From positions 1 to 64,000 of IMG/VR virus record IMGVR_UViG_3300036900_000025: a DNA stretch of 64,000 nucleotides. One strand, 5' to 3'. Shown here in pieces: positions 1 through 64,000 of this stretch. The DNA comes from a virus. The notes under the pieces were generated by a model. It did no database searches and was not told where the DNA came from. It was given only the letters and a program-made list of their open reading frames with translations. Within the stretch, counting starts at the first letter, position 1. Each line of letters opens with the position of its first letter. Position numbers and translations under genes: made by a program.

Positions 1-107
1 GTAGTGCGACAGGTCCGAGCCAGTCGTGCGATGTCCAACCGCTACGAATAGCATAGCACACCCCTGGCCCAGAGTCAAGCGGTAGGACCAGGGGCGTGCT
101 AGTGATG

Positions 108-542
108 CTAGCGGTGCAGCACCTCGGGCTCGAGTGCTCCCGCGTCGGCCGCGATGAACTCCTCGCGGGTCTGCGACTTCAGGTCGAGGGGCTCGCTGAA
201 CGAGTCACCCTTGCGCCGACGACCGGGTGCCCAGCCCTCGATGAGGCTGACGCGCCTGTCGCACACGATGTCGGCGAACCGACCGACCGAGAAGTCCCAG
301 TTGGTGCCGATGACGAGCACGTCGTCAGCGAAGTGGACGCCGGGAACGCTGGTCGGGAGAACGACCTTGTCCTCCAGGTCGGACGGCTTGACCACCTCGT
401 CACGCAGGATGACCAGGCCGCTGTAGGTGACCTGCTCTTCCTCGTGGTCGCGGTAGACGTACGAGACGCTGACGTACAGGGCTGGGAACTCCAGCACCAT
501 GCCCGGCAGAACGTCGTACGAGTTGACCTTGTATGTATCCAC
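108..542 (-). CDS. hypothetical protein
   Basis: GGAGGT SD before the start; upstream TTGACA-17-TAGGAT promoter at ~577-605. Confidence 0.75.
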   Translation of the reverse strand: MDTYKVNSYDVLPGMVLEFPALYVSVSYVYRDHEEEQVTYSGLVILRDEVVKPSDLEDKVVLPTSVPGVHFADDVLVIGTNWDFSVGRFADIVCDRRVSLIEGWAPGRRRKGDSFSEPLDLKSQTREEFIAADAGALEPEVLHR

Positions 543-633
543 GATACCTCCGTATCAGGTTGATTGGGACAGGTCCATCCTATCCCATCCCACGGGTCAT
601 GTCAACAAACTCTGGGAACTCCTTTCACTTGCT

Positions 634-1848
634 CTAGAGCGAAGTTACGGAGAAAACGACTGGACTCGTTCCGACGTACACGTTCGTGTGGCGGGGAATC
701 TGGCTGCCGTACATGTTGTACTCGGCAGTCGAGTGCTTCGGTAGTGGGAACTTGACGAAGTCGTTTCCCGCCCACCGAACGATTCGGTACGAGTGTGCGT
801 TCTGCTTGATGGTGCAGGTGTACAGGTTCTTGACCCGGTTACAGCCGAGGAACTGACCTGCCATGACCTTCTGGACGTACTGGAACGCCTTGGCGACCTC
901 GGGGCCGCGCTTGACGCCTAGGAACGATGCATCGCTCCAGTCGTACCAGTAGACACGCCTTGCACCGGCGCTCCACTGTAGCGGATACGTCTTGAAGATC
1001 AGCGACGCTTGGTAGGCCGGGCTGAAGAGGGTCGCGTCGGGCTTCACGTCACCGTACTGGAGGCCGTAGTTGATCTCGGTCGTCCAGATCGGCTTGGTGC
1101 AGCCGAGGGCGTGCAGCTTCTTCCGCAGCGCGATCACGAGGTCAGCGTTGCGCTCTGCTGTCGTCGTCGGCTCGCCGTACGGGTGATAGCTGATCGCCTC
1201 GGACCACCGACAGCCTCCGGCCTTGGTGAGGTAGTTGACGATCCGGTACTGCGCGCCAGCCGTGCGGTCCACGAAGGACGGGCTGGTCACGATTGCGGCC
1301 GGGTCGATCGAGTTGATCGTCTGGTACGCGATCCGGCTCTGCGTGGCCAGCTCCGTATCGGTGCCGGTCCAGAAGGCTGCGATGTCGGCCTCGTTGATCG
1401 GCTCGTACGCGCTGATCCGACCCTTGTAGCGATGCGCCAGGGCGGTGAGGTAGTTGCGCCAGGCACCGAGGTCGTTGGCTGCTGAGCTGTAGCCCTCGCC
1501 GTAGATGCTGGGGTTGTGAGTCTTCTGGTAGATGGGCGGTGTTCCGGCTCCGATCACCAGCATGACACTTGCACCGTGCGCTCTCGCGTTGTCCACGGCC
1601 CGATCCAGCGGCCCCCAGGTGTAGACACCTCGCGTTAGCTCGATGTCTCGCCAGGCGGTCGCCGTGTCCCACAGGCGCACGCTGCCCGGCGTGATCTCAC
1701 TCGGGTAGTCGCCCGTGGTGACTCCGGGGAGGTGCATCCCGAACAGTGACCGGGGGATGACCGGTCCAGACGTTGCGGCCTGTGCGGTGCCGCTTACGCC
1801 GATTACTGATGCGGCGACTAGCGCACTGACCGCAACCTTCTTGAACAC
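634..1848 (-). CDS. secreted clan GH-A glycoside hydrolase (GH39/GH5-like TIM barrel)
   Basis: GTG start after GGAGG; signal peptide MFKKVAVSALVAASVIGVSGTAQA|A; acid/base motif YEPINEAD and nucleophile motif IWTTEINY; VRLWDT and RVYWYDW segments. Confidence 0.85.
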   Translation of the reverse strand: MFKKVAVSALVAASVIGVSGTAQAATSGPVIPRSLFGMHLPGVTTGDYPSEITPGSVRLWDTATAWRDIELTRGVYTWGPLDRAVDNARAHGASVMLVIGAGTPPIYQKTHNPSIYGEGYSSAANDLGAWRNYLTALAHRYKGRISAYEPINEADIAAFWTGTDTELATQSRIAYQTINSIDPAAIVTSPSFVDRTAGAQYRIVNYLTKAGGCRWSEAISYHPYGEPTTTAERNADLVIALRKKLHALGCTKPIWTTEINYGLQYGDVKPDATLFSPAYQASLIFKTYPLQWSAGARRVYWYDWSDASFLGVKRGPEVAKAFQYVQKVMAGQFLGCNRVKNLYTCTIKQNAHSYRIVRWAGNDFVKFPLPKHSTAEYNMYGSQIPRHTNVYVGTSPVVFSVTSL

Positions 1849-1887
1849 TGTTACCTCCCTAGATCGGGGTCGAAAGATACACGCTGC

Positions 1888-1932
1888 ATCTCCAAGACCA
1901 ACCCCGAGCTGATCAGGCTCGGGGCTGATCTG
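1888..1932 (-). terminator. GC-rich hairpin, putative terminator
   Basis: CCCCGAGC-tgatcag-GCTCGGGG inverted repeat in an intergenic gap. Confidence 0.5.
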
Positions 1933-2168
1933 AGTTATGCAGATCAAAAGGTATGCCAGAGAGTTCAGGGGAGCTTACAGGATCCACCGTCCTGGGCTCC
2001 GGTCGGTATTGCTCGAACTGTCTGCGGACCGGCTCTGGCTTCCGGTCCGACCTCGGTGGGTACCGTCTCGGCGTTCTGGCCGGACACCCTCACCAGCAGG
2101 AGGGGGAGCCACACAGACATCCCCAACAGGTAGACGAACATGCGACCTCCCCTCGAGTCTTGTGGGAA

Positions 2169-2447
2169 TCAGATCTTGACGGTGCGCTCCGTGAACGCCT
2201 GGCTGCCACACTGCGGGCAGGACGAGGCTCGGCGTACGCGCTCCTCCTGTGACTCGAGCTGCATGAGCTGAGTCGCCCCACCGGCCTTGCTGTGGGAACC
2301 GAACGATGCTCGACTGCCAGCGGCCTGGGCGCGCACTCCGAACCGAATGAGTGAGTTCGGCACGCGCTCTTTGGCTGCCTTGGGCGTCAGGTACCACACG
2401 GTACCGTCACGCTTGCAGGTGCGCTGGACTTCCACCTTCTTCGACAT
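2169..2447 (-). CDS. small Zn-ribbon protein
   Basis: CKRD...CPQCGS; AGGAGG SD and a promoter at ~2478-2506. Confidence 0.7.
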   Translation of the reverse strand: MSKKVEVQRTCKRDGTVWYLTPKAAKERVPNSLIRFGVRAQAAGSRASFGSHSKAGGATQLMQLESQEERVRRASSCPQCGSQAFTERTVKI

Positions 2448-2502
2448 GCCTACACCTCCTCCGATCAGTTGCGGACACCGTAACGCCTACGGTGGCGGTT
2501 TG

Positions 2503-2640
2503 TCAAGCAGTTGCGCCCCGGTCGATCTCCCGGATGCGCTCGCGCTTCCAGGCGACGAAGTCGAGCATCCCCTCGTTACAGACGGCACACTTCTGATCGC
2601 CGTGCCGAATGAAGTGGTAGATGCGCTGGAAGCGCGTCAT
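2503..2640 (-). CDS. small hypothetical protein (45 aa, CxxC)
   Basis: Manual translation MTRFQRIYHFIRHGDQKCAVC...; TGATG coupling to the upstream gene. Confidence 0.6.
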   Translation of the reverse strand: MTRFQRIYHFIRHGDQKCAVCNEGMLDFVAWKRERIREIDRGATA

Positions 2641-2963
2641 CAGAACCCGATCTTCTTCAGGCTCTCGTCGAGGTACTTCCCGTAGAAGTGCTCGTTGTTC
2701 GCTCGGATGACTGGCGGGTCGTCGGGCCGCTCGCCCCGCTCGACTCGCACGTTCACCCAGACCTTACCGGCGGTGACGGCACCAGCCAGTCGGGCGGCGA
2801 GCTGCACCATGCGGGGCTCGTAGGTGTGTCCGAGAAGCCAGGACATGCCTTCCTGCGTCCACTCGACGCCGTTGTTCGAGGCCTGGTAGACAGTGCGGAC
2901 GTGGACCGTTCGGTCGTGCTCGTGGATCTCGACCACACCGAGAGGCTTGACGACCGCGCTCAT
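2640..2963 (-). CDS. hypothetical protein
   Basis: Overlapping operon arrangement and phage-like codon use. Confidence 0.75.
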   Translation of the reverse strand: MSAVVKPLGVVEIHEHDRTVHVRTVYQASNNGVEWTQEGMSWLLGHTYEPRMVQLAARLAGAVTAGKVWVNVRVERGERPDDPPVIRANNEHFYGKYLDESLKKIGF

Positions 2964-3244
2964 GCCGACACCTCACTCGGCTCCTTGGTCCAGCTCTTGT
3001 CCTTGACCGCGCCGGTCGGCTTCCACGTCAGGTTGTTCTTGCTGAGCGTGACGTACTTGCCGTGCTCGGGGCGCACGCCCTCGATCCGGGAGCCCTGCAG
3101 GTTGAAGAGCGCTGCGGTGACCTGCCCGGCGTGGACGGCCTGCTTCTCCTGCTCGGTGATGATGCGAGCGAGGTTCTCGACGGTCAGGAATCCGCCCTCG
3201 GGCTCGAAGGCGAAGGCCTGCTGGATTGCGGCTTGCATGTTCAA
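2960..3244 (-). CDS. hypothetical protein
   Basis: 4-bp overlaps with both neighbours. Confidence 0.75.
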   Translation of the reverse strand: MNMQAAIQQAFAFEPEGGFLTVENLARIITEQEKQAVHAGQVTAALFNLQGSRIEGVRPEHGKYVTLSKNNLTWKPTGAVKDKSWTKEPSEVSA

Positions 3245-3900
3245 GATGTTCTCCCTTGTGCGGCGAAGTACTCGCGACTCCCGTAGGCCGGGAACTCGCG
3301 ACGGGTGATGGAGCCGTCACGCATGAACTCCGTGACAGTCTCCTTGACGAAACGCTGGACGTACATGTCGGACTGGCTGCCTCGGTAGTGGTAGCCGTTG
3401 ACCAGGGTTGCCCACTGGTCCTCGCAGTCACCGTGTCCGTCGAGGCCCTGGCAGGTGAGCTGGCAGCCGAGGTTGTAGACGGTGTCCACGTCGAGCGTCC
3501 TGAAGACGACCCACGAGTGACCACCGATCTCGAAGTGGACTCCCCAGTGCCCGAGGACATCGAGCGTGTCGATCTTGCCGATCGGCACGCCGCCGAAGGT
3601 CTGGTTGATCAGCTCCTCGAAGCGGGCCAGCTCCTGCCGCTGCTTCGCTTCCTCGTACTCGTTCATGATCTTGAACCACGGACTGGTGTTGTGGACCAGC
3701 CACTGGACACCGGCGAAGTTGTCCCAGTTGTCCGGGTCGATCACCTCGGCATCGGCCCACCGGATGATCGTCTCGGTGCTGCCTGACGGTGTCTCCTCGT
3801 TGTGGAAGTCCTCCACGTCGCAGGAGTACCAGCCGTCGTCACCGTGCCAGTAGGCCTTCGAGTCGATCACGAAGAAGCTCTTGGGAGGCGTGATCTCCAT
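3241..3900 (-). CDS. hypothetical protein
   Basis: 219-aa ORF coupled to neighbours. Confidence 0.8.
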   Translation of the reverse strand: MEITPPKSFFVIDSKAYWHGDDGWYSCDVEDFHNEETPSGSTETIIRWADAEVIDPDNWDNFAGVQWLVHNTSPWFKIMNEYEEAKQRQELARFEELINQTFGGVPIGKIDTLDVLGHWGVHFEIGGHSWVVFRTLDVDTVYNLGCQLTCQGLDGHGDCEDQWATLVNGYHYRGSQSDMYVQRFVKETVTEFMRDGSITRREFPAYGSREYFAAQGRTS

Positions 3901-3901
3901 G

Positions 3902-4231
3902 TCAGGCTCCCTTCTTGAAGATGTCGCCGATGTGAGAACGGCGAATGCGGAGCGTGCTGTCTTGGGGGTACTTGCGTCCCCCGCTGTGCGAGCGCATCTT
4001 GGTCACGATCCAGGGCTCGTCAAAGCCGGTGATCTCGACCACGCACCCGGTGAGGTACTGCGGGCTGATGTTCTGGAGGGTGACCTTGTCGCCCGGCTCG
4101 ACCTGTGCAGCCTTGTCGGCAGCGATCGCCTCACGGCGGAGCTTGAGCCACCGGCCGATCTCGTCCAGGCGATCGTCGAGCATCCCGGATCGGACTTCGA
4201 GCATCAGTGTGCTGATGTCGGTGGTTGTCAC
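3902..4231 (-). CDS. hypothetical protein (possible SH3-like C-terminus)
   Basis: ORF in operon; VEPGDKVTL...GCVVEITG pattern. Confidence 0.7.
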   Translation of the reverse strand: MTTTDISTLMLEVRSGMLDDRLDEIGRWLKLRREAIAADKAAQVEPGDKVTLQNISPQYLTGCVVEITGFDEPWIVTKMRSHSGGRKYPQDSTLRIRRSHIGDIFKKGA

Positions 4232-4476
4232 TGCGGCCTCCTTGTCAGGTCGATCGGCGGGCGAGCGGCGTCACGGGCAGCCTGCTGGGCCAGACGTGTC
4301 TGGTACCAGGGCTGCTCGGTCAGGCGGAACTTCTCGATGGTCATCTCGAGCGCCTCCTCGTGCGTGTACTCCTCGGCACGGAGTTGGCCGTACCAGGCGA
4401 TACGCGAGGTGCCGCCGTTCACGCCGTCGAGGTGGAAGTACACGTCCTGTAGCTGGTCACGCCTGCGCTCGGTCAT
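4228..4476 (-). CDS. hypothetical protein
   Basis: MTERRRDQ start after GGAGGAGG. Confidence 0.7.
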   Translation of the reverse strand: MTERRRDQLQDVYFHLDGVNGGTSRIAWYGQLRAEEYTHEEALEMTIEKFRLTEQPWYQTRLAQQAARDAARPPIDLTRRPQ

Positions 4477-4640
4477 CGAACCTCCTCCAGGATGCCAGAC
4501 CAGGCCCACTCGTCGAGTGTGGTCTGGTCGTCGCAACAAGGACGACGACTGTCATCCTCGAAGGACACTGCGAGTGCGATGAGCAGCTCACGAAGAGCGC
4601 CGGTTGCTTGCGCCAGCGGCGTGTGCATGAGGGACTTCAT
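4473..4640 (-). CDS. hypothetical protein
   Basis: MKSLMHTP start coupled to the upstream stop (TGATG). Confidence 0.55.
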   Translation of the reverse strand: MKSLMHTPLAQATGALRELLIALAVSFEDDSRRPCCDDQTTLDEWAWSGILEEVR

Positions 4641-5044
4641 CAGCGCACGCTCGGATGACTGCCCTTGGGGCCGTCCATCGGCTGGGCGTGGTTGCCCGGC
4701 CGGTAGCACAGGCGCGCCCAGGCATCCGACGCCAGGGCCTCGACGTACGGCCGAGGTGACGTCATGCCGAACAGCTCGGGCTCGGCCAGCTTCCACTCCA
4801 TGCGGATCGGTTCTTGGGCGACCATGCGGCCGGTCGCGTCACGGGTCCACAACCGCCCGACGTAGCCGCGATGGGTGACCTTTAGGCCGTGACGTAGGGA
4901 CGACACGCGGGCCGTAGAGATGACCAATTTCACCGCCTCGGGCGTGATCTCGTAGCCGTTGATCTCGTGTCCGAGTGGCAGACGGATCACCTCACCGGTG
5001 ATCTTTCGCACCAGCGCGACGACCTGCATCTTGGTGAGCGACAT
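4640..5044 (-). CDS. hypothetical protein
   Basis: GGAGG SD before MSLTKMQ. Confidence 0.7.
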   Translation of the reverse strand: MSLTKMQVVALVRKITGEVIRLPLGHEINGYEITPEAVKLVISTARVSSLRHGLKVTHRGYVGRLWTRDATGRMVAQEPIRMEWKLAEPELFGMTSPRPYVEALASDAWARLCYRPGNHAQPMDGPKGSHPSVR

Positions 5045-5059
5045 CAGAACCTCCACGTC

Positions 5060-5440
5060 TTAGTGGGTCGGGTTGGTCTGCCCTGGTCGGGACCACCACC
5101 GGCTTTTACACGGTACGGCTGCGGTAATCCGTTCTGCCCGACCAGGGCAGACTACTGTGACAGGTTACCGGTTCTCCGGAAGATGTCTTACGTGACACCT
5201 TCGCGTCTATCGGTGGGGCGACTGTCAACCCAAGGGACTCCCCGACACGAACTGGCCCGGAGACGAGGTTCGGCAAGGGGCCGGGGATCTCACTTCTCAG
5301 CCCTGCGCTTACTGACATCAACTGCCGTGTGTGTCGTGCCGGGGAATCCTAGCCAGACAGGGATCTCACGGGGGTTAGACCCCTGCCTGGTTAGCAACCC
5401 CCGGCAGGAGGTTGCGTCTTGCTGTGCGATAGGACATACC
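5060..5440 (-). ncRNA. putative structured non-coding RNA or long structured leader
   Basis: No credible ORF; follows a TTGACA-18-TAGGGT promoter (~5447-5467); hairpin 5337-5406, multibranch ~5157-5227, perfect 16-bp stem 5076-5091/5137-5152. Confidence 0.55.
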
Positions 5441-5604
5441 CTACCATCACCTCGTAAGGCGTGTCAAGCGGTAGTCTGTATGTCTATTCGGTTGTGTCGC
5501 CGATTGCGTCAGCATGGCTCGGCCAGGCCTACGAGTGTTCACCAAGGGCAATCACAACGATTACCTCGAGGGTCTGAAGAGTTGTGACTCATCTGTGTCA
5601 GCGA

Positions 5605-5639
5605 GATGGGGCAGGCCTGGATGCCAGACCTGCCCCATC
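5605..5639 (-). terminator. hairpin downstream of the 5655-6542 gene
   Basis: GATGGGGCAGG...CCTGCCCCATC 11-bp inverted repeat. Confidence 0.65.
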
Positions 5640-5654
5640 GTCATCAGCGGCCGA

Positions 5655-6542
5655 TCACGCCTTGGTGGCGCCTCGGATGCCGTCCTTCATGCCCGGCGTG
5701 ATGCCCTCGACCGTGCAGTTCCCGCTGGACGGGAAGAGACGGGCCGAGATCGCACCGGCGCTGGGCGGGTTGTCGCCGTACTCGTCCGACTTCGCCGAAC
5801 GGATCTGGGCGACCGTCAGGAACGCGCCGGACTCGACGCCCGAGAACGCACTGGTGATGTGCTTCCCGATGTCCCGACGCGGGCCGTCGAAGGTCCCACC
5901 AGTCCGACCGGTGCCGACGCGAGCCGCCTTGCCCTGGGCGAGCTTGACCGCGGCCTTGACCACGGGGGTCGCCTCGGGCTCGTCGCCTCGGGTCGCCTCG
6001 TCGCCGGTGACCCAGGACAGGTACGCCTGCGCCTGGCCGGTGAACTCGCCGACGTTCTTCTCGACGTTGACCTGTGCGGCCGTCACGTCCACGCCCTCGC
6101 CCGCCGTGCTCTCGACGAGAGCGGTGGCCAGGCCGAGGATGGTGGCGCGCTGGACGTACGCCTCGGTCGGGTCGGCCGGAGCCTTCGGCTCCGAGCTGGC
6201 CTTGGCCGCCGTGAGCTGGTCGGACAGCGCCATGTACGCCTTCGCGAGGAAGATGTCGTTTGCGTTCATCGCGTCGCGCATCAGCTCGGTCATGCGGTTC
6301 TTGGCCGCGTTGCGAGCCTTGGTGCCGTCCAGCTCCCGGTAGGAGGCCTGGACCGGGGCGACGTTCTCCTCGGTCAGGGATCCGTCGTCGGCCTTGGTGC
6401 TGACTGCCGTGGTGACGGCAGCCTCGAAGCCGGTCAGGTCGATCGGCTTCTCCGGGGCCTTCTCGGCCTCGGTCGAGGCCGAGGCCTCGGTGGAGTCGGC
6501 CGCGGGGGCCTCGTCCGGGGTGTTCTTGTCACGTCGCGCCAT
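5655..6542 (-). CDS. abundant Ala-rich protein, possible C-terminal DNA-binding domain
   Basis: GGAGGT SD, strong GC3 bias like the capsid gene, two tandem upstream promoters. Confidence 0.85.
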   Translation of the reverse strand: MARRDKNTPDEAPAADSTEASASTEAEKAPEKPIDLTGFEAAVTTAVSTKADDGSLTEENVAPVQASYRELDGTKARNAAKNRMTELMRDAMNANDIFLAKAYMALSDQLTAAKASSEPKAPADPTEAYVQRATILGLATALVESTAGEGVDVTAAQVNVEKNVGEFTGQAQAYLSWVTGDEATRGDEPEATPVVKAAVKLAQGKAARVGTGRTGGTFDGPRRDIGKHITSAFSGVESGAFLTVAQIRSAKSDEYGDNPPSAGAISARLFPSSGNCTVEGITPGMKDGIRGATKA

Positions 6543-6603
6543 GATTGCTACCTCCATATGGGTCGGCGCTTCGGTCACGACCGGGCGGTCGCGCCGTTGG
6601 GAA

Positions 6604-6725
6604 TGACTCTAGGCGGTCGGGTTACCGTTGTCAAGTCCTTTCCCGATCTCCCTACCCGGTAGACTATCCGGGCCGGTCGATCACCTGCTAGCAACTAGCT
6701 TACCCGATCATCGGCGCGAAGTCAA
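6604..6725 (-). promoter_or_regulatory. two tandem sigma70-like promoters
   Basis: TTGACA-17-TAGAGT and TTGACT-17-TAAGCT on the minus strand. Confidence 0.75.
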
Positions 6726-6803
6726 GCGCAGGTTCGGTTCGGGTCATCCTAGGTTGCCAACCCGTGACACCATCGGGGGAGGATGATGTCACAGGCAAAC
6801 ACA

Positions 6804-6911
6804 CTAGAAGTGTCGGCCTGATCCGTCGTTATACGCCCAGACACAGAACAGGAAGAACAGCGTGAGGCCGATCATCCCGATGATGTACCAGGCGCGTGGA
6901 GTCAGCCGCAT
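6804..6911 (-). CDS. small membrane protein (35 aa)
   Basis: Manual translation MRLTPRAWYIIGMIGLTLFFLFCVWAYNDGSGRHF; one hydrophobic segment. Confidence 0.6.
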   Translation of the reverse strand: MRLTPRAWYIIGMIGLTLFFLFCVWAYNDGSGRHF

Positions 6912-7399
6912 CGATTGACCCAGGCCCAGGTCGCTTCCACAACGTGGGAGACGTGTCTGGCCACGATCGCGGGATCGTTCTCGGTGATCCGGGTTGGGTC
7001 GCCGATCGGGTTACCCATCTCGTCGTAACCTTGGATGTACTGCCGGGCGTAGTCGGTGCCAGACAGACCACCTTCGGTGCCGGAGTACAGGCCGACGAAG
7101 AGATACTCCCAGTCGTTCCGGCCGGGTGCCGGTGGGAAGATCACCTTCACGTTGGTGTTCGAGCCGGGCGAGTCACCCTGCTCGACGTGCGCGTTGAGCA
7201 TGAAGTACTCGCGCAGGACTCGGACGACCTCGTGGTGCCACTCGGTCAGCCGGTCGGACTCGGCACAGCTCTCGACGTATCCGAACGTCTCTTCGAATCC
7301 GTCGGCGATGATGCACTGGCCGACATAGTACGTCGGGAGCGCTTGCAGGTGGCCGATGATCGGGTCATCCAGCCTGATGCGAGTATCAAACATCTGCAT
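6902..7399 (-). CDS. hypothetical protein
   Basis: GGAGG SD before MQMFDTRI. Confidence 0.75.
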   Translation of the reverse strand: MQMFDTRIRLDDPIIGHLQALPTYYVGQCIIADGFEETFGYVESCAESDRLTEWHHEVVRVLREYFMLNAHVEQGDSPGSNTNVKVIFPPAPGRNDWEYLFVGLYSGTEGGLSGTDYARQYIQGYDEMGNPIGDPTRITENDPAIVARHVSHVVEATWAWVNRCG

Positions 7400-7760
7400 C
7401 CTCCCAGCCGACGTACTCGTTGGACATGAGCCGATACCATTCACGGGCCTCGGCCTCTGTCTGGACGTGGAACACGAAGATCATCCCGAGGCTGTTCTCG
7501 GTTGTGACGTAGAAGCCGGTTTCCAGCTCGGTGAACAGTTGCTGGAAGTCGGAGCCGTAGTCCTGGTGGCTCAGGAGATCCTGGAATCCCGCCGCGTCTG
7601 CGGGCGAGTAGCTGGTGATCGTGAAGAACCCGCACGGGGCCTCCACGTCACCGGACGACTCGTCGTTCCAGCCTGCGGTGATGATCGCCTTCCACAGGTT
7701 GTCATACTTCTGGTCTAGCAGGGCGAGGCCGCGTGCATTACGCGATCCGACTGTCTGCAT
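7386..7760 (-). CDS. hypothetical protein
   Basis: First gene after the promoter/SD cassette at 7765-7820. Confidence 0.8.
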   Translation of the reverse strand: MQTVGSRNARGLALLDQKYDNLWKAIITAGWNDESSGDVEAPCGFFTITSYSPADAAGFQDLLSHQDYGSDFQQLFTELETGFYVTTENSLGMIFVFHVQTEAEAREWYRLMSNEYVGWEDADV

Positions 7761-7764
7761 GATG

Positions 7765-7820
7765 TTACCTCCGTCTAGCGGGCCAAGCCCCAGCATAGCA
7801 CGAGTCTATGCTGGAGTCAA
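7765..7820 (-). promoter_or_regulatory. promoter plus conserved leader cassette, copy 1
   Basis: TTGACT(7820-7815)-17-TATGCT(7797-7792), then CCCGCTAGACGGAGGTAA. Confidence 0.85.
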
Positions 7821-7825
7821 GCGCT

Positions 7826-7987
7826 CTAGAGGTTGTGTTCGTCCAGGTAGTTGACCAGCTTCTGGACATGCTGGTGATACTCGGCGTGAGCGACCGTGTT
7901 CGTACGGTGCCACTTCTGCTCTTGCACGCCTGCACGGTACGCAGCCGCACGCGCCTCACGAATGAGTTGCCGGAGTACGGTGTCCAT
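7826..7987 (-). CDS. small hypothetical protein (53 aa)
   Basis: Manual translation MDTVLRQLIREARAAAYRAG...; TAATG coupling. Confidence 0.65.
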   Translation of the reverse strand: MDTVLRQLIREARAAAYRAGVQEQKWHRTNTVAHAEYHQHVQKLVNYLDEHNL

Positions 7988-8286
7988 TAGACCGACACCG
8001 ACTTGTCAGCCAGCCACTCGATCTCGATGGGCGAGAGCGGGCGAGTACCGCTGACCGGGAAGTGGACGTTGATGAAGCCGAGTCCACTGATCCAGTTGCC
8101 GACGTAGACCGGGCCATGCCTCGGGTCGTGGCCGAGGATCGGCTGGCCGTCCGCGTCGAGGTAGATGCACGCTAGGTTATACCCAGCGGGCAAGTCCTCC
8201 TCGTTCGGGCGAGAGATGTCACCCAGTTGGTGGATCGCCGTTGTCGCGTGCATCACGACAGTTGTGGCAGTACGGTGCTTCATCAC
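7987..8286 (-). CDS. hypothetical protein
   Basis: GGAGGT SD; coupled to neighbours. Confidence 0.75.
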   Translation of the reverse strand: MMKHRTATTVVMHATTAIHQLGDISRPNEEDLPAGYNLACIYLDADGQPILGHDPRHGPVYVGNWISGLGFINVHFPVSGTRPLSPIEIEWLADKSVSV

Positions 8287-8357
8287 TTACCTCCGCAGGT
8301 GCAGTGGCTCGGGCACTTCGGGTCGGGGCAATCGCAATTGCCGCAGTCAGTACACAT
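8283..8357 (-). CDS. Cys-rich metallothionein-like micro-protein (24 aa)
   Basis: Manual translation MCTDCGNCDCPDPKCPSHCTCGGK*; GGAGGT SD 6 nt upstream; stop overlaps the next start. Confidence 0.7.
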   Translation of the reverse strand: MCTDCGNCDCPDPKCPSHCTCGGK

Positions 8358-8358
8358 C

Positions 8359-8417
8359 GACTTACCTCCGTCTAGCGGGTCAACACTAAGCCTAGCACAA
8401 GTCTAGGCTCAATGCAA
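8359..8417 (-). promoter_or_regulatory. promoter plus conserved leader cassette, copy 2
   Basis: TTGCAT-17-TAGGCT; 30 bp at 8359-8388 identical to 9082-9111. Confidence 0.85.
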
Positions 8418-8422
8418 ACGCT

Positions 8423-8569
8423 CTAGGCGTGGATCGGGCAACGGCAGTGTTCGCCGTGGTCGGGCCACGAGTCGATTCGAGGGGTCACCCCGAACCTGTC
8501 CATGCCACGAGGTGACGTGACGTGACGGGAACGCTTGGACTTCTGGATCTGACGCACCACGCGACTCAT
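8423..8569 (-). CDS. small basic protein with a His/Cys tail (48 aa)
   Basis: Manual translation MSRVVRQIQKSKRSRH...DHGEHCRCPIHA*; ATGA overlap. Confidence 0.6.
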   Translation of the reverse strand: MSRVVRQIQKSKRSRHVTSPRGMDRFGVTPRIDSWPDHGEHCRCPIHA

Positions 8570-9081
8570 GGCTTCCCCATCTCTCGGACCTGTGCACGGA
8601 ATGCGATCGCCTCGCGGGCAGCCTTTCGCATCATGGAGTTGATCGGACCAGTCCAGCCGGTCGCCCGGATCATCGCGTCCACCGAGTCGTTACGGTTGCT
8701 GACGGAGCGAGACTTCCCGGACGATCGGGACGAACCCGACTTTGAGCCCTTCTTGATCTTCGGGAGCGCGTCCCGATTGCCGTAGCGATCCACGGCGTAG
8801 CTGACTGGGCAGAGTCCTTCTCCGTCAGCCGTGATGATCCACTCGACGTGGACCTTCGACTTCGAGGCGAGTACACGGGCCTCGTCGTAGGCGAGCTTCG
8901 CCCGTTCGGTAGCGATGGACTCGCGATCCGGCACGGCCCGAACGTCACCCTTGAGGAACAAAGGCGTATTCGTGCAACGCACCTCGTCACGGGTACGGAT
9001 CATCCCGTCTTCCATTCCAGACACCTTGGGCCCGGAACGATGGGAGACGCGTGACTTTGTTGGGGTCACAATGATGGACAT
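8566..9081 (-). CDS. hypothetical basic protein
   Basis: Start directly after leader cassette copy 3. Confidence 0.8.
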   Translation of the reverse strand: MSIIVTPTKSRVSHRSGPKVSGMEDGMIRTRDEVRCTNTPLFLKGDVRAVPDRESIATERAKLAYDEARVLASKSKVHVEWIITADGEGLCPVSYAVDRYGNRDALPKIKKGSKSGSSRSSGKSRSVSNRNDSVDAMIRATGWTGPINSMMRKAAREAIAFRAQVREMGKP

Positions 9082-9111
9082 GACTTACCTCCGTCTAGCG
9101 GGTCAACACTA
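9082..9111 (-). repeat. 30-bp direct repeat (leader/SD cassette, copy 3)
   Basis: gacttacctccgtctagcgggtcaacacta identical to 8359-8388; 18-bp core also at 7765-7782. Confidence 0.95.
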
Positions 9112-10111
9112 GTCACGAGGTCGCATAACGCAAGCGTAGCGAGTCGATTCGTGACTAATGCAAACCGTCTAGGCGACTAGTTGTCATCGGATTAGGTTTG
9201 CTAGGACCAATCTAGCGTGCAACCGATAGGATGTCAAGTCCTAGCCCGCTACCTAACTAGGCGATTGTCCGCCGTATCTAGTGGCGACTAGTTGTCCTAG
9301 TCGCTACCCGATTAGGTAGCGGGCCCATAGGTCACACTAGAGTCGTCCCTACGTTCTAGCCGCTAGTCATGGTGGTCCACGACTAGTCGTCCGTTAGATC
9401 ACACTACGATCTAGGACACGACCCTACGCAAAGTCGATCTACCTATGGTCATCGGTCACAACCCGGCCGGATCGCCCCGGTAACTAGTCGCATCGTCGGA
9501 ACCCTACGCATCTAGGACTCACCTAGACAGAGTTCTTCTGTGTGACTAGTGCCTAGTTTGTCGGCACTATCCGATGATGACCGGTCGTCGATGCCGGTTT
9601 CTATGTTGCTAGGACTAGCCTAGCCTATCTAGCGGCCGTTGTCAAACGACCGGTCTAACTAGGTTCGGCACCTAGGACTAACCTACGGGCGAACCGTAGT
9701 GCCTAGACTAGTCGTTATCCGGGGTGCCGCCATGCGGCCCGCTATGGATGGGCGACTAGTCGCCGTTCCGTTGTTGCTAGGACTAACCTACCATCCTAGC
9801 GACTAGTTGTCAACTAGATTCGTTGACCATTCGGTAACGCCTACCTAGTGACGACTAGTCGTCGGGGTGATCCGCATGGATCCCGCTATGACGACTAGTC
9901 CCTATCCGACTACGACGAATCGTGTGGATAGCACTACGACGGTAGACTAACACGACTAGTCGTCGCGTGTCAATACCGAAAGTCGTATCTATCTAGTTGT
10001 GGTGGTGCGATCGTACCTACGGGGCGCGGCGCGCCCGACTAGTCGTCGGGCCATTCCGGCGGGTCCGTGGTGCGATGGGACAATCAAACCACGGATGCGA
10101 CTAGTCGTCAA
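9108..10111. repeat. array of ACTAGT-centred palindromes (consensus RCGACTAGTYGY) interleaved with leftward promoters
   Basis: ACTAGT at 9108, 9176, 9287, 9382, 9483, 9545, 9707, 9755, 9802, 9854, 9894, 9955, 10038, 10100. Confidence 0.9.
9209..9973 (-). promoter_or_regulatory. four stacked sigma70-like promoters
   Basis: TTGACA-17-TAGATT (9237-9209), TTGACA-17-TAGGCT (9645-9617), TTGACA-17-TAGGTT (9813-9785), TTGACA-18-TAGTCT (9973-9944); three share the leader GTCCTAGCAA. Confidence 0.8.
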
Positions 10112-10175
10112 CGGACAAATCGGACAGTTTCCAAGATCTTTTAGCCGATGCGGCCCGATAGGGTGCGCTATCGGG

Positions 10176-10194
10176 TTAGGTAAGGCTACCCTAA
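10176..10194. promoter_or_regulatory. IdeR/DtxR-type iron box
   Basis: TTAGGTAAGGCTACCCTAA matches the consensus TWAGGTWAGSCTWACCTWA at 18 of 19 positions. Confidence 0.8.
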
Positions 10195-10439
10195 GTCGCC
10201 TAGGATCGTTGCGATGACGACTGTTGAAGACTCAACTAAATCCGGGCCGGGGGGTGCGTGCGGCCGCTCTTGCCACTTTCGGTGCGCAGAAACTTTTCCA
10301 AACGCCTTATACAGTCTATTCTGATCAATTTCGGGATGCTAGTATTATTGTCTGGAATACTGACGAACTGAAGCGTTCTTGCCGAATGTTTCACTGTTCC
10401 CATCCATAAGGAAGGAGGAAGTGAGTCATTCTAGAGCAG

Positions 10440-10825
10440 ATGTCTTCGTATGTATTCACTATGTCTTCAATATTGTATTCATAAATAACAGCAGGTAGAA
10501 CGTATGATGATCTAGGAAACCCCATTGTGAGGACACCATCTACACCCCTAGCATCACCCAGAGTTGCTAGTAGTAGCATCCTTACCACTTCATGAGTACC
10601 AGTACGACTGTAGCTACTATCGGGCTATCCATGCGTAGGTTAGAAGGGGGGGCGTGTCTTCAATATTCGGGTGTATTCATAATCCCGTCTTCAAAAATAA
10701 CCGCAGGTCACGGGCACAATTGGGTGTCTACGAAACCCGTATTCATAATCCCGAATATTGAAGACACGGCATCAATATTCGACCGACTTTGGTCCTAGGA
10801 CTAGCGTGTGTATTCATAATGTCAT
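10440..10825. repeat. AT-rich block with direct and inverted repeats (candidate origin or packaging site)
   Basis: GTATTCATAAT three times plus two partial copies; perfect 19-bp inverted repeat 10653-10671/10750-10768. Confidence 0.7.
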
Positions 10826-11021
10826 CAAAATTCTGAGTCTCCCTCCGCAAGTTTCTGATGCTCGTACTGCTTTCGATGTTTGACGCCCGATATGGGGGGT
10901 ACGGGTCCGCTTGTGCTCGTCCGTGGATGGGAGTAGGCTGGCCCCACAACAGACGCCTGGTCAGCAGACTGCGGCCCGATATGGCGCACCGTGAGGGAAA
11001 CAGCCGTTCTTCGGAGGACTG

Positions 11022-11381
11022 ATGTACGAATACACCGGCAAGGTCACCAGAGTGGTCGATGGGGACACTCTTCACGTCGATATCGACCTGGGGTGCGACA
11101 CTCATCTCAATATGACGATCCGGCTCGATGGGATCGACGCTCCGGAGATGAGTACGAGCGAAGGTCACCTCGCTCGTGATTACGTCGTGGCGTGGCTGGA
11201 GCAGTTCGGCAACCAGGTTGTCGTTCGGACGGTCAAGGACAAGAAGGAGAAGTACGGGAGATATCTCGCGTGGATCTGGCCTCCTAACATCATGGACCGT
11301 CCCGGCGACAACTCGTTGCAAGACGACATGCTTGCTCGCGGCTACGCGAAGCCCTACGCCGGAGGTAAGCGCGATGTCTGA
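11022..11381 (+). CDS. thermonuclease (SNase) family protein
   Basis: VTRVVDGDT, IRLDGIDAPE, KYGRYLA and GYAKPY motifs. Confidence 0.92.
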   Translation: MYEYTGKVTRVVDGDTLHVDIDLGCDTHLNMTIRLDGIDAPEMSTSEGHLARDYVVAWLEQFGNQVVVRTVKDKKEKYGRYLAWIWPPNIMDRPGDNSLQDDMLARGYAKPYAGGKRDV

Positions 11382-11838
11382 GGTCACGGACATCAAGACC
11401 CGTACAGAGGTCGGACCCTATCCGACTGAGCTGGAAGAGCTCGTGAAGGGGTGCGTGCTAGAACCCGGTTGGCACGTCGAGCTGCAAGAGCGCAAGCGAG
11501 ACGACGACCACGGCCGGGGCGAAGCATCAGGGCTGACACTGGTGATCGTGACTCTGACGTACGACACGTATCACCCTGAGCGCGGGCGCGGCTACGCTGT
11601 GCAGCACTTCTTCCCGGTGCCGATCACAACGTGGAACCGCCAGAACTGGCAGCGGTGGCTGTTCGAGCAGTACGCGAGCGTCCTCGTTCACGAAGCGATG
11701 GAGAACTTCCAGATCGACGGGGAGCGCCCGTACGCGCCCAACCACGGGCCTGGCGAGAACCCTTACACGCTGAGGGAGATGACCACCGACGAAGCACGAC
11801 GCACGCAGTTCACCGGCAAGCTCGACCACAAGCGTTAG
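11374..11838 (+). CDS. hypothetical protein
   Basis: GGAGGT SD; overlaps the nuclease stop. Confidence 0.8.
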   Translation: MSEVTDIKTRTEVGPYPTELEELVKGCVLEPGWHVELQERKRDDDHGRGEASGLTLVIVTLTYDTYHPERGRGYAVQHFFPVPITTWNRQNWQRWLFEQYASVLVHEAMENFQIDGERPYAPNHGPGENPYTLREMTTDEARRTQFTGKLDHKR

Positions 11839-11851
11839 GAGCACAACTCTC

Positions 11852-12628
11852 ATGTCAGGCAAGAAGATCGCACTCTGTGTCGGGATCAATAACTACGGCG
11901 GACAGAACCAGCTTCACGGCTGTGTGAACGACGCCCGGACCTGGATGGACGTACTGCGCCTCAAGGGCTACACGGTGACCCCGCTGCTGGACGAGGCAGC
12001 GACCTTCCAGGGGATCGTTCAGGCTCTTACGGCGATGACGAAGTCGCTGAAGTACGGCGACAGGCTCGTGTTCACCTACTCTGGTCACGGCACCAACGCA
12101 CCAGACACCAGTGGGGACGAAGCGGACGGCATGGATGAAGCGATCTGTCCGATCGACTGCTTCGACAAGGGGATGCTGTTCGATGACGAGCTGCAGGTCA
12201 TCCTGGGCTCACGAGCTCTCGGCACGCGGGTCCTGATGATTATGGACTCCTGCCACTCAGGGACTGTGGACAAGTTCCTGCAGGTCCCCAGCAACGTGAA
12301 GTCGGACTTCGACATGAAGCCTCGGTTCATGCCTGCCAACGCGATGCGGGCTCGCGTCAACCCGGTCCACAGTAAGCCCAGATCACTGTTCCGGTCGATC
12401 ACCCTGCTGGCGGGCTGCCTGGACAACGAGTACTCCTACGACGCCTACATCAACGGGCTCGCGACCGGGGCGTTCACCTACTTTGCCAGCCAGGCTCTGG
12501 CGTCCAACCCAGGCACCTACAACGCCTGGCAGAAGCAGATCAGAACCTCCATGCCGAACCCCACCTACCCGCAGACCCCTGTGCTGTCTGGCACGACCTA
12601 CCAGCGGTCCCGCGTACCGTTCGCCTAG
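11852..12628 (+). CDS. caspase family protease (peptidase C14, metacaspase-like)
   Basis: ALCVGINNY, LHGCVNDA, YSGHG (catalytic His), DSCHSG (catalytic Cys), GAFT, QTP. Confidence 0.95.
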   Translation: MSGKKIALCVGINNYGGQNQLHGCVNDARTWMDVLRLKGYTVTPLLDEAATFQGIVQALTAMTKSLKYGDRLVFTYSGHGTNAPDTSGDEADGMDEAICPIDCFDKGMLFDDELQVILGSRALGTRVLMIMDSCHSGTVDKFLQVPSNVKSDFDMKPRFMPANAMRARVNPVHSKPRSLFRSITLLAGCLDNEYSYDAYINGLATGAFTYFASQALASNPGTYNAWQKQIRTSMPNPTYPQTPVLSGTTYQRSRVPFA

Positions 12629-12687
12629 CCCACCCTCTACGGGGCGCCCCCGTTCCCCGATCCCAGCCATAGAGAGGAACACCAACC

Positions 12688-13164
12688 GTGAAGATGTATC
12701 GGTTCGAGTGCTCCGACTGTGGCGATGTTGGCGAGACACGCGCCGACGAAGGCGCGGCTGACGACGACATGAGGGCGCACCCCTGCTACATCGCAGCGAA
12801 CGGAGTCACAGAGTTCGACCCTAAGGGTCTCCTGTCACCACAGCGCCGACGAGAGTTGTTTCCGACAGCCATCGAGGCCGGTGAACCGCAGGAGTCCGAC
12901 CGGGAGCACAAGAAGAAGCCGACAGTACTCGGCTGCAAGATGCTGGACTTCGGAATCGAGGTCGGCGTCATGGTGTTCTGTACCTGCGGGATGGGTTACA
13001 CCTTCATGGGACAGTTTGCCGCGCAGTACGTCTACGACAAGCACAGAGAGATCTGCGACGGTACGCCGGGTGCTCACGCGGAGAGGATGCGACAAGTCAA
13101 GCTTGACGAAGCGCGCCTCGCTGCGGGGAGGCAATCTCGAGAGGTACGGGAGGAGGTATCGTGA
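12688..13164 (+). CDS. Zn-finger-containing hypothetical protein
   Basis: CSDC...H and CTCG...H...C motifs; GAGGA SD. Confidence 0.7.
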   Translation: MKMYRFECSDCGDVGETRADEGAADDDMRAHPCYIAANGVTEFDPKGLLSPQRRRELFPTAIEAGEPQESDREHKKKPTVLGCKMLDFGIEVGVMVFCTCGMGYTFMGQFAAQYVYDKHREICDGTPGAHAERMRQVKLDEARLAAGRQSREVREEVS

Positions 13165-13259
13165 ACGGACAACGAGACAACCACTTGCTCGTGCTCATCG
13201 TCATCGCAGTTCTGCTGGCGCTGATCTTCCTGTTCGGCAGCGACGTGGTGGGTCGCTAG
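13161..13259 (+). CDS. small membrane protein (32 aa)
   Basis: GGAGGT SD; LLVLIVIAVLLALIFLFG. Confidence 0.65.
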   Translation: MNGQRDNHLLVLIVIAVLLALIFLFGSDVVGR

Positions 13260-13549
13260 AAGAGCTGGTCAGCTGTACCTCGAGGTATCGGTCGATATTC
13301 TTCGGCCGATACCTCGATCAGCTTGTGGAACGAGGTGTACGGCACCCACGGGTCCTGGGTGAAGTCGATCTCTGCGATCGGCGCGAAGCCGTGATCGAGG
13401 TCGCCAGTAAACTTGCTGGCTCTCTTCATGCAGATGCAGGAGACTTGCAGGCTATGCCCCTTGGGTCCAAACGACAGGCGGATCTGATGACCAGACTTCT
13501 TACGAACCGTTGCTCGCTGGTTCCAGTCCTCCGGCTGCTGGAAACTCAT
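13256..13549 (-). CDS. hypothetical protein
   Basis: Last gene of the leftward replication operon. Confidence 0.65.
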   Translation of the reverse strand: MSFQQPEDWNQRATVRKKSGHQIRLSFGPKGHSLQVSCICMKRASKFTGDLDHGFAPIAEIDFTQDPWVPYTSFHKLIEVSAEEYRPIPRGTADQLF

Positions 13550-13832
13550 CTAGGCCCCTATCGCGTCGGTGCTGGCGGATGATCTCATCAAGCAGGTTGT
13601 CAAACTTCACCTGAGCATCGGTGCGGGTACGCCGTACGACTGTCTTGCCCTTTGTGCGCTGGCGCATCTCGTGTCGCAGCCGGCCTCGGTCGCGCTCGGA
13701 CTTCTGACACAGAGGTCCATGACAGTCCTCCGCGTAGGTCGCCCTGGTTCCGTGGGTGCGATTGAGGAACTTCTCATCTTCAAGTTCGGCGCGCACACGT
13801 TCCAACAAGGCTAGAACCTCCTCAGATGACAT
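13500..13832 (-). CDS. hypothetical protein (HGT..TY...CH...C motif)
   Basis: Overlaps the helicase stop; basic, possible Zn/DNA binding. Confidence 0.7.
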   Translation of the reverse strand: MSSEEVLALLERVRAELEDEKFLNRTHGTRATYAEDCHGPLCQKSERDRGRLRHEMRQRTKGKTVVRRTRTDAQVKFDNLLDEIIRQHRRDRGLDEFPAAGGLEPASNGS

Positions 13833-15678
13833 ACTTGTACCTCACGGTTGGCCGTCCCACGCCTTTGGAGATGACCGGCTCGATCTCGCCCAACTCTGTC
13901 ATGTACTTCAGTACTTTCGACACGAGGTCGAGTGGGTACTTCTTGCGCTTCAGGCGGATCACCAAGTCACGCTGTGAGGGGGGCCGACCCTTCTCGGTCA
14001 GCTGTCGAACGTGACGTGCGATCTCCTCCTGACATTCGTTCATCAGAGTTGATCCGAGTTGTGCGGCAGGAATCGCGTAGGCAGCGATCAGGTACGGGTA
14101 CATCTTGATGACCTTGTCCACGATCTCAACCGGGACAACGTCGTGGTGACCGTTCGCTGACAGAAGCAGGATCAGCTTCTTCATCAGGAGGTCCATGCGT
14201 GTCAGCAGACCGGACTCGTCTGCCTGCTGCTTGGGGTGCAACAGCTCGTGGAAGAACGTACTGAACCGTTCCAAGGCCTCTGCCGACCACTGGATCTGCT
14301 TGCCCATCATAATCCAGCCGCGCAGGTTATCGAGCAGTGGATCGCAGGTGTGCGTGTCGATCTGGATACCGCCGACCGCGTACCGCTGCTTCTGCTTGCC
14401 TGAGGCGAACACCCAGCGGTTGAGGAACCCGGAGTCGGCGTCGGCCTGGTTGATGAGCTTCTTCAGCGCCCTGGGCTGGGTCGTCGTCCACACGGTGCAG
14501 TAAGGATCGTGTGCCTGGTTGTTGCCGTGTGTCATACTGATTGTGGAGACGACCTGCTGAACGTCGTACATCTCCATAAGTGTCGGCTTCATCACGTTGC
14601 CCTGACGCGACGTGCGACCTACAAGCGCCGAGAGTTCGTTGAACTCTACGATGCCGCGTACAGGCGCATAGTAAGCAACGGACTTGGGGTTACTGGGGTC
14701 AGGGATTGGCTTACTGAAACCGTGGATAAGCGCTTCCGCAGATGCTGGGGTGTTGATCCAGTGCGTTCCCTTTGAAGTTGCATCATCCCAGCGATGAGGA
14801 AGCGCACGACGCATAAGTGTCTTGAGATGATTGAAGGATCGACTCTTACCGTCCCCCGTGTGACCAGTGAGGCACACAAACAGGTTGCCATATACCGGCA
14901 CGCGGTCATAGAGAGTCACGTCCTTACCGATTGCCATACCTACGGCGATGATCCCGTTCCAGAAGTTGTACTCTTCCGGGATATCGTCCATGCAGGTGAC
15001 GCGCATGTACTCGTCTAGGAAGGTGTTGGGCTCAACGATGTTCGTCCAGTCAAGCGTCGGGAAGACGATCTCTTCTTCCTCGTCGTCATCATCACCTGTG
15101 ATCGAGACGACGGGGGCGACGGGAGAGTCTACCGATTCATCTGCTGGAGTACTCTCTCGGCTCTCTTCAGGAGGGACCGGAATAGGAGCCATGACGCCAG
15201 GTAGAGAGACAAAAGTCCAGCCGAAGCTGCGAGCCATGTCCCGACGGAGGTTGTGGAAGTCTGCTCCGGACTTGTAACCGGGCCGCTGGTAGCCAAAGTG
15301 GATTGCAGCGAGGTCATAGTGATCTCCACCTTCCTGGCAACCGCCACAGAACCAGGTATTCTTGTCAGTGTTGAGCCAAGCTGACGGGTCGCGGTCTGGG
15401 TGGCTGGGAAGCGGACAGCTAACCTTGATGCCTTCGGTTCGCTTGTCGGCTGGATTGACCGCTGACTTGTTGATCCACTTGCGGTAAGCGTCGATGATCC
15501 CGATGCGATTGACTGCCTCGTCAAGGCTTTGATCCTCGGGTGATCGCTGGTAGGGGTCCTCTGGCGTCAGATCGGCGAAATCTGACGGTGTTGAGGGAGG
15601 AGGAGGTGGTGGAACAGCCTTTGCGGCTTCTTCGGCAGCACGCCGCTCAGCGAGCTTCTGCTCGAACTTAGAAGTCAC
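13822..15678 (-). CDS. CHC2-like Zn-finger plus P-loop (DUF3987-like) primase-associated helicase
   Basis: CPLPSHPDRDPS...WFCGGCQEGGD; Walker A GHTGDGKS; Walker B-like VEFNEL; GFLNRW; C-terminal wHTH-like segment. Confidence 0.8.
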   Translation of the reverse strand: MTSKFEQKLAERRAAEEAAKAVPPPPPPSTPSDFADLTPEDPYQRSPEDQSLDEAVNRIGIIDAYRKWINKSAVNPADKRTEGIKVSCPLPSHPDRDPSAWLNTDKNTWFCGGCQEGGDHYDLAAIHFGYQRPGYKSGADFHNLRRDMARSFGWTFVSLPGVMAPIPVPPEESRESTPADESVDSPVAPVVSITGDDDDEEEEIVFPTLDWTNIVEPNTFLDEYMRVTCMDDIPEEYNFWNGIIAVGMAIGKDVTLYDRVPVYGNLFVCLTGHTGDGKSRSFNHLKTLMRRALPHRWDDATSKGTHWINTPASAEALIHGFSKPIPDPSNPKSVAYYAPVRGIVEFNELSALVGRTSRQGNVMKPTLMEMYDVQQVVSTISMTHGNNQAHDPYCTVWTTTQPRALKKLINQADADSGFLNRWVFASGKQKQRYAVGGIQIDTHTCDPLLDNLRGWIMMGKQIQWSAEALERFSTFFHELLHPKQQADESGLLTRMDLLMKKLILLLSANGHHDVVPVEIVDKVIKMYPYLIAAYAIPAAQLGSTLMNECQEEIARHVRQLTEKGRPPSQRDLVIRLKRKKYPLDLVSKVLKYMTELGEIEPVISKGVGRPTVRYKYVI

Positions 15679-15680
15679 AG

Positions 15681-16532
15681 TTAGTCGGTCCAGGGAGTGG
15701 CTGTAGTCAGTGCCCACTCGGGATCGCAGGGAACCATCTGGCCCATCGGCGTTCGCATGTCGATAAAGAACGTGGGATCAGTGGACTTCAGGTTTCGTCC
15801 CAGGGGAAGTCGCATGAGGTTCCCAAGATCCTTGCCACCGAGGCTGTCCTGCTTAGGAAATACCTCGATTGACAGGTTAGGATAACCGCTGATCGGATCG
15901 CGGTCGATAGAGCGATAGAAGTTGTCTCCCCGAGCAGGTGCCCAACCGCCGAGCGCATCGAGTACGATTCTGGCTCCGTCTCGTGCGTCACGAGCAGGTA
16001 TCCGTCCAGTGAAGCCGTAGACGTGAACACCCTTACCTCCGGAGTACGCGACGGCTACAGGCAGATCAAGCTCATCGTGGACATACTTGGCGAGGAGAGA
16101 AGCCACCATCTTGAGCTGGAACTTGTACCAAGCCCTACCAGGGTGGCTTCGATCTTTCCAGGACGCTCTGGCATCGGCGTACTCGATGGTCGGATTATCA
16201 TTGGCGTCTTGAAAATCAGGTACATAAGTGCCTCGGTAGGGGTCCGACTCCTTCTCGGGGTCGCCGTCCTTCTCTAGGTCGATGTCGAAGGCGAACAGCT
16301 TGACGGTGTCGTCAGTGTTCAGCAGGTAGTGACCGAAGGAGCGGCTACCGTCCAGGTGAGCCAGAAGATCTTCTCGCGTCCAGGGCAATCTCGTCTTACT
16401 GCCCTGTGGACCCGTTTCGTGGGGCGTCCAGATGCCCGTTGTCTGCTGTATCGCCTTGACGTCTGGCCTTGCGATGAACTTCGCGGCGAACAGGTTTGCA
16501 ATAACGTTCGGGTCAGACAAGTAAGCCCCCAT
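15681..16532 (-). CDS. archaeo-eukaryotic primase (AEP) family primase/polymerase
   Basis: FAFDIDL, YSGGKGVHVY, IEVFPKQ, GNLMRLPLG motifs. Confidence 0.88.
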   Translation of the reverse strand: MGAYLSDPNVIANLFAAKFIARPDVKAIQQTTGIWTPHETGPQGSKTRLPWTREDLLAHLDGSRSFGHYLLNTDDTVKLFAFDIDLEKDGDPEKESDPYRGTYVPDFQDANDNPTIEYADARASWKDRSHPGRAWYKFQLKMVASLLAKYVHDELDLPVAVAYSGGKGVHVYGFTGRIPARDARDGARIVLDALGGWAPARGDNFYRSIDRDPISGYPNLSIEVFPKQDSLGGKDLGNLMRLPLGRNLKSTDPTFFIDMRTPMGQMVPCDPEWALTTATPWTD

Positions 16533-16763
16533 GCGTTTACCGCTCGAGAGTCGGAGGAGCGGGCCGGATAGCGCGTAGGGGACCACCCTATCCCCTCCCG
16601 GCCACGCGGGCAAGCGGAGGGATATTGACGGACCGTCAGGCTAGTGCTACCATCGCGAGCGCCGGAAGAGCGTGCCCCTTTGGCACCTGTCGCCCGCCGA
16701 TGTCGGAGTCGGCGGGCGACGCTGCTTGACGCGGCATAGGGACGTGTGCCTATGCTGTGCGCT

Positions 16764-18128
16764 ATGGGCACCGAAGTCTGGTTTCGGAACCCGGACAACT
16801 ACGTCCGGGAGCTGGTGGAGTGTGCTCAGGGAAACATCTGCTTCGATCGAGGCTACCTCATCAAGCGGAACATCGACGTTCAGAAGTGGGCCGCACTGTA
16901 CTATGGTGCAGGCCTGAGCTACCGGCTCCTGACTGTCGGTTCGCAGGGTACCGCCGAGTACCGTCCCGGTTCTGACGATCCTGTGGCGGTCTACCCGACG
17001 TGGGCTTACGGCGAAGACTGGGCGATGCTGGAGGAGATTGTCTCCGAGCCGCTCGGTGAGAACAAGGAGGTTTGCTTTGACACCTCGATCCCAAAAGACG
17101 AGCGACCTGTATTCGGTCAAGAGCACCGAGTTGTCGTCGTCGAGCCCCCCAACTCGAGTTCGGGCCCAGGGCGTCAGTTCCTCCGCAATCTCAAGATCCT
17201 CCAAGAGGACTACCCGGACTGCATCGTCCATATCCACGGCCTCTACGGATACAGAGCAGCCTTCGGACTAGGTCTGGGTGCTGCCGACGTGGAGCCTCGT
17301 ACTGCTGCACAGAAGGGCAAGGTTCACCTTCCCAGCGGTGGCGAGGCGAAGTTCGAGAAGGTCCAGTCGCACGCTCAGTGGGTCACAGCGATGGGCTTCA
17401 CTCCTGGGGACTTGGCGGTCCCTCGGAACCGCTGCATCTACAACATCAAGGCAGCGATCTGGGCTGGAAAGCACTACACAGAGCTGATCAACGTGAAGGT
17501 GAGAGGCGGAAACGCTACTCCCGACATCGTTTCGTCCGAGGTTGCTCACCGGCCTGCCGAAACGGTACACGGCTTTAGCCTGCCGATCATCAAGCCGAAG
17601 GAAGGCGACAAGTTCGCCTGCGACACCTGCAGTTTGTCCGGTACTTGCAAGCACTACCGAGAAGGGGCGGTGTGTAGCTTGCCCGAGTCTGAGTCCCGAG
17701 AACTCGCAACACACTTCCAGACCCGTGACAGCGGCCTCATCATGGAGGGGCTCTCGGAGATCACGAGAATGCAAGCTCGTCGAACCGAGCGCGCCATTCA
17801 GATCGAAGAGATCGACGGCGATGTTGACGACAAGGTCACGAAGATGCTCAGCGTGCTGTTCGATCAGGGCAGCAAGCTGGCGAAGCTGATCGACCCGAGC
17901 CTTCGGGCACCGGGCGTACAGGTGAACGTGGGAGCAGGTGGGCAGGCATCTGTTCAGATTACACCACAGCAGGCAATCGCGGCGATCTATCGTGAGCTTG
18001 AGGCTCGCGGTGTTCCTCGCAACGAGATCACTCCCGACATGGTAAAGCAGCTGCTTGGGCAGATGACGCCACAGCAGTCTCACCGAACCATTCCGGGAGA
18101 GATAGAGCGTGGCGAGCAGACCGCATAG
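16764..18128 (+). CDS. pre-terminase protein: TGT-like N-terminal barrel plus Cys4 and helical domain (possible small terminase)
   Basis: IVHIHGLYG...ADV; CDTCSLSGTCKHY...C; position immediately before the large terminase. Confidence 0.55.
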   Translation: MGTEVWFRNPDNYVRELVECAQGNICFDRGYLIKRNIDVQKWAALYYGAGLSYRLLTVGSQGTAEYRPGSDDPVAVYPTWAYGEDWAMLEEIVSEPLGENKEVCFDTSIPKDERPVFGQEHRVVVVEPPNSSSGPGRQFLRNLKILQEDYPDCIVHIHGLYGYRAAFGLGLGAADVEPRTAAQKGKVHLPSGGEAKFEKVQSHAQWVTAMGFTPGDLAVPRNRCIYNIKAAIWAGKHYTELINVKVRGGNATPDIVSSEVAHRPAETVHGFSLPIIKPKEGDKFACDTCSLSGTCKHYREGAVCSLPESESRELATHFQTRDSGLIMEGLSEITRMQARRTERAIQIEEIDGDVDDKVTKMLSVLFDQGSKLAKLIDPSLRAPGVQVNVGAGGQASVQITPQQAIAAIYRELEARGVPRNEITPDMVKQLLGQMTPQQSHRTIPGEIERGEQTA

Positions 18129-18333
18129 TCGTCAGTGTCTAGGGTGCGGGGAGAAGAACCTTGACGAGTACCAGCTCTGGGTCCACGACAAAAGGCACTA
18201 TTACGAGATCCTCGAGGAGTTCGGAATCACAACGCCTCAATCCGTGCATCCGTCGAGATTCCGTGCCCCCCATCTGCGGCTCGTGCAAGGACCAGTTTCT
18301 GAGGAGAACGTTGACCGGCGAGATGGTTTGTGA
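18109..18333 (+). CDS. small C2H2-like Zn-finger protein
   Basis: CLGC...H...H; bridges the flanking genes with overlaps. Confidence 0.5.
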   Translation: MASRPHSRQCLGCGEKNLDEYQLWVHDKRHYYEILEEFGITTPQSVHPSRFRAPHLRLVQGPVSEENVDRRDGL

Positions 18334-20216
18334 CAGGTGCCACGGTGGCTGACCCTGACTACGACCGGATTGCAGCCGAGGTAAAGTGGCTCAACGACAA
18401 TCCGCACTTCGAACAGCGCCCGGCCACGATGCTGGAGTTCTTTGGTGCTGATTACCTCAACATCGAAGGCAAGGTTCGGCCTGGCTTGAGGGATGCGCTC
18501 ATCGACATCTTCGGTGACGAAGTGTCGGGCGACATCCTCAGCCGCGTGCGCTACGCGATGGTGACTGGCGCTATCGGCATCGGCAAGACGACGTTCGCTT
18601 CGATCGCACTGCCGTACATGGCTCACTGGGTTCTGTGTCTCAAGAATCCACAGGACTACTTCAACCTGATGGACGGCTCGCGCATCGCCTTCATGCAGAT
18701 GTCAACTTCCGAGAAGCAGGCCCTCGAAGTCGTGTTCGGTGACATCTTCGCTCGCATCAAGCACTCGCCCTGGTTCCTGCAGAACGCACCGTACGATGAC
18801 AAGTACTCGAAGCAGATCAGGTTCCCCAAGGACATCTGGATCATTCCTGGTGACTCGTCTGAGACGACCTTCGAAGGTTACAACATCTTGGGCGGCATCC
18901 TCGATGAGATGGATAGCCACAAGGTCACCAAGGACAAGGACTACGCCGACGTAGGCTTCGATACGATCAACTCTCGCATCGAGTCCCGGTTCGGCAACAA
19001 GGGCCTGATCATCCTCATCGGCCAGATGAAGAAGAACAGCGGCTTCGCGGCTCGTAAGTACAACGAGCTAAAGGGCGATCCCGAGGCAACAGTAATTCGC
19101 CAAGCTATCTGGGAGTCTCTGGGGTGGGATAAGTTCCTCAACGAGGACGGCGAGCGCGACAGCTTCTTCTACGACACCAAGCGCAAGGCAGTCATCACCA
19201 AAGAGCTTGCTGCGCTTGTCGATCACCCCGAACACCTGATCGAGGTACCTCGTGTCTACATCAAGAGTTTCCAGAACAACCCGGAGAAAGCGCTACGGGA
19301 CCTTGCTGGCATACCGCCAGCAGTCTCTGATCCGTTTATCTCCCTGGTGGACAGGATTGAGGAAGCCAGGGATCGGTGGAAGGCTCGCATGGCGGGTGTC
19401 GGTGGAGAGTCTCCAGTTGATGACCGGACAACTCGACCGAAGTTCCGACCCTGGTTCACCAACGTAGACAGATACGATCCTCGGAAGCGTGCTGCACACA
19501 TCGACATCGCCATCAGTGGCGACGGAGATGCGTGCGGCATAGCGATGGGCTATGTTGACTCGATCGTGGAGATCGACGAAGAGAAGAAGCCCTACATCGT
19601 CTTCGACTTCCTCATGAGAATCCACGCCATGCCAGGCACGGAGATCATGCTGTCGGAGGTTCGCCAGATCATCTACACGCTTCGTGACGACTTGCGTTTC
19701 CGTCTCAAGACGGTGACGCTGGATGGTTTCCAGTCCACTGACACGATGCAGCAACTCCGCAAGAAGAAGTTCACCGTCGATTACCTCTCGGTAGACAAGA
19801 ACACACTTCCTTACGAAGATCTGCGGGAAGCTATCTACGAGCGGCGAGTGGAGTTCCCTGAGTACGTCACTTATCTCAACGCCGGTGATGACCGTCGAGT
19901 CGAGATTGCTGTGAAGGAACTCATGGAGCTGTCTCACGACGGCAAGAAGGTAGACCACCCCGAAGGAGGCTCGAAAGACGTAGCCGACGCTATGGCCGGG
20001 GTCGTGTCTACGCTCATGGGTGACCGGCAATACCGTAAGGGTGTAACGTCCATCGGTAACCCGGCCAATCGCCAGGATAGCCTCCAGGAAGTAGGACTCG
20101 AAGGTCTGAGCGCAGCACTGCCAGCGGGACTTAAGGCTCCCGTTCCACCGATGAGTGGTGGCGGCTCGTTTGGCCTTTCGGTTCCTCCGAGACTGCAGCC
20201 TCGACGGGAATGGTGA
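18330..20216 (+). CDS. terL: terminase large subunit
   Basis: Walker A GAIGIGKT, Walker B GGILDE, nuclease motifs HIDIA...D and DHPEGGSKDVADA. Confidence 0.93.
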   Translation: MTGATVADPDYDRIAAEVKWLNDNPHFEQRPATMLEFFGADYLNIEGKVRPGLRDALIDIFGDEVSGDILSRVRYAMVTGAIGIGKTTFASIALPYMAHWVLCLKNPQDYFNLMDGSRIAFMQMSTSEKQALEVVFGDIFARIKHSPWFLQNAPYDDKYSKQIRFPKDIWIIPGDSSETTFEGYNILGGILDEMDSHKVTKDKDYADVGFDTINSRIESRFGNKGLIILIGQMKKNSGFAARKYNELKGDPEATVIRQAIWESLGWDKFLNEDGERDSFFYDTKRKAVITKELAALVDHPEHLIEVPRVYIKSFQNNPEKALRDLAGIPPAVSDPFISLVDRIEEARDRWKARMAGVGGESPVDDRTTRPKFRPWFTNVDRYDPRKRAAHIDIAISGDGDACGIAMGYVDSIVEIDEEKKPYIVFDFLMRIHAMPGTEIMLSEVRQIIYTLRDDLRFRLKTVTLDGFQSTDTMQQLRKKKFTVDYLSVDKNTLPYEDLREAIYERRVEFPEYVTYLNAGDDRRVEIAVKELMELSHDGKKVDHPEGGSKDVADAMAGVVSTLMGDRQYRKGVTSIGNPANRQDSLQEVGLEGLSAALPAGLKAPVPPMSGGGSFGLSVPPRLQPRREW

Positions 20217-20220
20217 CAAG

Positions 20221-21939
20221 TTGTCAAGTAGCTTGCTGGGACCGAATGGTCGGCCCATCAGCAGTGAGATGTTCAGGAACACCAAGGCCGATCCTCCCAA
20301 GACTGGCCCAGCGTTCGGTGCGTGGTCGGGACGAGACATCGTCTTCTCCACACTCCCTGGCGGCGGGGTCGTGCAGTTCGACCTCAGCAAGCTGACACTC
20401 GAAGACTTCCGGTCGATGCGTGACCACTACCAGGTCAACGCTTCACTGGCGGTGCTGTCGTTCTTGCAGCACCAAAGCGACTGGCACCTCGTTGGTGACG
20501 ACAAGAAGATCACGTCGTTCTGCGAGGACCAGCTCCGCGAGAACTGGACCAAGCTCAACCGCGGTTTGGCGACTGCAAACTGGGCTGGCTACTCGCCTAT
20601 GGCGCTGGAGTGGGACAACAATTACGACACCAGGTCGATTGACCTGTCCAAGGTCAAGGATCTCGTTCCCGAAGAGTGTCGAGTCAACTGGAAAGAGGTC
20701 GAAGGCTGGGCTCCCCCCGGTCGGTTGAAGCCGAAGTTCAAGATCTACGACGGCATCAAGCACCAGGCAACCCCCGGCTGGCCGATTCCGGTCGATAACA
20801 CCTTGTGGTACCCGCTCCTGATGGAGAACGGCGACTACTACGGTCGCAAGTTGCTCCGTCCAGCGTTCACGAGCTGGTTCTTCTCGATCCTGGTTCACCT
20901 GTTCGCAAACAGGTACTACGAGCGCTTCGGTGAGCCGACTCCCATCGGTCGTGCGCCTTTCGATGAAGAGATCGACATCGACGGTACGCCGGTTCGCGGT
21001 AATACCTTCATGCTGAACCTGCTTCAGCAGCTCCGCAACCGCTCCGTTGTCGTGCTGCCGAACGACCGCACGCAGGACGAGAACGGCAAGCCGTCGTTCG
21101 ACTACAACATGGAGTACCTCGAGTCGCAGATGCGCGGCGCGGACTTCGAACGGTACATGACGCGGCTGGATGAAGAGATCTCGATCGGTCTGTTCACGCC
21201 GATCCTGCTCCTCCGTACAGCTGATGTTGGCAGCTACAACCTCGGCGTCGGCCACCTGCAGGTCTACCAGTGGATGCTGAACGCGATGAACGACGACCGC
21301 GCTCAGTACATCAACCAGTACCTGCTGCGCAAGATGACTGACTTCAACTTCAGCCCCAAGGCGCCTTCGCCGAAGATCGTCTTTCGCAAGATGGGCAACA
21401 CGAACGCGGACATGATCTCTGCGCTCATCCAGGCGCTACTGAAGTCCAACAAGATCAAGCTCGATCTTGACGAGCTCGGCCAGATGTCTGGCATGACGCT
21501 CAAGGAGGTCAGACAGACCACAGCACCAGACGCCACACCAGGGACCGGCCCGGACACCGGAGGCGGCGATGGAGCAGGTTCTGGCGGGGGAGACGGCAAC
21601 GGACCGGCCTCGGGGGCCGGTGGTAGCAACATCCTTTCGTCCATGACGGCTGCGACCCTACGGGAGATAAAGACCCGCGTGCGTCCGCAGATCGTGAACG
21701 CCTTTGACGGCAAGAACACCGGCAAGATCAACATGGGATACCGCAATCGCATGGAAAAGGCGATGGCAGCCGACGGTGTCTCGAGCGCTCGTGAGAACAC
21801 GGCGGCGCTCTATGACAAGATGGACCGCTGGCTGGAAGATGTCATGCCCATCGCAGACGAGTTCTCCTCATCCGACGAACTGTTCAACCTCTTCGACAAG
21901 GCTCTCGACACCACGGCAGCCTCGCTTGCCACGGCGTAA
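20221..21939 (+). CDS. portal protein (Mu gp29-like)
   Basis: Position after the terminase; YGRKLLRPAF, YERFGEP, GSYNLG motifs. Confidence 0.88.
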   Translation: MSSSLLGPNGRPISSEMFRNTKADPPKTGPAFGAWSGRDIVFSTLPGGGVVQFDLSKLTLEDFRSMRDHYQVNASLAVLSFLQHQSDWHLVGDDKKITSFCEDQLRENWTKLNRGLATANWAGYSPMALEWDNNYDTRSIDLSKVKDLVPEECRVNWKEVEGWAPPGRLKPKFKIYDGIKHQATPGWPIPVDNTLWYPLLMENGDYYGRKLLRPAFTSWFFSILVHLFANRYYERFGEPTPIGRAPFDEEIDIDGTPVRGNTFMLNLLQQLRNRSVVVLPNDRTQDENGKPSFDYNMEYLESQMRGADFERYMTRLDEEISIGLFTPILLLRTADVGSYNLGVGHLQVYQWMLNAMNDDRAQYINQYLLRKMTDFNFSPKAPSPKIVFRKMGNTNADMISALIQALLKSNKIKLDLDELGQMSGMTLKEVRQTTAPDATPGTGPDTGGGDGAGSGGGDGNGPASGAGGSNILSSMTAATLREIKTRVRPQIVNAFDGKNTGKINMGYRNRMEKAMAADGVSSARENTAALYDKMDRWLEDVMPIADEFSSSDELFNLFDKALDTTAASLATA

Positions 21940-22198
21940 GTCTTCACACGATCTTCGGTGCTTCTGTCGCACCGAGCCTCTTCTCGCGGTCTACGGGCTT
22001 GACGAGAAGAGTGAGATCTACATTCACGTCCGTATCTACAAGCAGACGCGAGTGTTCGGCGAGTTGATCTTCAAGGGCGGCACCGTGAAGATGCGGTGTC
22101 GCGAGTGCCTTCGCTGGCACACTGTTGTAATCAGGTCAAACAACACGGCGGTACTGGTGGAGGACCCTGATCCACCTTCCCTTGCCGTCGGAACGTGA
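21926..22198 (+). CDS. Com-like Zn-ribbon protein
   Basis: LRCFC...LL and MRCREC motifs, between portal and protease. Confidence 0.6.
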   Translation: MPRRKSSHDLRCFCRTEPLLAVYGLDEKSEIYIHVRIYKQTRVFGELIFKGGTVKMRCRECLRWHTVVIRSNNTAVLVEDPDPPSLAVGT

Positions 22199-22250
22199 AC
22201 CCGTCCATGCTTGCGCCGTTGCGCGCCCGACCCGTAAGGTACCGGACAAC

Positions 22251-23696
22251 ATGAGCCGACGAAGCACTGCCGCTGGGGTCGTTCCCCTCGATCAGATCAC
22301 AGCCCGAGGGCTGACTGCTCGGGGCCGGGAACACCTCACCATGCGTACCGACTCGACCAAGTCGTGGTTCAAGTTCGAGAACAAAAAGGGCTCGGACAAG
22401 ACCGACATCTACATCTACGACGAGATCGGGTTCTGGGGCGTGACTGCCCAGGACTTCGTCGATCAGCTCCGCGAGGTGGACAGCAAGAAGATCACGGTCC
22501 ACGTCAACTCGCCTGGTGGTGCGATCTTCGACGGCATCGCCATTTACAACGCGCTCAAGCAGCACCCGGCTGAGGTCACGGTCACCGTGGATGCGCTCGC
22601 CGCCTCAGCTGCCAGCTTCATCGCCCAGGCCGGAGACGTCGTCCAGATGTCCCGCAACGCGACCATGATGATCCACGACGGAATGGGCATCTGCCTGGGC
22701 AACGCTGCGGACATGCGTGAGACTGCGGTTCTCCTCGACCGCATGTCGAACAACATCGCAGACATCTACGCGCAGCGTGCGGGTGGAGACGTCGGTACCT
22801 GGCGAGCCTTCATGCAGGCCGAGACGTGGTACACCGGCCAGGAAGCGGTCGATGCAGGCTTGGCCGACGAGGTTGTCGGAGAGACTCCTGCCGATGCCGA
22901 GGAAGCGAAGAACAACTGGGACCTGTCGTTCTTCAACTACGCAGGTCGAGACAAGGCACCATCCCCCGAGCACGTCAGGCAGACGATCCTCAAGAACACG
23001 GCCAAGGAGGCCCCCGTGAGTGGTACCACCAAGAACCAGGGCGGCGAAGGCGCGTCGGGCACTCCGGCAACGCCCGCCGCTACTCCTCCGAACCAGCCCG
23101 GTTCGGGCACTCCGGAGGACCCAGGCACAGGCTCGCCTGACACCGACCCGGACGCCAAGACCACCGAAGGCAGCAAGGGCGAGCCCGCCGACGCCAGCAC
23201 CAACCCGCCTGCCGGTACGCCCGGTGGTGCTACCAGTCCGACGCCGACCGCGCAGTTCGCGGGCGTCCTGGTGAACGGCACCCTGGTTCAGGACCCCACA
23301 GCGGTCCAGAACCACGTCAACTCCCTCGAGAACTTCCGCAAGGAGACGCTCGAGGCGGGTCGCAAGAGCTTCGTCAAGAACCTCTGCGACGACAAGAAGA
23401 TCGCGGCTACCCAGGTCGAGGCGACCGAGACGTTCGCCCTCGGCCTGACGGACGTGCAGTACACGCAGTGGGTCGCCTCGTGGCAGGACGCCCCGCCCGT
23501 GCCTGTGTTCGGTCAGCACGCGGCCGGAAGCACGAACCACGACGGGACGACGGAGGCCGACCCGGCAGCCGTCGAACTCCAGAACGCCAAGGACATTGTT
23601 CGCCAGCACCGTCTGGCCAACATGTCCCAGGAGAACCTGGAGAAGACTGCCTCCTGGGCGGTCCTCGTCAAGCACAACGCAACCGACTCCGTCTAG
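22251..23696 (+). CDS. clpP: ClpP-type capsid maturation protease fused to a scaffold-like domain
   Basis: IYIYDEIG, NSPGG, ALAASAAS, MMIHD, ETWYTGQEAVDAGLAD; long Pro/Gly linker; alternative start at 22341. Confidence 0.92.
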   Translation: MSRRSTAAGVVPLDQITARGLTARGREHLTMRTDSTKSWFKFENKKGSDKTDIYIYDEIGFWGVTAQDFVDQLREVDSKKITVHVNSPGGAIFDGIAIYNALKQHPAEVTVTVDALAASAASFIAQAGDVVQMSRNATMMIHDGMGICLGNAADMRETAVLLDRMSNNIADIYAQRAGGDVGTWRAFMQAETWYTGQEAVDAGLADEVVGETPADAEEAKNNWDLSFFNYAGRDKAPSPEHVRQTILKNTAKEAPVSGTTKNQGGEGASGTPATPAATPPNQPGSGTPEDPGTGSPDTDPDAKTTEGSKGEPADASTNPPAGTPGGATSPTPTAQFAGVLVNGTLVQDPTAVQNHVNSLENFRKETLEAGRKSFVKNLCDDKKIAATQVEATETFALGLTDVQYTQWVASWQDAPPVPVFGQHAAGSTNHDGTTEADPAAVELQNAKDIVRQHRLANMSQENLEKTASWAVLVKHNATDSV

Positions 23697-23714
23697 GCAA
23701 GGGGACACTCAGAA

Positions 23715-24167
23715 ATGAGCACCTTCGTCAAGGGCGGCAGCGTCGGTACGCCCTTCGGTCGCAACGAGTTCCTGCGGAGTACGCAGGATGTCAAGACCGA
23801 GAGCTACACAGTCGCTGCCTCCACCGTGCCCGCGAGGACGATCGACGGCAACGCCGGTCAGAAGATCCTCAAGCCTGGCACCGTCATGGCAAAGATCACG
23901 TCCGGAGGCGACGCCGGCAAGATCGGCCCGTTCCAGGCGCTTGCCACCGATGGTCGCCAGACCCTCACCAACATCGTCGGCCTGGAGGTCACCTTCCTCC
24001 CCTGGCAGCTCATCGAGCGTGACGTGGAAGTCTCCGTCGCGTACGAGTGCACTGCCGTGCAGGGCTGGTGCATCGAGCTTGACTCCGCAGGAGCCGAGCT
24101 GGTCCTGACCAACACGACAGCAGATGCGATGCGGTCTTCCAAGACCCTCGACATCATGTTCCACTGA
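23715..24167 (+). CDS. head decoration protein
   Basis: PGTVMAKIT...GKIGPF...DGRQ; position before the capsid gene. Confidence 0.75.
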   Translation: MSTFVKGGSVGTPFGRNEFLRSTQDVKTESYTVAASTVPARTIDGNAGQKILKPGTVMAKITSGGDAGKIGPFQALATDGRQTLTNIVGLEVTFLPWQLIERDVEVSVAYECTAVQGWCIELDSAGAELVLTNTTADAMRSSKTLDIMFH

Positions 24168-24182
24168 GAAAGGGCGAGACAC

Positions 24183-25319
24183 ATGGCAACCGCACTCGAC
24201 CGTCTCGTCCGCAAGGAGGTTTCTCTCGGTTCCATCCGTGAGAAGCAGCCTCCGATGGATCACATCGGTCTGTCCATCGCGCCGTTCCTCGACGTGGCGA
24301 CCGACGACGTGATCTTCGACTACATCAAGGGTGGCGTCCAGGACGGCCTGGCTCCGGCTCGCGCCGAGGACGCCGAGGCCGAGCTGGCCCAGAAGGACGA
24401 GCTGACCTACGGCTCGGGCCGCGCCGCGGTGATCGACTGGTCCCTCAAGGACAAGTACACCGCCTCCGACGTGACCCGCTACCGCGAGTTCCTCATCCTC
24501 CAGCAGAAGGTCGGCGGCGTCCTCGAGGGCCTCCAGCTCAACTTCGTCGGTCGTACGCAGGCCGACTTCGAGCGCCGGATCGCCCGTCACGACGCACTGC
24601 GCCGTCGGAAGCTCGACAACCGCATCGAGTGGCTGATCATGCAGTCGATCGAGACGGGTGGCATCACCTACAACGACGGCAAGATCAAGTTCACCGTCAG
24701 CTACGGGCGTCCCGCCGGTCAGCAAAACCAGGCGCCGGCCTCGGGTCTGTACAACTCGACGACTCACGACCCCATCGGCGACATCAACGCGATGAACGAC
24801 ATGATGTTCGCCACTTACGGGGTAAGGCTCAAGCGAGCGATCACCTCGCTGCGGGTCTTCAACTCCCTGTGGAAGTCGGCGAAGTTCACCGCGCTGACCG
24901 GTCTGGTCGTCGGCGGCACGCCGTCGAGTCCGATCGACATGCGGTACCTGATGCCGAACTTCGACGCGGCCCGCGCCGTCGAGATGATCTCGGCAGCGAC
25001 CGGCGTGAACTTCCAGGTCTACGACAGCGTGTACCGGACTCGTCCGGTCGGCTCGACGGTCTGGACGAACAACCGGTTCCTGTCGGACAACAAGATCTTC
25101 TTCCTGCCCACCGAGGGTGATCTGGGGGAGATCGACGACACCGAGATCGGGTTCGCCAAGACGCTCTCCGCGCCTCACCCCGAGGGCAACTGGGAGAGCG
25201 GCTTCTACGAGTGGGAGGACGAGAAGCGCGACCCGTGGGTTCACGTCCGCGGTTCGGGCGTCAAGGCCTTCCCGGTGTTCCCCTACATGGAGTACACCTA
25301 CACCATGACGGTGCTCTAA
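24183..25319 (+). CDS. major capsid protein (lambda gpE-like)
   Basis: 378 aa, strong codon bias, RIEWLIMQ...G, HDPIGDI, DP...AFP C-terminal pattern. Confidence 0.92.
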   Translation: MATALDRLVRKEVSLGSIREKQPPMDHIGLSIAPFLDVATDDVIFDYIKGGVQDGLAPARAEDAEAELAQKDELTYGSGRAAVIDWSLKDKYTASDVTRYREFLILQQKVGGVLEGLQLNFVGRTQADFERRIARHDALRRRKLDNRIEWLIMQSIETGGITYNDGKIKFTVSYGRPAGQQNQAPASGLYNSTTHDPIGDINAMNDMMFATYGVRLKRAITSLRVFNSLWKSAKFTALTGLVVGGTPSSPIDMRYLMPNFDAARAVEMISAATGVNFQVYDSVYRTRPVGSTVWTNNRFLSDNKIFFLPTEGDLGEIDDTEIGFAKTLSAPHPEGNWESGFYEWEDEKRDPWVHVRGSGVKAFPVFPYMEYTYTMTVL

Positions 25320-25362
25320 GCCGTCTCCAGGCACACCCAAGCGAGACAGGAGAAATCAGCTC

Positions 25363-25989
25363 ATGGCTGAGGAGAACAAGGACAGCCTGACTCCGGGTGT
25401 CCACTTCGGCGAGGCGGATGAGGTCGATGACAACCGACCCACCTCGCAGAGGGACCTGGAGCAGCGTCTCGAGAAGGACTTCAAGTCGGACCTCTCCACG
25501 CCCGATGGGCCGGTCGAGTCCGAGGACGCAGTCCGCGATCCCGAGCAGGTCTACGCGCCGTACGCGGTCGAGGGGAACGACACCTCGGCGTACGTCGGCG
25601 TGTCGCCGGAGTACATGACGTACTCGGACGACACGCAGAAGCCGCTCAACGCCGAGGAAGGACCCGAGGCCGATGCCGAGGAGCTGGCCCGTAAGGGCAG
25701 CGCCGTCGGCAGCAACGGTCCCGTCGAGTCCAACCCGACGCTGGGCGGCGGCTCCAATGCCGAGCTGGTCTACTCCGCGACGAGCGGCGAGGACTGGACG
25801 GCGGAGACGGTGGACCGCAAGAAGGTCTACGACGAGCAGGCGAAGCTGGTCGAGCAGTCGGACGAGGTCGGCGGCTCCACCGCCAACAAGGCCTCCACCC
25901 CGAAGACCGGTGGCGACCAGCTCGTCGAGGCCAAGGACACGCCTGCCGCCAAGAAGACGGCGGCGTCGTCCAGCTCCGACAAGTCCTAG
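25363..25989 (+). CDS. acidic low-complexity protein
   Basis: AGGAG SD; strong codon bias. Confidence 0.8.
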   Translation: MAEENKDSLTPGVHFGEADEVDDNRPTSQRDLEQRLEKDFKSDLSTPDGPVESEDAVRDPEQVYAPYAVEGNDTSAYVGVSPEYMTYSDDTQKPLNAEEGPEADAEELARKGSAVGSNGPVESNPTLGGGSNAELVYSATSGEDWTAETVDRKKVYDEQAKLVEQSDEVGGSTANKASTPKTGGDQLVEAKDTPAAKKTAASSSSDKS

Positions 25990-26019
25990 CACCACGAAGC
26001 TTCAGCGAGAAGGCGAACG

Positions 26020-26547
26020 GTGGCGTACTCAGATCCAGTAGACATGAAGATCCCCGACGTGGGGCCTGCTTCAGCGACGCTGGATCCTGCCAAGTACACC
26101 TCTGACGCGGCAGACGAGATCGACAGCATCATCGGCTACAGGTACACCACGCCGATTGACGTTACCGAGGGCGGCTCCACGCCTCGTCCCGTTCGCCTTC
26201 TCCTGAAGCGGCTCAATGCCTTCCTGGCCACGGGACGCTTCATTCAGGCGCTCACGGCCCTGCAGGAAGATCAGCAGCTCAACGCTTACGGCAACGCGAT
26301 GGTCGAGGAAGTTCTCGCCTCCCTGTATGCGATTGCCGACGGAACCGTCATTCTTCCTGGGCTCACCCTCACTGACGGCGAGGTGACCCCAGGCCTCGGT
26401 GAAGCCGCTCCAGTTGCGCGAGTAACCGTTCCCCTGATCAACAACCTGGACGCCGAAAGCAACGTCGAGGCGTTCTACGACAGAATCGCCAACCCGTACT
26501 ATGTCTACTACCCCCTCGACGCCTCGGGGACTGGACTCGTACGCTAA
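26020..26547 (+). CDS. head-tail adaptor (Mu gp36-like)
   Basis: MAYS...AADEIDSIIGYRYTTP. Confidence 0.75.
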   Translation: MAYSDPVDMKIPDVGPASATLDPAKYTSDAADEIDSIIGYRYTTPIDVTEGGSTPRPVRLLLKRLNAFLATGRFIQALTALQEDQQLNAYGNAMVEEVLASLYAIADGTVILPGLTLTDGEVTPGLGEAAPVARVTVPLINNLDAESNVEAFYDRIANPYYVYYPLDASGTGLVR

Positions 26548-27089
26548 TGGCAGAATCGCCTGTCGGCTGGATTGACATTGAGATTGTCGGCAACGACTCC
26601 GGCGTAAGGGCCATGCTGGAGCGTCTCGACACAGCCATGAACCCCCTGTCCGTGGCCGCGATGCTCACTGGTCAGGTTGGACCCTACCTTCAGGAGCGTG
26701 CTCGTCGGCGCTATGAAGGTGAGGGTGACGACGTTGTGGGTCGCTGGAGTCCTCTTGCTCCCGCGACGCAGGAGATCCGTGCCAACAACGCGCAGTGGGG
26801 AGTTGGCCCAGCTTCTCCCATCAACGTACGAACAGGGCAGATGCGTGAGTACATCACTCAGAGTTCGTTTGAAGATGTGGTTCCACACAGTCTTGGTGCA
26901 ACTCTCTACTACCCCTCCCGCAAGTCGGAAGGGCGAGGTGGAAAAGCACTGACCGAGAAGATGAAGACTGCCCAGCAGGGTCGTGCGAACCCACGCACCC
27001 CTGCTCGTCCGGTACTCGGGATGAACGAGACGGACATGCAGACTGTTCTTGTGATGATCGGTCGGCATATCCAGGGTGATGCTCGATGA
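26547..27089 (+). CDS. virion morphogenesis protein (Mu gpG-like)
   Basis: RWSPLAPAT, TGQMR, PARPVLG. Confidence 0.8.
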   Translation: MAESPVGWIDIEIVGNDSGVRAMLERLDTAMNPLSVAAMLTGQVGPYLQERARRRYEGEGDDVVGRWSPLAPATQEIRANNAQWGVGPASPINVRTGQMREYITQSSFEDVVPHSLGATLYYPSRKSEGRGGKALTEKMKTAQQGRANPRTPARPVLGMNETDMQTVLVMIGRHIQGDAR

Positions 27090-27586
27090 GCATTACTGCT
27101 GCTACGCCGTACTTTCCCAACAACGTCATTGACCTTCTTGCTACGAGGATTCAGTACATCGACGCTGACCTCGCTGTGATGAAGAGGCCTGTTCGAGACA
27201 TCGACCCTGCACAGACGGTTGGCGTGACTGCGGCAACCTGGACTCCGAACGAGAATTCGTACGAGATGAAAGGTCAGGAGCAGGGACCAGCAGAGCCAAC
27301 CATTCAGAACTACCTCATTACTGTGCAGGCGTTCATTCGCTCAGCCAATGAGGAAAACGGACTTGCCGTTCACTCCGTGCTAACGAAGATGATTCGGTCA
27401 ATGCTGTACCGGGACGCGGCCCTCCGGGTAGGGTTGTCCTCGCTGGTCATCACTGACGAGTTCGGAGCGACAGAACGCACTCGACGCTGGGAAGTTCGGC
27501 TGAGCCGGTACTTCAGTAACGAGCTGAACGAAGAGTTCATCTACCTGTCCAACACCGAGTTCTGGCTAGAGACGGAGACAACCTAG
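27086..27586 (+). CDS. putative tail terminator
   Basis: Size and synteny before the tail tube. Confidence 0.6.
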   Translation: MSITAATPYFPNNVIDLLATRIQYIDADLAVMKRPVRDIDPAQTVGVTAATWTPNENSYEMKGQEQGPAEPTIQNYLITVQAFIRSANEENGLAVHSVLTKMIRSMLYRDAALRVGLSSLVITDEFGATERTRRWEVRLSRYFSNELNEEFIYLSNTEFWLETETT

Positions 27587-27960
27587 TGCCGACCACCGAC
27601 AACGAGCTGGACACGCTCAAGAAGAGCATCGAGAAGAAGCGGGAGAAGCTCGCGACGGCCGAGGCCCAGCGAACGGCCCGCGAGGCGGAGCAGAGCAACG
27701 ACATCGTCGCTGCCCAGCTTCGCGCCGAAGAGGCCCGGCTGGACGCAGCTCTTGCCGAGGCGGCTCGCACCGCCAAGGCCGCATCAGTCAAGGGTGGTGC
27801 CGAGGGTCCACTCGCCGCCGCCAAGGCCGACATGGAGCGGGCCCTGGCACAGGGCAAGGGCCAGGAGGACCTGGTCGCTGCTCAGGAGGCCGAGCGCGAG
27901 GCGCAGGCACAGGCCGAGGCCGAGGCCAAGCAGCCCACCGACACCACCACCAAGAGCTAA
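27586..27960 (+). CDS. coiled-coil hypothetical protein
   Basis: Ala/Glu/Lys-rich; strong codon bias. Confidence 0.75.
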   Translation: MPTTDNELDTLKKSIEKKREKLATAEAQRTAREAEQSNDIVAAQLRAEEARLDAALAEAARTAKAASVKGGAEGPLAAAKADMERALAQGKGQEDLVAAQEAEREAQAQAEAEAKQPTDTTTKS

Positions 27961-27971
27961 GGAGCTGACTG

Positions 27972-28982
27972 ATGGGCTACTCGTCCCAGGCTGGTCAGGT
28001 CGTCCTGCGCACGCAGACCGTGCAGGGCACCTACAACGCCGACACTGGCACAACCGGTGTAGCGATGAAGCTTCGGGGCGGGTCGCTCGGCCCCTCCCGT
28101 GAGCTGATGATCCCCGACCCGGAGATCGGTGGTGGGCGAGACGTTGTCGATGCCTACCTCGGTGCCGTGTCCTGGAGCGGCGACTACGAGTTCTACACTC
28201 GTCTCGAGGCGCTCCCCACCCTCCTCAAGGCTTGCCTGGGGACGGCTGCATCGGTGACCACTACTGGTGTGACGACTCACACCATCACCCCGGTGGACAC
28301 CGCTCAGCTTCCCTACCTGTCGATCGAAGAGAAGATCGGCGCAGGGCTGGAGACGTACAACTACACCGATGGTGTGGTCAACAGCTTCCACCTGGAAGCG
28401 GAGGCCAACGGGTACCTGATGGGTACCGCAGGCATCATCGCTGCGAAGCAGATCGCTGGCGCGACCCCGACGGCAGCGCCCGTCTGGGACAACTCGCCGA
28501 TGATCGTGGGTACCAACATCACGGTCACCTACAACGCGGTCAGCTTGCCGGCCAAGTCGTTCAGCCTCGACGTTGCCAACAACTTCGAGGATGACGACTA
28601 CCGACTCGGATCGTTCTACATCGGCGACCTGACGCCCAAGCGGCGTGAGATCACGGCGACGTTCGGCATCCGCGAGTCCTCCTCGGCGCTCTGGCGCCAG
28701 GCGGTCTACGGTGTCTCGTCGGCCACTGCTCCTGGTGGTGTCACCACCAAGAGCGCCCTGGTCATCACCATGACGACCTACGAGGACATCGTGTCTGGCA
28801 TTCCGCCGACCAAGGGATCTGTCACCATCACCATCCCGCAGTTCGCACTCACGCCGTACGCCCTCGCGGCCAGCGGTGACGACATCATCGAGTCGGACAT
28901 CGACGGGCAGGCCCTCCGTCCTGTCGCGGCGACGCCGATCTGCACGGTTGTCGTCAAGAGCGCCAAGGCGACCATCGCCTAG
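27972..28982 (+). CDS. major tail (tube) protein
   Basis: Thr-rich beta protein before the chaperone and tape measure; followed by a hairpin. Confidence 0.88.
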   Translation: MGYSSQAGQVVLRTQTVQGTYNADTGTTGVAMKLRGGSLGPSRELMIPDPEIGGGRDVVDAYLGAVSWSGDYEFYTRLEALPTLLKACLGTAASVTTTGVTTHTITPVDTAQLPYLSIEEKIGAGLETYNYTDGVVNSFHLEAEANGYLMGTAGIIAAKQIAGATPTAAPVWDNSPMIVGTNITVTYNAVSLPAKSFSLDVANNFEDDDYRLGSFYIGDLTPKRREITATFGIRESSSALWRQAVYGVSSATAPGGVTTKSALVITMTTYEDIVSGIPPTKGSVTITIPQFALTPYALAASGDDIIESDIDGQALRPVAATPICTVVVKSAKATIA

Positions 28983-28999
28983 TTTCACCCGCAGTACCC

Positions 29000-29042
29000 C
29001 GGCGTGGCTCCAGCTGTTCTTAACGCAGCTGGAGCCGCGCCG
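29000..29042 (+). terminator. hairpin after the tail tube gene
   Basis: GGCTCCAGCTG...CAGCTGGAGCC inverted repeat. Confidence 0.7.
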
Positions 29043-29085
29043 TACAACCTCAAGTTCACCATCGACCACGAGAGGGTCACAGAAC

Positions 29086-29640
29086 ATGACCGAGCCACAG
29101 ACCATTCCCGATCCCCAGGTTGACCTCACCGAAGAGGTCTTCGAGGACTACTTCGGGTTCGAGGACATCAAGACCTTCGTGCTCCCCAAGAGCAACCCGA
29201 AGGCGAAGGATCAGTTCATCTACTTCCGAGTGATGAACGAGGGTGACCGCTCGAAGTTCCAGTCGAAGGTCAACCGCGACATCACCGTCGTTCGCCAGAC
29301 TGGCGACGCGAAGATCGGCGCGGACCCGGCTGCAGAGCGGCTGGCTCTCCTGGAGGCCAGCGTCACCGGCTGGACGCTCAAGCGCAGGACCCGTGACGGC
29401 AGCGGCTGGGAGGACGCGCCCTTCTCGATCGGTTCCAAGGGGGACCTGTTCGAGCAGTGGCTCCAGAAGGCTGACCCCAAGCTGGTCGATGCTCTGGAGA
29501 TGGAGATTCGCAAGGCGAATCCCTGGATGCAGGCCGACATGACGGTCGAGGACATCAACAAGGAGATCGACCGTCTCGTCGAGCTTCGCGAGGGCATCGA
29601 GAAGCGCGACGCGGGGGAAGACAGCTCCTCCGGCAAGTAG
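29086..29640 (+). CDS. tail assembly chaperone (gpG-like)
   Basis: Synteny; slippery GGGGGAA at 29613-29619. Confidence 0.85.
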   Translation: MTEPQTIPDPQVDLTEEVFEDYFGFEDIKTFVLPKSNPKAKDQFIYFRVMNEGDRSKFQSKVNRDITVVRQTGDAKIGADPAAERLALLEASVTGWTLKRRTRDGSGWEDAPFSIGSKGDLFEQWLQKADPKLVDALEMEIRKANPWMQADMTVEDINKEIDRLVELREGIEKRDAGEDSSSGK

Positions 29641-29897
29641 ACGCCTACGTCAAGGGTGACTCTGTCGAGAACGCTCGCACGATCTTCCGCATCTTCACGT
29701 TCTGCGAGAACACTCGATGGTCATGCTTGCCGGTTGCCGGAGGGTACTACGACCAGCACCCTGAGTTCATTCGTCAATGCAACCTGATCTTCGAGGCGCG
29801 TGGCAAGAAGCAGCGCGAAGAGGAGAAGCGTCGCCAACACGAGATGGGCAGAAGCGCTAAGCCGGGGTCACGAGTCGCTGGTCGCAGGGGTCGCTAA
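29613..29897 (+). CDS. tail assembly chaperone -1 frameshift extension (gpGT-like)
   Basis: -1 frame open from the slippery site to TAA at 29895-29897; contains LPVAGGYYDQHP. Confidence 0.85.
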   Translation, partial: GGRQLLRQVDAYVKGDSVENARTIFRIFTFCENTRWSCLPVAGGYYDQHPEFIRQCNLIFEARGKKQREEEKRRQHEMGRSAKPGSRVAGRRGR

Positions 29898-30020
29898 CTA
29901 CGGTGTCGGGGTCCATGCTTGCGGGCGTGGACCCCGATGCTGTATGGTCTGTACTCGTCGGGCACTAGAGGCCCATCATGGACTCTAAAGTCTGACTAGG
30001 GGCGCGAACTGAACGCCTAC

Positions 30021-33000
30021 ATGAACATTCAGGTCCGGGTGCTGAGCGCCCAGGCCCAGACCCAGATCAAGGCTCTCGAAGCCGAGCTGGCGCGTCTTCG
30101 CACGGAACTTGCAGCCACCAACACTGCCTCCAATGCTGCCAACGCTGCTACCGCTAGAAGCGTTGGTGGACTCAAGAAGTGGGGCAGTCAGCTCCAGTGG
30201 GCAGGTCGGCAGCTTCAGTACAACTTCACGATACCTATTCTCCTGGCAGCAGGAGCAGCAACAAAGTTCTACATGGACAACCAGAAGGCCCTGGTTGGAC
30301 TGAAGAAGGTCTATGGCGACCTGGGCATGTCGCAGAGGACCATCAACAACGAGGTCAAGGCACTCTCGAAGGCCTTCGAGGCTCTTTCTGCGCAGTACGG
30401 TGTCCAGCAGAAGCAGGTCATCGAGATCGGCGCAGCGTGGGCACAGGCCGGCGTTAGCGGTGTAGCCCTCGCTAAGAGTACAGAGCTCACGCTCAAGACG
30501 ATGGTACTCGGCGAGATGGACTCGACGAAGGCCACTCAGGCTCTCATCGCTATCCAGGCGCAGTACCGTCTCAGCACGTCAGAACTCACCGATGTCATCG
30601 GTCAGCTGAACATCATCGAGAACCAGACCGGTGTGTCACTGGCCGACCTGGTGGACGGCTTCTCCCGGACAGCCGGCGTTGCGCGTGCCGCTGGAGTCAC
30701 GGTCAAGGAACTCGGCGCGATGATGGCTGCTTTGGTACCAGCTGCTGGTACTGCTGCCCAAGCCGGTAACGCGCTCAAGACGATCTTCTCTCGCCTGCTC
30801 TCGCCGACCGCTGAAGCCGCAGATGTCCTGAAGGAAATGGGCATCAACCTCACGGACACCAGCTGGAAGAGCGCTACGGCAACGCAGCGCCTCGAGATCA
30901 TGGCAAAGCAGTTCAGCAAGCTGGAAGGCCCCCAGCGTGCCGTAGTCTCCGCCCTTGTCGCATCTCGCTTCCAGCTCAACAAGTTCGAGATCCTCATGGA
31001 CTCGATGAACTCGAAGTTCGAGACGTACTACGACAAGGCCAACAAGGCCGTCGAGCAGACCGACTACATGCGGGTAGCACAGAAGGAGCTTAACCAGGTC
31101 CTTCAGAGCGACCCGAAGCGACTTGAGCGTACCTGGGTCATGTTGCAGAACGCTATGGCTGACATCATCATCCCGATGATTCCAGCTATCTTGGGTCTGG
31201 CTAACATGATCCAGCGACTGGCACAGGCCTTCTCGGACCTCGATCCGACGATCCAGATGTTCATTATGAGTGCGCTTCTTGCACTCGCAGCTGTTGGTCC
31301 GCTAGCAAGGATGATCGGCGCAACGTCTCTGCTCTTCGGTGAGATGAGTAGCGCGATCAAGTGGGTCGGAGCGAACCTCAAGCTGCTGGTCGGCTGGATC
31401 GCAGAGACAGGGCTGGCGATCGGTCGCTTCCTCATCGGTCCGTGGGGACTGGCGATTGCTGCGGCCGTTGCGCTGATCGTTGTGTTCCGCAGGCAGATCG
31501 AGCAGGCATTCACCAATCTTGTCAACTGGTTCCAGCACTCGGGTTCGGCCTGGGTGGCGGTGTTCAAGCCGGTTGTGGACTTCTTCGGTGCAGCCGTCGA
31601 TTACATCGAGAAGGCCTTCAACTCGCTCCCCAACGCAGTTCAGAACGCCCTCATGGCGGTTGTTACCATCGTTGCTACAGCAGCGAAGCAGGTCTACGAG
31701 TGGCTGTCCTACCTCAACCCATTCGCTCGGCATTCGCCTTCCGTGGTAGACAACGTACGCGCTGGCATGGCGGTCATTCGTAACGAGTTCTCTAGCATCG
31801 CGTCCATCCACGGGCCGATCGACAAGGCCTACAAGGACATCAAGAGGTTCAGCCAGGCGACCGCTGCCTTCCGTGGCGGAATGGACACTGCACAGCGGGC
31901 ACAGGATCGCAAGACTGTAGCCAAGGTTGACCCTGGTGCGCTCCATGCGTTCGATGCGCTCGTCGCTGACCTCAAGCAGCTGACTGCCATGATGAATACC
32001 TACGAGGCTGCTGTTAAGCGTCAGGAGACAGTGGTTCAGGGGTGGAAGGACAAGCTCGACGCTGCCAACGCCGAACTGGACAAGCAGCAGAAGAAGCTTG
32101 ACGATCTCCAGGCGAAGCTTGACAAGTGGCAGAAGAAGCTTGATGATTCGCAGACGGCGCTAGCGAACTGGTCGCAGACTCCCATCACCGGCATGAAGGC
32201 TATGTCGGATGCGATCTTCTCGAACGAGCAGGCACAGAAGAAGCTTCGCCTCGAGATGATGAACATGGAGGACGCTGTAGGTCCGATTGACGACTTGCGG
32301 GCCCGTTACGCGGCACTCCAGGGCGACATCGAGAACCTCAAGGGCGAGCAGGCAAACCTGCGTTCGGCTGGTGCAGGTAGCGATATCCTCGCCACCTACG
32401 ACCAGCAGATCGCTGGTCTGCAGGCGCAGCAACAGGCAACCCAGGACGCCACGAAGCCGATCGACGACCTCCAGAAGCAGCTGGATGCACTGCAGCGCGA
32501 GGGCGAGCGGCTCGACCTCACGAATAGCCTGCAGTTCGATCCACTGACGCGCCAGATCGAGGCAGCCTCCAACGCGATGCAGGAGATGCCTTTCGATGTC
32601 ATCATGGCCGGGATCCAGCAGGCTCAGACCGACATCGGCAAGTACCAGGACAAGGTTGACGCGGCAACGAAGGCGGTCAACGACCAGACTGTCGCTGTCA
32701 ACAACGCTCAGGCGGCGCGTGACAAGGTATCTGCTAACCTTGACCGCGAGCAGAAGCAACTTGACGGCCTCCAGCAGAAGTACCAAGATGTCAAGAGCGC
32801 GGTCGATGACGTAACAACTGCGCTCAACGACATGGTCAGTGCTAGCAACGACAGTATTCGTGCAGCGAAGGCCAAGGCTTCCGCAAAGGGTAGCGTTAGC
32901 CCAGGTCTGCAGAACTTCCGTGACGCTGCCGGTGGCAAGTTCGCTGATGTCGGTGGTTCCGGTGGCTTGGGTCGCGAGGGTTCACAGGCTGACCAGTCGA

Positions 33001-35501
33001 AACTGATTGATCAGTTCACAGAGGACCTTCGCAAGCGCACTGGTCAGATGTTCGGCAACGTGGACTTCACTGGACCGTTCCGGCGTGCCTGGAAGAACGT
33101 CACTGACTGGTGGACCGCAAACATCACGCCTGCTCTCAGTGCGCTAGGTGGCGAGGTCGAGCAGGCTTGGGGCAAGATCAGCTTCGATGGTCCGTTGGCT
33201 AAGATCACAGCCTTCGGTCATGCCTTCTGGGACCTGTTCGGTGGCGACATTATGAAGGTCGTCAACGTTCTCAGTGACAACCTGCACAAGGCTATCGTCA
33301 CCATCGGGCCAGAGCTTGAAGCGTTCAAGGGCCTCATCAAGCCGCTTGGTGATCTCTTTGTCATGCTGTGGAACGGGATCAAGCCGGTAGCCGAGATCCT
33401 TGGGCTGGCGCTCCTGGCAAACCTCAAGCTCGTTGCCGACGTGTTCGCCAACACGCTGGGTCCGGTTCTTGACACCGCGATTGACCTGATCGCAGATGTG
33501 CTCAAGGCCTTCCGTGGAGTGATCGAGTTCGTCGTCGGTGTGATGACAGGAGACTGGGCACTTGCTTGGAAGGGCATCCAGGATACCTTCATGGGTACCT
33601 GGGAAGGTATCTACCACATCCTCGAAGGTGCCGTTTCGATCGTCGTAGGCTTCATCAAGGGCATCGTGGAGGGTGTGGTCGGCTGGTTCAAGTGGCTCTA
33701 CGACACCCTGATCGGCCACTCGATCATTCCAGATATCATCAACGGAATCTTCGACTGGTTCCACAAGCTTGCTGATCTTCCCGGCTGGATCTACGACCAC
33801 ACCTTGAAGCCGATCTTCGAAGGCATGAGGGACTGGTGGACAAACACCCTCAAGCCTAAGGTCGATGACATCAGCAGTGGCATCATCGGCTTCTTCCACA
33901 AGCTCGGCGATCTGCCGCAGTGGCTCTGGGACAACACCTGGAATGCCCTGTGGACCAAGTTGTCGAACTTCTGGGACAACACGCTTCTGCCTGGCGTTCA
34001 GGGCATCAAGCAGGGTATCGTTGATCAGTTCCACGCGCTGGGCAACCTGCCGGAGTGGCTGTACAACAACTCCTTCCTGCCGATCTGGACCAAGCTGAAG
34101 GATGTGTGGGACAACTACCTCGTCCCGCTGGGGAACAGGATCCTTCGTGGATTCGGAAACATCTTCAACGGCGTAGGCGAGGCTGTTGCAGCAGGCGTCA
34201 ATATCGCAATCGGAGCGATCAACAAGCTGATCGACGGCCTTGACTGGATCGGATCCCACGTTCCTGGCCTCAGCTTCAAGGTGTCCAACATCGGCACCTA
34301 CAGCTTCGAGAAGTGGAGCCCGCCGCAGTACGCGAAGGGTGGCATCCTCCCCACTGCTGTCGGTGGCGGCTTTATGACCAATGGTGCTCGGGCCATTGTG
34401 GGCGAAGGTGGACCTCACCCAGAGTTCGTCATCCCGACCGATCCACGGCACCGCAAGAACGCGACCGACCTCCTCGGCAAGGCTGCCGAGAAGCTTGGCG
34501 TGGGAGGGATCGGGGACGTGTGGGATAGCATGAAGACTGCAGGGAGCAAGGCTACTTCGTTCCTTCGCGAGAATGCAGTCAATGCGATCTTCGCTCCGAT
34601 CAACGCGGCGGTCAACGCACTGTTGACTCAGGTACCAAGCGAGCTTGGTCTTCGTGCCTTCGCCAAGTACGGTGTCCAGCAGATCCAGGACTTCGCATCC
34701 GGTGTGAACGACCACCTCGTTACCAGTGGACCGTGGGGCAAGCCGGTTGCGCTGGCGCTGGGACTTCCGTTCGGTAACACGTACTCGGACGGCAGCTTCC
34801 ACTCTGGCCAGGACTTCCCCGGTCCCATCGGTACGGCGATCAAGGCCGCGAGCGCTGGTATAGTCAAGGCTTCCTACGACATTCACGGAACCAGTCCGTA
34901 CAACAACTTCCCGTACGCTTCCTACGGTCGTCTCGTCCAGATCAACCACGGTGACGGAATCGAGACGCTCTACGCTCACCTCAGCGAGCGGCTCGTGGAG
35001 GCTGGCGACAAGATCAAGACTGGTGACCTCATCGGTCGTCTTGGTGAGATGGGTAACGCGACCGGGCCTCACCTGCACTTTGAGGTTCGTCGCAACGGTG
35101 ACCCGATCAACCCGATCCCGTTCCTGGCTGACAAGGGAGTTCGGTACGACGGAGGCGGCTGGCTACCCCACGGTGGCGTAGGAGTCAACACTTCTGGGAT
35201 GCCAGAGCCCGTATTCTCTAACCAGCAGTGGAGCACGATCGACCGCGCAACCCGTGTCTCTATGGCTATGGCGACCACGCTGCCGAACACCATAAAGGAC
35301 GCTGTGAACGTAGCGGTAGACCGGGCCGTGACGGCAGCGGTGCAGCGTGCTACGGTCGTGTCGGGCGCGAACGGGACCACGGCGAGCACTCAGGCCGGTG
35401 GAGTCACCATCAACATCTACGGAAACCTGGAGATGCCGAACATCACCGACGGAACTGACGCAGAGCAGTTCCTGAAGAACCTCGAGAGTCTGGCGGGCTA
35501 A
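30021..35501 (+). CDS. tape measure protein with a C-terminal M23 peptidase domain
   Basis: 1826 aa; TP901-like core (AGNALKTIFSRL), coiled coil, Trp-periodic repeats, HSGQDF...YAHL...TGPHLHFEVR. Confidence 0.95.
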   Translation: MNIQVRVLSAQAQTQIKALEAELARLRTELAATNTASNAANAATARSVGGLKKWGSQLQWAGRQLQYNFTIPILLAAGAATKFYMDNQKALVGLKKVYGDLGMSQRTINNEVKALSKAFEALSAQYGVQQKQVIEIGAAWAQAGVSGVALAKSTELTLKTMVLGEMDSTKATQALIAIQAQYRLSTSELTDVIGQLNIIENQTGVSLADLVDGFSRTAGVARAAGVTVKELGAMMAALVPAAGTAAQAGNALKTIFSRLLSPTAEAADVLKEMGINLTDTSWKSATATQRLEIMAKQFSKLEGPQRAVVSALVASRFQLNKFEILMDSMNSKFETYYDKANKAVEQTDYMRVAQKELNQVLQSDPKRLERTWVMLQNAMADIIIPMIPAILGLANMIQRLAQAFSDLDPTIQMFIMSALLALAAVGPLARMIGATSLLFGEMSSAIKWVGANLKLLVGWIAETGLAIGRFLIGPWGLAIAAAVALIVVFRRQIEQAFTNLVNWFQHSGSAWVAVFKPVVDFFGAAVDYIEKAFNSLPNAVQNALMAVVTIVATAAKQVYEWLSYLNPFARHSPSVVDNVRAGMAVIRNEFSSIASIHGPIDKAYKDIKRFSQATAAFRGGMDTAQRAQDRKTVAKVDPGALHAFDALVADLKQLTAMMNTYEAAVKRQETVVQGWKDKLDAANAELDKQQKKLDDLQAKLDKWQKKLDDSQTALANWSQTPITGMKAMSDAIFSNEQAQKKLRLEMMNMEDAVGPIDDLRARYAALQGDIENLKGEQANLRSAGAGSDILATYDQQIAGLQAQQQATQDATKPIDDLQKQLDALQREGERLDLTNSLQFDPLTRQIEAASNAMQEMPFDVIMAGIQQAQTDIGKYQDKVDAATKAVNDQTVAVNNAQAARDKVSANLDREQKQLDGLQQKYQDVKSAVDDVTTALNDMVSASNDSIRAAKAKASAKGSVSPGLQNFRDAAGGKFADVGGSGGLGREGSQADQSKLIDQFTEDLRKRTGQMFGNVDFTGPFRRAWKNVTDWWTANITPALSALGGEVEQAWGKISFDGPLAKITAFGHAFWDLFGGDIMKVVNVLSDNLHKAIVTIGPELEAFKGLIKPLGDLFVMLWNGIKPVAEILGLALLANLKLVADVFANTLGPVLDTAIDLIADVLKAFRGVIEFVVGVMTGDWALAWKGIQDTFMGTWEGIYHILEGAVSIVVGFIKGIVEGVVGWFKWLYDTLIGHSIIPDIINGIFDWFHKLADLPGWIYDHTLKPIFEGMRDWWTNTLKPKVDDISSGIIGFFHKLGDLPQWLWDNTWNALWTKLSNFWDNTLLPGVQGIKQGIVDQFHALGNLPEWLYNNSFLPIWTKLKDVWDNYLVPLGNRILRGFGNIFNGVGEAVAAGVNIAIGAINKLIDGLDWIGSHVPGLSFKVSNIGTYSFEKWSPPQYAKGGILPTAVGGGFMTNGARAIVGEGGPHPEFVIPTDPRHRKNATDLLGKAAEKLGVGGIGDVWDSMKTAGSKATSFLRENAVNAIFAPINAAVNALLTQVPSELGLRAFAKYGVQQIQDFASGVNDHLVTSGPWGKPVALALGLPFGNTYSDGSFHSGQDFPGPIGTAIKAASAGIVKASYDIHGTSPYNNFPYASYGRLVQINHGDGIETLYAHLSERLVEAGDKIKTGDLIGRLGEMGNATGPHLHFEVRRNGDPINPIPFLADKGVRYDGGGWLPHGGVGVNTSGMPEPVFSNQQWSTIDRATRVSMAMATTLPNTIKDAVNVAVDRAVTAAVQRATVVSGANGTTASTQAGGVTINIYGNLEMPNITDGTDAEQFLKNLESLAG

Positions 35502-38500
35502 TGGGACAGGTCAACATTGTTCCAGACGGTGGGTCTGTCTACCAGATCAACGACTTCAACCAGGGCACCTACTATGGTCAGAGTTCGTTCCCGGTTGCGG
35601 CTGGTCAGTTCTCGCAGATCAACTGGGGTTACCCAGGTGTCGGCTACTACATGTTCGACGAGGCGCATGGATACCCTGCGTCGTCTCGGCACATCATCCA
35701 GGTTCGTAGCGCGGCTACGATGTACCAAAGTCACAACGAATGCATCTCAACCTTCGCTGTGGCAGGTCTTGGTTCTGATGCTCAGCTGACCGGTACTACT
35801 GCGTACACCACTGTCTACGGTGCGTGGGTTGCCCCGCCTGCTGCTGGTTCTCACTTCGACATCGCTTGGTACCAGGACAACCGGCCTTCGGGCCTGGCTT
35901 CGAGCTTCCGACTCATTGATGTATGGGTCGAGGTCATCTATGCCGACTACCCGAGCAATCCCGTAGCAGCCAGTGACAAGAGCGTAGCGACAACAACCTT
36001 CACTGCCCAAGTCACACTTCCTGCAATCGGTACTGGCCAGTCGCAGAGTGCTCAGTTCCAGATCGCTACTGATCCTGGATTCGGTAACGTCATCTGGAGC
36101 GGTGGTACTGGTCAGGTTGGATCAGGCCTCGTTACGGTAACGAGCCCTGTTGTCGGTCCTGGTACTTACTACGCTCGTGCGTACGCGCTTGACCAGTATG
36201 GATACGGCAGCGGTTGGTCCGGTACACAGACCATCACAGTCAGCTACCCTGCGCCTCCGACTCCGACTGTTGTTACGCCAGCGTCCGGTGCAACGGTCAC
36301 CATCCCGAACCCGGTTCTCGGTGCGACGCTTGGCGCAGCCACTAACGGTCAGACGCAGCGTGCGGAATGGCAGATCGCTCCAGACAACACCTTCACTTCC
36401 GGCGTGCGCGTCATCACAGAGGCGACCTCTGACCTTCGTGTATCTGGCGCTACCACTGAATCTCCGACGCTTGCGAACCTGAACCTTGCTAACGGTACTT
36501 GGTGGGTCAGGGCTCGATCCATTGATGTCTATGGTCAGGCATCTGGCTACAGCGCCGGCACAAGCTTCACCGTCAGTGTAGCACCGCCTCCTGTTCCAAC
36601 AGTGCTGACGCCAGCGTCGGGTGCGACGGTCACAACGACGAACCCGACGCTGGGCGCAACACTTGGTGCAGCCTCGAACGGACGCCTCTCTAAGGCTGAG
36701 TGGAGGCTCTCCAAGGACAACACGTTCGCAGTCGGTGTCTACACAGTTACCGAAGCTGATGGTGACAGGCGAACCTCCGGTGCCACGACAGAACTGGTAC
36801 CTACCTCTGTCGTAAGGCTTACGAACGGCACCTGGTACATGCAGGCCCGTTCCATCGCAGACGACGGGTCTGCATCGGCCTTCTCGGCAACGCAGTCCTT
36901 CACGGTCGCACTTGCCGCGCCGCCAACTCCGACAGCACTCACGCCGGCAGCTGGCTCCACAGTCACCACCAACACGCCAACCGTGGGTGGGACAGTCGGA
37001 GCCGCTACTGATAACCGGAAGTCGAAGCTTGAGTTCCAGTTCGCTACTGACTCGGGCTTCACTACCAACATCAAGACCGTTCTGGAGCCTGACACAGCAC
37101 TTCGCTTGTCTGGCGCATCCACCATCGCAGTGCCGATCGCACAGAAGCTCTCGCAGACAACTTGGTACATGCGAGCGCGAGCGATTGACGAGTTCGGTTC
37201 GTACGGTGCGTACACTGCCAGCCAGACGATCATTCCGAACCACCCGCCGAACAGTACTGGTCAAGCGCCGACAGCCAACATCACGCTGCTCTACGCAGGC
37301 ACTACACCGTTCTCGTGGGTCTTCACTGACCCATTCGCTGGCGACTCTCAGCGTGCATACCAGATCGTCATTGAGCGTAACGATACTGGTGCGACCGTGC
37401 TTGACACAGGCAAGATCGTATCTACGTCACAGGCAGTCACGGCAGCTATCCCTGTTGGATCCAAGGACGTTCAGCTCCGCTGGAAGCTTCAGGTCTGGGA
37501 CCAGGATGACGTTGGTTCTGGTTTCAGCAACTACTATCTGTTCTACGTCAGTGATGCTCCAGTAGTCACGATCACTTCGCCTACGCTCAACCAGGTCGTG
37601 GGTAGTGGTAAGCCGACCATCACCTGGACAAACGACGCTCAGACCGTTCAGCAGTCCTACAGGGTCGTGTTCACGAGGGTTAGTGACGGCGCTGTAATCC
37701 ACGATTCTGGAGTCGTGCTTAGCAACGCACTGTCGTACACTCCTCCGCAGACCATCCTGACGAACCTTGTCAACTACAGTGTCGCAGTTACCATTGTTGA
37801 CACTGTCGGTCTGTCTACGACGGTCAACCGGCCATTCAGTACGTCCTACACTGCGCCGCCTACTGTCACCTACACTGCTGACGGCAGTACATACGACATC
37901 GGTGGCTACGTCGGCATTGACTGGTCTCAACAGACCCCCGACCCGACGTGGCTTTCGTGGAGGCTCTACCGGCGTGCGCTCGGTGATTCGCAGTGGACCT
38001 TCCTCAAGGCATGGACTGACGTCAACGTCCGTACTTACAAAGACTGGACCGCACTCTCCGGTACGACTTACGAGTACGCAGTTACGCAGACTGCTGACAG
38101 GTCTGGCGTTACCTTCGAGTCGATTCCTCCGGTCAACCTGACCGACGTACCGACTATCTCTTCGTACTACTGGCTACTCAATCCGACCGACAGCACGAAG
38201 AACTTCCTGATCTCCAACGTGTCATCTGACTCCTACACCGACAGCGTGGAGCAGGAGACATACACTGTCATCGGTCGCGGCCAGCGGACCGACTACGGTA
38301 CAGACCTTGGTATCACAGGCACTATCACTGCCCTGCTGCGTGATCGGACCTGGGCGACCGCACGTCAGCAGAAGCAGTTCCTCGAGAACATCAAGCGTGA
38401 TCGGGTGGCTTACCTTCTCCGCACCCCGTTCGGTGATCTCTACCAGGTCAGCATGAACGACGTGACCGTGAGTCGCGTAGCCGGTGTGGGTCGCTCGGAG

Positions 38501-38539
38501 TTCGTTGACGTGACGATCCCCTACACTGAGGTCATCTAG
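35501..38539 (+). CDS. minor tail protein with tandem Ig/FN3-like repeats (distal-tail-like C-terminus)
   Basis: Three ~110-aa repeats PP.PT.LTPA.G.TVT...P.LGAT.GAA...F...WY.RAR; YLLRTPFGD C-terminus. Confidence 0.8.
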   Translation: MGQVNIVPDGGSVYQINDFNQGTYYGQSSFPVAAGQFSQINWGYPGVGYYMFDEAHGYPASSRHIIQVRSAATMYQSHNECISTFAVAGLGSDAQLTGTTAYTTVYGAWVAPPAAGSHFDIAWYQDNRPSGLASSFRLIDVWVEVIYADYPSNPVAASDKSVATTTFTAQVTLPAIGTGQSQSAQFQIATDPGFGNVIWSGGTGQVGSGLVTVTSPVVGPGTYYARAYALDQYGYGSGWSGTQTITVSYPAPPTPTVVTPASGATVTIPNPVLGATLGAATNGQTQRAEWQIAPDNTFTSGVRVITEATSDLRVSGATTESPTLANLNLANGTWWVRARSIDVYGQASGYSAGTSFTVSVAPPPVPTVLTPASGATVTTTNPTLGATLGAASNGRLSKAEWRLSKDNTFAVGVYTVTEADGDRRTSGATTELVPTSVVRLTNGTWYMQARSIADDGSASAFSATQSFTVALAAPPTPTALTPAAGSTVTTNTPTVGGTVGAATDNRKSKLEFQFATDSGFTTNIKTVLEPDTALRLSGASTIAVPIAQKLSQTTWYMRARAIDEFGSYGAYTASQTIIPNHPPNSTGQAPTANITLLYAGTTPFSWVFTDPFAGDSQRAYQIVIERNDTGATVLDTGKIVSTSQAVTAAIPVGSKDVQLRWKLQVWDQDDVGSGFSNYYLFYVSDAPVVTITSPTLNQVVGSGKPTITWTNDAQTVQQSYRVVFTRVSDGAVIHDSGVVLSNALSYTPPQTILTNLVNYSVAVTIVDTVGLSTTVNRPFSTSYTAPPTVTYTADGSTYDIGGYVGIDWSQQTPDPTWLSWRLYRRALGDSQWTFLKAWTDVNVRTYKDWTALSGTTYEYAVTQTADRSGVTFESIPPVNLTDVPTISSYYWLLNPTDSTKNFLISNVSSDSYTDSVEQETYTVIGRGQRTDYGTDLGITGTITALLRDRTWATARQQKQFLENIKRDRVAYLLRTPFGDLYQVSMNDVTVSRVAGVGRSEFVDVTIPYTEVI

Positions 38540-38541
38540 GA

Positions 38542-39690
38542 ATGGCACCGGCTCCCGTTGCAGCCGTCCTGGCCGCAGTCAATGGACCTACTACTCAGGT
38601 CACCTCTCGGCTTGAGATCTACGAGACGGATGCCCTCACGCGGTGGGTGGGTGATACTCAGGGAAGGCTGATCGACGGCTCGGTTACGGTTGACTACGAC
38701 CGTGATGAGCGCAGAGCATTTGATCTGACTCTGGACAACTACGATAACGCTCTGGCTCACGACCCTAACGGTGGGTTCTGGTACGACAAGGTCCTTAAGC
38801 TCTACAAGGGTATCACCTATCAGCAAGAAGTAGGTGGTAACTTTGTTTACCAGACTGTTACCTGGGAGACGCAGATCGGCGAGTTCGTCATCGACCAACT
38901 GAGTGAGGCTCACTTCCCTCACCAGCTTCACGTCACCGGCCGGGACTACACGAAGCGCTGCTTGACCTCCAAGTTCGTCACTTCAACGACCTTCAGTGCT
39001 GGCCAGGCAATCGAAACACTGGTTCGTAACATCGCTGCGCTCGCTGGCATCACAAAGTTCCTTCTCCCCAACACAGGCAAGACTGTTGACCGCACCTTCA
39101 CCTACGAGCGTGGTGTCGAGCGCTGGAAGGCCATGAAGGAGATTGCGGACGCCTACGGTTACGAGCTGTTCTTCGACGGTCAGGGTTACCTCGTCATGCG
39201 GGAGTATAAAGATCCAGTCTACGCGCCTACGTCGGTCGTCCTCTCGACGGGTCAAGCGGGTAACCTCGTAACTTACGAGAAGTCCACGAACGATACTCGG
39301 GTCTACAACCACATTGTCGTGACTGGCGAGTCTTCGGATACGTCTGTGGCTCCTGTGTTCGCTGAGGCGCTCAACAACGAGCCGTCGAGCCCGACGAGGA
39401 TTGCTCGTCTTGGTGACAGGCTCTACGAGTACACGAGTTCGTTCATCACGACCGTTGCTCAGTGCCAGGACACCGCGACAAAGTTCCTCAAGATCCATGC
39501 GCTGGAGGAGTACGACTTCAACTTCAGCTCGATCGCCTACCCCTGGCTAGAAGTCGGAGACATCGCGCAGTTCATCGACCCTCGGCCAGGCGTTGGCGAC
39601 CCTGACCGATTTCTTATGTCAACTCTTTCGATTCCACTCAAGGGCGGGCCGATGACTGGTAACGCCAAGCGAGTGACGGTGGTGGGATAA
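38542..39690 (+). CDS. minor tail / baseplate hub protein
   Basis: DGSVTVDYDRDERR, LFFDGQG, VYNHIVVTGE, PWLEVGD. Confidence 0.8.
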   Translation: MAPAPVAAVLAAVNGPTTQVTSRLEIYETDALTRWVGDTQGRLIDGSVTVDYDRDERRAFDLTLDNYDNALAHDPNGGFWYDKVLKLYKGITYQQEVGGNFVYQTVTWETQIGEFVIDQLSEAHFPHQLHVTGRDYTKRCLTSKFVTSTTFSAGQAIETLVRNIAALAGITKFLLPNTGKTVDRTFTYERGVERWKAMKEIADAYGYELFFDGQGYLVMREYKDPVYAPTSVVLSTGQAGNLVTYEKSTNDTRVYNHIVVTGESSDTSVAPVFAEALNNEPSSPTRIARLGDRLYEYTSSFITTVAQCQDTATKFLKIHALEEYDFNFSSIAYPWLEVGDIAQFIDPRPGVGDPDRFLMSTLSIPLKGGPMTGNAKRVTVVG

Positions 39691-41096
39691 TGGCTGACCT
39701 TGACGAGTACCCAACCGCTCTGCGCTTCCGTGACATCATCCAGAGTATGGTGTCAGCGCAGATCGAGAAAAACCGTCCTCGTTACAAGTACGCCGTCGTC
39801 AAGTCCATTGACCGTGTCAACTACAAGAGCACGGTGCGGTTCCCTGGCGAGACTGTAGACGTAACGGTCAATATGGGAGCAGTCCAGCCGAACGCGATCA
39901 ACCAGGTCGTTCGGGTGGATGGGATCGCGTCTGACCGCTACATCGCCGATGTCATGGGACTGGCCTACGTTGCGGCTGCTTCGCCGAGCAATCCGGCCTA
40001 CCCTGTAACCGATGCAGCCTTCAACACGACTACGCCTGCGTTCTTCAAGTCAGGCATCGGAATTTCTCCATCGGTCAACACGAATGACTTTGCATCGGGC
40101 ATCTATTGGGGCCCGATGGGAGGTCAAGCAGCCCAGGCTGGTATCTATGTCCAGCAGTCAAGCGTCTATGGGACGAAGATGTACTTCGCCACCACGGATG
40201 CATTCGGTACAGGCCAGAAGACTGGCATGTATATCGACCACTTGGGCAACGTCTACTTGCCTCGAGTTGGCTCTGCTCTTACCGCTCCTAAGCTTGTAGT
40301 CGGTAGTACTGTTATCGAACCGAATGCTGGAACGTACTCACAACTTCAGATCACAAACGGTTCCAAGTCTGGCTACTCTGGATTCCACTTTGCCGATGAA
40401 GGCTTGACCTTGATGATTGACGGCTCTGGTGCAAGTGGAGTCTACACTGACGCTGGTGCATGGATCTTCTACTTTGACTCTTCAGGCACTCTTGGTGCTG
40501 GTACGGTTCCAGGTGCTAGGGTATCTGGAGCAGTAGGTGCTGCCAACACTCTCTACAATACTTCTGGAAACTACGCCACCTGGAACTGGTCTGGACAGGG
40601 TGGTCAGCCAGCGTGGCTGTGGGGCGGCAACGACAGCGTCAACATGTACGTCTACAACCCCTCGAACTTCAACGTCTACAGTGTTCAGACGGGTTCACCA
40701 TACCCTGTAATCGCAGCCAGCATTACGATTGGTGGTTCTGCAAACACCTTTATCTCGTCAAACGGCACGATGCAGAAGGTGTCCTCTTCACTTCGACACA
40801 AGACGAATGTACGTCGGATGCTTGGTGGGAAAGATATCCACCAGGGGTTCCCCCACGGACTGCTTCAGTTGGAAGCAAAGAAGTGGCTCTTTCGTCAGCG
40901 TCTCGAAGCCGAGAAGGATCGTTATGAGATCGGGTTCATCGCAGAGGACGTAGCCGAGGTCTTCCCCGACGCGATCTACTATGACGAGGAAGGTAAGATT
41001 GATGCCTACTCGCACCCTGCGATTGAGACTGCGCTTGTCGAACTTGTCAAAGAGCTGTTCAAGCGCGTGGAGAAGCTGGAAGGAAAGGCTGCCTAA
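39690..41096 (+). CDS. tail fibre/spike with a C-terminal intramolecular chaperone (peptidase S74-like)
   Basis: SSLRHKTNV cleavage motif, GFIAEDVAEVFP, terminal coiled coil. Confidence 0.85.
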   Translation: MADLDEYPTALRFRDIIQSMVSAQIEKNRPRYKYAVVKSIDRVNYKSTVRFPGETVDVTVNMGAVQPNAINQVVRVDGIASDRYIADVMGLAYVAAASPSNPAYPVTDAAFNTTTPAFFKSGIGISPSVNTNDFASGIYWGPMGGQAAQAGIYVQQSSVYGTKMYFATTDAFGTGQKTGMYIDHLGNVYLPRVGSALTAPKLVVGSTVIEPNAGTYSQLQITNGSKSGYSGFHFADEGLTLMIDGSGASGVYTDAGAWIFYFDSSGTLGAGTVPGARVSGAVGAANTLYNTSGNYATWNWSGQGGQPAWLWGGNDSVNMYVYNPSNFNVYSVQTGSPYPVIAASITIGGSANTFISSNGTMQKVSSSLRHKTNVRRMLGGKDIHQGFPHGLLQLEAKKWLFRQRLEAEKDRYEIGFIAEDVAEVFPDAIYYDEEGKIDAYSHPAIETALVELVKELFKRVEKLEGKAA

Positions 41097-41362
41097 TGGC
41101 TACCATCTCTGTCACAATCCCCGACGCTCTCATTCCGAGAGTTCGTGATGCAGTCCGGGGAACCTACGCAACAATCCCGGTCGGCGGTGACCCGATGAAT
41201 CTCGATCCACTGAAGGGATTGTCTGACGGAGCAGCGATCAAGTGGGTCATGGCGGACTTCATCCAGAAGATCGTCAAGGACTGGGAGTCCAAGCAGGCCG
41301 CGGCGGTGGCACGAGACACTGCCATGACGACCGCAGCAACAGACATGTCCGCAATCGTCTAG
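41096..41362 (+). CDS. hypothetical protein
   Basis: TAATG coupling. Confidence 0.75.
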   Translation: MATISVTIPDALIPRVRDAVRGTYATIPVGGDPMNLDPLKGLSDGAAIKWVMADFIQKIVKDWESKQAAAVARDTAMTTAATDMSAIV

Positions 41363-41371
41363 GAGAAGAAC

Positions 41372-41635
41372 GTGAGTGAGAACCAGCAGGAACCGATGCC
41401 GGAGCAGTTTCCCCCGCCGAAGATGATTGACCCTCAGTTCGTCATCCAGGCACTCGATCAGCAGCTCAACGAAGCGATGCGAACCCTCGTCCAGCTGCGT
41501 GCTCAAATGGCGCAGATGCAGTACGAGCACTCCGTCGAGGTCAAGACCCTGACCGAGGTGCTCCAGACCTACCAGCAGGTCGAAGAGTTCACCCTGCCCC
41601 CGGAGCCCGGCAAGGACGGTGCCGACCACGCTTGA
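41372..41635 (+). CDS. coiled-coil hypothetical protein
   Basis: AGGAG SD. Confidence 0.75.
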   Translation: MSENQQEPMPEQFPPPKMIDPQFVIQALDQQLNEAMRTLVQLRAQMAQMQYEHSVEVKTLTEVLQTYQQVEEFTLPPEPGKDGADHA

Positions 41636-41660
41636 CAAGGAGGGAAACATCACCTAACCT
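41632..41660 (+). promoter_or_regulatory. promoter ahead of the lysis cassette
   Basis: TTGACA-17-TAACCT. Confidence 0.65.
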
Positions 41661-41699
41661 TGCCACACCCGACAACCGGACACAGGAGGTCCACGCAAG

Positions 41700-42104
41700 A
41701 TGACGGATACCACGAGCACAGTTTCAGAGACGGTCGCAAGACCAGTCCGAACTGTTGTCCAGATGACTCCAGCCGCGATCGTAGTCGAGATCGTGGATTC
41801 GACTTTCTGGGACATGAACCAGCGCCAGTACACGGCGATCTTCGCCGGCCTCACGCTCCTGTTCGGCTTCATCCAGGTTCACTTCGAGAACCGCACTGGC
41901 AAGGCGTTCCTTCGCCAGATCCCTCCGAAGGACGTCCCAGTCGTCGATGACGACAAGCCTGTCATTCCCGAGGATGACGGACCGAACGACGACGAGGACA
42001 TTGAGCAGGCTCCTCGTCAGTGGGGTGACGAGGTCAACGGAGACGATGACCACGGCCACAACGTCGGCGAAGAGGTCGAGGACCCGTTCGAGGACGCACG
42101 ATGA
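41700..42104 (+). CDS. putative holin
   Basis: RTVVQ motif, two hydrophobic segments, very acidic tail; precedes the lysin. Confidence 0.7.
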   Translation: MTDTTSTVSETVARPVRTVVQMTPAAIVVEIVDSTFWDMNQRQYTAIFAGLTLLFGFIQVHFENRTGKAFLRQIPPKDVPVVDDDKPVIPEDDGPNDDEDIEQAPRQWGDEVNGDDDHGHNVGEEVEDPFEDAR

Positions 42105-42748
42105 GGGGCCCGGCATTCGAGGGATCGAACTGGTATCTCGCGCACAGCCTCCGCAACCTCGTTGCCGAGATCGACTACCGCTACCCGAAGAGGCCCATCG
42201 CCTCTGACGGCAGCATCGGTGACACTCGACACCAGGCCGAGTTCTCGGACCACAACCCTGATGGCAAGGGCTGCGTCCACGCAATCGACATCACGACCGG
42301 CGTGGACGTGGGAGAGCAGGTCACTCGCCTACTCCTGACGCGGGCTCGTCGGGGCCAGCTCAAGTGCCTCTACTACGTCATCTTCCGTGGGGTGATCTAC
42401 AGCAAGACCTACGGCTGGAAGGCGCGGAAGTACACCGGCTCCGACCCGCACACGAGCCATGTCCACATCTCGATCAACCGGGACGTGGCGTCGGAGCGCT
42501 GGGACGGCCTCTGGGGCGTTCGTCGGCTCGTGGACAACAGCCAGCTCGGCGACGACCAGAAGGACGACTGGGTTGTAGTCCAGCGTCGGCTCAACGTCAA
42601 GCTGCACACTGGCATCGTGGTGGACGGCACGCCCGACGCCAAGACGCGAACTGCGATCAAGAAGGTCCAGAAGATCCTCGGCAACAAGCAGACCGGCAAC
42701 CCCGGCACGGAAGTTCTGCACTGGCTTGGCTGCTACGTCCTTCGGTAG
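42101..42748 (+). CDS. endolysin (Zn peptidase, M15-like) with a peptidoglycan-binding domain
   Basis: SIGDTRH, SDHNP, AIDI, HTSHVHIS; C-terminal VQRRL...VDG...TRTAIKKVQ...TG. Confidence 0.8.
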   Translation: MRGPAFEGSNWYLAHSLRNLVAEIDYRYPKRPIASDGSIGDTRHQAEFSDHNPDGKGCVHAIDITTGVDVGEQVTRLLLTRARRGQLKCLYYVIFRGVIYSKTYGWKARKYTGSDPHTSHVHISINRDVASERWDGLWGVRRLVDNSQLGDDQKDDWVVVQRRLNVKLHTGIVVDGTPDAKTRTAIKKVQKILGNKQTGNPGTEVLHWLGCYVLR

Positions 42749-42751
42749 GTC

Positions 42752-43105
42752 ATGGCCCCACTCGAGAGTGAGAGTCCCGTAGTCGCTCAGTTAGCGGAGC
42801 GGCTACGGGACGCTCTTGTGAGGCTTGAAGGTCTTGCGTCGAAGATCGACCAGCAGTACCTCAGCAAGGAACTCTGGAAGGCTGACTCGGCTCGCTTGGA
42901 CGAGGTCGTCCGCAGCATCCGACAGTCAATTACAAACGTAGAACAGATCGAAGCAACACACGCGACGAAAGAAGAGCTTGCACAGGTAAGACTGAACGTT
43001 GCCGAGTTGCAAGACGACAAGAAGTGGCTTGTTCGTCTTGTGATTGGTCTTATCGTCGTCGGTGTCATATCAGGCTTTATCGCGTCTGGAGGTTTCTCCA
43101 AGTGA
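42752..43105 (+). CDS. membrane protein (coiled coil plus C-terminal TM)
   Basis: WLVRLVIGLIVVGVISGFIA. Confidence 0.8.
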   Translation: MAPLESESPVVAQLAERLRDALVRLEGLASKIDQQYLSKELWKADSARLDEVVRSIRQSITNVEQIEATHATKEELAQVRLNVAELQDDKKWLVRLVIGLIVVGVISGFIASGGFSK

Positions 43106-43281
43106 CGCACCGTGCGGAGCCAGTGGTTGCGCCCACCGAGGAGGAAATGCTAGCCTTGGTGAACGATGCGATCAATGAGCTGAATAAGGTGGCTCAGCAT
43201 CTCGAGGCTTACGTCGGAGAAAGAAGTCCCGCTGAAAGAACACGGCGTGATGACGAACCACACCACTGGAGCGAGCCTTGA
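43102..43281 (+). CDS. small hypothetical protein
   Basis: GTGA overlap; GGAGGT SD. Confidence 0.6.
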   Translation: MTHRAEPVVAPTEEEMLALVNDAINELNKVAQHLEAYVGERSPAERTRRDDEPHHWSEP

Positions 43282-43745
43282 GCGAGCAGCCCATCAAGGG
43301 TGACAAGGGAGACAAGGGCGACAAAGGCGCCACAGGGGACACATCTCTTCTCGTACACGAAGTGCAACGTCTGGTAACGCTGGTGACGGCGCTCAACAAC
43401 CGGATGACGCAGTTCCCGGACCGTGAGGAGGTGAAGCACGAGGGGCGCAGTCGGATGATTAAGGCACTGGTGTTCGGCGTGGTCCTCATTCTTGTTGCGC
43501 AGTTGCTGACGCTTATGACCGTCAGCTACTGCTTTCTCACGCCACAACCAGGCGACCCCCACCGGGTTCTCTGCAGTGCTATCCCCGGTTACAACAAGGC
43601 CCTCGACGACGGCCAGACACGACTCGACAGGTTTCAGCTTCTGCTAGGACAGATCGCGCTGAACAAGAAGCTCAACCGTGAGCAGGACATTCGGCTCGAG
43701 ATCCTAGAGCAGCAGCTCGCCGATCTGAAGAAGCAGAACCCCTAG
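43278..43745 (+). CDS. membrane protein of the lysis cassette
   Basis: One TM segment, two Cys, coiled coil. Confidence 0.75.
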   Translation: MSEQPIKGDKGDKGDKGATGDTSLLVHEVQRLVTLVTALNNRMTQFPDREEVKHEGRSRMIKALVFGVVLILVAQLLTLMTVSYCFLTPQPGDPHRVLCSAIPGYNKALDDGQTRLDRFQLLLGQIALNKKLNREQDIRLEILEQQLADLKKQNP

Positions 43746-44935
43746 TCCTCGTCAATCGCGGACTTCGCCTCGATCGCAACCTTTGGTTCGCCTGTCTTGT
43801 AGAAGATCATCGCCTCCACCTGCTTGCGCTGCTCAGGTGTGAGGCGTTGGTCTTTCTTTAGCTTGTCGAGCTGAGCCATAGTGATCGACACGCCGCCGTA
43901 CTGCAGGAAGATCTGCGGGCCGACGATGGACTCGATGCGCTCGGGGTCAGCTTGGCGGCGACGCGAGGACTTGAAGTAGAGCCGATGCGTGTCGGACTCG
44001 ATCTCGATTAGCTCGCGTTCACGGAGGTCAGTCTCGATCAGCTTGTCCAGCTCTTCGATCGCAGAGTTGATCGCAGACTGCTGGTAGGTCAGGATTGCGC
44101 GTAGGTCGATAGCGTCTTCGGCCTTCTCGATGCCGAAGGTTCCACCTACCGCGATGTTCTTTTGCAGCGCTCCGCAGTTGGCTTTGCGGACGCAAAAGCG
44201 GCACTCGGCGTTCAGCCGCTCCTCGGATTCGCCCTCTTTCGTAGCCAAGATATCCTCGGCCTTGCGGAGGATGAAGTTCCAAGTTGCGGTGATCTCTGCA
44301 CGGGTAAACACGATACCGCTGTCAGTGTGGCGCAGCATGTCGAAGACGACCCAGATCGTGTCGTACTCGATGCCCTGCGCCTTGAGCTGGATCGCCGCCG
44401 CTAGTGCATAGATTCGCGCCTGTATCTTCTTGGGCAGATCCTGCGGGCGAACGTCCCAGCGAGACGTCTTGTAGTCAACGACCCGGAACTCCTTCTCGCC
44501 GATCTGGTCAAAGCGGTCCCAGATGTAGTTGAGGGGGATCGGACCCGCCGTGGTCGGGACATCGAAGTGATCCTTGACCTCGCATGAGATCACCTTGATC
44601 GGGTAGCCGTATCGCTCCCAGATCGTGCGGTTGTACCAGTTGGTCAGCATCTCGATGCCGTCGTGGTAGTCAGGCGTATCGAGATCCGCTGTGCCGAACG
44701 TCGTCATGTACGACATGCGGAAGTAGACGAGAAGGTTCTCCAGAGTGTATGGCTCGGGATTCTCGCTGAGCTTCGTGGCTTTGACGAACAGCTCAAGCGC
44801 AGAGTGACACGACGTTCCGAGGCTTGCTGCGGTCCCACCTTCTCCGCGACCTCTATTGATCTGTTCTGCTTCGTACCTCGCCATGCACAGTTCTGCAACG
44901 TGCAAAGCGGTCGCAGAGAATGACTTAGGAATCAT
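43742..44935 (-). CDS. Cas4/RecB-like PD-(D/E)XK exonuclease
   Basis: N-terminal Cys, GTSCHSALE, WDRFD, VVDYKT, QARIY, CRFC...C. Confidence 0.9.
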   Translation of the reverse strand: MIPKSFSATALHVAELCMARYEAEQINRGRGEGGTAASLGTSCHSALELFVKATKLSENPEPYTLENLLVYFRMSYMTTFGTADLDTPDYHDGIEMLTNWYNRTIWERYGYPIKVISCEVKDHFDVPTTAGPIPLNYIWDRFDQIGEKEFRVVDYKTSRWDVRPQDLPKKIQARIYALAAAIQLKAQGIEYDTIWVVFDMLRHTDSGIVFTRAEITATWNFILRKAEDILATKEGESEERLNAECRFCVRKANCGALQKNIAVGGTFGIEKAEDAIDLRAILTYQQSAINSAIEELDKLIETDLRERELIEIESDTHRLYFKSSRRRQADPERIESIVGPQIFLQYGGVSITMAQLDKLKKDQRLTPEQRKQVEAMIFYKTGEPKVAIEAKSAIDED

Positions 44936-45134
44936 TGTCTATCTCATCCTGTCGGGTGATGAGTCGGCCAGCCCACACACCGTGAGTGGAGCTGGATCTG
45001 TCACGGAACTCGTCACACTGAGCCCGTACGCCACAGCCAAGGCAAACCATCTTGGCTTCGTTAGCCAGAGACGCCTGGCCACGCGGAGGGAAGAACATCT
45101 CGGGGTCTTTGTCTCGACACGCTGCCTGCCCCAA
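44925..45134 (-). CDS. whiB: WhiB family transcription factor
   Basis: AACRDKDPEMFFP, AKMVCLGCGVRAQC, GVWAG. Confidence 0.95.
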   Translation of the reverse strand: MGQAACRDKDPEMFFPPRGQASLANEAKMVCLGCGVRAQCDEFRDRSSSTHGVWAGRLITRQDEIDNDS

Positions 45135-45184
45135 CCAGACCTTGTCGTTCGGGTCGAGCTTAAAGAGGCTAAGCAGCTCCCGAA

Positions 45185-45631
45185 CTACGCTTTTGGGTCG
45201 TCAGCGTCCTCGTCAGAAGCAACACCCAGCTCCTGCGCGTCACGAAGAGCATCCTGACGAGCCAGCTCCTCCGGACTGAGCTCTTGCTTCGCGTCGTAGA
45301 CGACAGGGCGGAAGTCTGCGCCCTGAGAGAATGGAGTGAAATTCTTGTCTAACGACACAACCTCGATCGGAACAGCAGAGTCCTGTTCCGGCGTCGTAGG
45401 GTCCTCGCTGAACACCGGCCCCATGTCGGACTCGCCGGTCTGCTTGACCACCTCGACCTTGACTGCCTGAGGGGTCTGCTTCGGGTCGGGCTGAGAGAAC
45501 ACGTCCACGGCCTGCGATCCGTCAGGCGGCGGCGGCGGGGCGAAAGGGTCTACAGGCTCCATGTCCCCTGCAGCGGGTGAACTTGGCATCAGTGCTAGCC
45601 TCCGTGGTGGTGTCGGGCGCGGTGCTGGCAT
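45185..45631 (-). CDS. Pro/acidic low-complexity protein
   Basis: ORF heading the WhiB/Cas4 unit. Confidence 0.65.
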   Translation of the reverse strand: MPAPRPTPPRRLALMPSSPAAGDMEPVDPFAPPPPPDGSQAVDVFSQPDPKQTPQAVKVEVVKQTGESDMGPVFSEDPTTPEQDSAVPIEVVSLDKNFTPFSQGADFRPVVYDAKQELSPEELARQDALRDAQELGVASDEDADDPKA

Positions 45632-45687
45632 GGTAGCCCATCGGGCCGGTAGTGTGGTACCGACACGCGCAGGATAGGAGACAATCG

Positions 45688-46083
45688 GTGCAGCCAGCCG
45701 TACAGGACATCACCGTTCGGCAAGGTGACCGATTCGACCTCTTCGTGCGTCTGCGCCAGAAGGTCTGGAATCCAGCGCTCAACGGTGGTGCGGGCGACTG
45801 GGAACCAGGCCCCTACGTTGACCTCACCGGCAAGACCGTTCGCAGCCAGGTCCGCAACACTGCCGACGACACGACGGTCCGAGCAACCTTCACTCCGACC
45901 ATCAGTGATCAGGTCACTCTCAAGGGTGGCTGCCTCCTTACACTCTTTCCGGTGGACACCAGGGCCCTCATCGTCAACGCAGTCTACGACGTGGAGGTCG
46001 AGACGACTGCGACTCCAACCGACACCGAGACGTTCCTCGAGGGGGCGATCACACTCAAGAAGGAGATCACCCGCGTACCGTGA
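45688..46083 (+). CDS. beta-sandwich virion attachment protein (BppU-N/LtfC-like)
   Basis: ITVRQGD.F, VDLTG, QVR, YDVEV, LEG...EITR pattern; AGGAG SD. Confidence 0.65.
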   Translation: MQPAVQDITVRQGDRFDLFVRLRQKVWNPALNGGAGDWEPGPYVDLTGKTVRSQVRNTADDTTVRATFTPTISDQVTLKGGCLLTLFPVDTRALIVNAVYDVEVETTATPTDTETFLEGAITLKKEITRVP

Positions 46084-46325
46084 GTTACTTCGTAGAGGTC
46101 ACTCTTGACCCGGACGTCTCAGCAACCGAGGTGCCGGACAACTCGGTTGACTACTACCTCGAAGTCTCGTACGGGAATCAGACCGAACTTCTCACCGGCA
46201 TCGAAGATGTGCCCTTCGGGGTCGAAGTCAGCTTGCCAGCCTTGCCGAGAACAGACTACGCGATCATCGCGGCAGGAAGTCCGTTACCAACTGACCCGAC
46301 CATCATGGTCGTGTACGAGTACTGA
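46080..46325 (+). CDS. small acidic protein
   Basis: GTGA overlap. Confidence 0.7.
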   Translation: MSYFVEVTLDPDVSATEVPDNSVDYYLEVSYGNQTELLTGIEDVPFGVEVSLPALPRTDYAIIAAGSPLPTDPTIMVVYEY

Positions 46326-46333
46326 GGAGAGAC

Positions 46334-46684
46334 ATGGCTGACGAAGCCACCACTCCGGCCCTGAAGAGGGGCTGTGAGCTGTGCGGAGGGGTCGATGACC
46401 ACCCTCGTACACTGCACTACCTCGCACCAGGCGATGACCGCGGAGTCATGCCCGACGATGTCCTGAACAAGCTCATCGAGAACGGCATCTCTGGCGAGAT
46501 GCTCAAGGAGCTGCAGGACCCGGCGACGTTCTTTGTCCACATCGACTGCTGCGCGCAGTCGGGTCGCTGCCCGATCCCCGACGGCCCCTTCAGTCGGTCC
46601 TGCAACACGGAGTTGAGTCGCGCCAAGGTGAACGGCGAGACGGGCGACGCGATGCGCAAGAAGCTGCAGGCGGTGAGCAACTGA
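46334..46684 (+). CDS. Cys/His-rich Zn-binding protein
   Basis: CELCGGVDDHPR..H and HIDCC...C...C. Confidence 0.8.
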   Translation: MADEATTPALKRGCELCGGVDDHPRTLHYLAPGDDRGVMPDDVLNKLIENGISGEMLKELQDPATFFVHIDCCAQSGRCPIPDGPFSRSCNTELSRAKVNGETGDAMRKKLQAVSN

Positions 46685-47100
46685 TGGGCGCACTCGTCGC
46701 AGTACACGGCCAGGGCCTCCTCGACGCCAGCACTGACCAGTCCGGAGCTGCCGTCCGTGTGACCACCGGCCCGCTCAAGCTTCGCCAGATGACGGCCAAC
46801 GGGTCCAACACCGCTGCAGGTACCGAGGTCGCCACGGGTGGCGGCTACACCTCGGGCGTCGGTGCTCCCACCGTCACCTTCGCCGCTGCGTCGGGTACCG
46901 CACCCGTCCAGACGACGAACTCCGGTGCTGTCACGATCTCCAACTATCCACGCGCAGAGACTGTTGTGGGCATCGAGGTCTGGGACAGCGCCGGTACCCC
47001 TCTCCGCAAGTGGTGGGGTGCGCTGACTGCCTCCAAGACGATGGCAGCTGGCGACACGCTCTCCTACGCGATCGGTGCGATTGCTCTCCAGCTTCCCTGA
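46684..47100 (+). CDS. small fibre-type structural protein
   Basis: GTEV.GGGY, VTFAAAS, TNS, IEVWD, GALTASKT.AAGDT pattern seen in small phage fibre proteins; strong codon bias. Confidence 0.7.
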   Translation: MGALVAVHGQGLLDASTDQSGAAVRVTTGPLKLRQMTANGSNTAAGTEVATGGGYTSGVGAPTVTFAAASGTAPVQTTNSGAVTISNYPRAETVVGIEVWDSAGTPLRKWWGALTASKTMAAGDTLSYAIGAIALQLP

Positions 47101-47113
47101 GAGCACTCAAGAC

Positions 47114-47151
47114 CAGCCGGGGTCCTCGTGGGCATCGCAGGACCCCGGCTG
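47114..47151 (+). terminator. hairpin between the small fibre gene and the long repeat gene
   Basis: CAGCCGGGGTCCT...AGGACCCCGGCTG 13-bp perfect inverted repeat. Confidence 0.75.
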
Positions 47152-47174
47152 ACCGACGTTTAGGGAGGTGAGTA

Positions 47175-50100
47175 GTGGCAGCGTCGTTCGTCAGGGATCA
47201 TGGTGCAGCGAGCATCAAGACTGCTGGCGCAGCGAATATCAACGTTGTCACTGGCGCAACAGCTCCCGATGTTGGGAACGTTCTCGTAGCCCGCATCCTC
47301 TTCGACAACTTCTCAACTGCCAGTCAGCCTGTCGTTTCTTCGATTGCCAAGCCAGCCGGAGAGATGAACAACTGGGTCTTTCTTGGCGCCGCCCGTTCTA
47401 CTTCAACTTCAGCCGGATCGTTCGCATCAGGTGAGTTGTGGGCGATCCAGACGAGTGTTGCTTGGCCTGCTAGCACTTCGTACCTCGTAACTCTGAACAA
47501 CTCAGTCACGATGAAGGCCACAAGCCTCCGTGAGTTCACAAACGTTCTTCCGGTACTTCGCAACACAGTCGGTACGGCGTACAGCACGACCACCACCGCT
47601 GCCTCCGCAACGACCACCGGCACGACGCCAGTAGTTGGTGACTTGGCGCTGGGATTCCTATTCGGATCGAACGTTGCTTCGGCACAAGCCGGTGATACTG
47701 ACACCACAGGTGGCTCTTGGAGCGCAGCTGACGGTGTTGGTTCGACTGGTGGTAATGCCGCCACAAACAACTTCGGCATCGGTCAGTACAAGGTCTTGAC
47801 AGCTGCTTCTCAGCAGACGTATAACTCGTCTGCCGCAGGGTCGGCAGGTAACGGCGCTATCGTTGCAATCTTGCAAGGTGTTGCGCCGCCAACTGCCCCC
47901 GTCACTGCTCCAACCGTTGTACTGCCGACAGCTGGTAGTCAAGAGCGCATTCTCATCACGACACCGCCGACTCTGGAAGGTGGTGCAGCTTCATACAGCG
48001 TCTATCGCAACGGCACGCTTGTTCAGAGTTCGGTTGCGAACGCAACGCAGATCAATGACTTCAACGCATCTGAGACATCCTCCCAGACGTACACAGTTCG
48101 TGGAGTCAACACTGCTGGTACGAGCACTGACAGTCCGGCATCCTCCAGTATCGTTGCTAACCCGGACCCACCATCAGTTACACTGACGCCGGGTGACACT
48201 ACGGTTGACATCTCGGTCTTCCAGCGAACGTATAACGCGCAGTACAAGATTTACCGGCGCAAGACACCTGTTGCTCCGTGGGTCGGTACCATCGTGCTAG
48301 GCAACGTTGCAGGTGCTACTGCTCTATCCGCAGCGGTTGACATCTCCGGTGCAACGACAGGTGAGGTTGTATTCGTCGGAGGTCTGCTCGAAGATACGTT
48401 GACTGCGCCAGTCACGTTGCCTAGCGGATGGACACTTGCGTCCGAAGGCTCGGAAGGTGTCACTGCTGGTGCAGGTTCACACTCGTTCCTAGCTTGGCGC
48501 GTCAAGCAGGCCGGTGATACAACCTTCACGTTCTCGTGGGGTGTTGCGGGCAAGTATCAACTGATTCCGTTCTCGTACCCCGGCGTTGACACAACGACGC
48601 CTGTAGACGTTGCCGCCTACAACGCCTCTACCACTGCGGCTTCGGCTGACTCGGCATCCATCACGCCTTCTACTCCGAACAGTTGGATTATCGGTCTGTT
48701 CGGCAAGCGCGGTACGACAGCCGCTATGGCGATCACCCCTGCGACCGGGATGACCGAGAGGGGGGAAGCAGATACTAGTGCGTCTCGCTTCCTCTCGCTG
48801 GAGTTGGCTGACACCAACGGACAGGTAACCCAGGCAGCACACTCATACAGCGCGACCGTTACTGGCTCCACTGCCTCACACGGTGGAACGATCGTCGCCG
48901 CGTTGAACTTTGCCTGGACACTCATCAACACCTCTTCGACACTTACTGCCGGGACGGGCAACTACGTCTACACCGACACGGCCCTCACCAACAGTACCAG
49001 TTACGACTACTCCGTAACGACGAACCCGCAGACCCCGACGGTACGAGAGTCTGTCAAGGCCATAGCCCAGCCGGCCGTTCCGGTCAGCCCGCCAGTCACC
49101 CTCGTTCCGACTGCTGATATCTCGCACTCAACGAACGCGGCTCCTGCTAGTGGTACTGCTTTCTGGAGTCTGCTCGACGACGATCCGGCCTCTTCCACGA
49201 ATGATGCAGGAACCGACTACGTCTCGATGGTCGGGTTCAGTGCAGAGAATTTCGTCGTCCAGATTGGCGACGGTGGTTCTGGCGCACCACTTGCTGTTAC
49301 CATCAACCTCAGGACGAAGGGAACTGTAACTCCAGCTATCACTGTTGCGATCCTGAACTCCAGTGGTACAACACTTACGTCGAAACTGCTTACACCAGGA
49401 ACCATCTCTCCAACTCTGAACTCTTGGACACTGAACTCAACAGAGTTGGCGACGATCCCCACCCTTAACGGCTTGCGCCTGAAGATGTCGGGAAACCCTG
49501 GTGGCGAGGAATACGATGTTCTCGCTGTCAACATGGTGGCTTCTCCGGGGGCCAGTGGGCCTGCAACCCTCTCCGGTGCCGCGACACTGACCAACAGCTC
49601 GACCATCAGCGCTGGTGGTACGTTCCAGCAAGAAGCTGGTACTGCACTTAGTCAGACAAGTACGCTGTCGGCCGGTGGTGTACGTCAGCAGCCAGCCGCC
49701 ATTACGCTGACTCAGGCCAGCACGGTCAACGCTACCGGGTTGCCGCTCAAGCCCGGTGCCGCTACACTCACGCAGACCAGCACGCTGGCTGGGGTCGGGG
49801 ATCGCACCGCCGCGCCCTCTGTAACGCTCACGCAGACCTCCACCATCGCCGGTGCAGCTGTACCGATCAGGTTGGGCGCAGCGACGCTGACTAACAGCAG
49901 TACTGTCAACGCTGCAGCATTCGAGACGAACCTTGTCTCGGTAACGCTGACGCAGACCAGCACAATGTCTGCAGTTGGTGGCACGATTCAGACTGCCGCT
50001 GTCACACTCAGTCAGACCAGTACAATGTCTGCATTCGGTGGCGGGTTGACTGTCGGCGCGGCTACCCTGACGAACAGTTCGATCCTGGCTGGAGCTGGTG

Positions 50101-50984
50101 ACCGTACCGCAGCACCGACTACCGCCCTCACTCAGACTAGCGTTCTCTCGAGTGTTGCACTTAGTACAGGGCTCGGGGCAGCTGTACTGACGCAGACAAG
50201 TACTCTCTCGAGCCAGCTCGTGCGAATCGCTATCGGCGCTATCACGCTGACTCAGACTAGCACAGTCAACTCGGCTGGCATCGAGATCAACCTCGCAGCG
50301 ATCACGCTGACGAACAACTCGACTATCAATGCGCTGGCTTCTGGCTTCGGTACACAGTCGGGCGCAGCGATGCTGACGAACAGTAGCACAATCAGTTCGG
50401 CACCAGTGATGACCGCCATTACGAGCGTCACACTGACAAACAGTAGCACAGTCACAGTTGGAGCTGCTCGTACAGTACTGCCTGCCATCGTACTGACTAA
50501 CGACAGCGTTGCGGTCATCGGCGGATTGCGGACGGTACCAGCAACAGGCACTCTCGTCCAGACGAACACGCTCGTCGTGGGCGGGATCAGGATTGCCACT
50601 GTCGCGGCCACGTTGACGAACAGCAGTATGGTCGTTGTAGGAGCCAGTAGGACGGTTCTTCCGACAGCGACGCTGACGCAGACATCTGTGCTGACTGGTG
50701 TGCCCGTGGTGACCCGTCTAGGCGGGATCACGCTCGTGCAGCCGTCCGTGGCATCCCTCGGAGCGTTGGCGCAGCGGGTCGCCGCCGCAGTCTTGATCCA
50801 ATCTAGTACGATGTCCGCCGAAGGACTAAAGATTGGGTCGTGGCCCATATCTGTACGCGGTTCCGACGGCGACTTGCACCTAATCCAGGACGTGCATGTA
50901 CGCCGACCGGATGGTGCGCTGGTGGTACCAGTACGGATTTGGGTACGTCAGCGGCCTAGCTGGGATTGGGTCAGCCTGGGATAG
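47175..50984 (+). CDS. large Thr/Ala/Ser-rich fibre/adhesin protein with ~21 C-terminal 20-aa repeats
   Basis: N-terminal beta-sandwich/FN3-like domains; repeat xAxTLT(Q/N)(T/S)ST(L/V/I)xA. Confidence 0.8.
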   Translation: MAASFVRDHGAASIKTAGAANINVVTGATAPDVGNVLVARILFDNFSTASQPVVSSIAKPAGEMNNWVFLGAARSTSTSAGSFASGELWAIQTSVAWPASTSYLVTLNNSVTMKATSLREFTNVLPVLRNTVGTAYSTTTTAASATTTGTTPVVGDLALGFLFGSNVASAQAGDTDTTGGSWSAADGVGSTGGNAATNNFGIGQYKVLTAASQQTYNSSAAGSAGNGAIVAILQGVAPPTAPVTAPTVVLPTAGSQERILITTPPTLEGGAASYSVYRNGTLVQSSVANATQINDFNASETSSQTYTVRGVNTAGTSTDSPASSSIVANPDPPSVTLTPGDTTVDISVFQRTYNAQYKIYRRKTPVAPWVGTIVLGNVAGATALSAAVDISGATTGEVVFVGGLLEDTLTAPVTLPSGWTLASEGSEGVTAGAGSHSFLAWRVKQAGDTTFTFSWGVAGKYQLIPFSYPGVDTTTPVDVAAYNASTTAASADSASITPSTPNSWIIGLFGKRGTTAAMAITPATGMTERGEADTSASRFLSLELADTNGQVTQAAHSYSATVTGSTASHGGTIVAALNFAWTLINTSSTLTAGTGNYVYTDTALTNSTSYDYSVTTNPQTPTVRESVKAIAQPAVPVSPPVTLVPTADISHSTNAAPASGTAFWSLLDDDPASSTNDAGTDYVSMVGFSAENFVVQIGDGGSGAPLAVTINLRTKGTVTPAITVAILNSSGTTLTSKLLTPGTISPTLNSWTLNSTELATIPTLNGLRLKMSGNPGGEEYDVLAVNMVASPGASGPATLSGAATLTNSSTISAGGTFQQEAGTALSQTSTLSAGGVRQQPAAITLTQASTVNATGLPLKPGAATLTQTSTLAGVGDRTAAPSVTLTQTSTIAGAAVPIRLGAATLTNSSTVNAAAFETNLVSVTLTQTSTMSAVGGTIQTAAVTLSQTSTMSAFGGGLTVGAATLTNSSILAGAGDRTAAPTTALTQTSVLSSVALSTGLGAAVLTQTSTLSSQLVRIAIGAITLTQTSTVNSAGIEINLAAITLTNNSTINALASGFGTQSGAAMLTNSSTISSAPVMTAITSVTLTNSSTVTVGAARTVLPAIVLTNDSVAVIGGLRTVPATGTLVQTNTLVVGGIRIATVAATLTNSSMVVVGASRTVLPTATLTQTSVLTGVPVVTRLGGITLVQPSVASLGALAQRVAAAVLIQSSTMSAEGLKIGSWPISVRGSDGDLHLIQDVHVRRPDGALVVPVRIWVRQRPSWDWVSLG

Positions 50985-51465
50985 AAGCTCGGTGCGCTCC
51001 AGGCGTGTTGAGCATCTCCAGCTTTGCGATGACCTCAGAAATCACGTCTTGGCCGTAGTAGCGGCCGCAGAGTGCAAGCAGACAGACGATCACGTCAGCA
51101 GACTCCTTGACGACACTGTCGCCCTTGTACGACTTGGCTGAATTGCGGCCTTCGTCGATGGTGAGAGCTTCGGCAACCTCTCCGAGTTCTTCCATCGCCT
51201 TGCCAAGAAGGTCAACTGACGTTGCGTTGGGAAAGCGCGCCTCGTGCCACTTGGTGGCAGTAGTAACGAGTCGGTTGTCTGACACTCTTTCTCCCATGTA
51301 GTGAACCACGGTTACTGGACCGTAGTTGCCTGCGATCTTTGTCCATGACTCTGGATCCTCTGAAGAGTCTCCAACCCAGTACCCTTCAGGCAAGTGGACC
51401 CAACGTTGGCCTTCCGAGTCTCTGACGATTGACGCAACTGGTGGTTCGGGATCAGTCGAAGTCAA
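50971..51465 (-). CDS. mazG: MazG-like nucleotide pyrophosphohydrolase with an extra N-terminal domain
   Basis: KAMEELGEVAEAL...KESADV. Confidence 0.8.
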   Translation of the reverse strand: MTSTDPEPPVASIVRDSEGQRWVHLPEGYWVGDSSEDPESWTKIAGNYGPVTVVHYMGERVSDNRLVTTATKWHEARFPNATSVDLLGKAMEELGEVAEALTIDEGRNSAKSYKGDSVVKESADVIVCLLALCGRYYGQDVISEVIAKLEMLNTPGAHRASIPG

Positions 51466-52201
51466 AGCCTGCGCCTTCGCCTTCGAGGAGCTTGGCACTA
51501 GCACGCCTCCAGTTCTCTTCATCGTACTCGATGCCGATTGCACACCGAGCCATACGCTCTGCTGCCCGGACGAGTGAGCCACTTCCTCCGAATGGGTCGA
51601 TCAGCCAGTCACCAGGATTGGTAGAATGTGCGATCAGCTTCTCCAGGAGTGCTGTCGGCTTCTCGTGAGGATGGATCAGCTCGTTGGGCCGGAGTTGGGG
51701 TGTGTGGAGGACGTTGTTACGCCTGATGTCTGACTTCGGACGGTCCCCACGCTTGTAGTAGAGAATGAACTCGCAGCCCATCCCCCAGGACTCCAGGTCC
51801 CCCATCCCTGGGCCGTCCTTCTCCCACACCAGGATCGCCTTGCGAGTGAACCCGTGAGGGGCGAAGAGGTCCCTCGTGAACGTCAGCCACTCCTCGAGGA
51901 CTTGGTGCGCCGTAAAGACGTAGATGTCCGAGGCAGGCTTTAGTGCGGGCATGAGGGAGGAGAACACGTTGGTAAAGGTCCGCATGGCGACCTCGGGCGA
52001 TTCGTCGTTGGCGATCTTCCGAGCGTTCGCCTTGCCGTCAGCGGTCACCGCCATGTTGGAGAGGTTATCCACTCCGAAGGGCGGGTCGGTGATGACTGAC
52101 TGGATCATCCCAGGCTTGAGCAGCTTCGTCAGGTGAACACTGTCACCGTGCCAGATCTGATGCTGCGACGTGTTCTTGCCGGGGACAACTAGGTCAGTCA
52201 T
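51452..52201 (-). CDS. N6-adenine/N4-cytosine DNA methyltransferase (beta class)
   Basis: TDPPF precedes HPHEKP and DPFGGSGS. Confidence 0.93.
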   Translation of the reverse strand: MTDLVVPGKNTSQHQIWHGDSVHLTKLLKPGMIQSVITDPPFGVDNLSNMAVTADGKANARKIANDESPEVAMRTFTNVFSSLMPALKPASDIYVFTAHQVLEEWLTFTRDLFAPHGFTRKAILVWEKDGPGMGDLESWGMGCEFILYYKRGDRPKSDIRRNNVLHTPQLRPNELIHPHEKPTALLEKLIAHSTNPGDWLIDPFGGSGSLVRAAERMARCAIGIEYDEENWRRASAKLLEGEGAGFDFD

Positions 52202-52469
52202 CTTGAACTGTTCCCGTCTTGCAGTCGTGGATAGCTGATGCCGAGCAGAGTGGGCAGAAGAATCTAACCCTCTCTGCCACGGAGTCGATGTCGATGAGTT
52301 CGGGCCTCAGCTCAAGGTAGAGGTCAGCAAGGTCGCTGTCAACGTCCATCTCGATCCTGAAGGAGACAATGCCTTTGATCTCCTTGCCGTCCTCATCGGT
52401 GATCCTTGTGTTACGAGGCGTGCCGTCACTGACGAGGTGGACATTCCGCCAGCGAGGTTGGTCAGCCAT
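52194..52469 (-). CDS. hypothetical protein
   Basis: Operon overlap; CPLC. Confidence 0.7.
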   Translation of the reverse strand: MADQPRWRNVHLVSDGTPRNTRITDEDGKEIKGIVSFRIEMDVDSDLADLYLELRPELIDIDSVAERVRFFCPLCSASAIHDCKTGTVQDD

Positions 52470-52632
52470 GATTCTTCTTCTTCTTCTTGCCTGAGTACTC
52501 GGCGATGCACGCCCAGCTGCAGAACTCGATGTCAGGAGGATCTGACATCGTCGACATCGTCTGCTCGATCCTGAACGGCAGCTCGCTGGGCTGGGTGCGC
52601 TCGCAGTTGTTGCACTGGTGCAGAAGGCTCAT
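52462..52632 (-). CDS. small Zn-binding protein
   Basis: CNNC...FCSWAC. Confidence 0.65.
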   Translation of the reverse strand: MSLLHQCNNCERTQPSELPFRIEQTMSTMSDPPDIEFCSWACIAEYSGKKKKKNHG

Positions 52633-53093
52633 CAGATGATTCCCTTCACTTCTTCTGGAAGGTCCGTCTCCCAATGCCACGGCGCTGCCCCAACGAGGAT
52701 CTTGCCTCGGACATCGGGCCCCTGGGCGACCTGAATTGAGTTGATGAACTTCACGTCCTTGTCGTTCTTGTAGAGGACGCCTTGGAGTGCATCTTCGAGA
52801 GCCTTCTGCATGTTGGTCGTGTCGGCCTCATGCTTGCGGTGCGTTCGGGCCTGGGGTGTGGTGTACTCGGCACGCTGGCGCCAGAAGTAGAAGATGAGCG
52901 CAACGTCGCCCACGATCATCTCTGGCACGAACTGTGGCGAGTTCATCGCCTCCTTGACTGCCTCCTGGAAGTTGAAGAGCTGCTGGTTACGCCCAACGAA
53001 AGGACGCAGACCTCCCTTGCGGTTGACTCCGAGAGGACCGATCGCCCAGGGCTCCGGGTTCAGGTCGAGTTCGTACCACCTGTATTCGGGCAT
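52632..53093 (-). CDS. rusA: RusA-like Holliday junction resolvase
   Basis: ADTTNMQKALEDALQGVLYKNDKDV. Confidence 0.88.
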   Translation of the reverse strand: MPEYRWYELDLNPEPWAIGPLGVNRKGGLRPFVGRNQQLFNFQEAVKEAMNSPQFVPEMIVGDVALIFYFWRQRAEYTTPQARTHRKHEADTTNMQKALEDALQGVLYKNDKDVKFINSIQVAQGPDVRGKILVGAAPWHWETDLPEEVKGII

Positions 53094-53094
53094 G

Positions 53095-53214
53095 TCACCA
53101 GAACCCGAACAGGTGGCCCAGCAGGATGAGGACCCCACCGCAGGCCATGAGCGCAGCAGTGAGGATGAAGACTGTGATAATGAGCTTAAGGCCCTCCAGG
53201 AGGACCTTATCCAC
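53095..53214 (-). CDS. small membrane protein (39 aa)
   Basis: Manual translation MDKVLLEGLKLIITVFILTAALMACGGVLILLGHLFGFW. Confidence 0.6.
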   Translation of the reverse strand: MDKVLLEGLKLIITVFILTAALMACGGVLILLGHLFGFW

Positions 53215-53698
53215 CAGTGCCTTCGCCGTCACTGGCTCCTGCTGGCGTTGTGGCCGCTGGGGGTCCGTCATTGAAGATCGTCTCCTTGGGGAAGTTCATG
53301 TCCGTGAGGACCATCTTGTAGGGCGAGAAGAAGTAGGTCGGGCAGCCGGTGTCGCCGTGCATCCAGTTCAGCTCCTGGCGCGAACCCTTACTGAACGCCC
53401 AGCCGGGGAGGAGGATGATGCCGTGTGCCTTAGCACATTCTTCCTGGCAGCGGTCCATGTACCACTGCCAGACCTTCTCCTCGGTGTCGTGGATCTCGGG
53501 ATCGTGCTTCTCGCACTCGATCGGTGAGATGATCTTGACGCCGCTCTGGCGAAGCGCAGCAGCTGCGAACTCGAAGAGTGGGTAGTTGAAGTCCGCAATC
53601 CCGGTCATCGGACCCGACAGGTAGTACGTCAGGTTGAAGTTGAAGTCGAGGCTGCCGCCTTGCTCGTCGTGCGTCTCGGTCTGGTCAGGCTCGGTCAC
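53207..53698 (-). CDS. nucleoside 2-deoxyribosyltransferase-like protein (DUF4406-like)
   Basis: YLSGPMTG..DFNYPLF, LLPGW..SKGS..E. Confidence 0.85.
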   Translation of the reverse strand: MTEPDQTETHDEQGGSLDFNFNLTYYLSGPMTGIADFNYPLFEFAAAALRQSGVKIISPIECEKHDPEIHDTEEKVWQWYMDRCQEECAKAHGIILLPGWAFSKGSRQELNWMHGDTGCPTYFFSPYKMVLTDMNFPKETIFNDGPPAATTPAGASDGEGTGG

Positions 53699-53978
53699 GG
53701 TTCTCCTCGGAGTTGTTGTTGACGAAGGCCCGGAAGGCCTTGCCGGAGATCTCGGCTTCGTGCTCGACGTGCTTCTCCTGCGCCGCAGACGTCTCCTCGC
53801 GGGTGCCGTCGCAGAACGCACCGCAACGACACGAGACACGGATCATCTTGTCCTCGGGATGCGAGTCCCTTGGGAACTGCTTGTAGGTGTGCTCCTTCTG
53901 TGCCAGACCACGCCCAAGGTTGTACGCCTGCTCAGGTGTCATGTCTTTGGTGACGTGATCTGCGATGATGATTCCCAC
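53685..53978 (-). CDS. hypothetical protein
   Basis: CRCG...H..H; operon overlap. Confidence 0.7.
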   Translation of the reverse strand: MGIIIADHVTKDMTPEQAYNLGRGLAQKEHTYKQFPRDSHPEDKMIRVSCRCGAFCDGTREETSAAQEKHVEHEAEISGKAFRAFVNNNSEENRDRA

Positions 53979-54202
53979 TAGCGCTTCCCTCGATCCATCT
54001 TCTCGGTTGCAGCTACTGCGAGTGCAGCGATCTCGACGAACTCCTGTCTGTCGGGAGCACCAGCAGGAGGATCGACTCTCTTGTGCATGTAGTTACGGAA
54101 GTCGATGTAACCATGATGATCGTCGTGTTCTCTCGTGTAGCCCTTCTTGATCTGGCGACGACGCTCGCGCCAGACCGCGAAGAGCACTCTCAAGGTTGCC
54201 AC
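53978..54202 (-). CDS. hypothetical phage protein (ERRRQ..KGY..EHDD family)
   Basis: Recurring phage motif ending IAALAVAA.E..DR. Confidence 0.75.
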   Translation of the reverse strand: MATLRVLFAVWRERRRQIKKGYTREHDDHHGYIDFRNYMHKRVDPPAGAPDRQEFVEIAALAVAATEKMDRGKR

Positions 54203-54841
54203 TTAGTCCTCCACTCCCAGCCAGCCGAGAAGGTCGATGACGGACGGCGCGAGGTAGTCCACCATCCGGTACATCAGCTCTGGCTCGATGGGGTCCTCCA
54301 TCAAGATAGCCGTTCGCTTACCAGCTCCTACGGCCCACCCCAGCTCCAGGTGAGCGCTCTTGCCGCAGGGCAGAACCATCACGAAGGTGTCAGCCTTCGT
54401 CATGGCTGCGAAGTCAGAGTTGTAGCCCTCGATTGCACGAGGGTGATTGACCATCTCAAGGTAGTCAATCTTGCGCTCGTGATCGCTACCCTTCTTCGGA
54501 GCGGCCGAGCGTAGTGTTCGAGAACCCGGAGCCAGACACGCGACGTAGCCATTTGCAGTGTGACGCCAGACCTCGGGGTCGATCGTAGGGTCGAAGTCAG
54601 GATCGTAGGACCCATGCTGGAGGTAAGTACCGAAGTAGATGTCACGTCCGCAGTGCTCGCAGATTGGGATGCTATCACTTGCACCAGGTGGCTTCACTTC
54701 AGCCCACGAGAAGCCAGTACCGCCCTCGGGGTTCTTGAAGTCGTAGTGTGGGATACCAGCGGCTTTCAGTACCTGGCACACCGCTTCCTGCATCGGGTTG
54801 CGCCATGACGAGGCGACATAGACGTAGTATGGAAGGCCCAT
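54203..54841 (-). CDS. second NDT-like protein with an internal Zn-finger insertion
   Basis: YVASSWRN, YDFKNP, ADTFVMVLPCGKSAHLELGWAVGAGK. Confidence 0.8.
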   Translation of the reverse strand: MGLPYYVYVASSWRNPMQEAVCQVLKAAGIPHYDFKNPEGGTGFSWAEVKPPGASDSIPICEHCGRDIYFGTYLQHGSYDPDFDPTIDPEVWRHTANGYVACLAPGSRTLRSAAPKKGSDHERKIDYLEMVNHPRAIEGYNSDFAAMTKADTFVMVLPCGKSAHLELGWAVGAGKRTAILMEDPIEPELMYRMVDYLAPSVIDLLGWLGVED

Positions 54842-54842
54842 T

Positions 54843-55064
54843 TCACGGCTCCTTGAACGGGTCGGGTGTAGGGAGCCCGAACGGGCTAGAGAGGCCGGGA
54901 GCGTCGGGCGCTGGGGGGTCATCCGGCCCCTCTGTGGCGTCGCGGTGGTCCTTGATGTCGTCGGACCACGAATCCAGCCGGGGGATCACCCGACTCAGTG
55001 CGATGCCGACGAAGGCGAGCCCCATCGTGACGCTGTAGAGGCCCAGGGCGATAGCGAGATCCAT
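54843..55064 (-). CDS. small membrane protein
   Basis: N-terminal hydrophobic segment. Confidence 0.7.
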   Translation of the reverse strand: MDLAIALGLYSVTMGLAFVGIALSRVIPRLDSWSDDIKDHRDATEGPDDPPAPDAPGLSSPFGLPTPDPFKEP

Positions 55065-55303
55065 TACTGTCGTTCACCTGCAATCTCGAGATTGTGCCCA
55101 CTTGCGTAGGCAAGTTGACTCATAAAGTATCCAACAGCCGTCGCATCGACGCACTGGATCTTCATGAGTAGGTAGCGTCTACCGTCCTTGTAGACTCCCC
55201 ACAGGTAGTAGTCGTTTGACTTTGGGATCCCGAAGAGACGGAACCTGACGAACTTGGGTATCCCATCGGGAGCATCGTTGACGTAGGACGGCTTGACCAT
55301 CAT
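55064..55303 (-). CDS. hypothetical protein
   Basis: ATGA overlap with the clamp stop. Confidence 0.65.
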   Translation of the reverse strand: MMVKPSYVNDAPDGIPKFVRFRLFGIPKSNDYYLWGVYKDGRRYLLMKIQCVDATAVGYFMSQLAYASGHNLEIAGERQ

Positions 55304-56430
55304 GCTCCCTGTGTGTCTGTGTCGTTCTTGCGAGGAATGATCCAGGCGTTGTACCCAGCGGAGTCGGTTACCTGCCACCGGAATGCTGGCTTCGCCGGGT
55401 CATAGAGAATGGCGATCTTGTCGTTCGGGCAGTTGGTCAAGCCGTCGAGGAGGTTCTTCGGCGTGAACTTGTACTCGGTTCGCGTATGGACGGCTTGGCC
55501 GGGAATCTCGACCACGTCGCCAAGCAGGCCCATCTCGGTGTTACTCATCATCACCGCAATCTCCTCCTCGCCGATCCAGACATGGAGTGCCTGGAACCGA
55601 TCTGCGCCGGTGAAGTTGGTAGCCCTGTTGATGATCTCAACGAAGTCGTCTCGGTCGATGTCTACTCGGTTCGGAGGCACCGTCTCCATCACACGCTTGA
55701 CATTGGGGTAAGGCGTGCCGTAGGTGACAGTTCGGATCTGACTGTGCTCGTCAGGCATGATGAGGAGTTGGTTCCCGTCGAAGCCGATCGAGACATCACC
55801 CTTCTTGGGGAGGACTCCGGAGAGAATGCCCGACGGGACGGTAACCGGGTTAGTAAGCTCGGGGATGACTAGGGGAGCTGAGCAGAGAAGGTAGCGGTTC
55901 GTCGCTACGACAATCTCACCGTCGAAGTGAACACCTGAGTACGGAGGTTCATTACCGTTGGCCGCAGCCCACTCGACCTGACCGATCCGTCCACCCAACT
56001 CAGGTACCGGGATAAGACCGTCGGGGTCGAATACAAGCCAAGTCGGGTAGTACTCGGGGTCGATGAGGTTGAACTTAGCTCGTGTTCGTGCCTGGCTGAG
56101 TCGGACACTGTGCGAACGCCCATTTCGTTCGTCCTCCATCTTTACCTGCTTGCCGCTACCGATGGGAAGTGTGGAGCAGACACCGGCGAGAAGCTTGCTG
56201 GGGAATCGCCACGTTACTGTCTCGCCCTCAACGCTAACGCAGTCGATCCACTCGGTCCAGAAGATGTTGAGGTCAGTGGATCGGATCACGATGGAGGGAT
56301 CGTCGCCCGTGGTGATCTCCATGATGATGCCAGCCGCTTTGTCGAAGGCAGAGCCCTTGGACGGCGCGACCTTGTCGGCCTTCTTGATCGCGTCCACCAG
56401 AGTTGCCGTCTCGAACACTACGGTTGTCAA
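55300..56430 (-). CDS. dnaN: DNA polymerase III beta sliding clamp-like protein
   Basis: 376 aa; STDL, YSGVHFD, VATNRYLL, YPNVKRV, F.PK.LLDGL, IIPR. Confidence 0.88.
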   Translation of the reverse strand: MTTVVFETATLVDAIKKADKVAPSKGSAFDKAAGIIMEITTGDDPSIVIRSTDLNIFWTEWIDCVSVEGETVTWRFPSKLLAGVCSTLPIGSGKQVKMEDERNGRSHSVRLSQARTRAKFNLIDPEYYPTWLVFDPDGLIPVPELGGRIGQVEWAAANGNEPPYSGVHFDGEIVVATNRYLLCSAPLVIPELTNPVTVPSGILSGVLPKKGDVSIGFDGNQLLIMPDEHSQIRTVTYGTPYPNVKRVMETVPPNRVDIDRDDFVEIINRATNFTGADRFQALHVWIGEEEIAVMMSNTEMGLLGDVVEIPGQAVHTRTEYKFTPKNLLDGLTNCPNDKIAILYDPAKPAFRWQVTDSAGYNAWIIPRKNDTDTQGA

Positions 56431-56433
56431 GAT

Positions 56434-57150
56434 CTAGTCCTTACTGTATAGGGGATGAGCTAATGCCTTCTTGCCCATATCGTCTCGGTATCGCAGCCAG
56501 GGATCTCTGCAATACCAGCCTGCTGGTCGAGTTGGATTGCCACGGAAGTACTTGAGAATTACCTCGCGGTCCTTGATGTCTGGATCCTTCCAGAGGACCC
56601 TTTCTCGACCGATAGGAGGGTTCTGTCCAGTTGCAACCATCTCAGGCGTAAAACTAGTAGGCGGTCCCTCGAAGTCGGGGTGCTCGCTACTCTTCTCTCC
56701 GTTCGGGTGACGCCAGTAGACATCGAACTTGCTCTCGGGACAGAAGTACCAGCCCGCCGGGTCGATCTTGAACTCCAGGATCGTGCATCGCTCCGGGTCA
56801 CGCCAGAGCATCCCAGCGTGCCTAGGCATAGGAGGCTCTTCTCCGTGCCAGATAGATCGCTTGCGACCGTACCTGTCCTCTCGGACCTCGTCGGGTTTTC
56901 TGACCTCGATCTTGCGAATCTTCATCACGATTGCCCACGGCTCAGATCGAGCGTACTGGATCAGCTCTTCGTCATCTTCAAGTTGACCGTCGCCTTCCGC
57001 TACAGTGATCGAACCGCCAGCTGCACGGAGGAGTGCAACGAGAATGTAACCAGGAAGCTTGACCTCGCGGAGGTCAACGATATCGGCTACAGAACTCCGC
57101 AGCAACGGCTCAACCTGGAAGCGCTGGTCCGGGGGGCGTGGGTCGCTCAC
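56434..57150 (-). CDS. hypothetical protein with a duplicated LW.DP...PAGWY unit
   Basis: LWRDP...PAGWYFC and LWKDP...PAGWYC. Confidence 0.7.
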   Translation of the reverse strand: MSDPRPPDQRFQVEPLLRSSVADIVDLREVKLPGYILVALLRAAGGSITVAEGDGQLEDDEELIQYARSEPWAIVMKIRKIEVRKPDEVREDRYGRKRSIWHGEEPPMPRHAGMLWRDPERCTILEFKIDPAGWYFCPESKFDVYWRHPNGEKSSEHPDFEGPPTSFTPEMVATGQNPPIGRERVLWKDPDIKDREVILKYFRGNPTRPAGWYCRDPWLRYRDDMGKKALAHPLYSKD

Positions 57151-57328
57151 CGGCTCGCTTCTTCCTGCAGTTGTCACAGCAGTGTCCGCTCCCTCGGAAG
57201 ATCGTGATGTTCACCTTCTTGCCACAGGCACGGCAGATGTCTCGCTGGTCACAGCCGAGAAGCTCTGCCAACTCCTCGGCCTCGGCCTGGGTGATGATGT
57301 CCCCTGGCATGGGAACGATTGCAGGCAT
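57110..57328 (-). CDS. small Zn-binding protein
   Basis: CRAC...CCDNC; TAATG coupling. Confidence 0.6.
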   Translation of the reverse strand: MPAIVPMPGDIITQAEAEELAELLGCDQRDICRACGKKVNITIFRGSGHCCDNCRKKRAGERPTPPGPALPG

Positions 57329-58035
57329 TACCTCACCTCGATCGGAGGCTCGTAGCCGGTTTCGGCTGTCCAGAGGAAGTTGTCGATGTAGAACTGGTAC
57401 TCCCTGATGGACTGGCACAGGTCGTCCAGCGGACGGTGCTGCTTGACCGGGCTCACGGCGTCATCGAGCTTGGAAAAGACTCGTGGGTTGAGCCGACGGC
57501 AAGCGTTCTTGATCGTGGAGATGTCGAGGTTGCGGTAGTGGAAGTGACCCTCGAATTTCTCCATGTCGTTGTTGCGAAGCATCTCGCGGTCGAAGTGGAC
57601 AGACGACCCAGCGAACTCGGCCGTGGTGGCTTCCAGGCCCCAGTCGAGCATGAAGTCACGAAGTAGATCGGCAGCGTCGTCTGGATGGAAGAACTCGTGA
57701 CCGTCCTCTCGCCTTCCAGCGAGGTCGAGGTCATGCAGTAGGCCGGACTGTTCGTGCATGTTCTTGACGTAGGGGATCATGGCCCCCACAGCGAACTGGT
57801 ACTTCGGAGTAGAGTCGTAGACGAGAATGTCGTACTTCGCATCCTCGATCAGCCGACCGAACCCATCCGTGAGGAGAACGCCGACTTCGAGAACGACGTC
57901 CTTCTGCATGTTCAGGCCGGTCGTCTCGATGTCCACCCAGGGCAGGATGTCCTTTGCCTCGAGACTACCGTGCTCGGTGTCGTCGTGAACTTCCATGTTG
58001 CGCTTGTTGGCCCAGCGCAAGAACTCGCTGCTCAT
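57328..58035 (-). CDS. orn: oligoribonuclease (DEDDh)
   Basis: WVDIETTGL, MHEQSGL, AGSSVHFDR, FHYRNLDIST, HRPLDDL..SI.E..FY. Confidence 0.92.
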   Translation of the reverse strand: MSSEFLRWANKRNMEVHDDTEHGSLEAKDILPWVDIETTGLNMQKDVVLEVGVLLTDGFGRLIEDAKYDILVYDSTPKYQFAVGAMIPYVKNMHEQSGLLHDLDLAGRREDGHEFFHPDDAADLLRDFMLDWGLEATTAEFAGSSVHFDREMLRNNDMEKFEGHFHYRNLDISTIKNACRRLNPRVFSKLDDAVSPVKQHRPLDDLCQSIREYQFYIDNFLWTAETGYEPPIEVR

Positions 58036-58199
58036 CCGTGCTCCTTCTGTGCGAACTCGCGGAGGTCAGTCTCGCTGACCCGCCACTGGCCGTTGATCTT
58101 GGTGGACTTGATCGTCCCGTTCTTGAGCCACTCCCGGACGGTGGCCGGGGTCACCTGAAACATGTCCGCGATCTGGCTGGCCTTGTAGAACTGGTCCAT
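58032..58199 (-). CDS. excisionase-like HTH DNA-binding protein
   Basis: IADMFQVTPATVREWLKNG.I...K.NGQWRV. Confidence 0.88.
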   Translation of the reverse strand: MDQFYKASQIADMFQVTPATVREWLKNGTIKSTKINGQWRVSETDLREFAQKEHG

Positions 58200-58441
58200 T
58201 AGATTCTCTCGACCACGCAGTAGTTGATCGGAGACGGAGGAAGGTTCATCGAGAGCGCGTAGTTCTCGGCGAACTTCTTGAAGAAGAAGGTCTTGACGTA
58301 CGGAGGCGTGTCGGGCACGGCCTCCAGAGTGAACGTGTCGAGGAGAAGCGTGTTGAGTCCCATTGGAGACTTGAGCGCTTCGTCCACCCTGCCGGGCTCG
58401 TAACGCTTGACCTTGTTGACTACAGCCCAACGCTTCCTCAT
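58199..58441 (-). CDS. hypothetical protein
   Basis: Coupled on both sides. Confidence 0.7.
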   Translation of the reverse strand: MRKRWAVVNKVKRYEPGRVDEALKSPMGLNTLLLDTFTLEAVPDTPPYVKTFFFKKFAENYALSMNLPPSPINYCVVERI

Positions 58442-59901
58442 GCTGCCTCCTCCTCCATGATCGCCTTCATGATCTTCTTCTTCCAGTTGGGATCCGTTTC
58501 GACGATCTCACCGAACAGCTTGGACTTCGTTCGGAGGATCTGCTGGACACGGTTCTCGATGGTCTTGCGGCAGATGTACTTCCGAACCTGTACCGGCTGT
58601 GTTGTGTTCTGTCCGATGCGGTGCGCTCGGTCGATTGCCTGCTGGTTGAGGCCAGGAACGAACAGCTCGTCTACGAAGCCTAGGTGACGCGATGCCACCA
58701 TGTTGAGCCCGATCCCAGCCACCTGGATCATGCAGGCGATCACGGCAGGCTTGGGGTCGTTCGTCCACTGGTTGACGATCGGCTGCCGGTCGGGCTGCTT
58801 TACGTCACCGTGAAGCTGGTAGATGTTGATTCCCTCAGACTTGATCCACGGGTGCTCGGCCATACGTCGAGCGTAGCACTCAAGGACAGGCCTGAACTGC
58901 GTGAACATGATGACCTTCTGGCCGTTCTTGAGCAGCTCGATGTCGTCCTCGATCACGAGGTCAAGCTTCGAGCTGATGTCCTCCTCCAGGAAGCCGTACG
59001 TCGTTCCGCAGACCTGCTTGAGGCGCAGGAACTTCGTGAGGGCGTTCTCGACCTCTTCCTCGTCGCCGTCGATGTTGATGTACTTAAGTTCAGTCACGAT
59101 GCTGTCGTAGATCATCTGCTGCTGCTTGGTTAGGTCTACCCGGCGCTCGATAATCTGCACCTCAGGCAGGTCCAGAACCTCGGACTTGAGACGGCGCAGC
59201 ATGACATCATGCAGCTGTTCGATGAGCCGCTTCTCGTTCTTGACGCCGACGATCTGCTTGTCCTTGTAGCCACCAAAGACAGCGTAGCGATTGATGAACG
59301 AGTAGTAATACGGCCAGCGGTCGGGGTCGATCTTGTGCAGCAGCGCCCACAGGTCATCGACGTGGTTGAGCATTGGAGTACCCGTCAGCAGCATGGAGCG
59401 CCGCGTCAACAGCGCGTGACATGCCTTCGTGCGGGCACTGGTTGGGTTCTTCATGTAGTGGGCTTCGTCGTAGATCCCCACGTCGAAGAACATCGCGTTC
59501 AGTTGCCCCAGGTAGGGCTTGACCTGCTCGTAGTTGACAATCAGGATCTTGCCCTGAGAATCATCCATCTCGGCGAACTTGATGAGCAGGGCTTGGCGCT
59601 CCTTCGGTGTACCCTGAAGTACGACGAAAGGTACGCGGGTGAACTTGACGATTTCGTCAGCCCAGTTTCCCTTTAGGGTTACCGGGCACACGATGATCGC
59701 AGTCTTAGAGAGCCCCATGACGATGTCGATAATGAACACCGTGAGTGCCTGGAGTGACTTCCCGAGGCCCATGTCATCAGCCAGCAGGAAGGATCGCTGC
59801 CGGGCAAGCTGACGAATACCCTCGATCTGATGAGGGTAGTACTCGACCGAGTCGTAGAGGTACGGTTCTAGAGAACCTCTACTAAGCGTTGCTAGAGCCA
59901 T
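58438..59901 (-). CDS. SNF2-family DNA helicase
   Basis: LADDMGLGKS, DEAH, LTGTP, QAIDRAHRIGQ. Confidence 0.95.
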   Translation of the reverse strand: MALATLSRGSLEPYLYDSVEYYPHQIEGIRQLARQRSFLLADDMGLGKSLQALTVFIIDIVMGLSKTAIIVCPVTLKGNWADEIVKFTRVPFVVLQGTPKERQALLIKFAEMDDSQGKILIVNYEQVKPYLGQLNAMFFDVGIYDEAHYMKNPTSARTKACHALLTRRSMLLTGTPMLNHVDDLWALLHKIDPDRWPYYYSFINRYAVFGGYKDKQIVGVKNEKRLIEQLHDVMLRRLKSEVLDLPEVQIIERRVDLTKQQQMIYDSIVTELKYINIDGDEEEVENALTKFLRLKQVCGTTYGFLEEDISSKLDLVIEDDIELLKNGQKVIMFTQFRPVLECYARRMAEHPWIKSEGINIYQLHGDVKQPDRQPIVNQWTNDPKPAVIACMIQVAGIGLNMVASRHLGFVDELFVPGLNQQAIDRAHRIGQNTTQPVQVRKYICRKTIENRVQQILRTKSKLFGEIVETDPNWKKKIMKAIMEEEAA

Positions 59902-60041
59902 ACCTCCCCATGTCCTTATCCTTCTCGGCATCCTCGACGCCGATACGGTGAGCATCCAGGTAGACCTCGTCGGCACCGGCTACAGGATCGTAGCCACGGT
60001 AGCCGTCCTGCCAGCCCTTGAGGGCAGTGCCTTTGTATTCG

Positions 60042-60362
60042 TCAGACATCTTTCGCTACGTCCGTTGCCTTGTCGTAAGTAGCAAGCATCTTCATCTCCC
60101 CGTCAGGCCGACGGACCGAGAGCCACACCGGATTGAAGCCTGGTCCGTAGGCTGCGACCTTAGTGAACTCGTCTATGGCCTGGTCGTCGCAGAGCGGAGC
60201 ACACGTCGTCTCGATGATGCGAACCTGGTCGTCGTAGTACTCGTATACAGAAGGCTTCCAACGAGGATCAGCGCCCGGATGCAGACCGTTCGCACCGCCG
60301 AACTGCTGGTCGTCAGGAAACTCATGGTCAGGGCCGTCATAAGCACACTCAATCACCCACAT
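60042..60362 (-). CDS. hypothetical protein
   Basis: SD and operon context. Confidence 0.7.
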   Translation of the reverse strand: MWVIECAYDGPDHEFPDDQQFGGANGLHPGADPRWKPSVYEYYDDQVRIIETTCAPLCDDQAIDEFTKVAAYGPGFNPVWLSVRRPDGEMKMLATYDKATDVAKDV

Positions 60363-60576
60363 CTGTTTCCCCCTCGTCCTCGGGAAAGTCGTTCTGTGCT
60401 TGGGTCAGGATGAAGCCACAGATCCAGAGCCCCTCGTGCCTGGTAAAGCCACCCTTCTTGAGGTGCTCGAAGACGACATGAAGAGCCGTGAAGCCTTCAT
60501 CTCCTTCGGACATCTCAAGTCCAGCAAGGATCTCATCGGACCTACGGAGCAGATCGTCCCTGTCTGGCTCAGCCAT
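60349..60576 (-). CDS. hypothetical protein
   Basis: AGGAG SD. Confidence 0.7.
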   Translation of the reverse strand: MAEPDRDDLLRRSDEILAGLEMSEGDEGFTALHVVFEHLKKGGFTRHEGLWICGFILTQAQNDFPEDEGETDVGD

Positions 60577-60720
60577 AGAACAAGACTCCTAGCTGTGAGA
60601 GAATCTCATCTGCGACGTGTTCGGCGTGGCTGTGACCAAGCTTATCCCAGCCACAGAGGCAACTGCCGATGTCACGTCGCTGGTGGGCTATCAGGATCTC
60701 GACAAGCTTCTTGCGATCCA

Positions 60721-60987
60721 TCAGGCTTGCCACCACTTCACGTCAGGCTTGTCGCTCTTCTCGGGAATGGCCTGCTGAGCGTCCTCGTCGAAGATGTCGG
60801 GCTGGTCGATTGCCTGGCCAGCACGCGCCTTGTCGATGCACACGCTGTGGGCGTACTTGCCGGTGTCGGAGCGGAGGACCATCGAGTCCTTGCGCGGACC
60901 ACCTACCCAGCCGACGACCTGCTTCCAGACTCCTGCGTCGTGGGGGTTGAGGGGGTTTCCGCACCCGAGGGCGCAATCTTCGGCCAT
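60721..60987 (-). CDS. small Zn-binding protein
   Basis: CALGC...H..C; GAGGT SD. Confidence 0.7.
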   Translation of the reverse strand: MAEDCALGCGNPLNPHDAGVWKQVVGWVGGPRKDSMVLRSDTGKYAHSVCIDKARAGQAIDQPDIFDEDAQQAIPEKSDKPDVKWWQA

Positions 60988-61151
60988 TCCGATACCTCTA
61001 CCTTCTTGCGATGCTCGTTTCGACCACAGGTGCAGATGGGATTGTCTGCGTACACCTTGCGGAGAACGTCAATGCAGACCTCACACGCACCCGATCGACA
61101 GTTGCCGCAGGTCATCGCGTGTGGCTCGGGTTGCTGGTCGTGCCTAGCCAT
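60903..61151 (-). CDS. small Cys-rich protein
   Basis: CGNCRSGACEVC...CTC. Confidence 0.6.
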   Translation of the reverse strand: MARHDQQPEPHAMTCGNCRSGACEVCIDVLRKVYADNPICTCGRNEHRKKVEVSEWPKIAPSGAETPSTPTTQESGSRSSAG

Positions 61152-61536
61152 TCGGGTGCCTTCGCTGCTCTCTGTTCGGGCCGGAAATCACCTGCCCCTG
61201 CGGTCCGAGGAGCTTCGGAGCGAGACGCTCCTTCTTCTGTGCCTCGCGAGCCTCGTTGATGTTTCGCTCGATCTGAATGTACATCTCGTCGAGCTGGTTG
61301 TTGAAGTTCGTCTCCCACGCCAGGGCTTCATCGACACGCTGGTCAGCGGTGATGAGCCCGATGTCGGAGAGGAACTTCATGAAGTGTTCTACTCGTGGGA
61401 GAGCAACCTCGAAGGTGACTCCCATGCGCTCCATTCGAGCGACTTTTGAGGAGTTCTCGAGACGAAGAGTCCCGACCTTCTCCCAGCGCTCGACTGTCTC
61501 GTCGGGGACCTGCTCGCCGTTCAGGGGGTTCGGCAT
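61144..61536 (-). CDS. hypothetical protein
   Basis: Operon context. Confidence 0.75.
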   Translation of the reverse strand: MPNPLNGEQVPDETVERWEKVGTLRLENSSKVARMERMGVTFEVALPRVEHFMKFLSDIGLITADQRVDEALAWETNFNNQLDEMYIQIERNINEAREAQKKERLAPKLLGPQGQVISGPNREQRRHPNG

Positions 61537-61537
61537 G

Positions 61538-62194
61538 TCAGCCCCACTTCGCCTTCTCGATACAGGCGGTGCATCCCTCGATGCCGGGGGGACGGAGCAT
61601 CCGGTCCACGATGGAGACGAAGATCCGGCGCGGCGAGCCGTCGCTATTGAGGCAGCGCGTGCAGGCGAACCCGAGGAACTGGGGAGGTCCGTCGTTCTCG
61701 ATGACGTAGGCGTCGTCCAGCCCGTACTCGATCATCTGGGCCTTCTGCTCGTCGTTCAGGATCACGACGCCCTGATCGTTGAACTCCCAGGGAACTCCGT
61801 TCACGCTGATCGGCTCGACCATCGTTCCCTCCAGATCATCAGTGGTGACTGTGACTCGGTCCTCGGCCTGTGCGGACTCGTTGGTCTGCGTGGTCGGCGG
61901 CGCGTCGTGCTCCAGGAGCGCCTTGGTGTGGTCCTTGCCACACCCCATGCACAGACCGCGCCCAGCGAGGAGGCCGGAGCAGATGCCCTCGTAGTAGTTG
62001 GCGGCAGCCGGGGCCTGCTTGCGCGAGGAGCCGATCAGGCCGAAGAGCCGACGGACGGTGACGAGCTGCTCGTCAGACAACTCCTCGAAGAAGCGGGAGA
62101 TGTCGTGCCGCGTTGCTTCCATTTCCATCTCCTGCTGCTCAAGCATCTGAGCGATCTGAGGCGGCATCGCCGCGAAGAAAGGACCGTCGTTCAT
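61538..62194 (-). CDS. hypothetical protein with Zn-binding motifs
   Basis: GGAG SD before MNDGP; CMGCGKDH, CTRC, CTAC...KAKWG. Confidence 0.8.
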   Translation of the reverse strand: MNDGPFFAAMPPQIAQMLEQQEMEMEATRHDISRFFEELSDEQLVTVRRLFGLIGSSRKQAPAAANYYEGICSGLLAGRGLCMGCGKDHTKALLEHDAPPTTQTNESAQAEDRVTVTTDDLEGTMVEPISVNGVPWEFNDQGVVILNDEQKAQMIEYGLDDAYVIENDGPPQFLGFACTRCLNSDGSPRRIFVSIVDRMLRPPGIEGCTACIEKAKWG

Positions 62195-62215
62195 GTATGA
62201 GTCTCCGTAGAAAAG

Positions 62216-62296
62216 GTCCGGCCCGGACAGTACACTCTCGGGGGGGTAGCAGAGTGATTGGAGTCGGGGGGTTATGACTCCCTGTCCGGGCCGGAC
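62216..62296 (-). other. three-way-junction RNA structure (terminator, processing site or sRNA)
   Basis: 15-bp perfect outer stem enclosing two 6-bp hairpins. Confidence 0.6.
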
Positions 62297-62312
62297 GGTT
62301 GGCGGGCCCTGC

Positions 62313-63356
62313 CTAGAAGGGCAGTTCCCCGGTCGGTGCCGCAGGTGCAGCAGCCGCTGGTGCCGGAGCAGGTGCCGGAGGCGCTGCGGGGGCCGGGGCG
62401 GGCGGTGCCGGTGGTGTCGGAGCAGGCGCAGGCGGTGGTGCAGCCGGTGCCTCGGCGGCGGGCGGCGTCGGAGCGGGCGCTGCGGGGGCAGGTGCCGGTG
62501 CAGCGGCCGGTGGCGCAGCCGGGGCGGCGGGAACGGCAGGAGCCGTCTCGGCGGTGCCAGCTGTCGTCTCGTAGCCGTCGTTGTCGTCGTCGTTGTTCCG
62601 AGGGGGCTGACGCAGGAAGTCGCGGACCGATCGTGCCTGGTTCGCCATCTCACGCCACTGCGTTCGGTCAGAAGCTGCCCCACGCTCCAGGATCGGGGTC
62701 GCGTAGTCCACGGCCGACCGAGACTGCTGCTTGAGGGTTACCTTCGTCCAGAACGTAAAGAAGGGCATCTTGTTCGTGGCGAAGTAGCTGATGTAGTCCT
62801 TGGACGGGCTGATGCCCGACTTCTGGAACGTCAGCAACGCCGGGCTGAGCTGGTCGCTGTCCTCGTCGGCCTTGTAGAGGATCGCGTAAGTGTGCTGCTC
62901 GGCACACGGCGGCGCTCCCTTCTTGACCTTGTCCCACTCCTTGAAGACGCACTGCTGGCAGGGGAGAACCAGCAGGTTGTTGCGCTGGGGATCGGGGTGG
63001 ACGTTCGCAGGGTCGAAGTTGCTGAGCGCCCACGGGAACTGCTTCTCCGAGTTGATCTGCGGATCGACGTTCGGGTACCCATGCTCGAAGTCCGTGGACT
63101 TGCACATGGGCTTGTCCTTCTCCTCGGTGTCCTTGTGCCACATGATGCGCTGCTTCGTGAGGCCGAGGAAGATGCAGTTCAGCTCGTTGAACTTGCGCTT
63201 CGTGAGGCTGTCCTGGAAGACACCCTCCTTGTGGACAATCCGCATCCGAGGAATGCGAACGTCTGTGATGTCGATGTCCTCGAGGCCGATGTTCTCGAAC
63301 TCACGGGGATCGAACTCGGCAACAGCGCCGCCGGGCTCAGGGGTTGCAACGGTCAC
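62313..63356 (-). CDS. putative single-stranded DNA-binding protein
   Basis: IPRMRIV, four Cys, Pro/Ala linker and an SSB-like C-terminal tip (GELPF); strong codon bias. Confidence 0.6.
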   Translation of the reverse strand: MTVATPEPGGAVAEFDPREFENIGLEDIDITDVRIPRMRIVHKEGVFQDSLTKRKFNELNCIFLGLTKQRIMWHKDTEEKDKPMCKSTDFEHGYPNVDPQINSEKQFPWALSNFDPANVHPDPQRNNLLVLPCQQCVFKEWDKVKKGAPPCAEQHTYAILYKADEDSDQLSPALLTFQKSGISPSKDYISYFATNKMPFFTFWTKVTLKQQSRSAVDYATPILERGAASDRTQWREMANQARSVRDFLRQPPRNNDDDNDGYETTAGTAETAPAVPAAPAAPPAAAPAPAPAAPAPTPPAAEAPAAPPPAPAPTPPAPPAPAPAAPPAPAPAPAAAAPAAPTGELPF

Positions 63357-63829
63357 GATGTCTCCTGCTTCGCGTCAGCTGATGTAAGTGTCTCGTGTTG
63401 CTTGAGGGCAGCGAGGTAGTTGAGGTAACCACCAAGCTCCGTCAACCTTGCTGTGGCGATCCTGATGTCGGCGTGATCGAGGTCGATGTCCTGCTCGACC
63501 TGCCAGACCGCCAGCCCTGCTCTGTCGAGCTGTTCCTTCAACTCCCGGTAGGAGTCGTCCGCGTGGAACGCTGTCTTGAGATGCCGGTCCATCGCGGCTT
63601 GCGACATCTCTGGATGCTTGCCTCGCTCGTCGGACGTGATCTCCATTTCACGGTCCCGGAGTCGGAACTCCAGATCCCGCTTGATCTCACGTCCCTGGGC
63701 TAGCTTGGCCTGGTCACGGACCAGTTCCTCGCGAGCCTCTTGGGCTTCGGCATAGACCTTGTTGACCTCCAGGTTGCGCTGGGCATAGTCGAGCCCAGGG
63801 TGTCCAGTCGGTGCCTCAACGTCGGCCAT
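63353..63829 (-). CDS. coiled-coil protein, UvsY-like recombination mediator candidate
   Basis: All-helical; next to the SSB-like gene; possibly leaderless (TAGGGT 6 nt before ATG). Confidence 0.5.
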   Translation of the reverse strand: MADVEAPTGHPGLDYAQRNLEVNKVYAEAQEAREELVRDQAKLAQGREIKRDLEFRLRDREMEITSDERGKHPEMSQAAMDRHLKTAFHADDSYRELKEQLDRAGLAVWQVEQDIDLDHADIRIATARLTELGGYLNYLAALKQHETLTSADAKQETS

Positions 63830-64000
63830 GACGGTACCCTATACGATCCGACACGATCCCACAACCCCTTGCACTATCGGGCGCACTGATGCGCTTCGGT
63901 CCTCGCTGCGAGAAAGGTTTGACTCGCTGCGGTCCATGAACCTTCTTTGTTACATCTGGCTTAGCTGGAATGTCGAAGGCTTTGCTGAGCGTTTCAGCAA

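Follow-up and report, generated by a model that had tools for sequence, protein, structure and literature searches.

A CTAG-rich dyad array in the gene-free gap of a soil actinobacteriophage: candidate operators for early transcription

Introduction

Large gene-free regions are rare in phage genomes, and one such region in an uncultured actinobacteriophage from a soil metagenome (genome of 78,954 bp; IMG/VR record IMGVR_UViG_3300036900_000025) raises the question of what a 1.1-kb non-coding stretch crowded with CTAG and ACTAGT palindromes might do. The window analysed here is the 64,000-nucleotide stretch from position 1 to position 64,000 of that record. A first-pass annotation, made from the letters alone, had viewed the array as a binding platform for a dimeric protein and had offered four functions for it: an operator array silencing early promoters, a decoy for a host enzyme, a methylation-gated switch or a parS-like site.

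The phage is kin to Rhodococcus phage ReqiDocB7 and the Gordonia CS, DF and CX phages. Its TerL is 56% identical to that of ReqiDocB7 and 47–52% identical to those of Jumbo, Trogglehumper, Woes and GTE7, and portal, capsid, tape measure, helicase, PrimPol, CobT/AAA, WhiB, RusA, clamp and Xer-like recombinase are common to the phage and its relatives in the same order. The group is regarded as lytic (PMC13313380) and includes many cultured phages of Gordonia, Rhodococcus and Tsukamurella. A gene-free, inverted-repeat-rich gap near the right end has been reported for it with no function assigned (PMC4563357); the gap has been on record since 2011–2015 without a role. In our best reading, this DNA is where a virulent-type actinobacteriophage controls its early transcription; it is situated in the right-end gap of the ReqiDocB7/GTE7/Jumbo group, and the array is an extreme version of the relatives' non-coding region near the genome end. 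Three matters had escaped the first-pass annotation: the CTAG excess outside the palindromes, the prior description of the region in the phage group, and a replication origin as a serious rival.

Results

The two transcription arms of the genome diverge from the gap that carries the array. The leftward arm extends for ~36 kb, from 9081 to 1 and then from 78943 to ~51452, with the array at its head. The gene-free gap spans 9082–11021 (1.94 kb) and contains no credible ORF, which upholds the description of the array as non-coding; no ORF longer than 40 aa lies wholly inside the array, and a 72-aa frame (9999–10217) overlaps its right edge. The helicase (D5/P4-alpha-like, 13822–15717) and PrimPol (15681–16613) lie 3.6–6.5 kb away, and four rightward genes are inserted between the gap and this helicase block. 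The metagenome contig has no end repeats, and the assembly is continuous through the gap (as judged from contigs). The sequencing runs listed with the stretch comprise one soil-metagenome DNA run, probably the source sample, and no RNA run. Features are collected in Table 1.

The CTAG content of the array, previously put at about 40, is 42 in 9090–10205 versus 4.3 expected from base composition; the other 77.8 kb contain 107 versus 147 expected under a second-order Markov model. Across the genome CTAG occurs 149 times, as against 642 for GATC, a word of the same composition. The 14 ACTAGT sites counted earlier are confirmed and make up 14 of the 16 in the genome. The word is indeed rare elsewhere, but two further copies (48774 and 56653, both in coding DNA) exist where about one had been noticed. 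Palindromes of 10–14 bp are present as originally written, at 9850 (GACGACTAGTCGTC) and 9751 (GGCGACTAGTCGCC), and all genome copies of CGACTAGTCG (6/6) and GACTAGTC (8/8) fall inside the array. Roughly two thirds of the surplus CTAG falls outside the palindromes, and part of that stems from promoter elements, namely -10 hexamers starting with TAG and a GTCCTAG element; the excess is largely the sum of consensus promoters, GTCCTAG and dyads. Recent tandem duplication had been named beforehand as an alternative explanation. Tandem Repeats Finder reports no tandem array in 9090–10205, and the repeat units are only 60–86% alike around an invariant ACTAGT core, so recent duplication alone does not account for the enrichment.

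The dyad has the 14-bp consensus RCGACTAGTCGYC and a symmetric logo, with information confined to within 7 bp of the centre, which suits a dimeric DNA-binding protein. The array holds 11–14 copies and the rest of the genome almost none; with up to three mismatches to the 14-mer allowed, the counts are 11 and 4, respectively. Spacings are irregular (40–162 bp), and no consistent helical phase was found when they were compared by hand from the coordinates. The general idea of a platform for a dimeric protein accords with the symmetry of the dyad, and taken as a whole that proposal is only partly supported. The Xer-like recombinase was rejected as a reader of the dyad: seven conserved base pairs on each side are too short for recombinase core sites, and its gene lies ~22 kb away.

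Four consensus promoters of the host sigma-A type (TTGACA-17/18-TAGnnT) are predicted in tandem within the array. They represent 4 of the 18 genome matches to TTGACN-16..18-TAnnnT, and all four point leftward; most of the other matches checked lie directly upstream of leftward genes, four of them with leaders of ~20–27 nt. P9237 is the last predicted promoter before the first leftward gene and would give a leader of ~120 nt. The leftward polarity extends to the single elements, with six TTGACN on the minus strand versus one on the plus strand and six GTCCTAG versus two, the six copies of this promoter-proximal element occurring as in TAnnnT-AGTCCTAG. No U-tract terminators follow the array promoters. 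Three ACTAGT sites had been assigned to promoter spacers; this holds for those at 9802 and 9955, on consensus promoters, and is weaker for the one at 10100, which accompanies a poorer candidate (-35 TTGACG, -10 TTTGAT). Overlap with a -35 or spacer is seen for 3 of the 14 dyads, versus ~2 expected by chance placement on our own estimate, and the seven other leftward early promoters (78–7820) carry no dyad.

The array shares the inverted-repeat richness of the known gap, with 33 inverted-repeat pairs and strong self-complementarity. Its most self-complementary stretch (folding z about -6.9 on both strands) coincides with the perfect inverted repeat at 9244..9324. An integron attC-like reading was discarded, the inverted-repeat arm being ATTAGGT and not GTTRRRY. 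The iron box at the upstream edge of the array is the only match with at most four mismatches in the 79-kb genome. DnaA boxes do not cluster at the array, and Rfam and tRNA scans returned no match.

Table 1. Coordinates of the array, its predicted elements, the flanking DNA and genes discussed in the text
Feature	Position	Strand	Remarks
CTAG/ACTAGT array	9090..10205	-	gene-free early-promoter and dyad region; 42 CTAG, 14 ACTAGT
ACTAGT site 1, core only	9104..9117	.	word count, logo
Dyad GGCGACTAGTTGTC	9172..9185	.	mismatch scan, logo
Dyad GGCGACTAGTTGTC	9283..9296	.	mismatch scan, logo
Dyad CACGACTAGTCGTC	9378..9391	.	mismatch scan, logo
ACTAGT site, one good half-site	9479..9492	.	logo
ACTAGT site, core only	9541..9554	.	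logo
ACTAGT site CTAGACTAGTCGTT	9703..9716	.	mismatch scan, logo
Perfect 14-bp dyad GGCGACTAGTCGCC	9751..9764	.	mismatch scan, logo
Dyad AGCGACTAGTTGTC	9798..9811	.	overlaps -35 of P9813; promoter and mismatch scans
Perfect 14-bp dyad GACGACTAGTCGTC	9850..9863	.	mismatch scan, logo
Dyad GACGACTAGTCCCT, one good half-site	9890..9903	.	mismatch scan
Dyad CACGACTAGTCGTC	9951..9964	.	in spacer of P9973; promoter and mismatch scans
Dyad CCCGACTAGTCGTC	10034..10047	.	mismatch scan
Dyad TGCGACTAGTCGTC	10096..10109	.	abuts TTGACG at 10111; promoter and mismatch scans
Promoter-like P9237	9209..9237	-	TTGACA-17-TAGATT then GGTCCTAGCAA
Promoter-like P9645	9617..9645	-	TTGACA-17-TAGGCT then AGTCCTAGCAAC
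Promoter-like P9813	9785..9813	-	TTGACA-17-TAGGTT then AGTCCTAGCAAC; ACTAGT dyad abuts -35
Promoter-like P9973	9944..9973	-	TTGACA-18-TAGTCT; ACTAGT dyad in spacer
Weaker promoter-like site	10083..10111	-	TTGACG-17-TTTGAT, poor -10; ACTAGT dyad abuts -35
Perfect 13-bp inverted repeat	9244..9324	.	GCCCGCTACCTAA / TTAGGTAGCGGGC; encloses two CTAGTCGC-type sites
IdeR/DtxR-type iron box	10176..10194	.	17/19 to the consensus; upstream edge of array
Most AT-rich 150 bp of genome	10341..10490	.	37% G+C; repeats TGTCTTCAATATT, GTATTCATAAT
Second G+C minimum	10691-10840	.	43%; adjoins the array, as the first minimum does
First leftward gene	8566..9081	-	lineage-specific ORFan; two-helix segment conserved at the C terminus; candidate regulator only
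First rightward gene, SNase-like nuclease	11022..11381	+	right border of 1.94-kb gap
N6_N4 DNA methyltransferase	51452..52201	-	DpnA/CcrM-like, N6-adenine type
55-aa excisionase/MerR-type HTH_17 protein	58032..58199	-	BldC-like; candidate binder only

The soil phage has, as its relatives do, a gap of more than 1 kb, bounded by the first leftward gene and, on the other side, by the primase/helicase block or left end, and the placement is the same in ReqiDocB7, GTE7, GordTnk2, Perlina, Jumbo, Trogglehumper and Woes. The gap is directly 3' of the primase/helicase gene in GordTnk2 and Jumbo; in ReqiDocB7, GTE7, Perlina and Woes, whose gaps contain TATATA runs, a few small genes intervene. The physical ends of three of these genomes lie inside the equivalent gap, marked by direct terminal repeats of 370 bp (Jumbo), 330 bp (Trogglehumper) and 184 bp (Woes), and in all three the repeat-rich part has the first leftward gene on one side and the right terminal repeat on the other. 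The gaps carry motifs of their own: RAATG-N6-CATTY in ReqiDocB7, AGGGACTGGCAT in GordTnk2 and Jumbo, and GGGCGCCCTCGATC in Trogglehumper. The gap of ReqiDocB7 contains 12 copies of its dyad, three of which enclose a leftward -35, and six further copies are intergenic, at least three of these six immediately preceding the -35 of an early promoter that points leftward.

Seven genomes (CS-type, TIN2 and ReqiDocB7-type) gave usable counts, and in these ACTAGT falls far below its reversed control (1–11 versus 10–47). Its concentration at the terminal gap or early intergenic regions is seen only in CS-type phages and TIN2, where those regions hold 6 of 6 copies in Woes, 8 of 11 in GTE7, 5 of 6 in TIN2, 4 of 7 in Hotorobo and the single copy (1/1) of Benczkowski14. 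The sole ACTAGT of Jumbo lies inside its terminal repeat. As in the soil phage, ACTAGT in GTE7, Woes, Hotorobo and TIN2 is rare genome-wide and clustered at the right-end gap or early intergenic regions, and Woes carries the palindrome GGTACTAGTACC. Promoters of the CS cluster (GTE7, Woes, Hotorobo) and TIN2 have the form TTGACA-17-TAnnnT-AGT(A/C)C. In the GenBank records of TIN2 and GTE7, ACTAGT is found within early promoter cores of the form TTGACA-17-TAGACT-AGTACCAC, and TIN2 also has TTAACT-AGTCCTAG, the same proximal element as in the soil phage. The word is used differently, however: in GTE7 and TIN2 it mostly forms the junction of the -10 (TAGACT) and the downstream AGTACC, one per promoter in several intergenic regions, whereas in the soil phage it is a symmetric dyad with CG flanks, present in 14 copies in one array and separate from the -10 hexamers.

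No close relative of the array was recovered in searches of several collections. Megablast and blastn with the region and tblastn with the first leftward gene found no match among 50,697 phage records. In IMG/VR, queries with four proteins (the 171-aa protein, the caspase-like protein, the helicase and the 307-aa early protein) turned up either no relative or distant ones (38–46% identity) without arrays; the exact 14-mer gave 27 single matches and no arrays, and the pair CGACTAGTCG-N62-92-CGACTAGTCG gave one unrelated match. The CGACTAGTCG pair pattern had 100 matches in metagenomes, with no protein or DNA similarity to the phage, and the two such contigs examined whole are low-complexity tandem repeats of eukaryotic appearance. 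Exact matches to GACGACTAGTCGTC number at least 120 in 185,579 species genomes and are mostly at convergent gene ends or terminator hairpins; among the Actinomycetota matches listed there is no recurring intergenic context, a weak test limited to exact matches.

The putative binders in the phage are candidates only: the 55-aa HTH_17 protein, an HTH protein (phrog_15020) at genome positions 65123–66259 and the product of the first early gene. The HTH_17 protein is conserved in Jumbo (gp56) and ReqiDocB7 (gp046). The first early gene has its closest homologues, 79% and 64% identical, on contigs of 4.0 and 1.1 kb; a metagenome scan with an alignment of these two found no match. Its AlphaFold2 model is poor (pLDDT 51), with confidence restricted to residues 130–170. 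Profile searches of the phage for HTH_3, RHH_1 and Trp_repressor found none of these repressor families. The methyltransferase has 62–65% identity with its counterparts in Tsukamurella phages and CS-cluster Gordonia phages; no other non-structural protein common to the phage and the ACTAGT-bearing CS and TIN phages is conserved as well. Orthologues are also present in ReqiDocB7 and Perlina, whose dyad is a different, non-CTAG one. The small terminase is unusually large, at 460 aa. Small proteins with counterparts in CS phages alone are encoded at genome positions 64672–65001, 67556–67807 and 70777–71217.

Discussion

We tentatively read the dyads as operators at which a dimeric protein, probably encoded by the phage, controls early transcription, and would place this reading a little short of an even chance. 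Several features speak for it: the array lies right beside the first gene of the leftward arm, its predicted promoters face leftward, the dyads are symmetric and relatives carry ACTAGT or other dyads at early promoters. With four predicted promoters, three overlapping dyads and the relatives' elements, it is the best supported of the four functions first offered. Dyads on a -35 or spacer would block polymerase, those downstream would block elongation and those upstream would permit cooperative binding or looping, and occupation of the ~1-kb region could shut off or time early leftward transcription. A precedent is Gp36 of the lytic mycobacteriophage D29, a small MerR/BldC-like protein that binds repeats and represses phage genes (PMC12266134). 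Several observations speak against operators. The number of dyads on core promoters is near chance level, the other seven early promoters are without a dyad, single-locus motifs typify cis-acting origins and sites of packaging or partition more than they do regulators, and the most AT-rich DNA of the genome adjoins the array, as at origins. A BldC-like binder in particular is disfavoured by the finding that BldC-type proteins bind direct repeats and not palindromes (PMC5859096).

The adjoining AT-rich DNA, comprising the two most AT-rich segments of the genome, makes a replication origin the main rival, in which the dyads would be iterons for a phage initiator, the AT-rich DNA would unwind and the promoters would provide transcriptional activation. 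Confinement of the motif to one locus, with 11–14 boxes over ~1 kb, the divergence of the transcription arms from the gap, and the proximity of a primase/helicase gene to the gap in relatives (3.6 kb to the helicase and PrimPol here) are all consistent with an origin. On the other side, the gap and the helicase block have four rightward genes between them, DnaA boxes do not gather at the array, and the AT-rich part sits upstream of the leftward promoters and away from the early genes. Where the ends of relatives are known, that side is the left-end side and the dyad arrays are on the early-gene side. The ReqiDocB7 dyad, moreover, is also present in six intergenic regions outside the gap, in several of them at early promoters, a pattern more in keeping with regulation than with an origin. 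We regard an origin as unlikely, if still deserving of serious weight.

A function at the genome terminus, with the dyads as a small-terminase platform of the pac or cosB kind or as a control of DNA entry, appears improbable to us. The physical ends of Jumbo, Trogglehumper and Woes inside the equivalent gap, the one ACTAGT of Jumbo in its terminal repeat, the single-locus motif and the large small terminase point towards it, but the assembly of the soil phage runs through the gap without a break, known pac and cosB sites are much smaller, and the ACTAGT elements of relatives are in promoter cores.

Similarly improbable is a host-factor or epigenetic platform, on which the dyads would attract or titrate a transcription factor or a defence protein of the host, or would be methylation-sensitive sites read in concert with the N6-adenine methyltransferase of the phage. 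At the array edge stands one iron box close to the host IdeR/DtxR consensus, and the methyltransferase is the best-conserved non-structural protein in common with the ACTAGT-bearing CS and TIN phages, yet its orthologues in ReqiDocB7 and Perlina coexist with a non-CTAG dyad, and GACGACTAGTCGTC in species genomes is found mostly at gene ends and hairpins among the exact matches listed, a weak test. From one phage host to another, the flanks of the ACTAGT core also change (GGTACTAGTACC in Woes, GACGACTAGTCGTC in the soil phage), which suits a co-evolving phage protein better.

An RNA element, whether short non-coding RNAs or a structured leader with the palindromes as CUAG-loop hairpins, is very unlikely. 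Promoters without genes in the array and strong predicted folding, seen on both strands with z as low as -6.9 and also in the 120-nt leader of the first gene, would accommodate it; the z-scores are inflated, because any two palindrome copies pair by construction, and equal on both strands, no Rfam family matches, and the promoters lack U-tract terminators. The parS-like partition centromere of the first-pass annotation, which many palindromic sites at a single locus might suggest, can practically be set aside, given no ParB_N in a six-frame search, no ParA or ParB family member in Pfam scans of ~60 ORFs from the leftward arm and its flanks, and a group considered lytic.

The operator reading can be extended, at the price of becoming distinctly unlikely, to lineage-wide control of an undescribed kind across CS-type Gordonia phages, Tsukamurella phages and the soil phage. 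A single conserved factor would recognise ACTAGT at early promoters, the word would have been purged elsewhere against stray binding, and here it would have been multiplied into a ~1-kb genome-end nucleoprotein platform that couples early shut-off to replication start or end processing, possibly via N6-adenine methylation by the co-inherited methyltransferase. The dissection of the gap given here, with tandem host-type early promoters, a lineage-specific proximal element and one sharp dyad, is the clearest so far. Since ACTAGT is depleted genome-wide yet kept at the early-promoter or terminal region of several cultured relatives (GTE7, Woes, Hotorobo and TIN2), the question can be put to the bench. 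Should a binder be found, it would yield strong actinobacterial promoters in a compact set, together with their defined operator, and a handle on early-gene timing in virulent phages that have no recognisable repressor.

Among known systems, the operator sets of phage repressors include the conserved inverted repeats of phiC31, OR/OL of lambda and the stoperators of mycobacteriophages. Such operators are short, occur in several copies and sit at early promoters, and a 14-bp dyad is within the range of an HTH dimer; they are, however, spread over several genome loci and have known binders, whereas all sites here are in one 1.1-kb locus. Iteron origins offer a second comparison. The iterons of the lambda origin are dyad-symmetric, the origins of SaPIs and P4 lie next to D5-type helicase genes, and Streptomyces oriC has ~19 boxes in 1 kb. 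Like the array, these origins combine many boxes at one locus with an AT-rich neighbour and a helicase or primase nearby; the array departs from them in its irregular spacing, its interleaved strong outward promoters and its want of clustered DnaA boxes.

Packaging sites of the pac and cosB type have 3–7 sites in 100–250 bp. In P1 pac, seven TGATCA hexamers lie in 162 bp and Dam methylation gates cleavage. The likeness to the array consists in clustered palindromic hexamers, each with a methylatable core of 4 bp, and in a phage-encoded N6-adenine methyltransferase, and the difference in density (7 sites per 162 bp against 14 per 1.1 kb here) and in the terminase cleavage that P1 pac undergoes. 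The early promoters A1–A3 of T7 are accompanied by repeat arrays beside the terminal repeat, and T5 has a repeat region and an "injection stop signal". The likeness to the present locus lies in tandem strong host-type promoters and dense repeats or palindromes in the non-coding DNA of a virulent phage, in T7 and T5 beside a direct terminal repeat; their sequences are unrelated to the array.

Gp36 of D29 differs from whatever would read the array in that its targets are direct repeats (PMC12266134), as opposed to the palindromic dyads found here. The nearest counterpart is the gap of the relatives, which measures 1.2–2.5 kb (PMC4563357) as compared with 1.94 kb in the soil phage and likewise has many inverted repeats and no genes; what sets the soil phage apart is its ACTAGT-centred 14-bp dyad, a far denser array and a tenfold excess of CTAG.

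CTAG Content of the Array

The gene-free array at 9090–10205 holds 42 CTAG sites against 4.3 expected by base composition, bearing out the saturation (about 40 sites) described in the first-pass annotation, and 14 of the 16 ACTAGT sites of the whole 78,954-bp record. Both perfect 14-mers quoted in that annotation lie inside the array, as do all six copies of CGACTAGTCG in the record. The avoidance of CTAG also holds, with 107 sites outside the array versus 147 expected under a Markov model and, genome-wide, 149 CTAG versus 642 GATC, a word of equal composition. The whole genome of Trogglehumper has only 9 CTAG in 83.6 kb (63.8% G+C), compared with 87–180 in its relatives.

As proposed, the array is non-coding: no credible ORF is present in the gap (9082–11021), and tRNA and Rfam scans found no tRNA and no Rfam family in the region. 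Recent duplication, raised earlier as a possible source of the enrichment, is insufficient on its own, since Tandem Repeats Finder detects no tandem array in 9090–10205, the repeat families are just 60–86% alike, and their ACTAGT core is invariant. Units of the GCGACTAGTCGC type also occur as a 28-bp tandem repeat (7870–7930) in an unrelated Acidimicrobium MAG and as 24–39-bp satellite-like arrays in unrelated metagenome contigs, which are low-complexity and eukaryotic-looking.

Promoters, Proximal Element, and Dyad

Read on the minus strand, the array resolves into three elements: promoters, a promoter-proximal element, and the dyad, a symmetric 14-bp palindrome centred on ACTAGT. Its four consensus sigma-A-type promoter sequences, TTGACA-17/18-TAGnnT, are among 18 pattern matches genome-wide (both strands). 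The early block (78 to 7820) contains seven other matches, the majority directly upstream of leftward genes and four with leaders of about 20–27 nt, so that the pattern identifies genuine promoters of the phage. The element (A/G)GTCCTAGC directly follows three of the four array promoters and one promoter elsewhere (69229). Each of the six GTCCTAG copies on the array's minus strand is preceded by a TAGnnN hexamer, and the array is polarized leftward (minus versus plus: TTGACN, 6 versus 1; GTCCTAG, 6 versus 2; TAGG[TG][TA], 11 versus 5). Of the 28 CTAG sites outside ACTAGT, most consist of a C ahead of a −10-like hexamer that starts with TAG, belong to GTCCTAG, or form half-sites like CTAGTCGC; the excess of CTAG thus arises for the most part incidentally, from promoter parts and dyad.

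The dyad logo, RCGACTAGTCGYC, is symmetric, with information confined to 7 bp on either side of the centre, and at three or fewer mismatches there are 11 copies in the array versus 4 in the other 78 kb. Three promoters have a dyad on their −35 or spacer, three have one 20–40 bp downstream, and four have one 80–100 bp upstream, positions that suit repression, roadblock, and looping; by our estimate, the three overlaps are no more than chance in DNA so promoter-rich.

The record and the soil-run Logan contig differ at one position only: C>T at 9208 changes TAGATT-G-GTCCTAG on the minus strand to TAGATT-A-GTCCTAG, the form of the other promoters. A single near-consensus IdeR/DtxR-type iron box, with 17/19 positions matching, borders the array upstream. 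It is the only match of such quality in the 79-kb genome and includes TAGGGT, a −10-like hexamer (minus strand). The ribosome-site motif CCGCTAGACGGAGGTAA precedes three leftward starts, and in the copies at 9084–9112 and ~8360–8395 a near-identical cassette, TTGACCCGCTAGACGGAGGTAAGTC, stands directly before the start codon. The consensus promoter at 69229, with a AGTCCTAGC element, lies upstream of a Cys-rich leftward ORF that it is predicted to drive; the initial gene call placed a plus-strand ORF in lieu of this one.

Features of the array and of the wider genome
Feature	Position	Strand	Remark
Consensus promoters (−35)	9973, 9813, 9645, 9237	-	
Fifth promoter-like site	10111		−35 good, −10 poor
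IdeR/DtxR-type iron box	10176-10194		
Ribosome-site motif	9084-9112, ~8360-8395, ~7765-7790	-	
AT-rich windows	10341-10490, 10691-10840		37% and 43% G+C
29-bp inverted repeat	10653-10681 / 10740-10768		AT-rich windows
Methyltransferase	51452-52201		DpnA/CcrM-like
HTH_17 protein, 55 aa	58032-58199	-	candidate binder; excisionase/BldC-like; between DnaQ-like exonuclease and SNF2 helicase genes
HTH protein	65123-66259		candidate binder; adjoins Xer-like recombinase
Xer-like tyrosine recombinase	66393-67253	-	
Cys-rich ORF with its promoter	68467-69229	-	

Genome Layout and the Gene-Free Gap

The stretch makes up the opening 64 kb of an IMG/VR record with a CheckV completeness of 100% and without end repeats, and it is present in one soil-metagenome run. 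Its large terminase shares 56% identity with the ReqiDocB7 (Rhodococcus phage) protein and 47–52% with the counterparts in Gordonia phages Jumbo, Woes, and GTE7 and in Rhodococcus phage Trogglehumper. Gene order agrees with this group (helicase, PrimPol, terminases, structural genes, RecB-like nuclease, then WhiB) and is shared further through RusA, clamp, DnaQ-like exonuclease, SNF2 helicase, Xer-like recombinase, and a CobT/AAA pair. Phages of the group are considered lytic, with direct terminal repeats (PMC5559632; PMC13313380); the Xer-like recombinase is present in every member, its role having been left open (PMC13313380). Leftward genes run from 9081 to 1 and then from 78943 to about 51452, and rightward genes start at 11022; the array therefore stands at the head of a leftward arm of ~36 kb, composed of small, mostly orphan genes.

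Liu et al. described a gene-free gap rich in inverted repeats near the right end as "unusual" for phages, with no function assigned (PMC4563357). An equivalent gap is found at the equal location in ReqiDocB7 (68370–70852), GTE7, GordTnk2, Perlina, Jumbo, Trogglehumper, and Woes. In all three relatives with determined ends, the gap contains the terminal repeat (370 bp in Jumbo, 330 bp in Trogglehumper, and 184 bp in Woes), with the repeat-rich part flanked by the first leftward gene and the right repeat; AT-rich DNA follows toward the left end. By analogy, the array would lie just inside the right end of virion DNA. Adjoining it are the two 150-bp windows with the lowest G+C in the genome. They bear their own repeats, TGTCTTCAATATT and GTATTCATAAT, and may serve as an unwinding element, contain rightward promoters, or represent terminal-repeat DNA.

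ACTAGT and Other Dyads in Relatives

No close relative of the array was found in the collections searched (phage records, IMG/VR, and metagenomes), and in each of the more distant relatives the gap has a repeated motif of its own. ReqiDocB7 carries 12 copies of RAATG-N6-CATTY there, and in three of these a leftward −35, with TAGnnT after it, is enclosed by the dyad. A further six intergenic copies, of RAATG-N6/7-CATTY, lie among its early leftward genes (65508, 66567, 67012, 67414, 67985, and 52599), at least three of them immediately 5′ to the −35 box of a leftward early promoter; the motif looks like an undescribed early-promoter regulatory motif. The right-end non-coding DNA of Woes (72105–73752) contains seven copies of GTAGTTG-N5-CAACTAC in steps of 35 or 47 bp, together with GGTACTAGTACC-type sites.

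In CS-type (a Gordonia phage cluster), TIN2, and ReqiDocB7-type genomes with usable counts, ACTAGT is much rarer (1–11) than its reversed control (10–47). In CS-type phages and TIN2, the leftover sites are concentrated in the terminal gap or early intergenic regions: 6/6 in the terminal gap of Woes, 8/11 in early intergenic regions and gap of GTE7, 5/6 at early or terminal locations in TIN2, 4/7 in Hotorobo, 1/1 in Benczkowski14, and the sole site of Jumbo inside its terminal repeat. ACTAGT is part of early promoter cores in TIN2 and GTE7, TTGACA-17-TAGACT-AGTACCAC, and one TIN2 promoter, TTAACT-AGTCCTAG, has a proximal element identical to that of the array. From this placement, early promoter regions with ACTAGT characterize the CS-like lineage, the one nearest to this phage's leftward arm. 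The array is the extreme case, a symmetric ACTAGT dyad multiplied at one locus.

Candidate Binding Proteins

The 55-aa HTH_17 protein, whose gene is absent from the G+C-based gene call, has the BldC–DNA complexes 6AMA and 6AMK as best solved relatives and is conserved in Jumbo (gp56) and ReqiDocB7 (gp046); the recognition helices have diverged. Lytic actinophage D29 offers a precedent in Gp36, a small MerR/BldC-like, repeat-binding repressor of phage genes (PMC12266134); the precedent is qualified by the use of direct repeats by BldC-type proteins (PMC5859096). A second candidate, the HTH protein, matches phrog_15020 and Jumbo gp64; Woes and GTE7 match it more strongly. The third is the lineage-specific product of the first leftward gene, in which only a conserved C-terminal helix-loop-helix is modelled with confidence.

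Function of the Array

We rank first, tentatively, the reading of the array as an operator array for the early promoters with a putative binder, because of its promoter content, its polarity, and the presence of ACTAGT or other dyads at the early promoters of several relatives. The main rival, an iteron replication origin, would account for a motif limited to a single locus, for the genome's two most AT-rich windows directly adjoining it, and for the primase/helicase genes next to the gap in relatives; we consider it rather unlikely. A genome-end function, in terminase action or DNA entry, is improbable. So, in our judgement, is a host-factor or methylation platform. Among the matches listed (at least 120, exact match, species genomes), the dyad itself gave no host-regulon sign. 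The methyltransferase is 62–65% identical to its CS and TIN phage counterparts, and its orthologues at 50% identity occur in ReqiDocB7 and Perlina, both with a non-CTAG dyad. A parS-like site, suggested in the first-pass annotation, is not supported, as six-frame and ORF scans found no ParB. Such scans for a binder also found no HTH_3, RHH, or TrpR-like protein. Operator, origin, terminus, and host-factor functions need not exclude one another.

This kind of region is already known, as are operator and iteron arrays in general. New are the motif, its density, and its dissection into promoter cores and dyad, as is the genome-wide depletion of ACTAGT with its retention at the early-promoter/terminal region of cultured relatives, which makes the question open to bench tests.

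Follow-up and report, generated by a model that had tools for sequence, protein, structure and literature searches.

A stand-alone metacaspase-like protease gene in a four-gene cassette of a tailed phage

The cassette and the phage that carries it

The window, that is, the whole stretch of 64,000 nucleotides analysed here, comprises bases 1-64000 of the IMG/VR record IMGVR_UViG_3300036900_000025, which is 78,954 bp long and is rated by CheckV as 100% complete. Between positions 11022 and 13164 lie four co-directional, rightward genes, encoding in order an SNase, a phrog_1540 protein, a C14 protease and a Cys/His-rich protein. The features that matter for the argument are these:

11022-11381, plus strand: SNase-type (thermonuclease-fold) nuclease, 119 aa (PF00565, phrog_452)
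11374-11838, plus strand: 154-aa protein of the phage-only family phrog_1540 (E 6.5e-22)
11852-12628, plus strand: stand-alone metacaspase-like C14 protease, 258 aa (PF00656, dyad His79/Cys134)
12688-13164, plus strand: near-orphan 158-aa Cys/His-rich protein with two C2HC-like motifs
13280-13317, no strand assigned: hairpin, candidate two-way terminator (16-nt arms, 94% complementary, 6-nt loop; inverted-repeat search)
13822-15717, minus strand: DUF3987-type helicase
15681-16613, minus strand: AEP primase
18330-20216: large terminase
20155-21939: portal
24183-25319: major head protein
30021-35501: tape measure, 1826 aa
35501-41096: tail proteins
66393-67253 of the record: Xer-like tyrosine recombinase, 286 aa

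The cassette genes are closely spaced. The SNase gene overlaps the gene for the 154-aa protein by 8 bp, 13 bp separate the stop of the latter from the start of the caspase gene, and 59 bp lie between the caspase gene and that for the 158-aa protein. A GGAG-type ribosome-binding site precedes every start; for the SNase it is GGAGGA, 6 nt before the ATG. An earlier, sequence-only reading of this DNA had placed the protease in tandem with the nuclease and the 154-aa protein, and the three tightly packed open reading frames listed above agree with it; the fourth gene and the hairpin beyond it had been overlooked. The hairpin is found between the plus-strand stop at 13164 and the stop of a minus-strand gene, 13500-13832, that belongs to the converging replication operon. 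To the left of the cassette are about 2 kb with no long open reading frames, tRNA genes or Rfam matches. Searches of the window for tRNA genes, of 8000-14000 for Rfam families and of 8000-14500 for rightward sigma-70-type promoters were all negative.

The record is that of a true tailed phage, a siphovirus, and a distant relative of phages of Rhodococcus, Gordonia and Tsukamurella. Besides terminase, portal, head, tape measure and tail genes, it has genes for an exonuclease, helicases, a methyltransferase and a sliding-clamp-like protein, and with these in a CheckV-complete virus record the phage origin ascribed earlier to the caspase is confirmed. The helicase and AEP primase have matches only in phages of Gordonia, Rhodococcus and Tsukamurella, 72-84 kb in size, and the helicase identity does not exceed 35%; this makes a host within the Mycobacteriales probable, and the phage itself is new. 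Megablast of positions 10500-13500 against deposited phages gave no match. The single sequencing run with cassette DNA is a soil metagenome, probably that from which the record came, and no RNA runs containing the cassette sequence are listed.

The caspase gene adjoins the replication module. The packaging genes lie about 5 kb downstream of it, and the tail genes (30-41 kb) are far away. In Rhodococcus phage Perlina, whose helicase and AEP primase are 35% and 45% identical to those of the present phage, the matching convergent slot after the helicase contains tiny unrelated genes only, so that the cassette appears to occupy a variable accessory position downstream of the helicase. A prohead protease role and a lysis role for the caspase were both rejected on gene position.

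The protease and its cellular relatives

The caspase gene is real and is rare in phages, yet the protein that it encodes is unexceptional within a known family of proteases. The PF00656 match (E 2.5e-24; 86.7 bits, where the cut-off is 21.4) extends over residues 4-248 and over model positions 1-226 of 233, and the PADLOC 'caspase' model PDLC02987 also matches (E 2e-14). Among solved structures the best match is GSU0716 (3bij; E 3e-33, residues 5-240), followed by yeast Yca1 (E 3.5e-26) and other metacaspases. His79, within YSGHG, and Cys134, within DSCHSG, do not vary in two alignments, of 14 and of 8 relatives. It was said earlier that this is a complete C14 protease with an intact His-Cys dyad, and that it has no sensor, TPR or signal peptide; both statements are sustained, the second by the extent of the family match. 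The protein has no N-terminal extension and is all catalytic domain, leaving no space for a signal peptide, a TPR or a sensor domain, and no membrane segment was found in it.

What would such an enzyme cut? The basic-specific S1 pocket of TbMCA2 is formed by Cys92, Asp95, Ser156 and Asp211 (PMC4357240, PMC6426788), and these residues correspond to Cys24, Asp27, Ser77 and Asp132 of the phage caspase, an equivalence drawn from motif alignment and not from structure. All four are invariant in the 14-relative alignment. Also invariant is an acidic cluster, Asp85, Asp89, Glu90, Asp92, Asp95 and Glu96, that resembles the metacaspase calcium site. A second stretch matching Yca1, residues 181-247, forms a p10-like region, and the linker between p20 and p10 is about 45 residues long, against the 66-residue limit of PMC6426788. 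The match through the p10-like part, together with the short linker, identifies a prodomain-less type-I-like metacaspase and not a p20-only orthocaspase. By every sequence feature the protein looks competent as an Arg/Lys-specific metacaspase, and it is probably calcium-dependent. Catalysis appears to be under selection, since none of the catalytic residues varies within a clade of 10 sequences at 48-78% identity.

Two groups of known enzymes are useful for comparison. GSU0716 of Geobacter sulfurreducens, and with it the other bacterial metacaspase-like proteins of about 260 aa, a size class of more than 1100 proteins, have the same size, the same p20 and p10-like parts and the same His/Cys motifs; these are cellular genes, whereas the window protein is phage-carried and belongs to a metagenome-only clade. 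The type I metacaspases Yca1 (4f6o) and T. brucei MCA2 (4afr) have the S1 Cys/Asp/Ser/Asp set and the acidic GDExDGxDE loop that are also present in the phage caspase. Unlike them, the phage caspase has no N-terminal prodomain and is half as large, and the position after the catalytic Cys that supplies a fourth Ca2+ ligand in type I metacaspases appears not to be conserved in it.

In an unrooted FastTree phylogeny of 137 sequences, the window caspase falls in the clade of 10 metagenome-only sequences (48-78% identity, support 99). Sister to this clade (support 89) are two viral caspases from IMG/VR and two metagenome proteins, and the clade and its sisters are nested in a large radiation of cellular caspases of about 260 aa. 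No caspase relative above 47% identity was found in bacterial genomes of 185,579 species, and there is none above 49% among the metagenome matches listed. The nearest cellular relatives, at 40-47% identity, are mostly from Rhodocyclaceae and other Betaproteobacteria. These cellular caspases are stand-alone as polypeptides only: in 44 loci a DUF7379 alpha/beta-hydrolase-CHAT-TPR-S protein of about 1800 aa is encoded immediately downstream of the caspase. In 19 of 22 loci the caspase gene is preceded by one for a TPR-S protein; in 22, the second gene after the caspase encodes an M15 peptidase, and a 521-aa unknown is also frequent downstream.

The cellular loci fit a protease-effector logic that has been described for LcCaspase, which cuts the adjacent LcHydrolase effector after Arg, between R and G (bioRxiv 10.1101/2025.11.14.688446). 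The nearest cellular kin of the phage caspase are the small caspases of clusters of this type, such as the Rhodocyclaceae caspase/DUF7379-CHAT-TPR-S clusters. The phage differs from these clusters and from the LcCaspase/LcHydrolase module in having no gene for a hydrolase, CHAT or TPR-S protein, and the neighbours of its caspase are unrelated to theirs; CHAT, TPR-S and gasdermin genes have no match in the whole 78,954-bp record. More generally, the cassette has no adjacent alpha/beta-hydrolase, MBL, Pepco, EACC1 or gasdermin effector such as is found in protease-effector modules, the EACC1-type caspase model reaches 21.8 bits where 140 are required, and the sensor that in such modules is fused to the protease or placed beside it is absent from all four cassette genes. 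The type III CRISPR proteases (TPR-CHAT/Craspase and SAVED-CHAT) are different again, the phage caspase being C14 proper, with no fused domain and with no CHAT match in the record. We note that the phage caspase is without the regulatory parts of its cellular relatives, namely the prodomain, the sensor, the TPR and the CHAT partner.

Was the gene captured, as the sequence-only reading proposed, and from a defence-like system? Such a capture is plausible, the nearest cellular kin being in conflict-type modules (the 44 loci), although the unrooted tree gives no direction of transfer. Virus-borne metacaspases are already listed in viromes and in prophage-like operons, and none is characterised. 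The examples in virome auxiliary-gene lists, in Clostridium botulinum prophage-like operons and in giant viruses are also stand-alone C14 proteins, and 0 of 40 IMG/VR contigs with caspase relatives at 25-45% identity share a cassette neighbour. With other neighbours elsewhere, there is perhaps no single role for a phage caspase. The enzyme itself is ordinary; what deserves attention is the phage context and the orphan partner.

The neighbours of the protease

The SNase assignment is based on matches to PF00565 (E 3e-6; 28 bits against a cut-off of 21) and to phrog_452 (E 1e-33), and the family profile matches staphylococcal thermonuclease (E 8e-15). Asp15, Arg34, Asp39, Glu42 and Arg80 are at positions equivalent to Asp21, Arg35, Asp40, Glu43 and Arg87 of that enzyme, so that the Ca2+ ligands and the catalytic Arg and Glu are all represented and the nuclease is intact. 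SNase-type nucleases are typical of phage nucleotide scavenging, and the family is found in 619 deposited phage records, mainly those of cyanophages, Staphylococcus phages and Arthrobacter phages. Is this nuclease a zymogen that the caspase activates? That candidate is rejected, since the SNase, at 119 aa, has the usual length of its family and is the domain alone, with neither a linker nor an inhibitory segment. The functional caspase-thermonuclease link that was suggested earlier finds no support either, for the SNase is minimal, SNase is present in 619 phage records against one with a caspase relative, and none of about 200 related-caspase loci has an SNase nearby.

For the 154-aa protein we found 99 relatives, plus matches in 176 Mycobacterium phage records, and no Pfam match. 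Its AlphaFold model is of high quality (pLDDT 90.7) and consists of a helix, a three-stranded sheet, a long helix, and an extended tail that includes an invariant YAPNHGPG motif. The model has no convincing PDB fold (Foldseek best E 0.11; VIA-align wide best Z 4.3), the ESM Atlas gave only matches of TM < 0.5, from a poor Atlas model, and the BFVD matches are all uncharacterised phage proteins. His78, His106, Glu107, Glu110 and His124 are invariant in the phrog_1540 relatives, and this His/Glu cluster suggests a metal site. One might think of this protein as an inhibitor of the nuclease, in the manner of ICAD. We consider this unlikely, given the 176 Mycobacterium phage records and the case of phage Arturo (the one record inspected), in which the phrog_1540 protein is gp5, its gene flanked by tail and lysin genes, and neither an SNase nor a caspase is encoded close by.

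How firmly are these genes tied to the caspase? The survey of about 200 related-caspase loci included 40 IMG/VR contigs, 80 metagenome contigs and 80 genomes. When the SNase, the 154-aa and 158-aa proteins and the flanking proteins were compared with these loci by tblastn, no homologue of a cassette neighbour was found, and the sole matches were the helicase and AEP primase of phage Perlina. Among 50,697 deposited phage records, just one other, that of a 485-kb uncultured phage, has a caspase relative, and no PHROG family matches the caspase; the SNase and phrog_1540 genes also occur without a caspase in hundreds of other phages. The neighbours are mostly not linked to the caspase, and the link to the nuclease is weak. 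A closer group tells of some linkage. The SNase, the 154-aa protein, the caspase and the 158-aa protein have relatives at 63, 59, 59 and 45% identity, respectively, each on a Logan contig of 4403 bp; the closest relatives of the caspase (78%) and of the 154-aa protein (72%) are each on a JGI contig that is 18,437 bp long. This points to inheritance of the four genes as one block in at least one related phage, in a small lineage, with co-location read from equal contig sizes in bp only.

These distributions bear on the view that the cassette consists of three or four unrelated accessory genes brought together by mosaic shuffling, with the caspase as a recent passenger of little or no benefit. 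The genes do have separate distributions (619 SNase phage records, 176 Mycobacterium phage records for phrog_1540, a single further record for the caspase), and the caspase has neither shared neighbours in its loci nor a PHROG family. One would think, however, that a passenger would not keep its catalytic and pocket residues unchanged while its clade diverged to 48% identity. The whole block, moreover, seems to have been kept on the second contig, of 4403 bp, at 45-63% identity, and the genes are translationally packed. A chance assembly is thus rather improbable.

The Cys/His-rich 158-aa protein is a different matter, as it is the only neighbour whose distribution tracks the caspase, and this makes the Zn-type neighbour a better candidate than the nuclease for a caspase partner. 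It has no match in Pfam, PHROG or NCBIfam, and just 2 true relatives among 1.84 billion representative proteins. Its two C2HC-like motifs are joined by an invariant basic linker, residues 43-59 (FDPK..L.P.RR.ELFP). The AlphaFold model, based on 3 sequences, has a pLDDT of 52, with residues 34-81 below 50, which is too poor for a fold search, and the linker is inside the disordered part of this weak model.

A scenario for such a partner is a proteolytic switch. The target of the caspase would be one of its cassette neighbours, most probably the 158-aa protein, whose cleavage at Lys46, Arg53 or Arg54 of the linker would release or inactivate a zinc-finger-like regulator; alternatively, the linker would be a pseudo-substrate that restrains the protease. 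In keeping with this scenario, one of the 2 relatives of the 158-aa protein is on a 4403-bp contig, as are the relatives of the other three cassette proteins, the conserved basic stretch is in a part modelled below pLDDT 50, and bacterial caspase-like proteases are reported to activate an adjacent effector by cleavage at Arg (bioRxiv 10.1101/2025.11.14.688446). There is, however, no 158-aa relative on a contig of 18,437 bp, which is the size of the contig with the closest caspase relative (a match by bp size only), the model is too poor to reveal exposure of the linker, and basic residues are common in linkers. We regard the switch as unlikely, though it comes second in our ranking. Less probable still is a phage-borne switch of an undescribed kind, in which the metacaspase would cut its zinc-finger-like partner at the basic linker and might also act on the phrog_1540 protein, timing nuclease action or gene expression in the infected cell, as a viral counterpart of the caspase/ICAD/CAD logic.

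Possible roles during infection

Why would a phage carry a protease with no apparent restraint? To our knowledge, caspase-type proteases act as executioners in bacterial immunity and are always held in check there by sensors. We tentatively prefer, as the likeliest of several readings and at less than even chances, an unregulated host-directed protease that is made during infection, for take-over or for counter-defence. The phage would make the caspase, free-running, in the host cytoplasm as infection proceeds. The enzyme would cleave at basic residues within a restricted range of proteins, most likely defence or housekeeping factors of the host, in the course of host take-over, and the SNase would act independently on nucleic acids. 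The host-directed reading is favoured by the lack of a control element, by the accessory slot beside replication genes, and by the company of a nuclease of the kind typical of nucleotide scavenging. An unregulated Arg/Lys protease could of course be toxic, and the caspase may need a control that we have not recognised, possibly supplied by a cassette neighbour.

In our ranking the host-directed protease is followed by the switch, then by the exclusion module discussed below and chance neighbours, which we rate equally, and last by a helper in lysis. An apparently active phage copy that has no sensor should offer a clean test between targets in host defence or housekeeping and targets among the phage's own proteins. 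Any substrate would be the first for a phage metacaspase, and the gene is small, soluble-looking in its product and readily tested.

Would the cassette rather serve the host cell against other phages? As a module for defence or exclusion, expressed either by a prophage or soon after infection, the cassette would use the caspase and the nuclease to kill or disable the cell, or to degrade incoming DNA, upon the arrival of a competing phage. The cellular caspase relatives are in conflict-type modules, PADLOC has matches for both the caspase (E 2e-14) and the SNase (SNc-type model, E 2e-6), and protease-activated nucleases are known in bacterial immunity, as in the MBL zymogen. The Xer-like tyrosine recombinase of the record, in addition, leaves room for lysogeny and for a function expressed by the prophage. 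Set against these points, no sensor is recognised in the cassette or the genome, the SNase has no inhibitory linker to remove, and the recombinase is about 23 kb from the cassette even when the distance is counted across the record ends. Among the relatives with known hosts, GordTnk2 and ReqiDocB7 are phages that we take to be lytic, which favours a role in infection over a defence expressed by a lysogen. On balance an exclusion module seems improbable.

A last reading is that the protease helps lysis, by acting on envelope or lysis proteins late in infection. We give it very little chance. The gene is beside the replication module, at a distance from packaging and tail genes, the protein has no signal peptide or membrane segment, and it has the normal His-then-Cys order. 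The observation that brings lysis to mind is a weak Rz-like spanin match (E 3e-4) upstream of the caspase gene in a distant metagenomic relative.

Caspase relatives in other loci

A gene cluster that contains a caspase related to the phage's 258-aa protein is conserved in bacteria, at L059:8869-14322 and in 43 further loci (L125, L128, L132 and L185 among them), and its hosts are mainly Rhodocyclaceae. The genes run in the order TPR-S protein, small caspase of ~263 aa, giant protein of ~1800 aa, M15 peptidase and 521-aa unknown protein, the giant protein combining a DUF7379 alpha/beta-hydrolase with CHAT and TPR-S domains. The cluster looks like a two-protease conflict module.

At the metagenomic locus L045, the caspase is 49% identical to that of the phage and is directly preceded by the following ORF.

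L045:212-634, 140-aa ORF, weak match to an Rz-like spanin (phrog_739, E 3e-4)

Weak as it is, the match hints that some relatives of the caspase lie within lysis modules.

Neighbors of the caspase gene

The phrog_1540 protein (11374-11838) yields a confident structure model (pLDDT 90.7), for which no solved structural relative was found. A His/His/Glu/Glu/His set is invariant in the family. In the two closest relatives, P0122 and P0123, Cys-rich insertions precede the YAPNHGPG motif; the window's copy lacks these insertions. The 158-aa protein (12688-13164) is nearly an orphan, with only two relatives among 1.84 billion representative proteins, and its two C2HC-like motifs appear to have arisen by internal duplication.

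Intergenic elements and other genes

13280-13317, strong hairpin between two converging operons, 16-nt arms, 94% complementary
634-1947, minus strand, 437-aa ORF, weak Glyco_hydro_42 (beta-galactosidase-like) match, E 8e-6
G000:C1:66393-67253 (L206:1468-2328), in the whole record but outside the window, 286-aa Xer-like tyrosine recombinase with Phage_integrase and SAM_1 domains

The hairpin is a candidate two-way terminator, which a simple terminator scan missed because it has no T-run. Upstream of the cassette, ~2 kb (9100-11000) is devoid of ORFs longer than 100 aa, has a G+C content reduced to 0.56-0.58, and gave neither a tRNA gene nor an Rfam match. The Xer-like recombinase may serve phage integration or dimer resolution. 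The 437-aa ORF lies at the record's left end, where the G+C content is higher; such a match is unusual for a phage.

Follow-up and report, generated by a model that had tools for sequence, protein, structure and literature searches.

A detached five-gene operon of an actinobacterial siphophage that most likely encodes a beads-on-a-string virion fibre

What is built by a set of structural-looking genes that stands apart from the head and tail genes of a phage? The question is raised by a locus in the 64,000-nt window (the whole stretch of DNA analysed here) of a siphophage of a Gram-positive actinobacterial host. Five co-oriented open reading frames on the + strand (g1–g5), all with good starts, span positions 45688–50984, with overlapping junctions between g1 and g2 (GTGA) and between g3 and g4 (TGATG). 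The upstream flank, comprising a PD-(D/E)XK exonuclease, WhiB and a 148-aa ORF, runs entirely leftward, and the MazG-like gene downstream is leftward and convergent with the end of g5. The morphogenesis block, from TerS to the tail proteins (16746–41096), finishes more than 4 kb before g1. An earlier note had described a rightward five-gene set amid leftward genes, detached from the morphogenesis block, and the ORFs and their flanks agree with both descriptions. We consider that g1–g5 most likely encode a chain-like, "beads-on-a-string" virion fibre, with g4 as the putative bead and g5 as the rope candidate.

To our knowledge, only a few phages, all of them infecting Gram-negative hosts, have had a beaded fibre solved, and the rope genes mostly lack annotation. 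Cryo-EM structures of chain-like bead fibres are available for GP4, A1002 and Bas63, in which the bead dimers sit along a rope strand and have their β-sandwiches completed by it (PMC13730344, PMC12609058). As summarized in these two papers, the rope of GP4 fiber I is encoded separately and carries five gp80 dimers, and the fibre docks to the gp77 fibre-tail adaptor (Zheng et al. 2023, via PMC13730344, PMC12609058). In Bas63, whisker dimers with incomplete sandwiches are completed by the rope of the collar (PMC12609058), and in A1002, gp40/gp41 dimers are arranged on the fiber-dock domain that belongs to gp39, the nozzle-rope protein (PMC13730344).

g4 (46684–47100) encodes a 138-aa protein that scores 30.8 bits (E 4e-7) with Pfam PF23140 (Gp80), whose cut-off is 27. 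A profile built from 122 g4 homologues matches PDB 8jou_a over the full length (E 2.3e-8); entry 8JOU contains 10 gp80 chains. The AF2 model (pLDDT 94.3) reveals an N-terminal helix at residues 6–17 followed by seven strands in a β-sandwich, and a Foldseek search with this model returned 8jou_a as the best match (TM 0.73/0.74), with the Bas63 and Sf14 whiskers (9mt4, 9c39) at ranks 2–6. Since the Pfam score exceeds the cut-off and both the profile and the predicted fold lead to the same structure, g4 is, as judged from sequence and model, a homologue of the GP4 fiber I bead gp80. The match to the type-1 fimbrial subunit 6erj is weak and non-significant (E 0.04). The g4 family comprises 282 cluster representatives, and the tandem bead duplications P0051 and P0180 fit a dimeric unit. 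With MCP and MTP as the reference, CAI values are 0.64 in g4, 0.83 in MCP and 0.40 in g5; the codon bias that had been described as capsid-level is thus high, but below that of the capsid gene.

g5 (47175–50984; GTG start after AGGGAGG) encodes 1269 residues. Residues 1–240 (47175–47894) form a conserved β-sandwich module (AF2 pLDDT ~92) and are a candidate virion-attachment domain, with 55–73% identity to 28 proteins of 760–2100 aa, some of which carry GH16 domains; a module of this type lies within the tail-fibre region of L001. Because it is common to more than 28 proteins with differing C-termini, the module looks more like a virion anchor than an adhesin tip, as far as sequence comparison goes. 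Residues 241–801 (47895–49577) comprise FN3-like and β-sandwich-type middle domains, which are poorly modelled (pLDDT mostly <50), share segments with P0002, P0029, P0031 and P0033, and include a weak match to the Pfam RGI_lyase β-sheet at residues 271–317. Residues 802–1225 (49578–50849) are the proposed rope, an array of candidate bead-docking sites with the consensus A-A-T-L-T-Q/N-T/S-S-T-h-S-A-x-G-x-R-x-x-L-x. The period is 20 aa, with a single unit of 22 residues, and the autocorrelation reaches 0.35 at a lag of 20 and 0.31 at one of 40. Every unit has L4, Q or N occupies position 6 in 21/21 units and S8 is present in 20/21. TRF detected no DNA-level repeat in the array, and the repeat accordingly exists at the protein level. 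The previous estimate of about 21 tandem 20-aa repeats was confirmed at exactly 21 units. A small C-terminal module (residues 1226–1269; 50850–50984 with the stop codon) completes g5, and P0031, L006 and L008 likewise have a comparable short tail behind their arrays.

The earlier note had called the long protein a tape measure. Tape measure proteins are long and mostly helical, and their genes have the tail chaperones on one side and the distal tail genes on the other. The all-β model of g5 and its position outside the tail block rule out this role, and a 1826-aa ORF at 30021–35501 occupies the tape-measure position. The analogy was therefore misplaced, as the proposed rope would be an integral part of the fibre.

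The association between bead and repeat was found from both sides. In a bead-seeded search, each of the five loci whose DNA continues downstream encodes a period-20/40 repeat protein no more than two genes away (L006, 19 repeats; L007; L008, 15; L009, about 3; L010, 43 to ~56). In a repeat-seeded scan, whose query carried no bead information, 9/9 rope-motif arrays with flanking sequence have a Gp80-like gene directly 5′ (L069, L072, L088, L095, L101, L104, L123, L129 and L146). Three of these loci (L088, L129 and L069) belong to SU10/GP4-like podophages with the gene order MCP, adaptor, Gp80, repeat protein; their Gp80 proteins match Pfam at E 1e-49 to 1e-52, and their repeat proteins are 220–295 aa long with 7–10 repeats. 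The cultured phage MEP401 encodes a bead-like gp60 and then gp59, whose 10 repeats align gap-free to those of g5, and in GP4 itself gp80 is followed by gp79, with ~11 units of 20 aa. Repeats of the g5 type thus lie 3′ of bead genes in at least 15 loci, in agreement with the co-occurrence across phages that had been suggested as a check.

This recurrence bears on a reading in which g4 and g5 are unrelated neighbours, g4 being a head-decoration or "head protein" and g5 an ordinary tail fibre with the repeats as a spacer. Such a reading could draw on a weak match of g4 to phrog_240 "head protein" (E 3e-4), on the location of the bead–repeat module within the head gene block of L006 and L010, and on the g5 N-terminal module, which L001 and many other proteins have with neither beads nor repeats. 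However, chance does not explain an adjacency that recurs in at least 15 loci of very different phages, and the phrog_240 label is weak, while the known bead fibres are themselves head- or neck-attached. We regard unrelated neighbours as very improbable.

A more serious alternative comes from the repeats themselves. In the AF2 single-chain model, residues 818–1180 of g5 form a right-handed β-solenoid with one coil per repeat (pLDDT 70–90, over residues 830–1160). VIA-align matched this model to the Vag8 passenger (Z 24.6) and the Pam1 tailspike (Z 23.6), with TibA, Ag43, curli CsgA and CBA120 TSP3 among the other matches (Z range 24.6 to 13). Hydrophobic residues at positions 2, 4, 10, 12, 15, 17 and 19 extend across the whole unit in a solenoid-like in/out alternation, Gly and Gln/Asn fall at the predicted turns as a solenoid would have them, and β-helices are frequent in phage fibres. 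The 21 repeats might accordingly self-fold into a 21-coil right-handed β-solenoid of ~100 Å, serving as an ordinary fibre or adhesin shaft, with g4 as a separate, unthreaded tip, collar or decoration protein. Folding of the repeats alone as a solenoid had been named beforehand as a refutation of bead binding, and the model agrees with it in part; a solenoid predicted for lone repeats neither demonstrates nor excludes bead binding. Single-chain predictors readily stack β-prone tandem repeats, repeat self-similarity inflates their confidence, and the prediction for g5 was made on a shallow alignment. Docking sites account better for arrays as short as 2–3 repeats (L009) and for arrays that globular domains interrupt (L006, L008, P0030), as solenoids this short, or broken by 200-aa domains, would be unstable. 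Moreover, the repeat family always adjoins a bead gene in either search direction, including in GP4-like podophages, where the repeat gene adjoins gp80 and cryo-EM reveals a rope, not a solenoid rod, at the fibre (PMC13730344). On this balance, a self-folded solenoid appears unlikely.

The kinship of g4 with the bead of GP4 and the two-way synteny of bead and repeat make strand donation from the repeats to the beads the best explanation of the locus, and probably the correct one. The core of the earlier proposal, that repeats donate strands to small subunits, is thereby borne out in part, with the solenoid model of the repeats alone counting against it. In the proposed mechanism, g4 would be a dimerising bead composed of an N-terminal helix and a β-sandwich, and the C-terminal 21 × 20-aa array of g5 would be an extended chain threaded through the beads. 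Each repeat core (A-A-T-L-T-Q-T-S-T-L-S-A) would add a strand to the sandwich of one bead, such that one g5 chain would carry ~21 beads (roughly 10 dimers) and repeat number would set fibre length and valency. In the N-terminal 800 residues of g5, module 1–240 probably anchors the fibre on the virion, alongside extra β domains. The analysis shows the homology and predicted fold of the bead, the array, the synteny in both directions and the hairpin; from these we infer how the rope is laid out, that each repeat takes one bead, how far beads outnumber ropes in expression, where the fibre is attached and that it acts as an adhesin. Ropes with an assigned sequence are shorter per bead (~12 aa per monomer in Bas63 and ~24–30 aa per dimer in A1002; PMC13730344, PMC12609058), so that one bead per 20-aa repeat is a tentative ratio.

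A surplus of beads over rope would be favoured by the better codon usage of g4 and by a hairpin between the two genes (47114–47151, + strand) with a 13-bp G+C stem. The strong hairpin reported after the 138-aa gene is borne out by folding: the 83-nt stretch containing it has an energy of −40 kcal/mol (z −3.8), equalled by 0/200 shuffles. At 50 nt, its energy is −32.7 against a window mean of −12.9 (sd 4.3), and it ranks in the top ten of the window's 50-nt hairpins, of which the strongest sits after the major tail protein gene. The hairpin at 47114–47151 has no T-run, and in L010 and L006 similar hairpins also come after the bead gene. Its probable role is that of a partial terminator or an RNA-stabilising element, raising bead output above that of the rope.

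Three small genes precede the bead gene. g1 (45688–46083; 131 aa, GTG start after AGGAG) opens the operon; it matches phrog_1084 (function not assigned; E 2.6e-13) as its sole family match, with no Pfam match or PDB sequence match. L006, too, has a phrog_1084 member upstream of its bead gene, and g1 may be an adaptor; the attachment-type β-sandwich that the earlier note read into the operon's first protein is at most putative. g2 (46080–46325; 81 aa), whose start overlaps the g1 stop, is strongly acidic (pI 4.05; 14 D+E vs 1 K+R) and gave no family match in the Pfam or PHROG searches. g3 (46334–46684; 116 aa, 6 Cys and 3 His) carries the Cys/His motif CxxCG-x-DDHP[KR] ... HxDC, and the Zn binding ascribed to it in the earlier note is likewise putative. 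Homologues of g3 lie directly 5′ of bead genes in L005, L007 and L010, and four natural fusions (P0139, P0143, P0157 and P0162) combine a g3-type motif with a Gp80-like domain. This sequence evidence makes g3 a conserved companion of the bead gene, joined to the bead domain in other phages, and it may act as an assembly factor or a structural add-on for the bead.

A strand-donating bead fibre, at which the earlier note seems to have arrived independently, is a known architecture rather than a new principle, and each solved fibre shares different features with this locus. GP4 has a homologous bead, by profile and predicted fold, with a gene of ~20-aa units directly next to it, and many beads per rope, as proposed for g5. 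Its gp79 has no sequence match in the PDB and would be the rope seen by cryo-EM. In contrast to the present siphophage, GP4 is a podophage that infects a Gram-negative bacterium (Ralstonia) and has no g3-type Cys/His partner gene; gp79 is a small stand-alone protein with ~11 units, whereas the 21 units of g5 make up the C-terminal third of 1269 residues. No PF23148 (Gp77) match for a gp77-type adaptor was found in g1–g5, and either g5 residues 1–240 or g1 may take the anchor role. Anchors vary between the solved fibres (collar, nozzle), and a gp77-type adaptor may not be a defining component. In A1002, a Pseudomonas podophage, the rope lies within a larger multi-domain protein, as in g5, and carries 11 dimers, near the number expected for g5; a globular domain interrupts it, as happens in L006, L008 and P0030, and its beads bind by β-sheet augmentation, as proposed for g4. 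The A1002 rope protein, however, forms half of the tail nozzle with its anchor C-terminal to the rope, two bead paralogues are present instead of one, and no 20-aa sequence repeat is reported (PMC13730344). The collar-whiskers of Bas63, an Escherichia myophage, and of Sf14 (PDB 9MT4, 9C39; PMC12609058) are structural relatives of g4. The rope and bead genes of Bas63 (gp4, gp5) are adjacent, like g4 and g5, in a head-block module between portal and protease, as in L006. Its rope has only ~48 residues, serves two dimers and lies on the N-terminal side of an Ig-like collar; its beads, at 110 aa, are smaller than g4, and a rope HMM found no repeat motif in the Bas63 rope. Chaperone-usher pili offer a comparison of working principle, with no homology claimed: an incomplete Ig-like sandwich is filled by a strand from another chain. 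Each pilus subunit gives its own N-terminal strand to its neighbour, whereas the single g5 chain would supply all strands. The new features of this locus are the actinobacterial siphophage setting, the joining of the rope to an 800-aa N-terminal region and the Cys-rich partner g3.

The locus and its relatives suggest that the rope can be recognised by sequence, as 20-aa repeats adjoining a Gp80-like gene, and that the bead module extends to siphophages of Actinobacteria, with repeat numbers from ~2 to >50. They also suggest a simple rule by which repeat number gives fibre length and bead valency. It is an even question whether the 20-aa unit (h-T-L-T-x-T/S-S/G-T-h-S-A-x-G...) is a universal rope docking code, common to podophages of the GP4/SU10-like and Zobellviridae groups and to siphophages of actinobacteria, with gp79 as the unassigned rope density of GP4 and the actinophage ropes grafted onto large proteins. 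If so, bead number and fibre length would be legible from sequence, over ~2 to ~56 repeats, and actinophages would have grafted the rope onto proteins that bear enzymes or lectins and would have acquired g3 as a Cys/His partner, yielding a modular, length-programmable, multivalent adhesin that would be novel among Gram-positive phage structures. The finding offers a candidate identity for the GP4 rope, may help to annotate many "hypothetical" phage proteins, and points to a length-programmable multivalent display scaffold of possible use in engineering.

The virus record is 78,954 bp long and is rated complete by CheckV; the window represents its first 64 kb. The G+C content is approximately 0.6 and a WhiB gene is present; on account of this gene and the composition, the host is likely an actinobacterium. 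A siphophage-type morphogenesis block (16746–41096) encodes TerS, TerL, the portal, the protease, the major capsid protein, a major-tail-type protein and three tail proteins; within it, a 1826-aa ORF occupies the tape-measure position. The operon under study (45688–50984, + strand) has leftward genes on both sides and comprises g1 (45688–46083), g2 (46080–46325), g3 (46334–46684), g4 (46684–47100) and g5 (47175–50984), with overlapping junctions at g1/g2 and g3/g4. Re-inspection confirmed the coordinates and sizes reported for it in the earlier note. On the − strand (44925–45631), an acidic or Pro-rich ORF of 148 aa is immediately followed by the WhiB ORF, which has 69 aa and a TTG start.

The 138-aa product of g4 scores above the curated cut-off of Pfam PF23140 ('Podophage GP4 fiber I protein gp80'). 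A phmmer search of the protein library defined a family of 282 cluster representatives, mostly 125–145 aa, and a profile built from 122 of these matched the entire gp80 chain of PDB 8JOU (E 2.3e-8). The AF2 model of g4 (pLDDT 94.3) begins with a helix and continues as a beta-sandwich; a Foldseek search with this model returned 8jou_a first (TM 0.73), followed by the whisker chains of the Escherichia myophage Bas63 (9MT4) and of Sf14 (9C39). In Bas63, the collar protein has an N-terminal rope that carries whisker dimers 'like beads on a string' and completes their otherwise incomplete sandwiches (PMC12609058). According to PMC13730344, a separately encoded 'rope' links five gp80 dimers in the Ralstonia podophage GP4. 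The earlier note had proposed that each g5 repeat donates a strand to, or templates, one small subunit; the idea that every subunit receives a strand is thus already in the literature as the working principle of such fibres, known from GP4 and Bas63. Hereafter, the small subunit is termed the bead and the chain carrying its docking sites the rope. Tandem bead duplications in two family members (P0051 and P0180) are consistent with a dimeric bead unit. When genome contigs were scanned with g4, the sole match was partial and lay in a Thermoleophilia MAG.

The bead gene is accompanied by a repeat gene in related loci. Close g4 homologues occur in six IMG/VR loci, and all five that extend downstream encode, within two genes after the bead, a protein in which the g5-type motif recurs with period 20/40. 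These proteins comprise 833 aa with 19 repeats and a g5-like N-terminal module (L006), 526 aa (L007), 753 aa with 15 repeats (L008), 277 aa with about three repeats (L009), and 1577 aa with 43 repeats by HMM or about 56 by span (L010, 5802–10535, two genes downstream of the bead gene). If the rope model holds, the approximately 56 repeats of L010 imply a very long fibre. No other ORF in the bead-seeded loci has comparable periodicity. The L010 repeat gene lies right behind scaffold and capsid genes.

The reverse scan was seeded by a DNA pattern of five Ser/Thr-Thr-hydrophobic triplets at 60-nt spacing, with the bead excluded from the query. It also recovered many unrelated period-20 repeats of collagen-like, LRR-like and Pro/Thr-rich types; every rope-motif array with enough flanking DNA is immediately preceded by a Gp80-like gene (L069, L072, L088, L095, L101, L104, L123, L129 and L146). 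Three of these loci (L088, L129 and L069) belong to SU10/GP4-like podophages, in which the major capsid protein gene is followed in turn by genes for an adaptor, for Gp80 (Pfam E 1e-49 to 1e-52) and for a 220–295-aa protein with 7–10 perfectly phased repeats. An earlier DNA pattern (TLTQTSTL) yielded 38 single chance matches, neither rope nor bead among them. Related phages carry the module between the terminase and portal genes (L006), directly 3' of the capsid gene (L010) or 3' of the adaptor gene (podophages), and these positions point to the head-neck region as the putative site of the fibre. In the present record, the bead-rope module is detached and located among early genes.

By tblastn, neither g4 nor g5 matched any of 50,697 cultured phage records at E 1e-5; relaxing the threshold to E 1 brought up only two Methylophilales phages. 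One of these phages, MEP401, encodes a bead-like gp60 followed by gp59, which is annotated as a 'tail protein' and contains ten 20-aa units that align with the g5 units without gaps. GP4 has a similar order, in which gp80 is directly followed by gp79 (325 aa; MH638294 57947–58924, L004:8948–9925; annotated in GenBank as 'virion-associated phage protein'). Residues ~20–240 of gp79 form about eleven 20-aa units of divergent motif. The rope HMM recognises neither GP4 gp79 nor Bas63 gp4; the former is tied to the rope family by period and position, the latter by its published structure. PDB 8JOU is built from gp77 and ten chains of gp80, while gp79 and gp78 are absent from it by sequence, and PDB sequence searches with both gave nothing significant. 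GP4 gp76 carries a Peptidase_S74 chaperone domain, which is typical of trimeric fibres. For the rope of GP4 fiber I, gp79 stands out as the candidate. The podophage ropes (MEP401 gp59, L069, L088 and L129) end in short C-terminal Trp repeats of the E-T-W-T-x-I-S-D type with a period of ~10–11, and MEP401 gp58 (gp59/gp58 at L012:3671–4794) has the same C-terminal motif without a rope. These ends may represent a common docking tail. KPP21 (LC064302), considered as a relative of the Pseudomonas podophage A1002, turned out to be an N4-like phage.

In g5, residues 802–1225 form 21 units of 20 aa with one invariant Leu, one near-invariant Ser and one Gln/Asn position. A related-loci search with the repeat region found nothing, and PDB sequence searches with this region, the repeat profile and the g5 family profile gave nothing significant. 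As a curiosity, the only hits of the repeat profile, non-significant at E ~1, fell on the N-terminal strand A (xLTQPSSVSAxPG) of lambda light chains of antibodies, which forms an edge of an Ig sandwich. AF2 modelling of residues 1–1200 from a shallow alignment (36 rows) produced a confident N-terminal beta-sandwich (1–240, pLDDT ~92), a poorly modelled middle and repeats (830–1160) with pLDDT 70–90; Foldseek with the whole model returned only noise. VIA-align matched residues 818–1180 to right-handed beta-helices (Vag8, Z 24.6; Pam1 tailspike, 23.6; also TibA, Ag43 and curli), and the hydrophobic alternation and the Gly and Gln/Asn turn positions of the repeat suit such a fold. The repeats might accordingly be read as a self-standing right-handed beta-solenoid. 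However, single-chain predictors readily stack tandem beta-prone repeats, and neither very short arrays (two or three repeats, as in L009) nor those split by 200-aa domains (L006, L008 and P0030) make a stable solenoid; the split arrays are comparable to the Ig-like insert of A1002 gp39. Moreover, bead and repeat genes are strictly syntenic in both directions of search, and the product of the neighbouring gene in GP4-like phages, putatively gp79, is seen as a rope. For these reasons, we regard the solenoid as unlikely and a rope as the likely reading. The earlier note held that its proposal would fall if the repeats formed a solenoid alone with no subunit binding; the AF2 model has the former, but as a single-chain model it leaves the latter aside. 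The note's description of g5 as a tape measure was rejected: g5 is all-beta in the model and is encoded outside the tail block, and the tape-measure position is taken by the 1826-aa ORF (30021–35501).

Returning to the rope, GP4 has ten beads against approximately eleven units, the podophage ropes have 7–10 units, and several arrays show a super-repeat of period 40 (0.51 in L006, 0.53 in L010); all of this favours two repeats per dimer. From GP4 gp80/gp79 we infer about one repeat per bead monomer, and g5 would thus carry about 21 beads. In the two ropes whose sequence is assigned, beads are packed more densely: Bas63 gp4, recognised as the collar via Cys52, Cys69 and Cys90, uses ~48 residues for four whisker monomers, and A1002 roughly 24–30 rope residues per dimer (PMC13730344). 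Because they use fewer residues per bead, one dimer per repeat is a possible alternative. With one bead per repeat, the count would come close to the 20:1 ratio predicted in the earlier note.

The N-terminal module of g5 (residues 1–240; 47175–47894) shares 55–73% identity with the N-termini of 28 otherwise dissimilar proteins (760–2100 aa, some GH16), all of which lack the repeats; searches of Pfam, PHROG and PDB gave no match for it. A common N-terminus with a swapped remainder typically marks a module for virion attachment, a role that we assign putatively. The module heads a phage protein family (P0002–P0028) with swapped C-termini, including GH16 glucanase. In solved ropes of assigned sequence, however, the anchor is C-terminal to the rope; the g5 fibre may thus have either orientation and may sit on head, neck or tail.

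Among the remaining genes, g3 encodes the motif CxxCG-x-DDHP[KR] ... HxDC. Since its homologues directly precede bead genes (L005, L007 and L010) and the motif is naturally fused to Gp80-like domains (P0139, P0143, P0157 and P0162), g3 is, by these sequence criteria, a conserved functional partner of the bead. The product of g1 is a member of phrog_1084, a family also found upstream in L006, and gave nothing significant against PDB by sequence. For the small, very acidic g2, no relatives were found.

The 74-nt gap between g4 and g5 holds a 13-bp G+C hairpin (47114–47151) that ranks within the top ten of the window's 50-nt hairpins; the 83-nt stretch containing it has −40 kcal/mol (z −3.8). In L010 and L006, too, a hairpin lies 3' of the bead gene. 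The codon bias of g4, previously described as capsid-level, was overstated (CAI 0.64; capsid protein, 0.83; g5, 0.40). Together, hairpins and codon index would fit a putative excess of bead over rope. The hairpin after g4 is similar to the strongest in the window (28996–29045), just 3' of the major-tail-type protein gene. The second strongest (29896–29945) is just 5' of the 1826-aa tape-measure ORF, and both reach −39 kcal/mol per 50 nt. The layout there is that of g4/g5: an abundant subunit, a hairpin, then a long low-copy protein.

The beads-on-a-string architecture is already known (2023–2026). What is new is its probable occurrence in a siphophage of probable actinobacterial host, a proposed 21-unit rope fused behind approximately 800 residues of further domains, and g3 as a bead partner. 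A further new point, suggested by the comparisons, is that ropes constitute a recognisable family of 20-aa repeats across very different phages.
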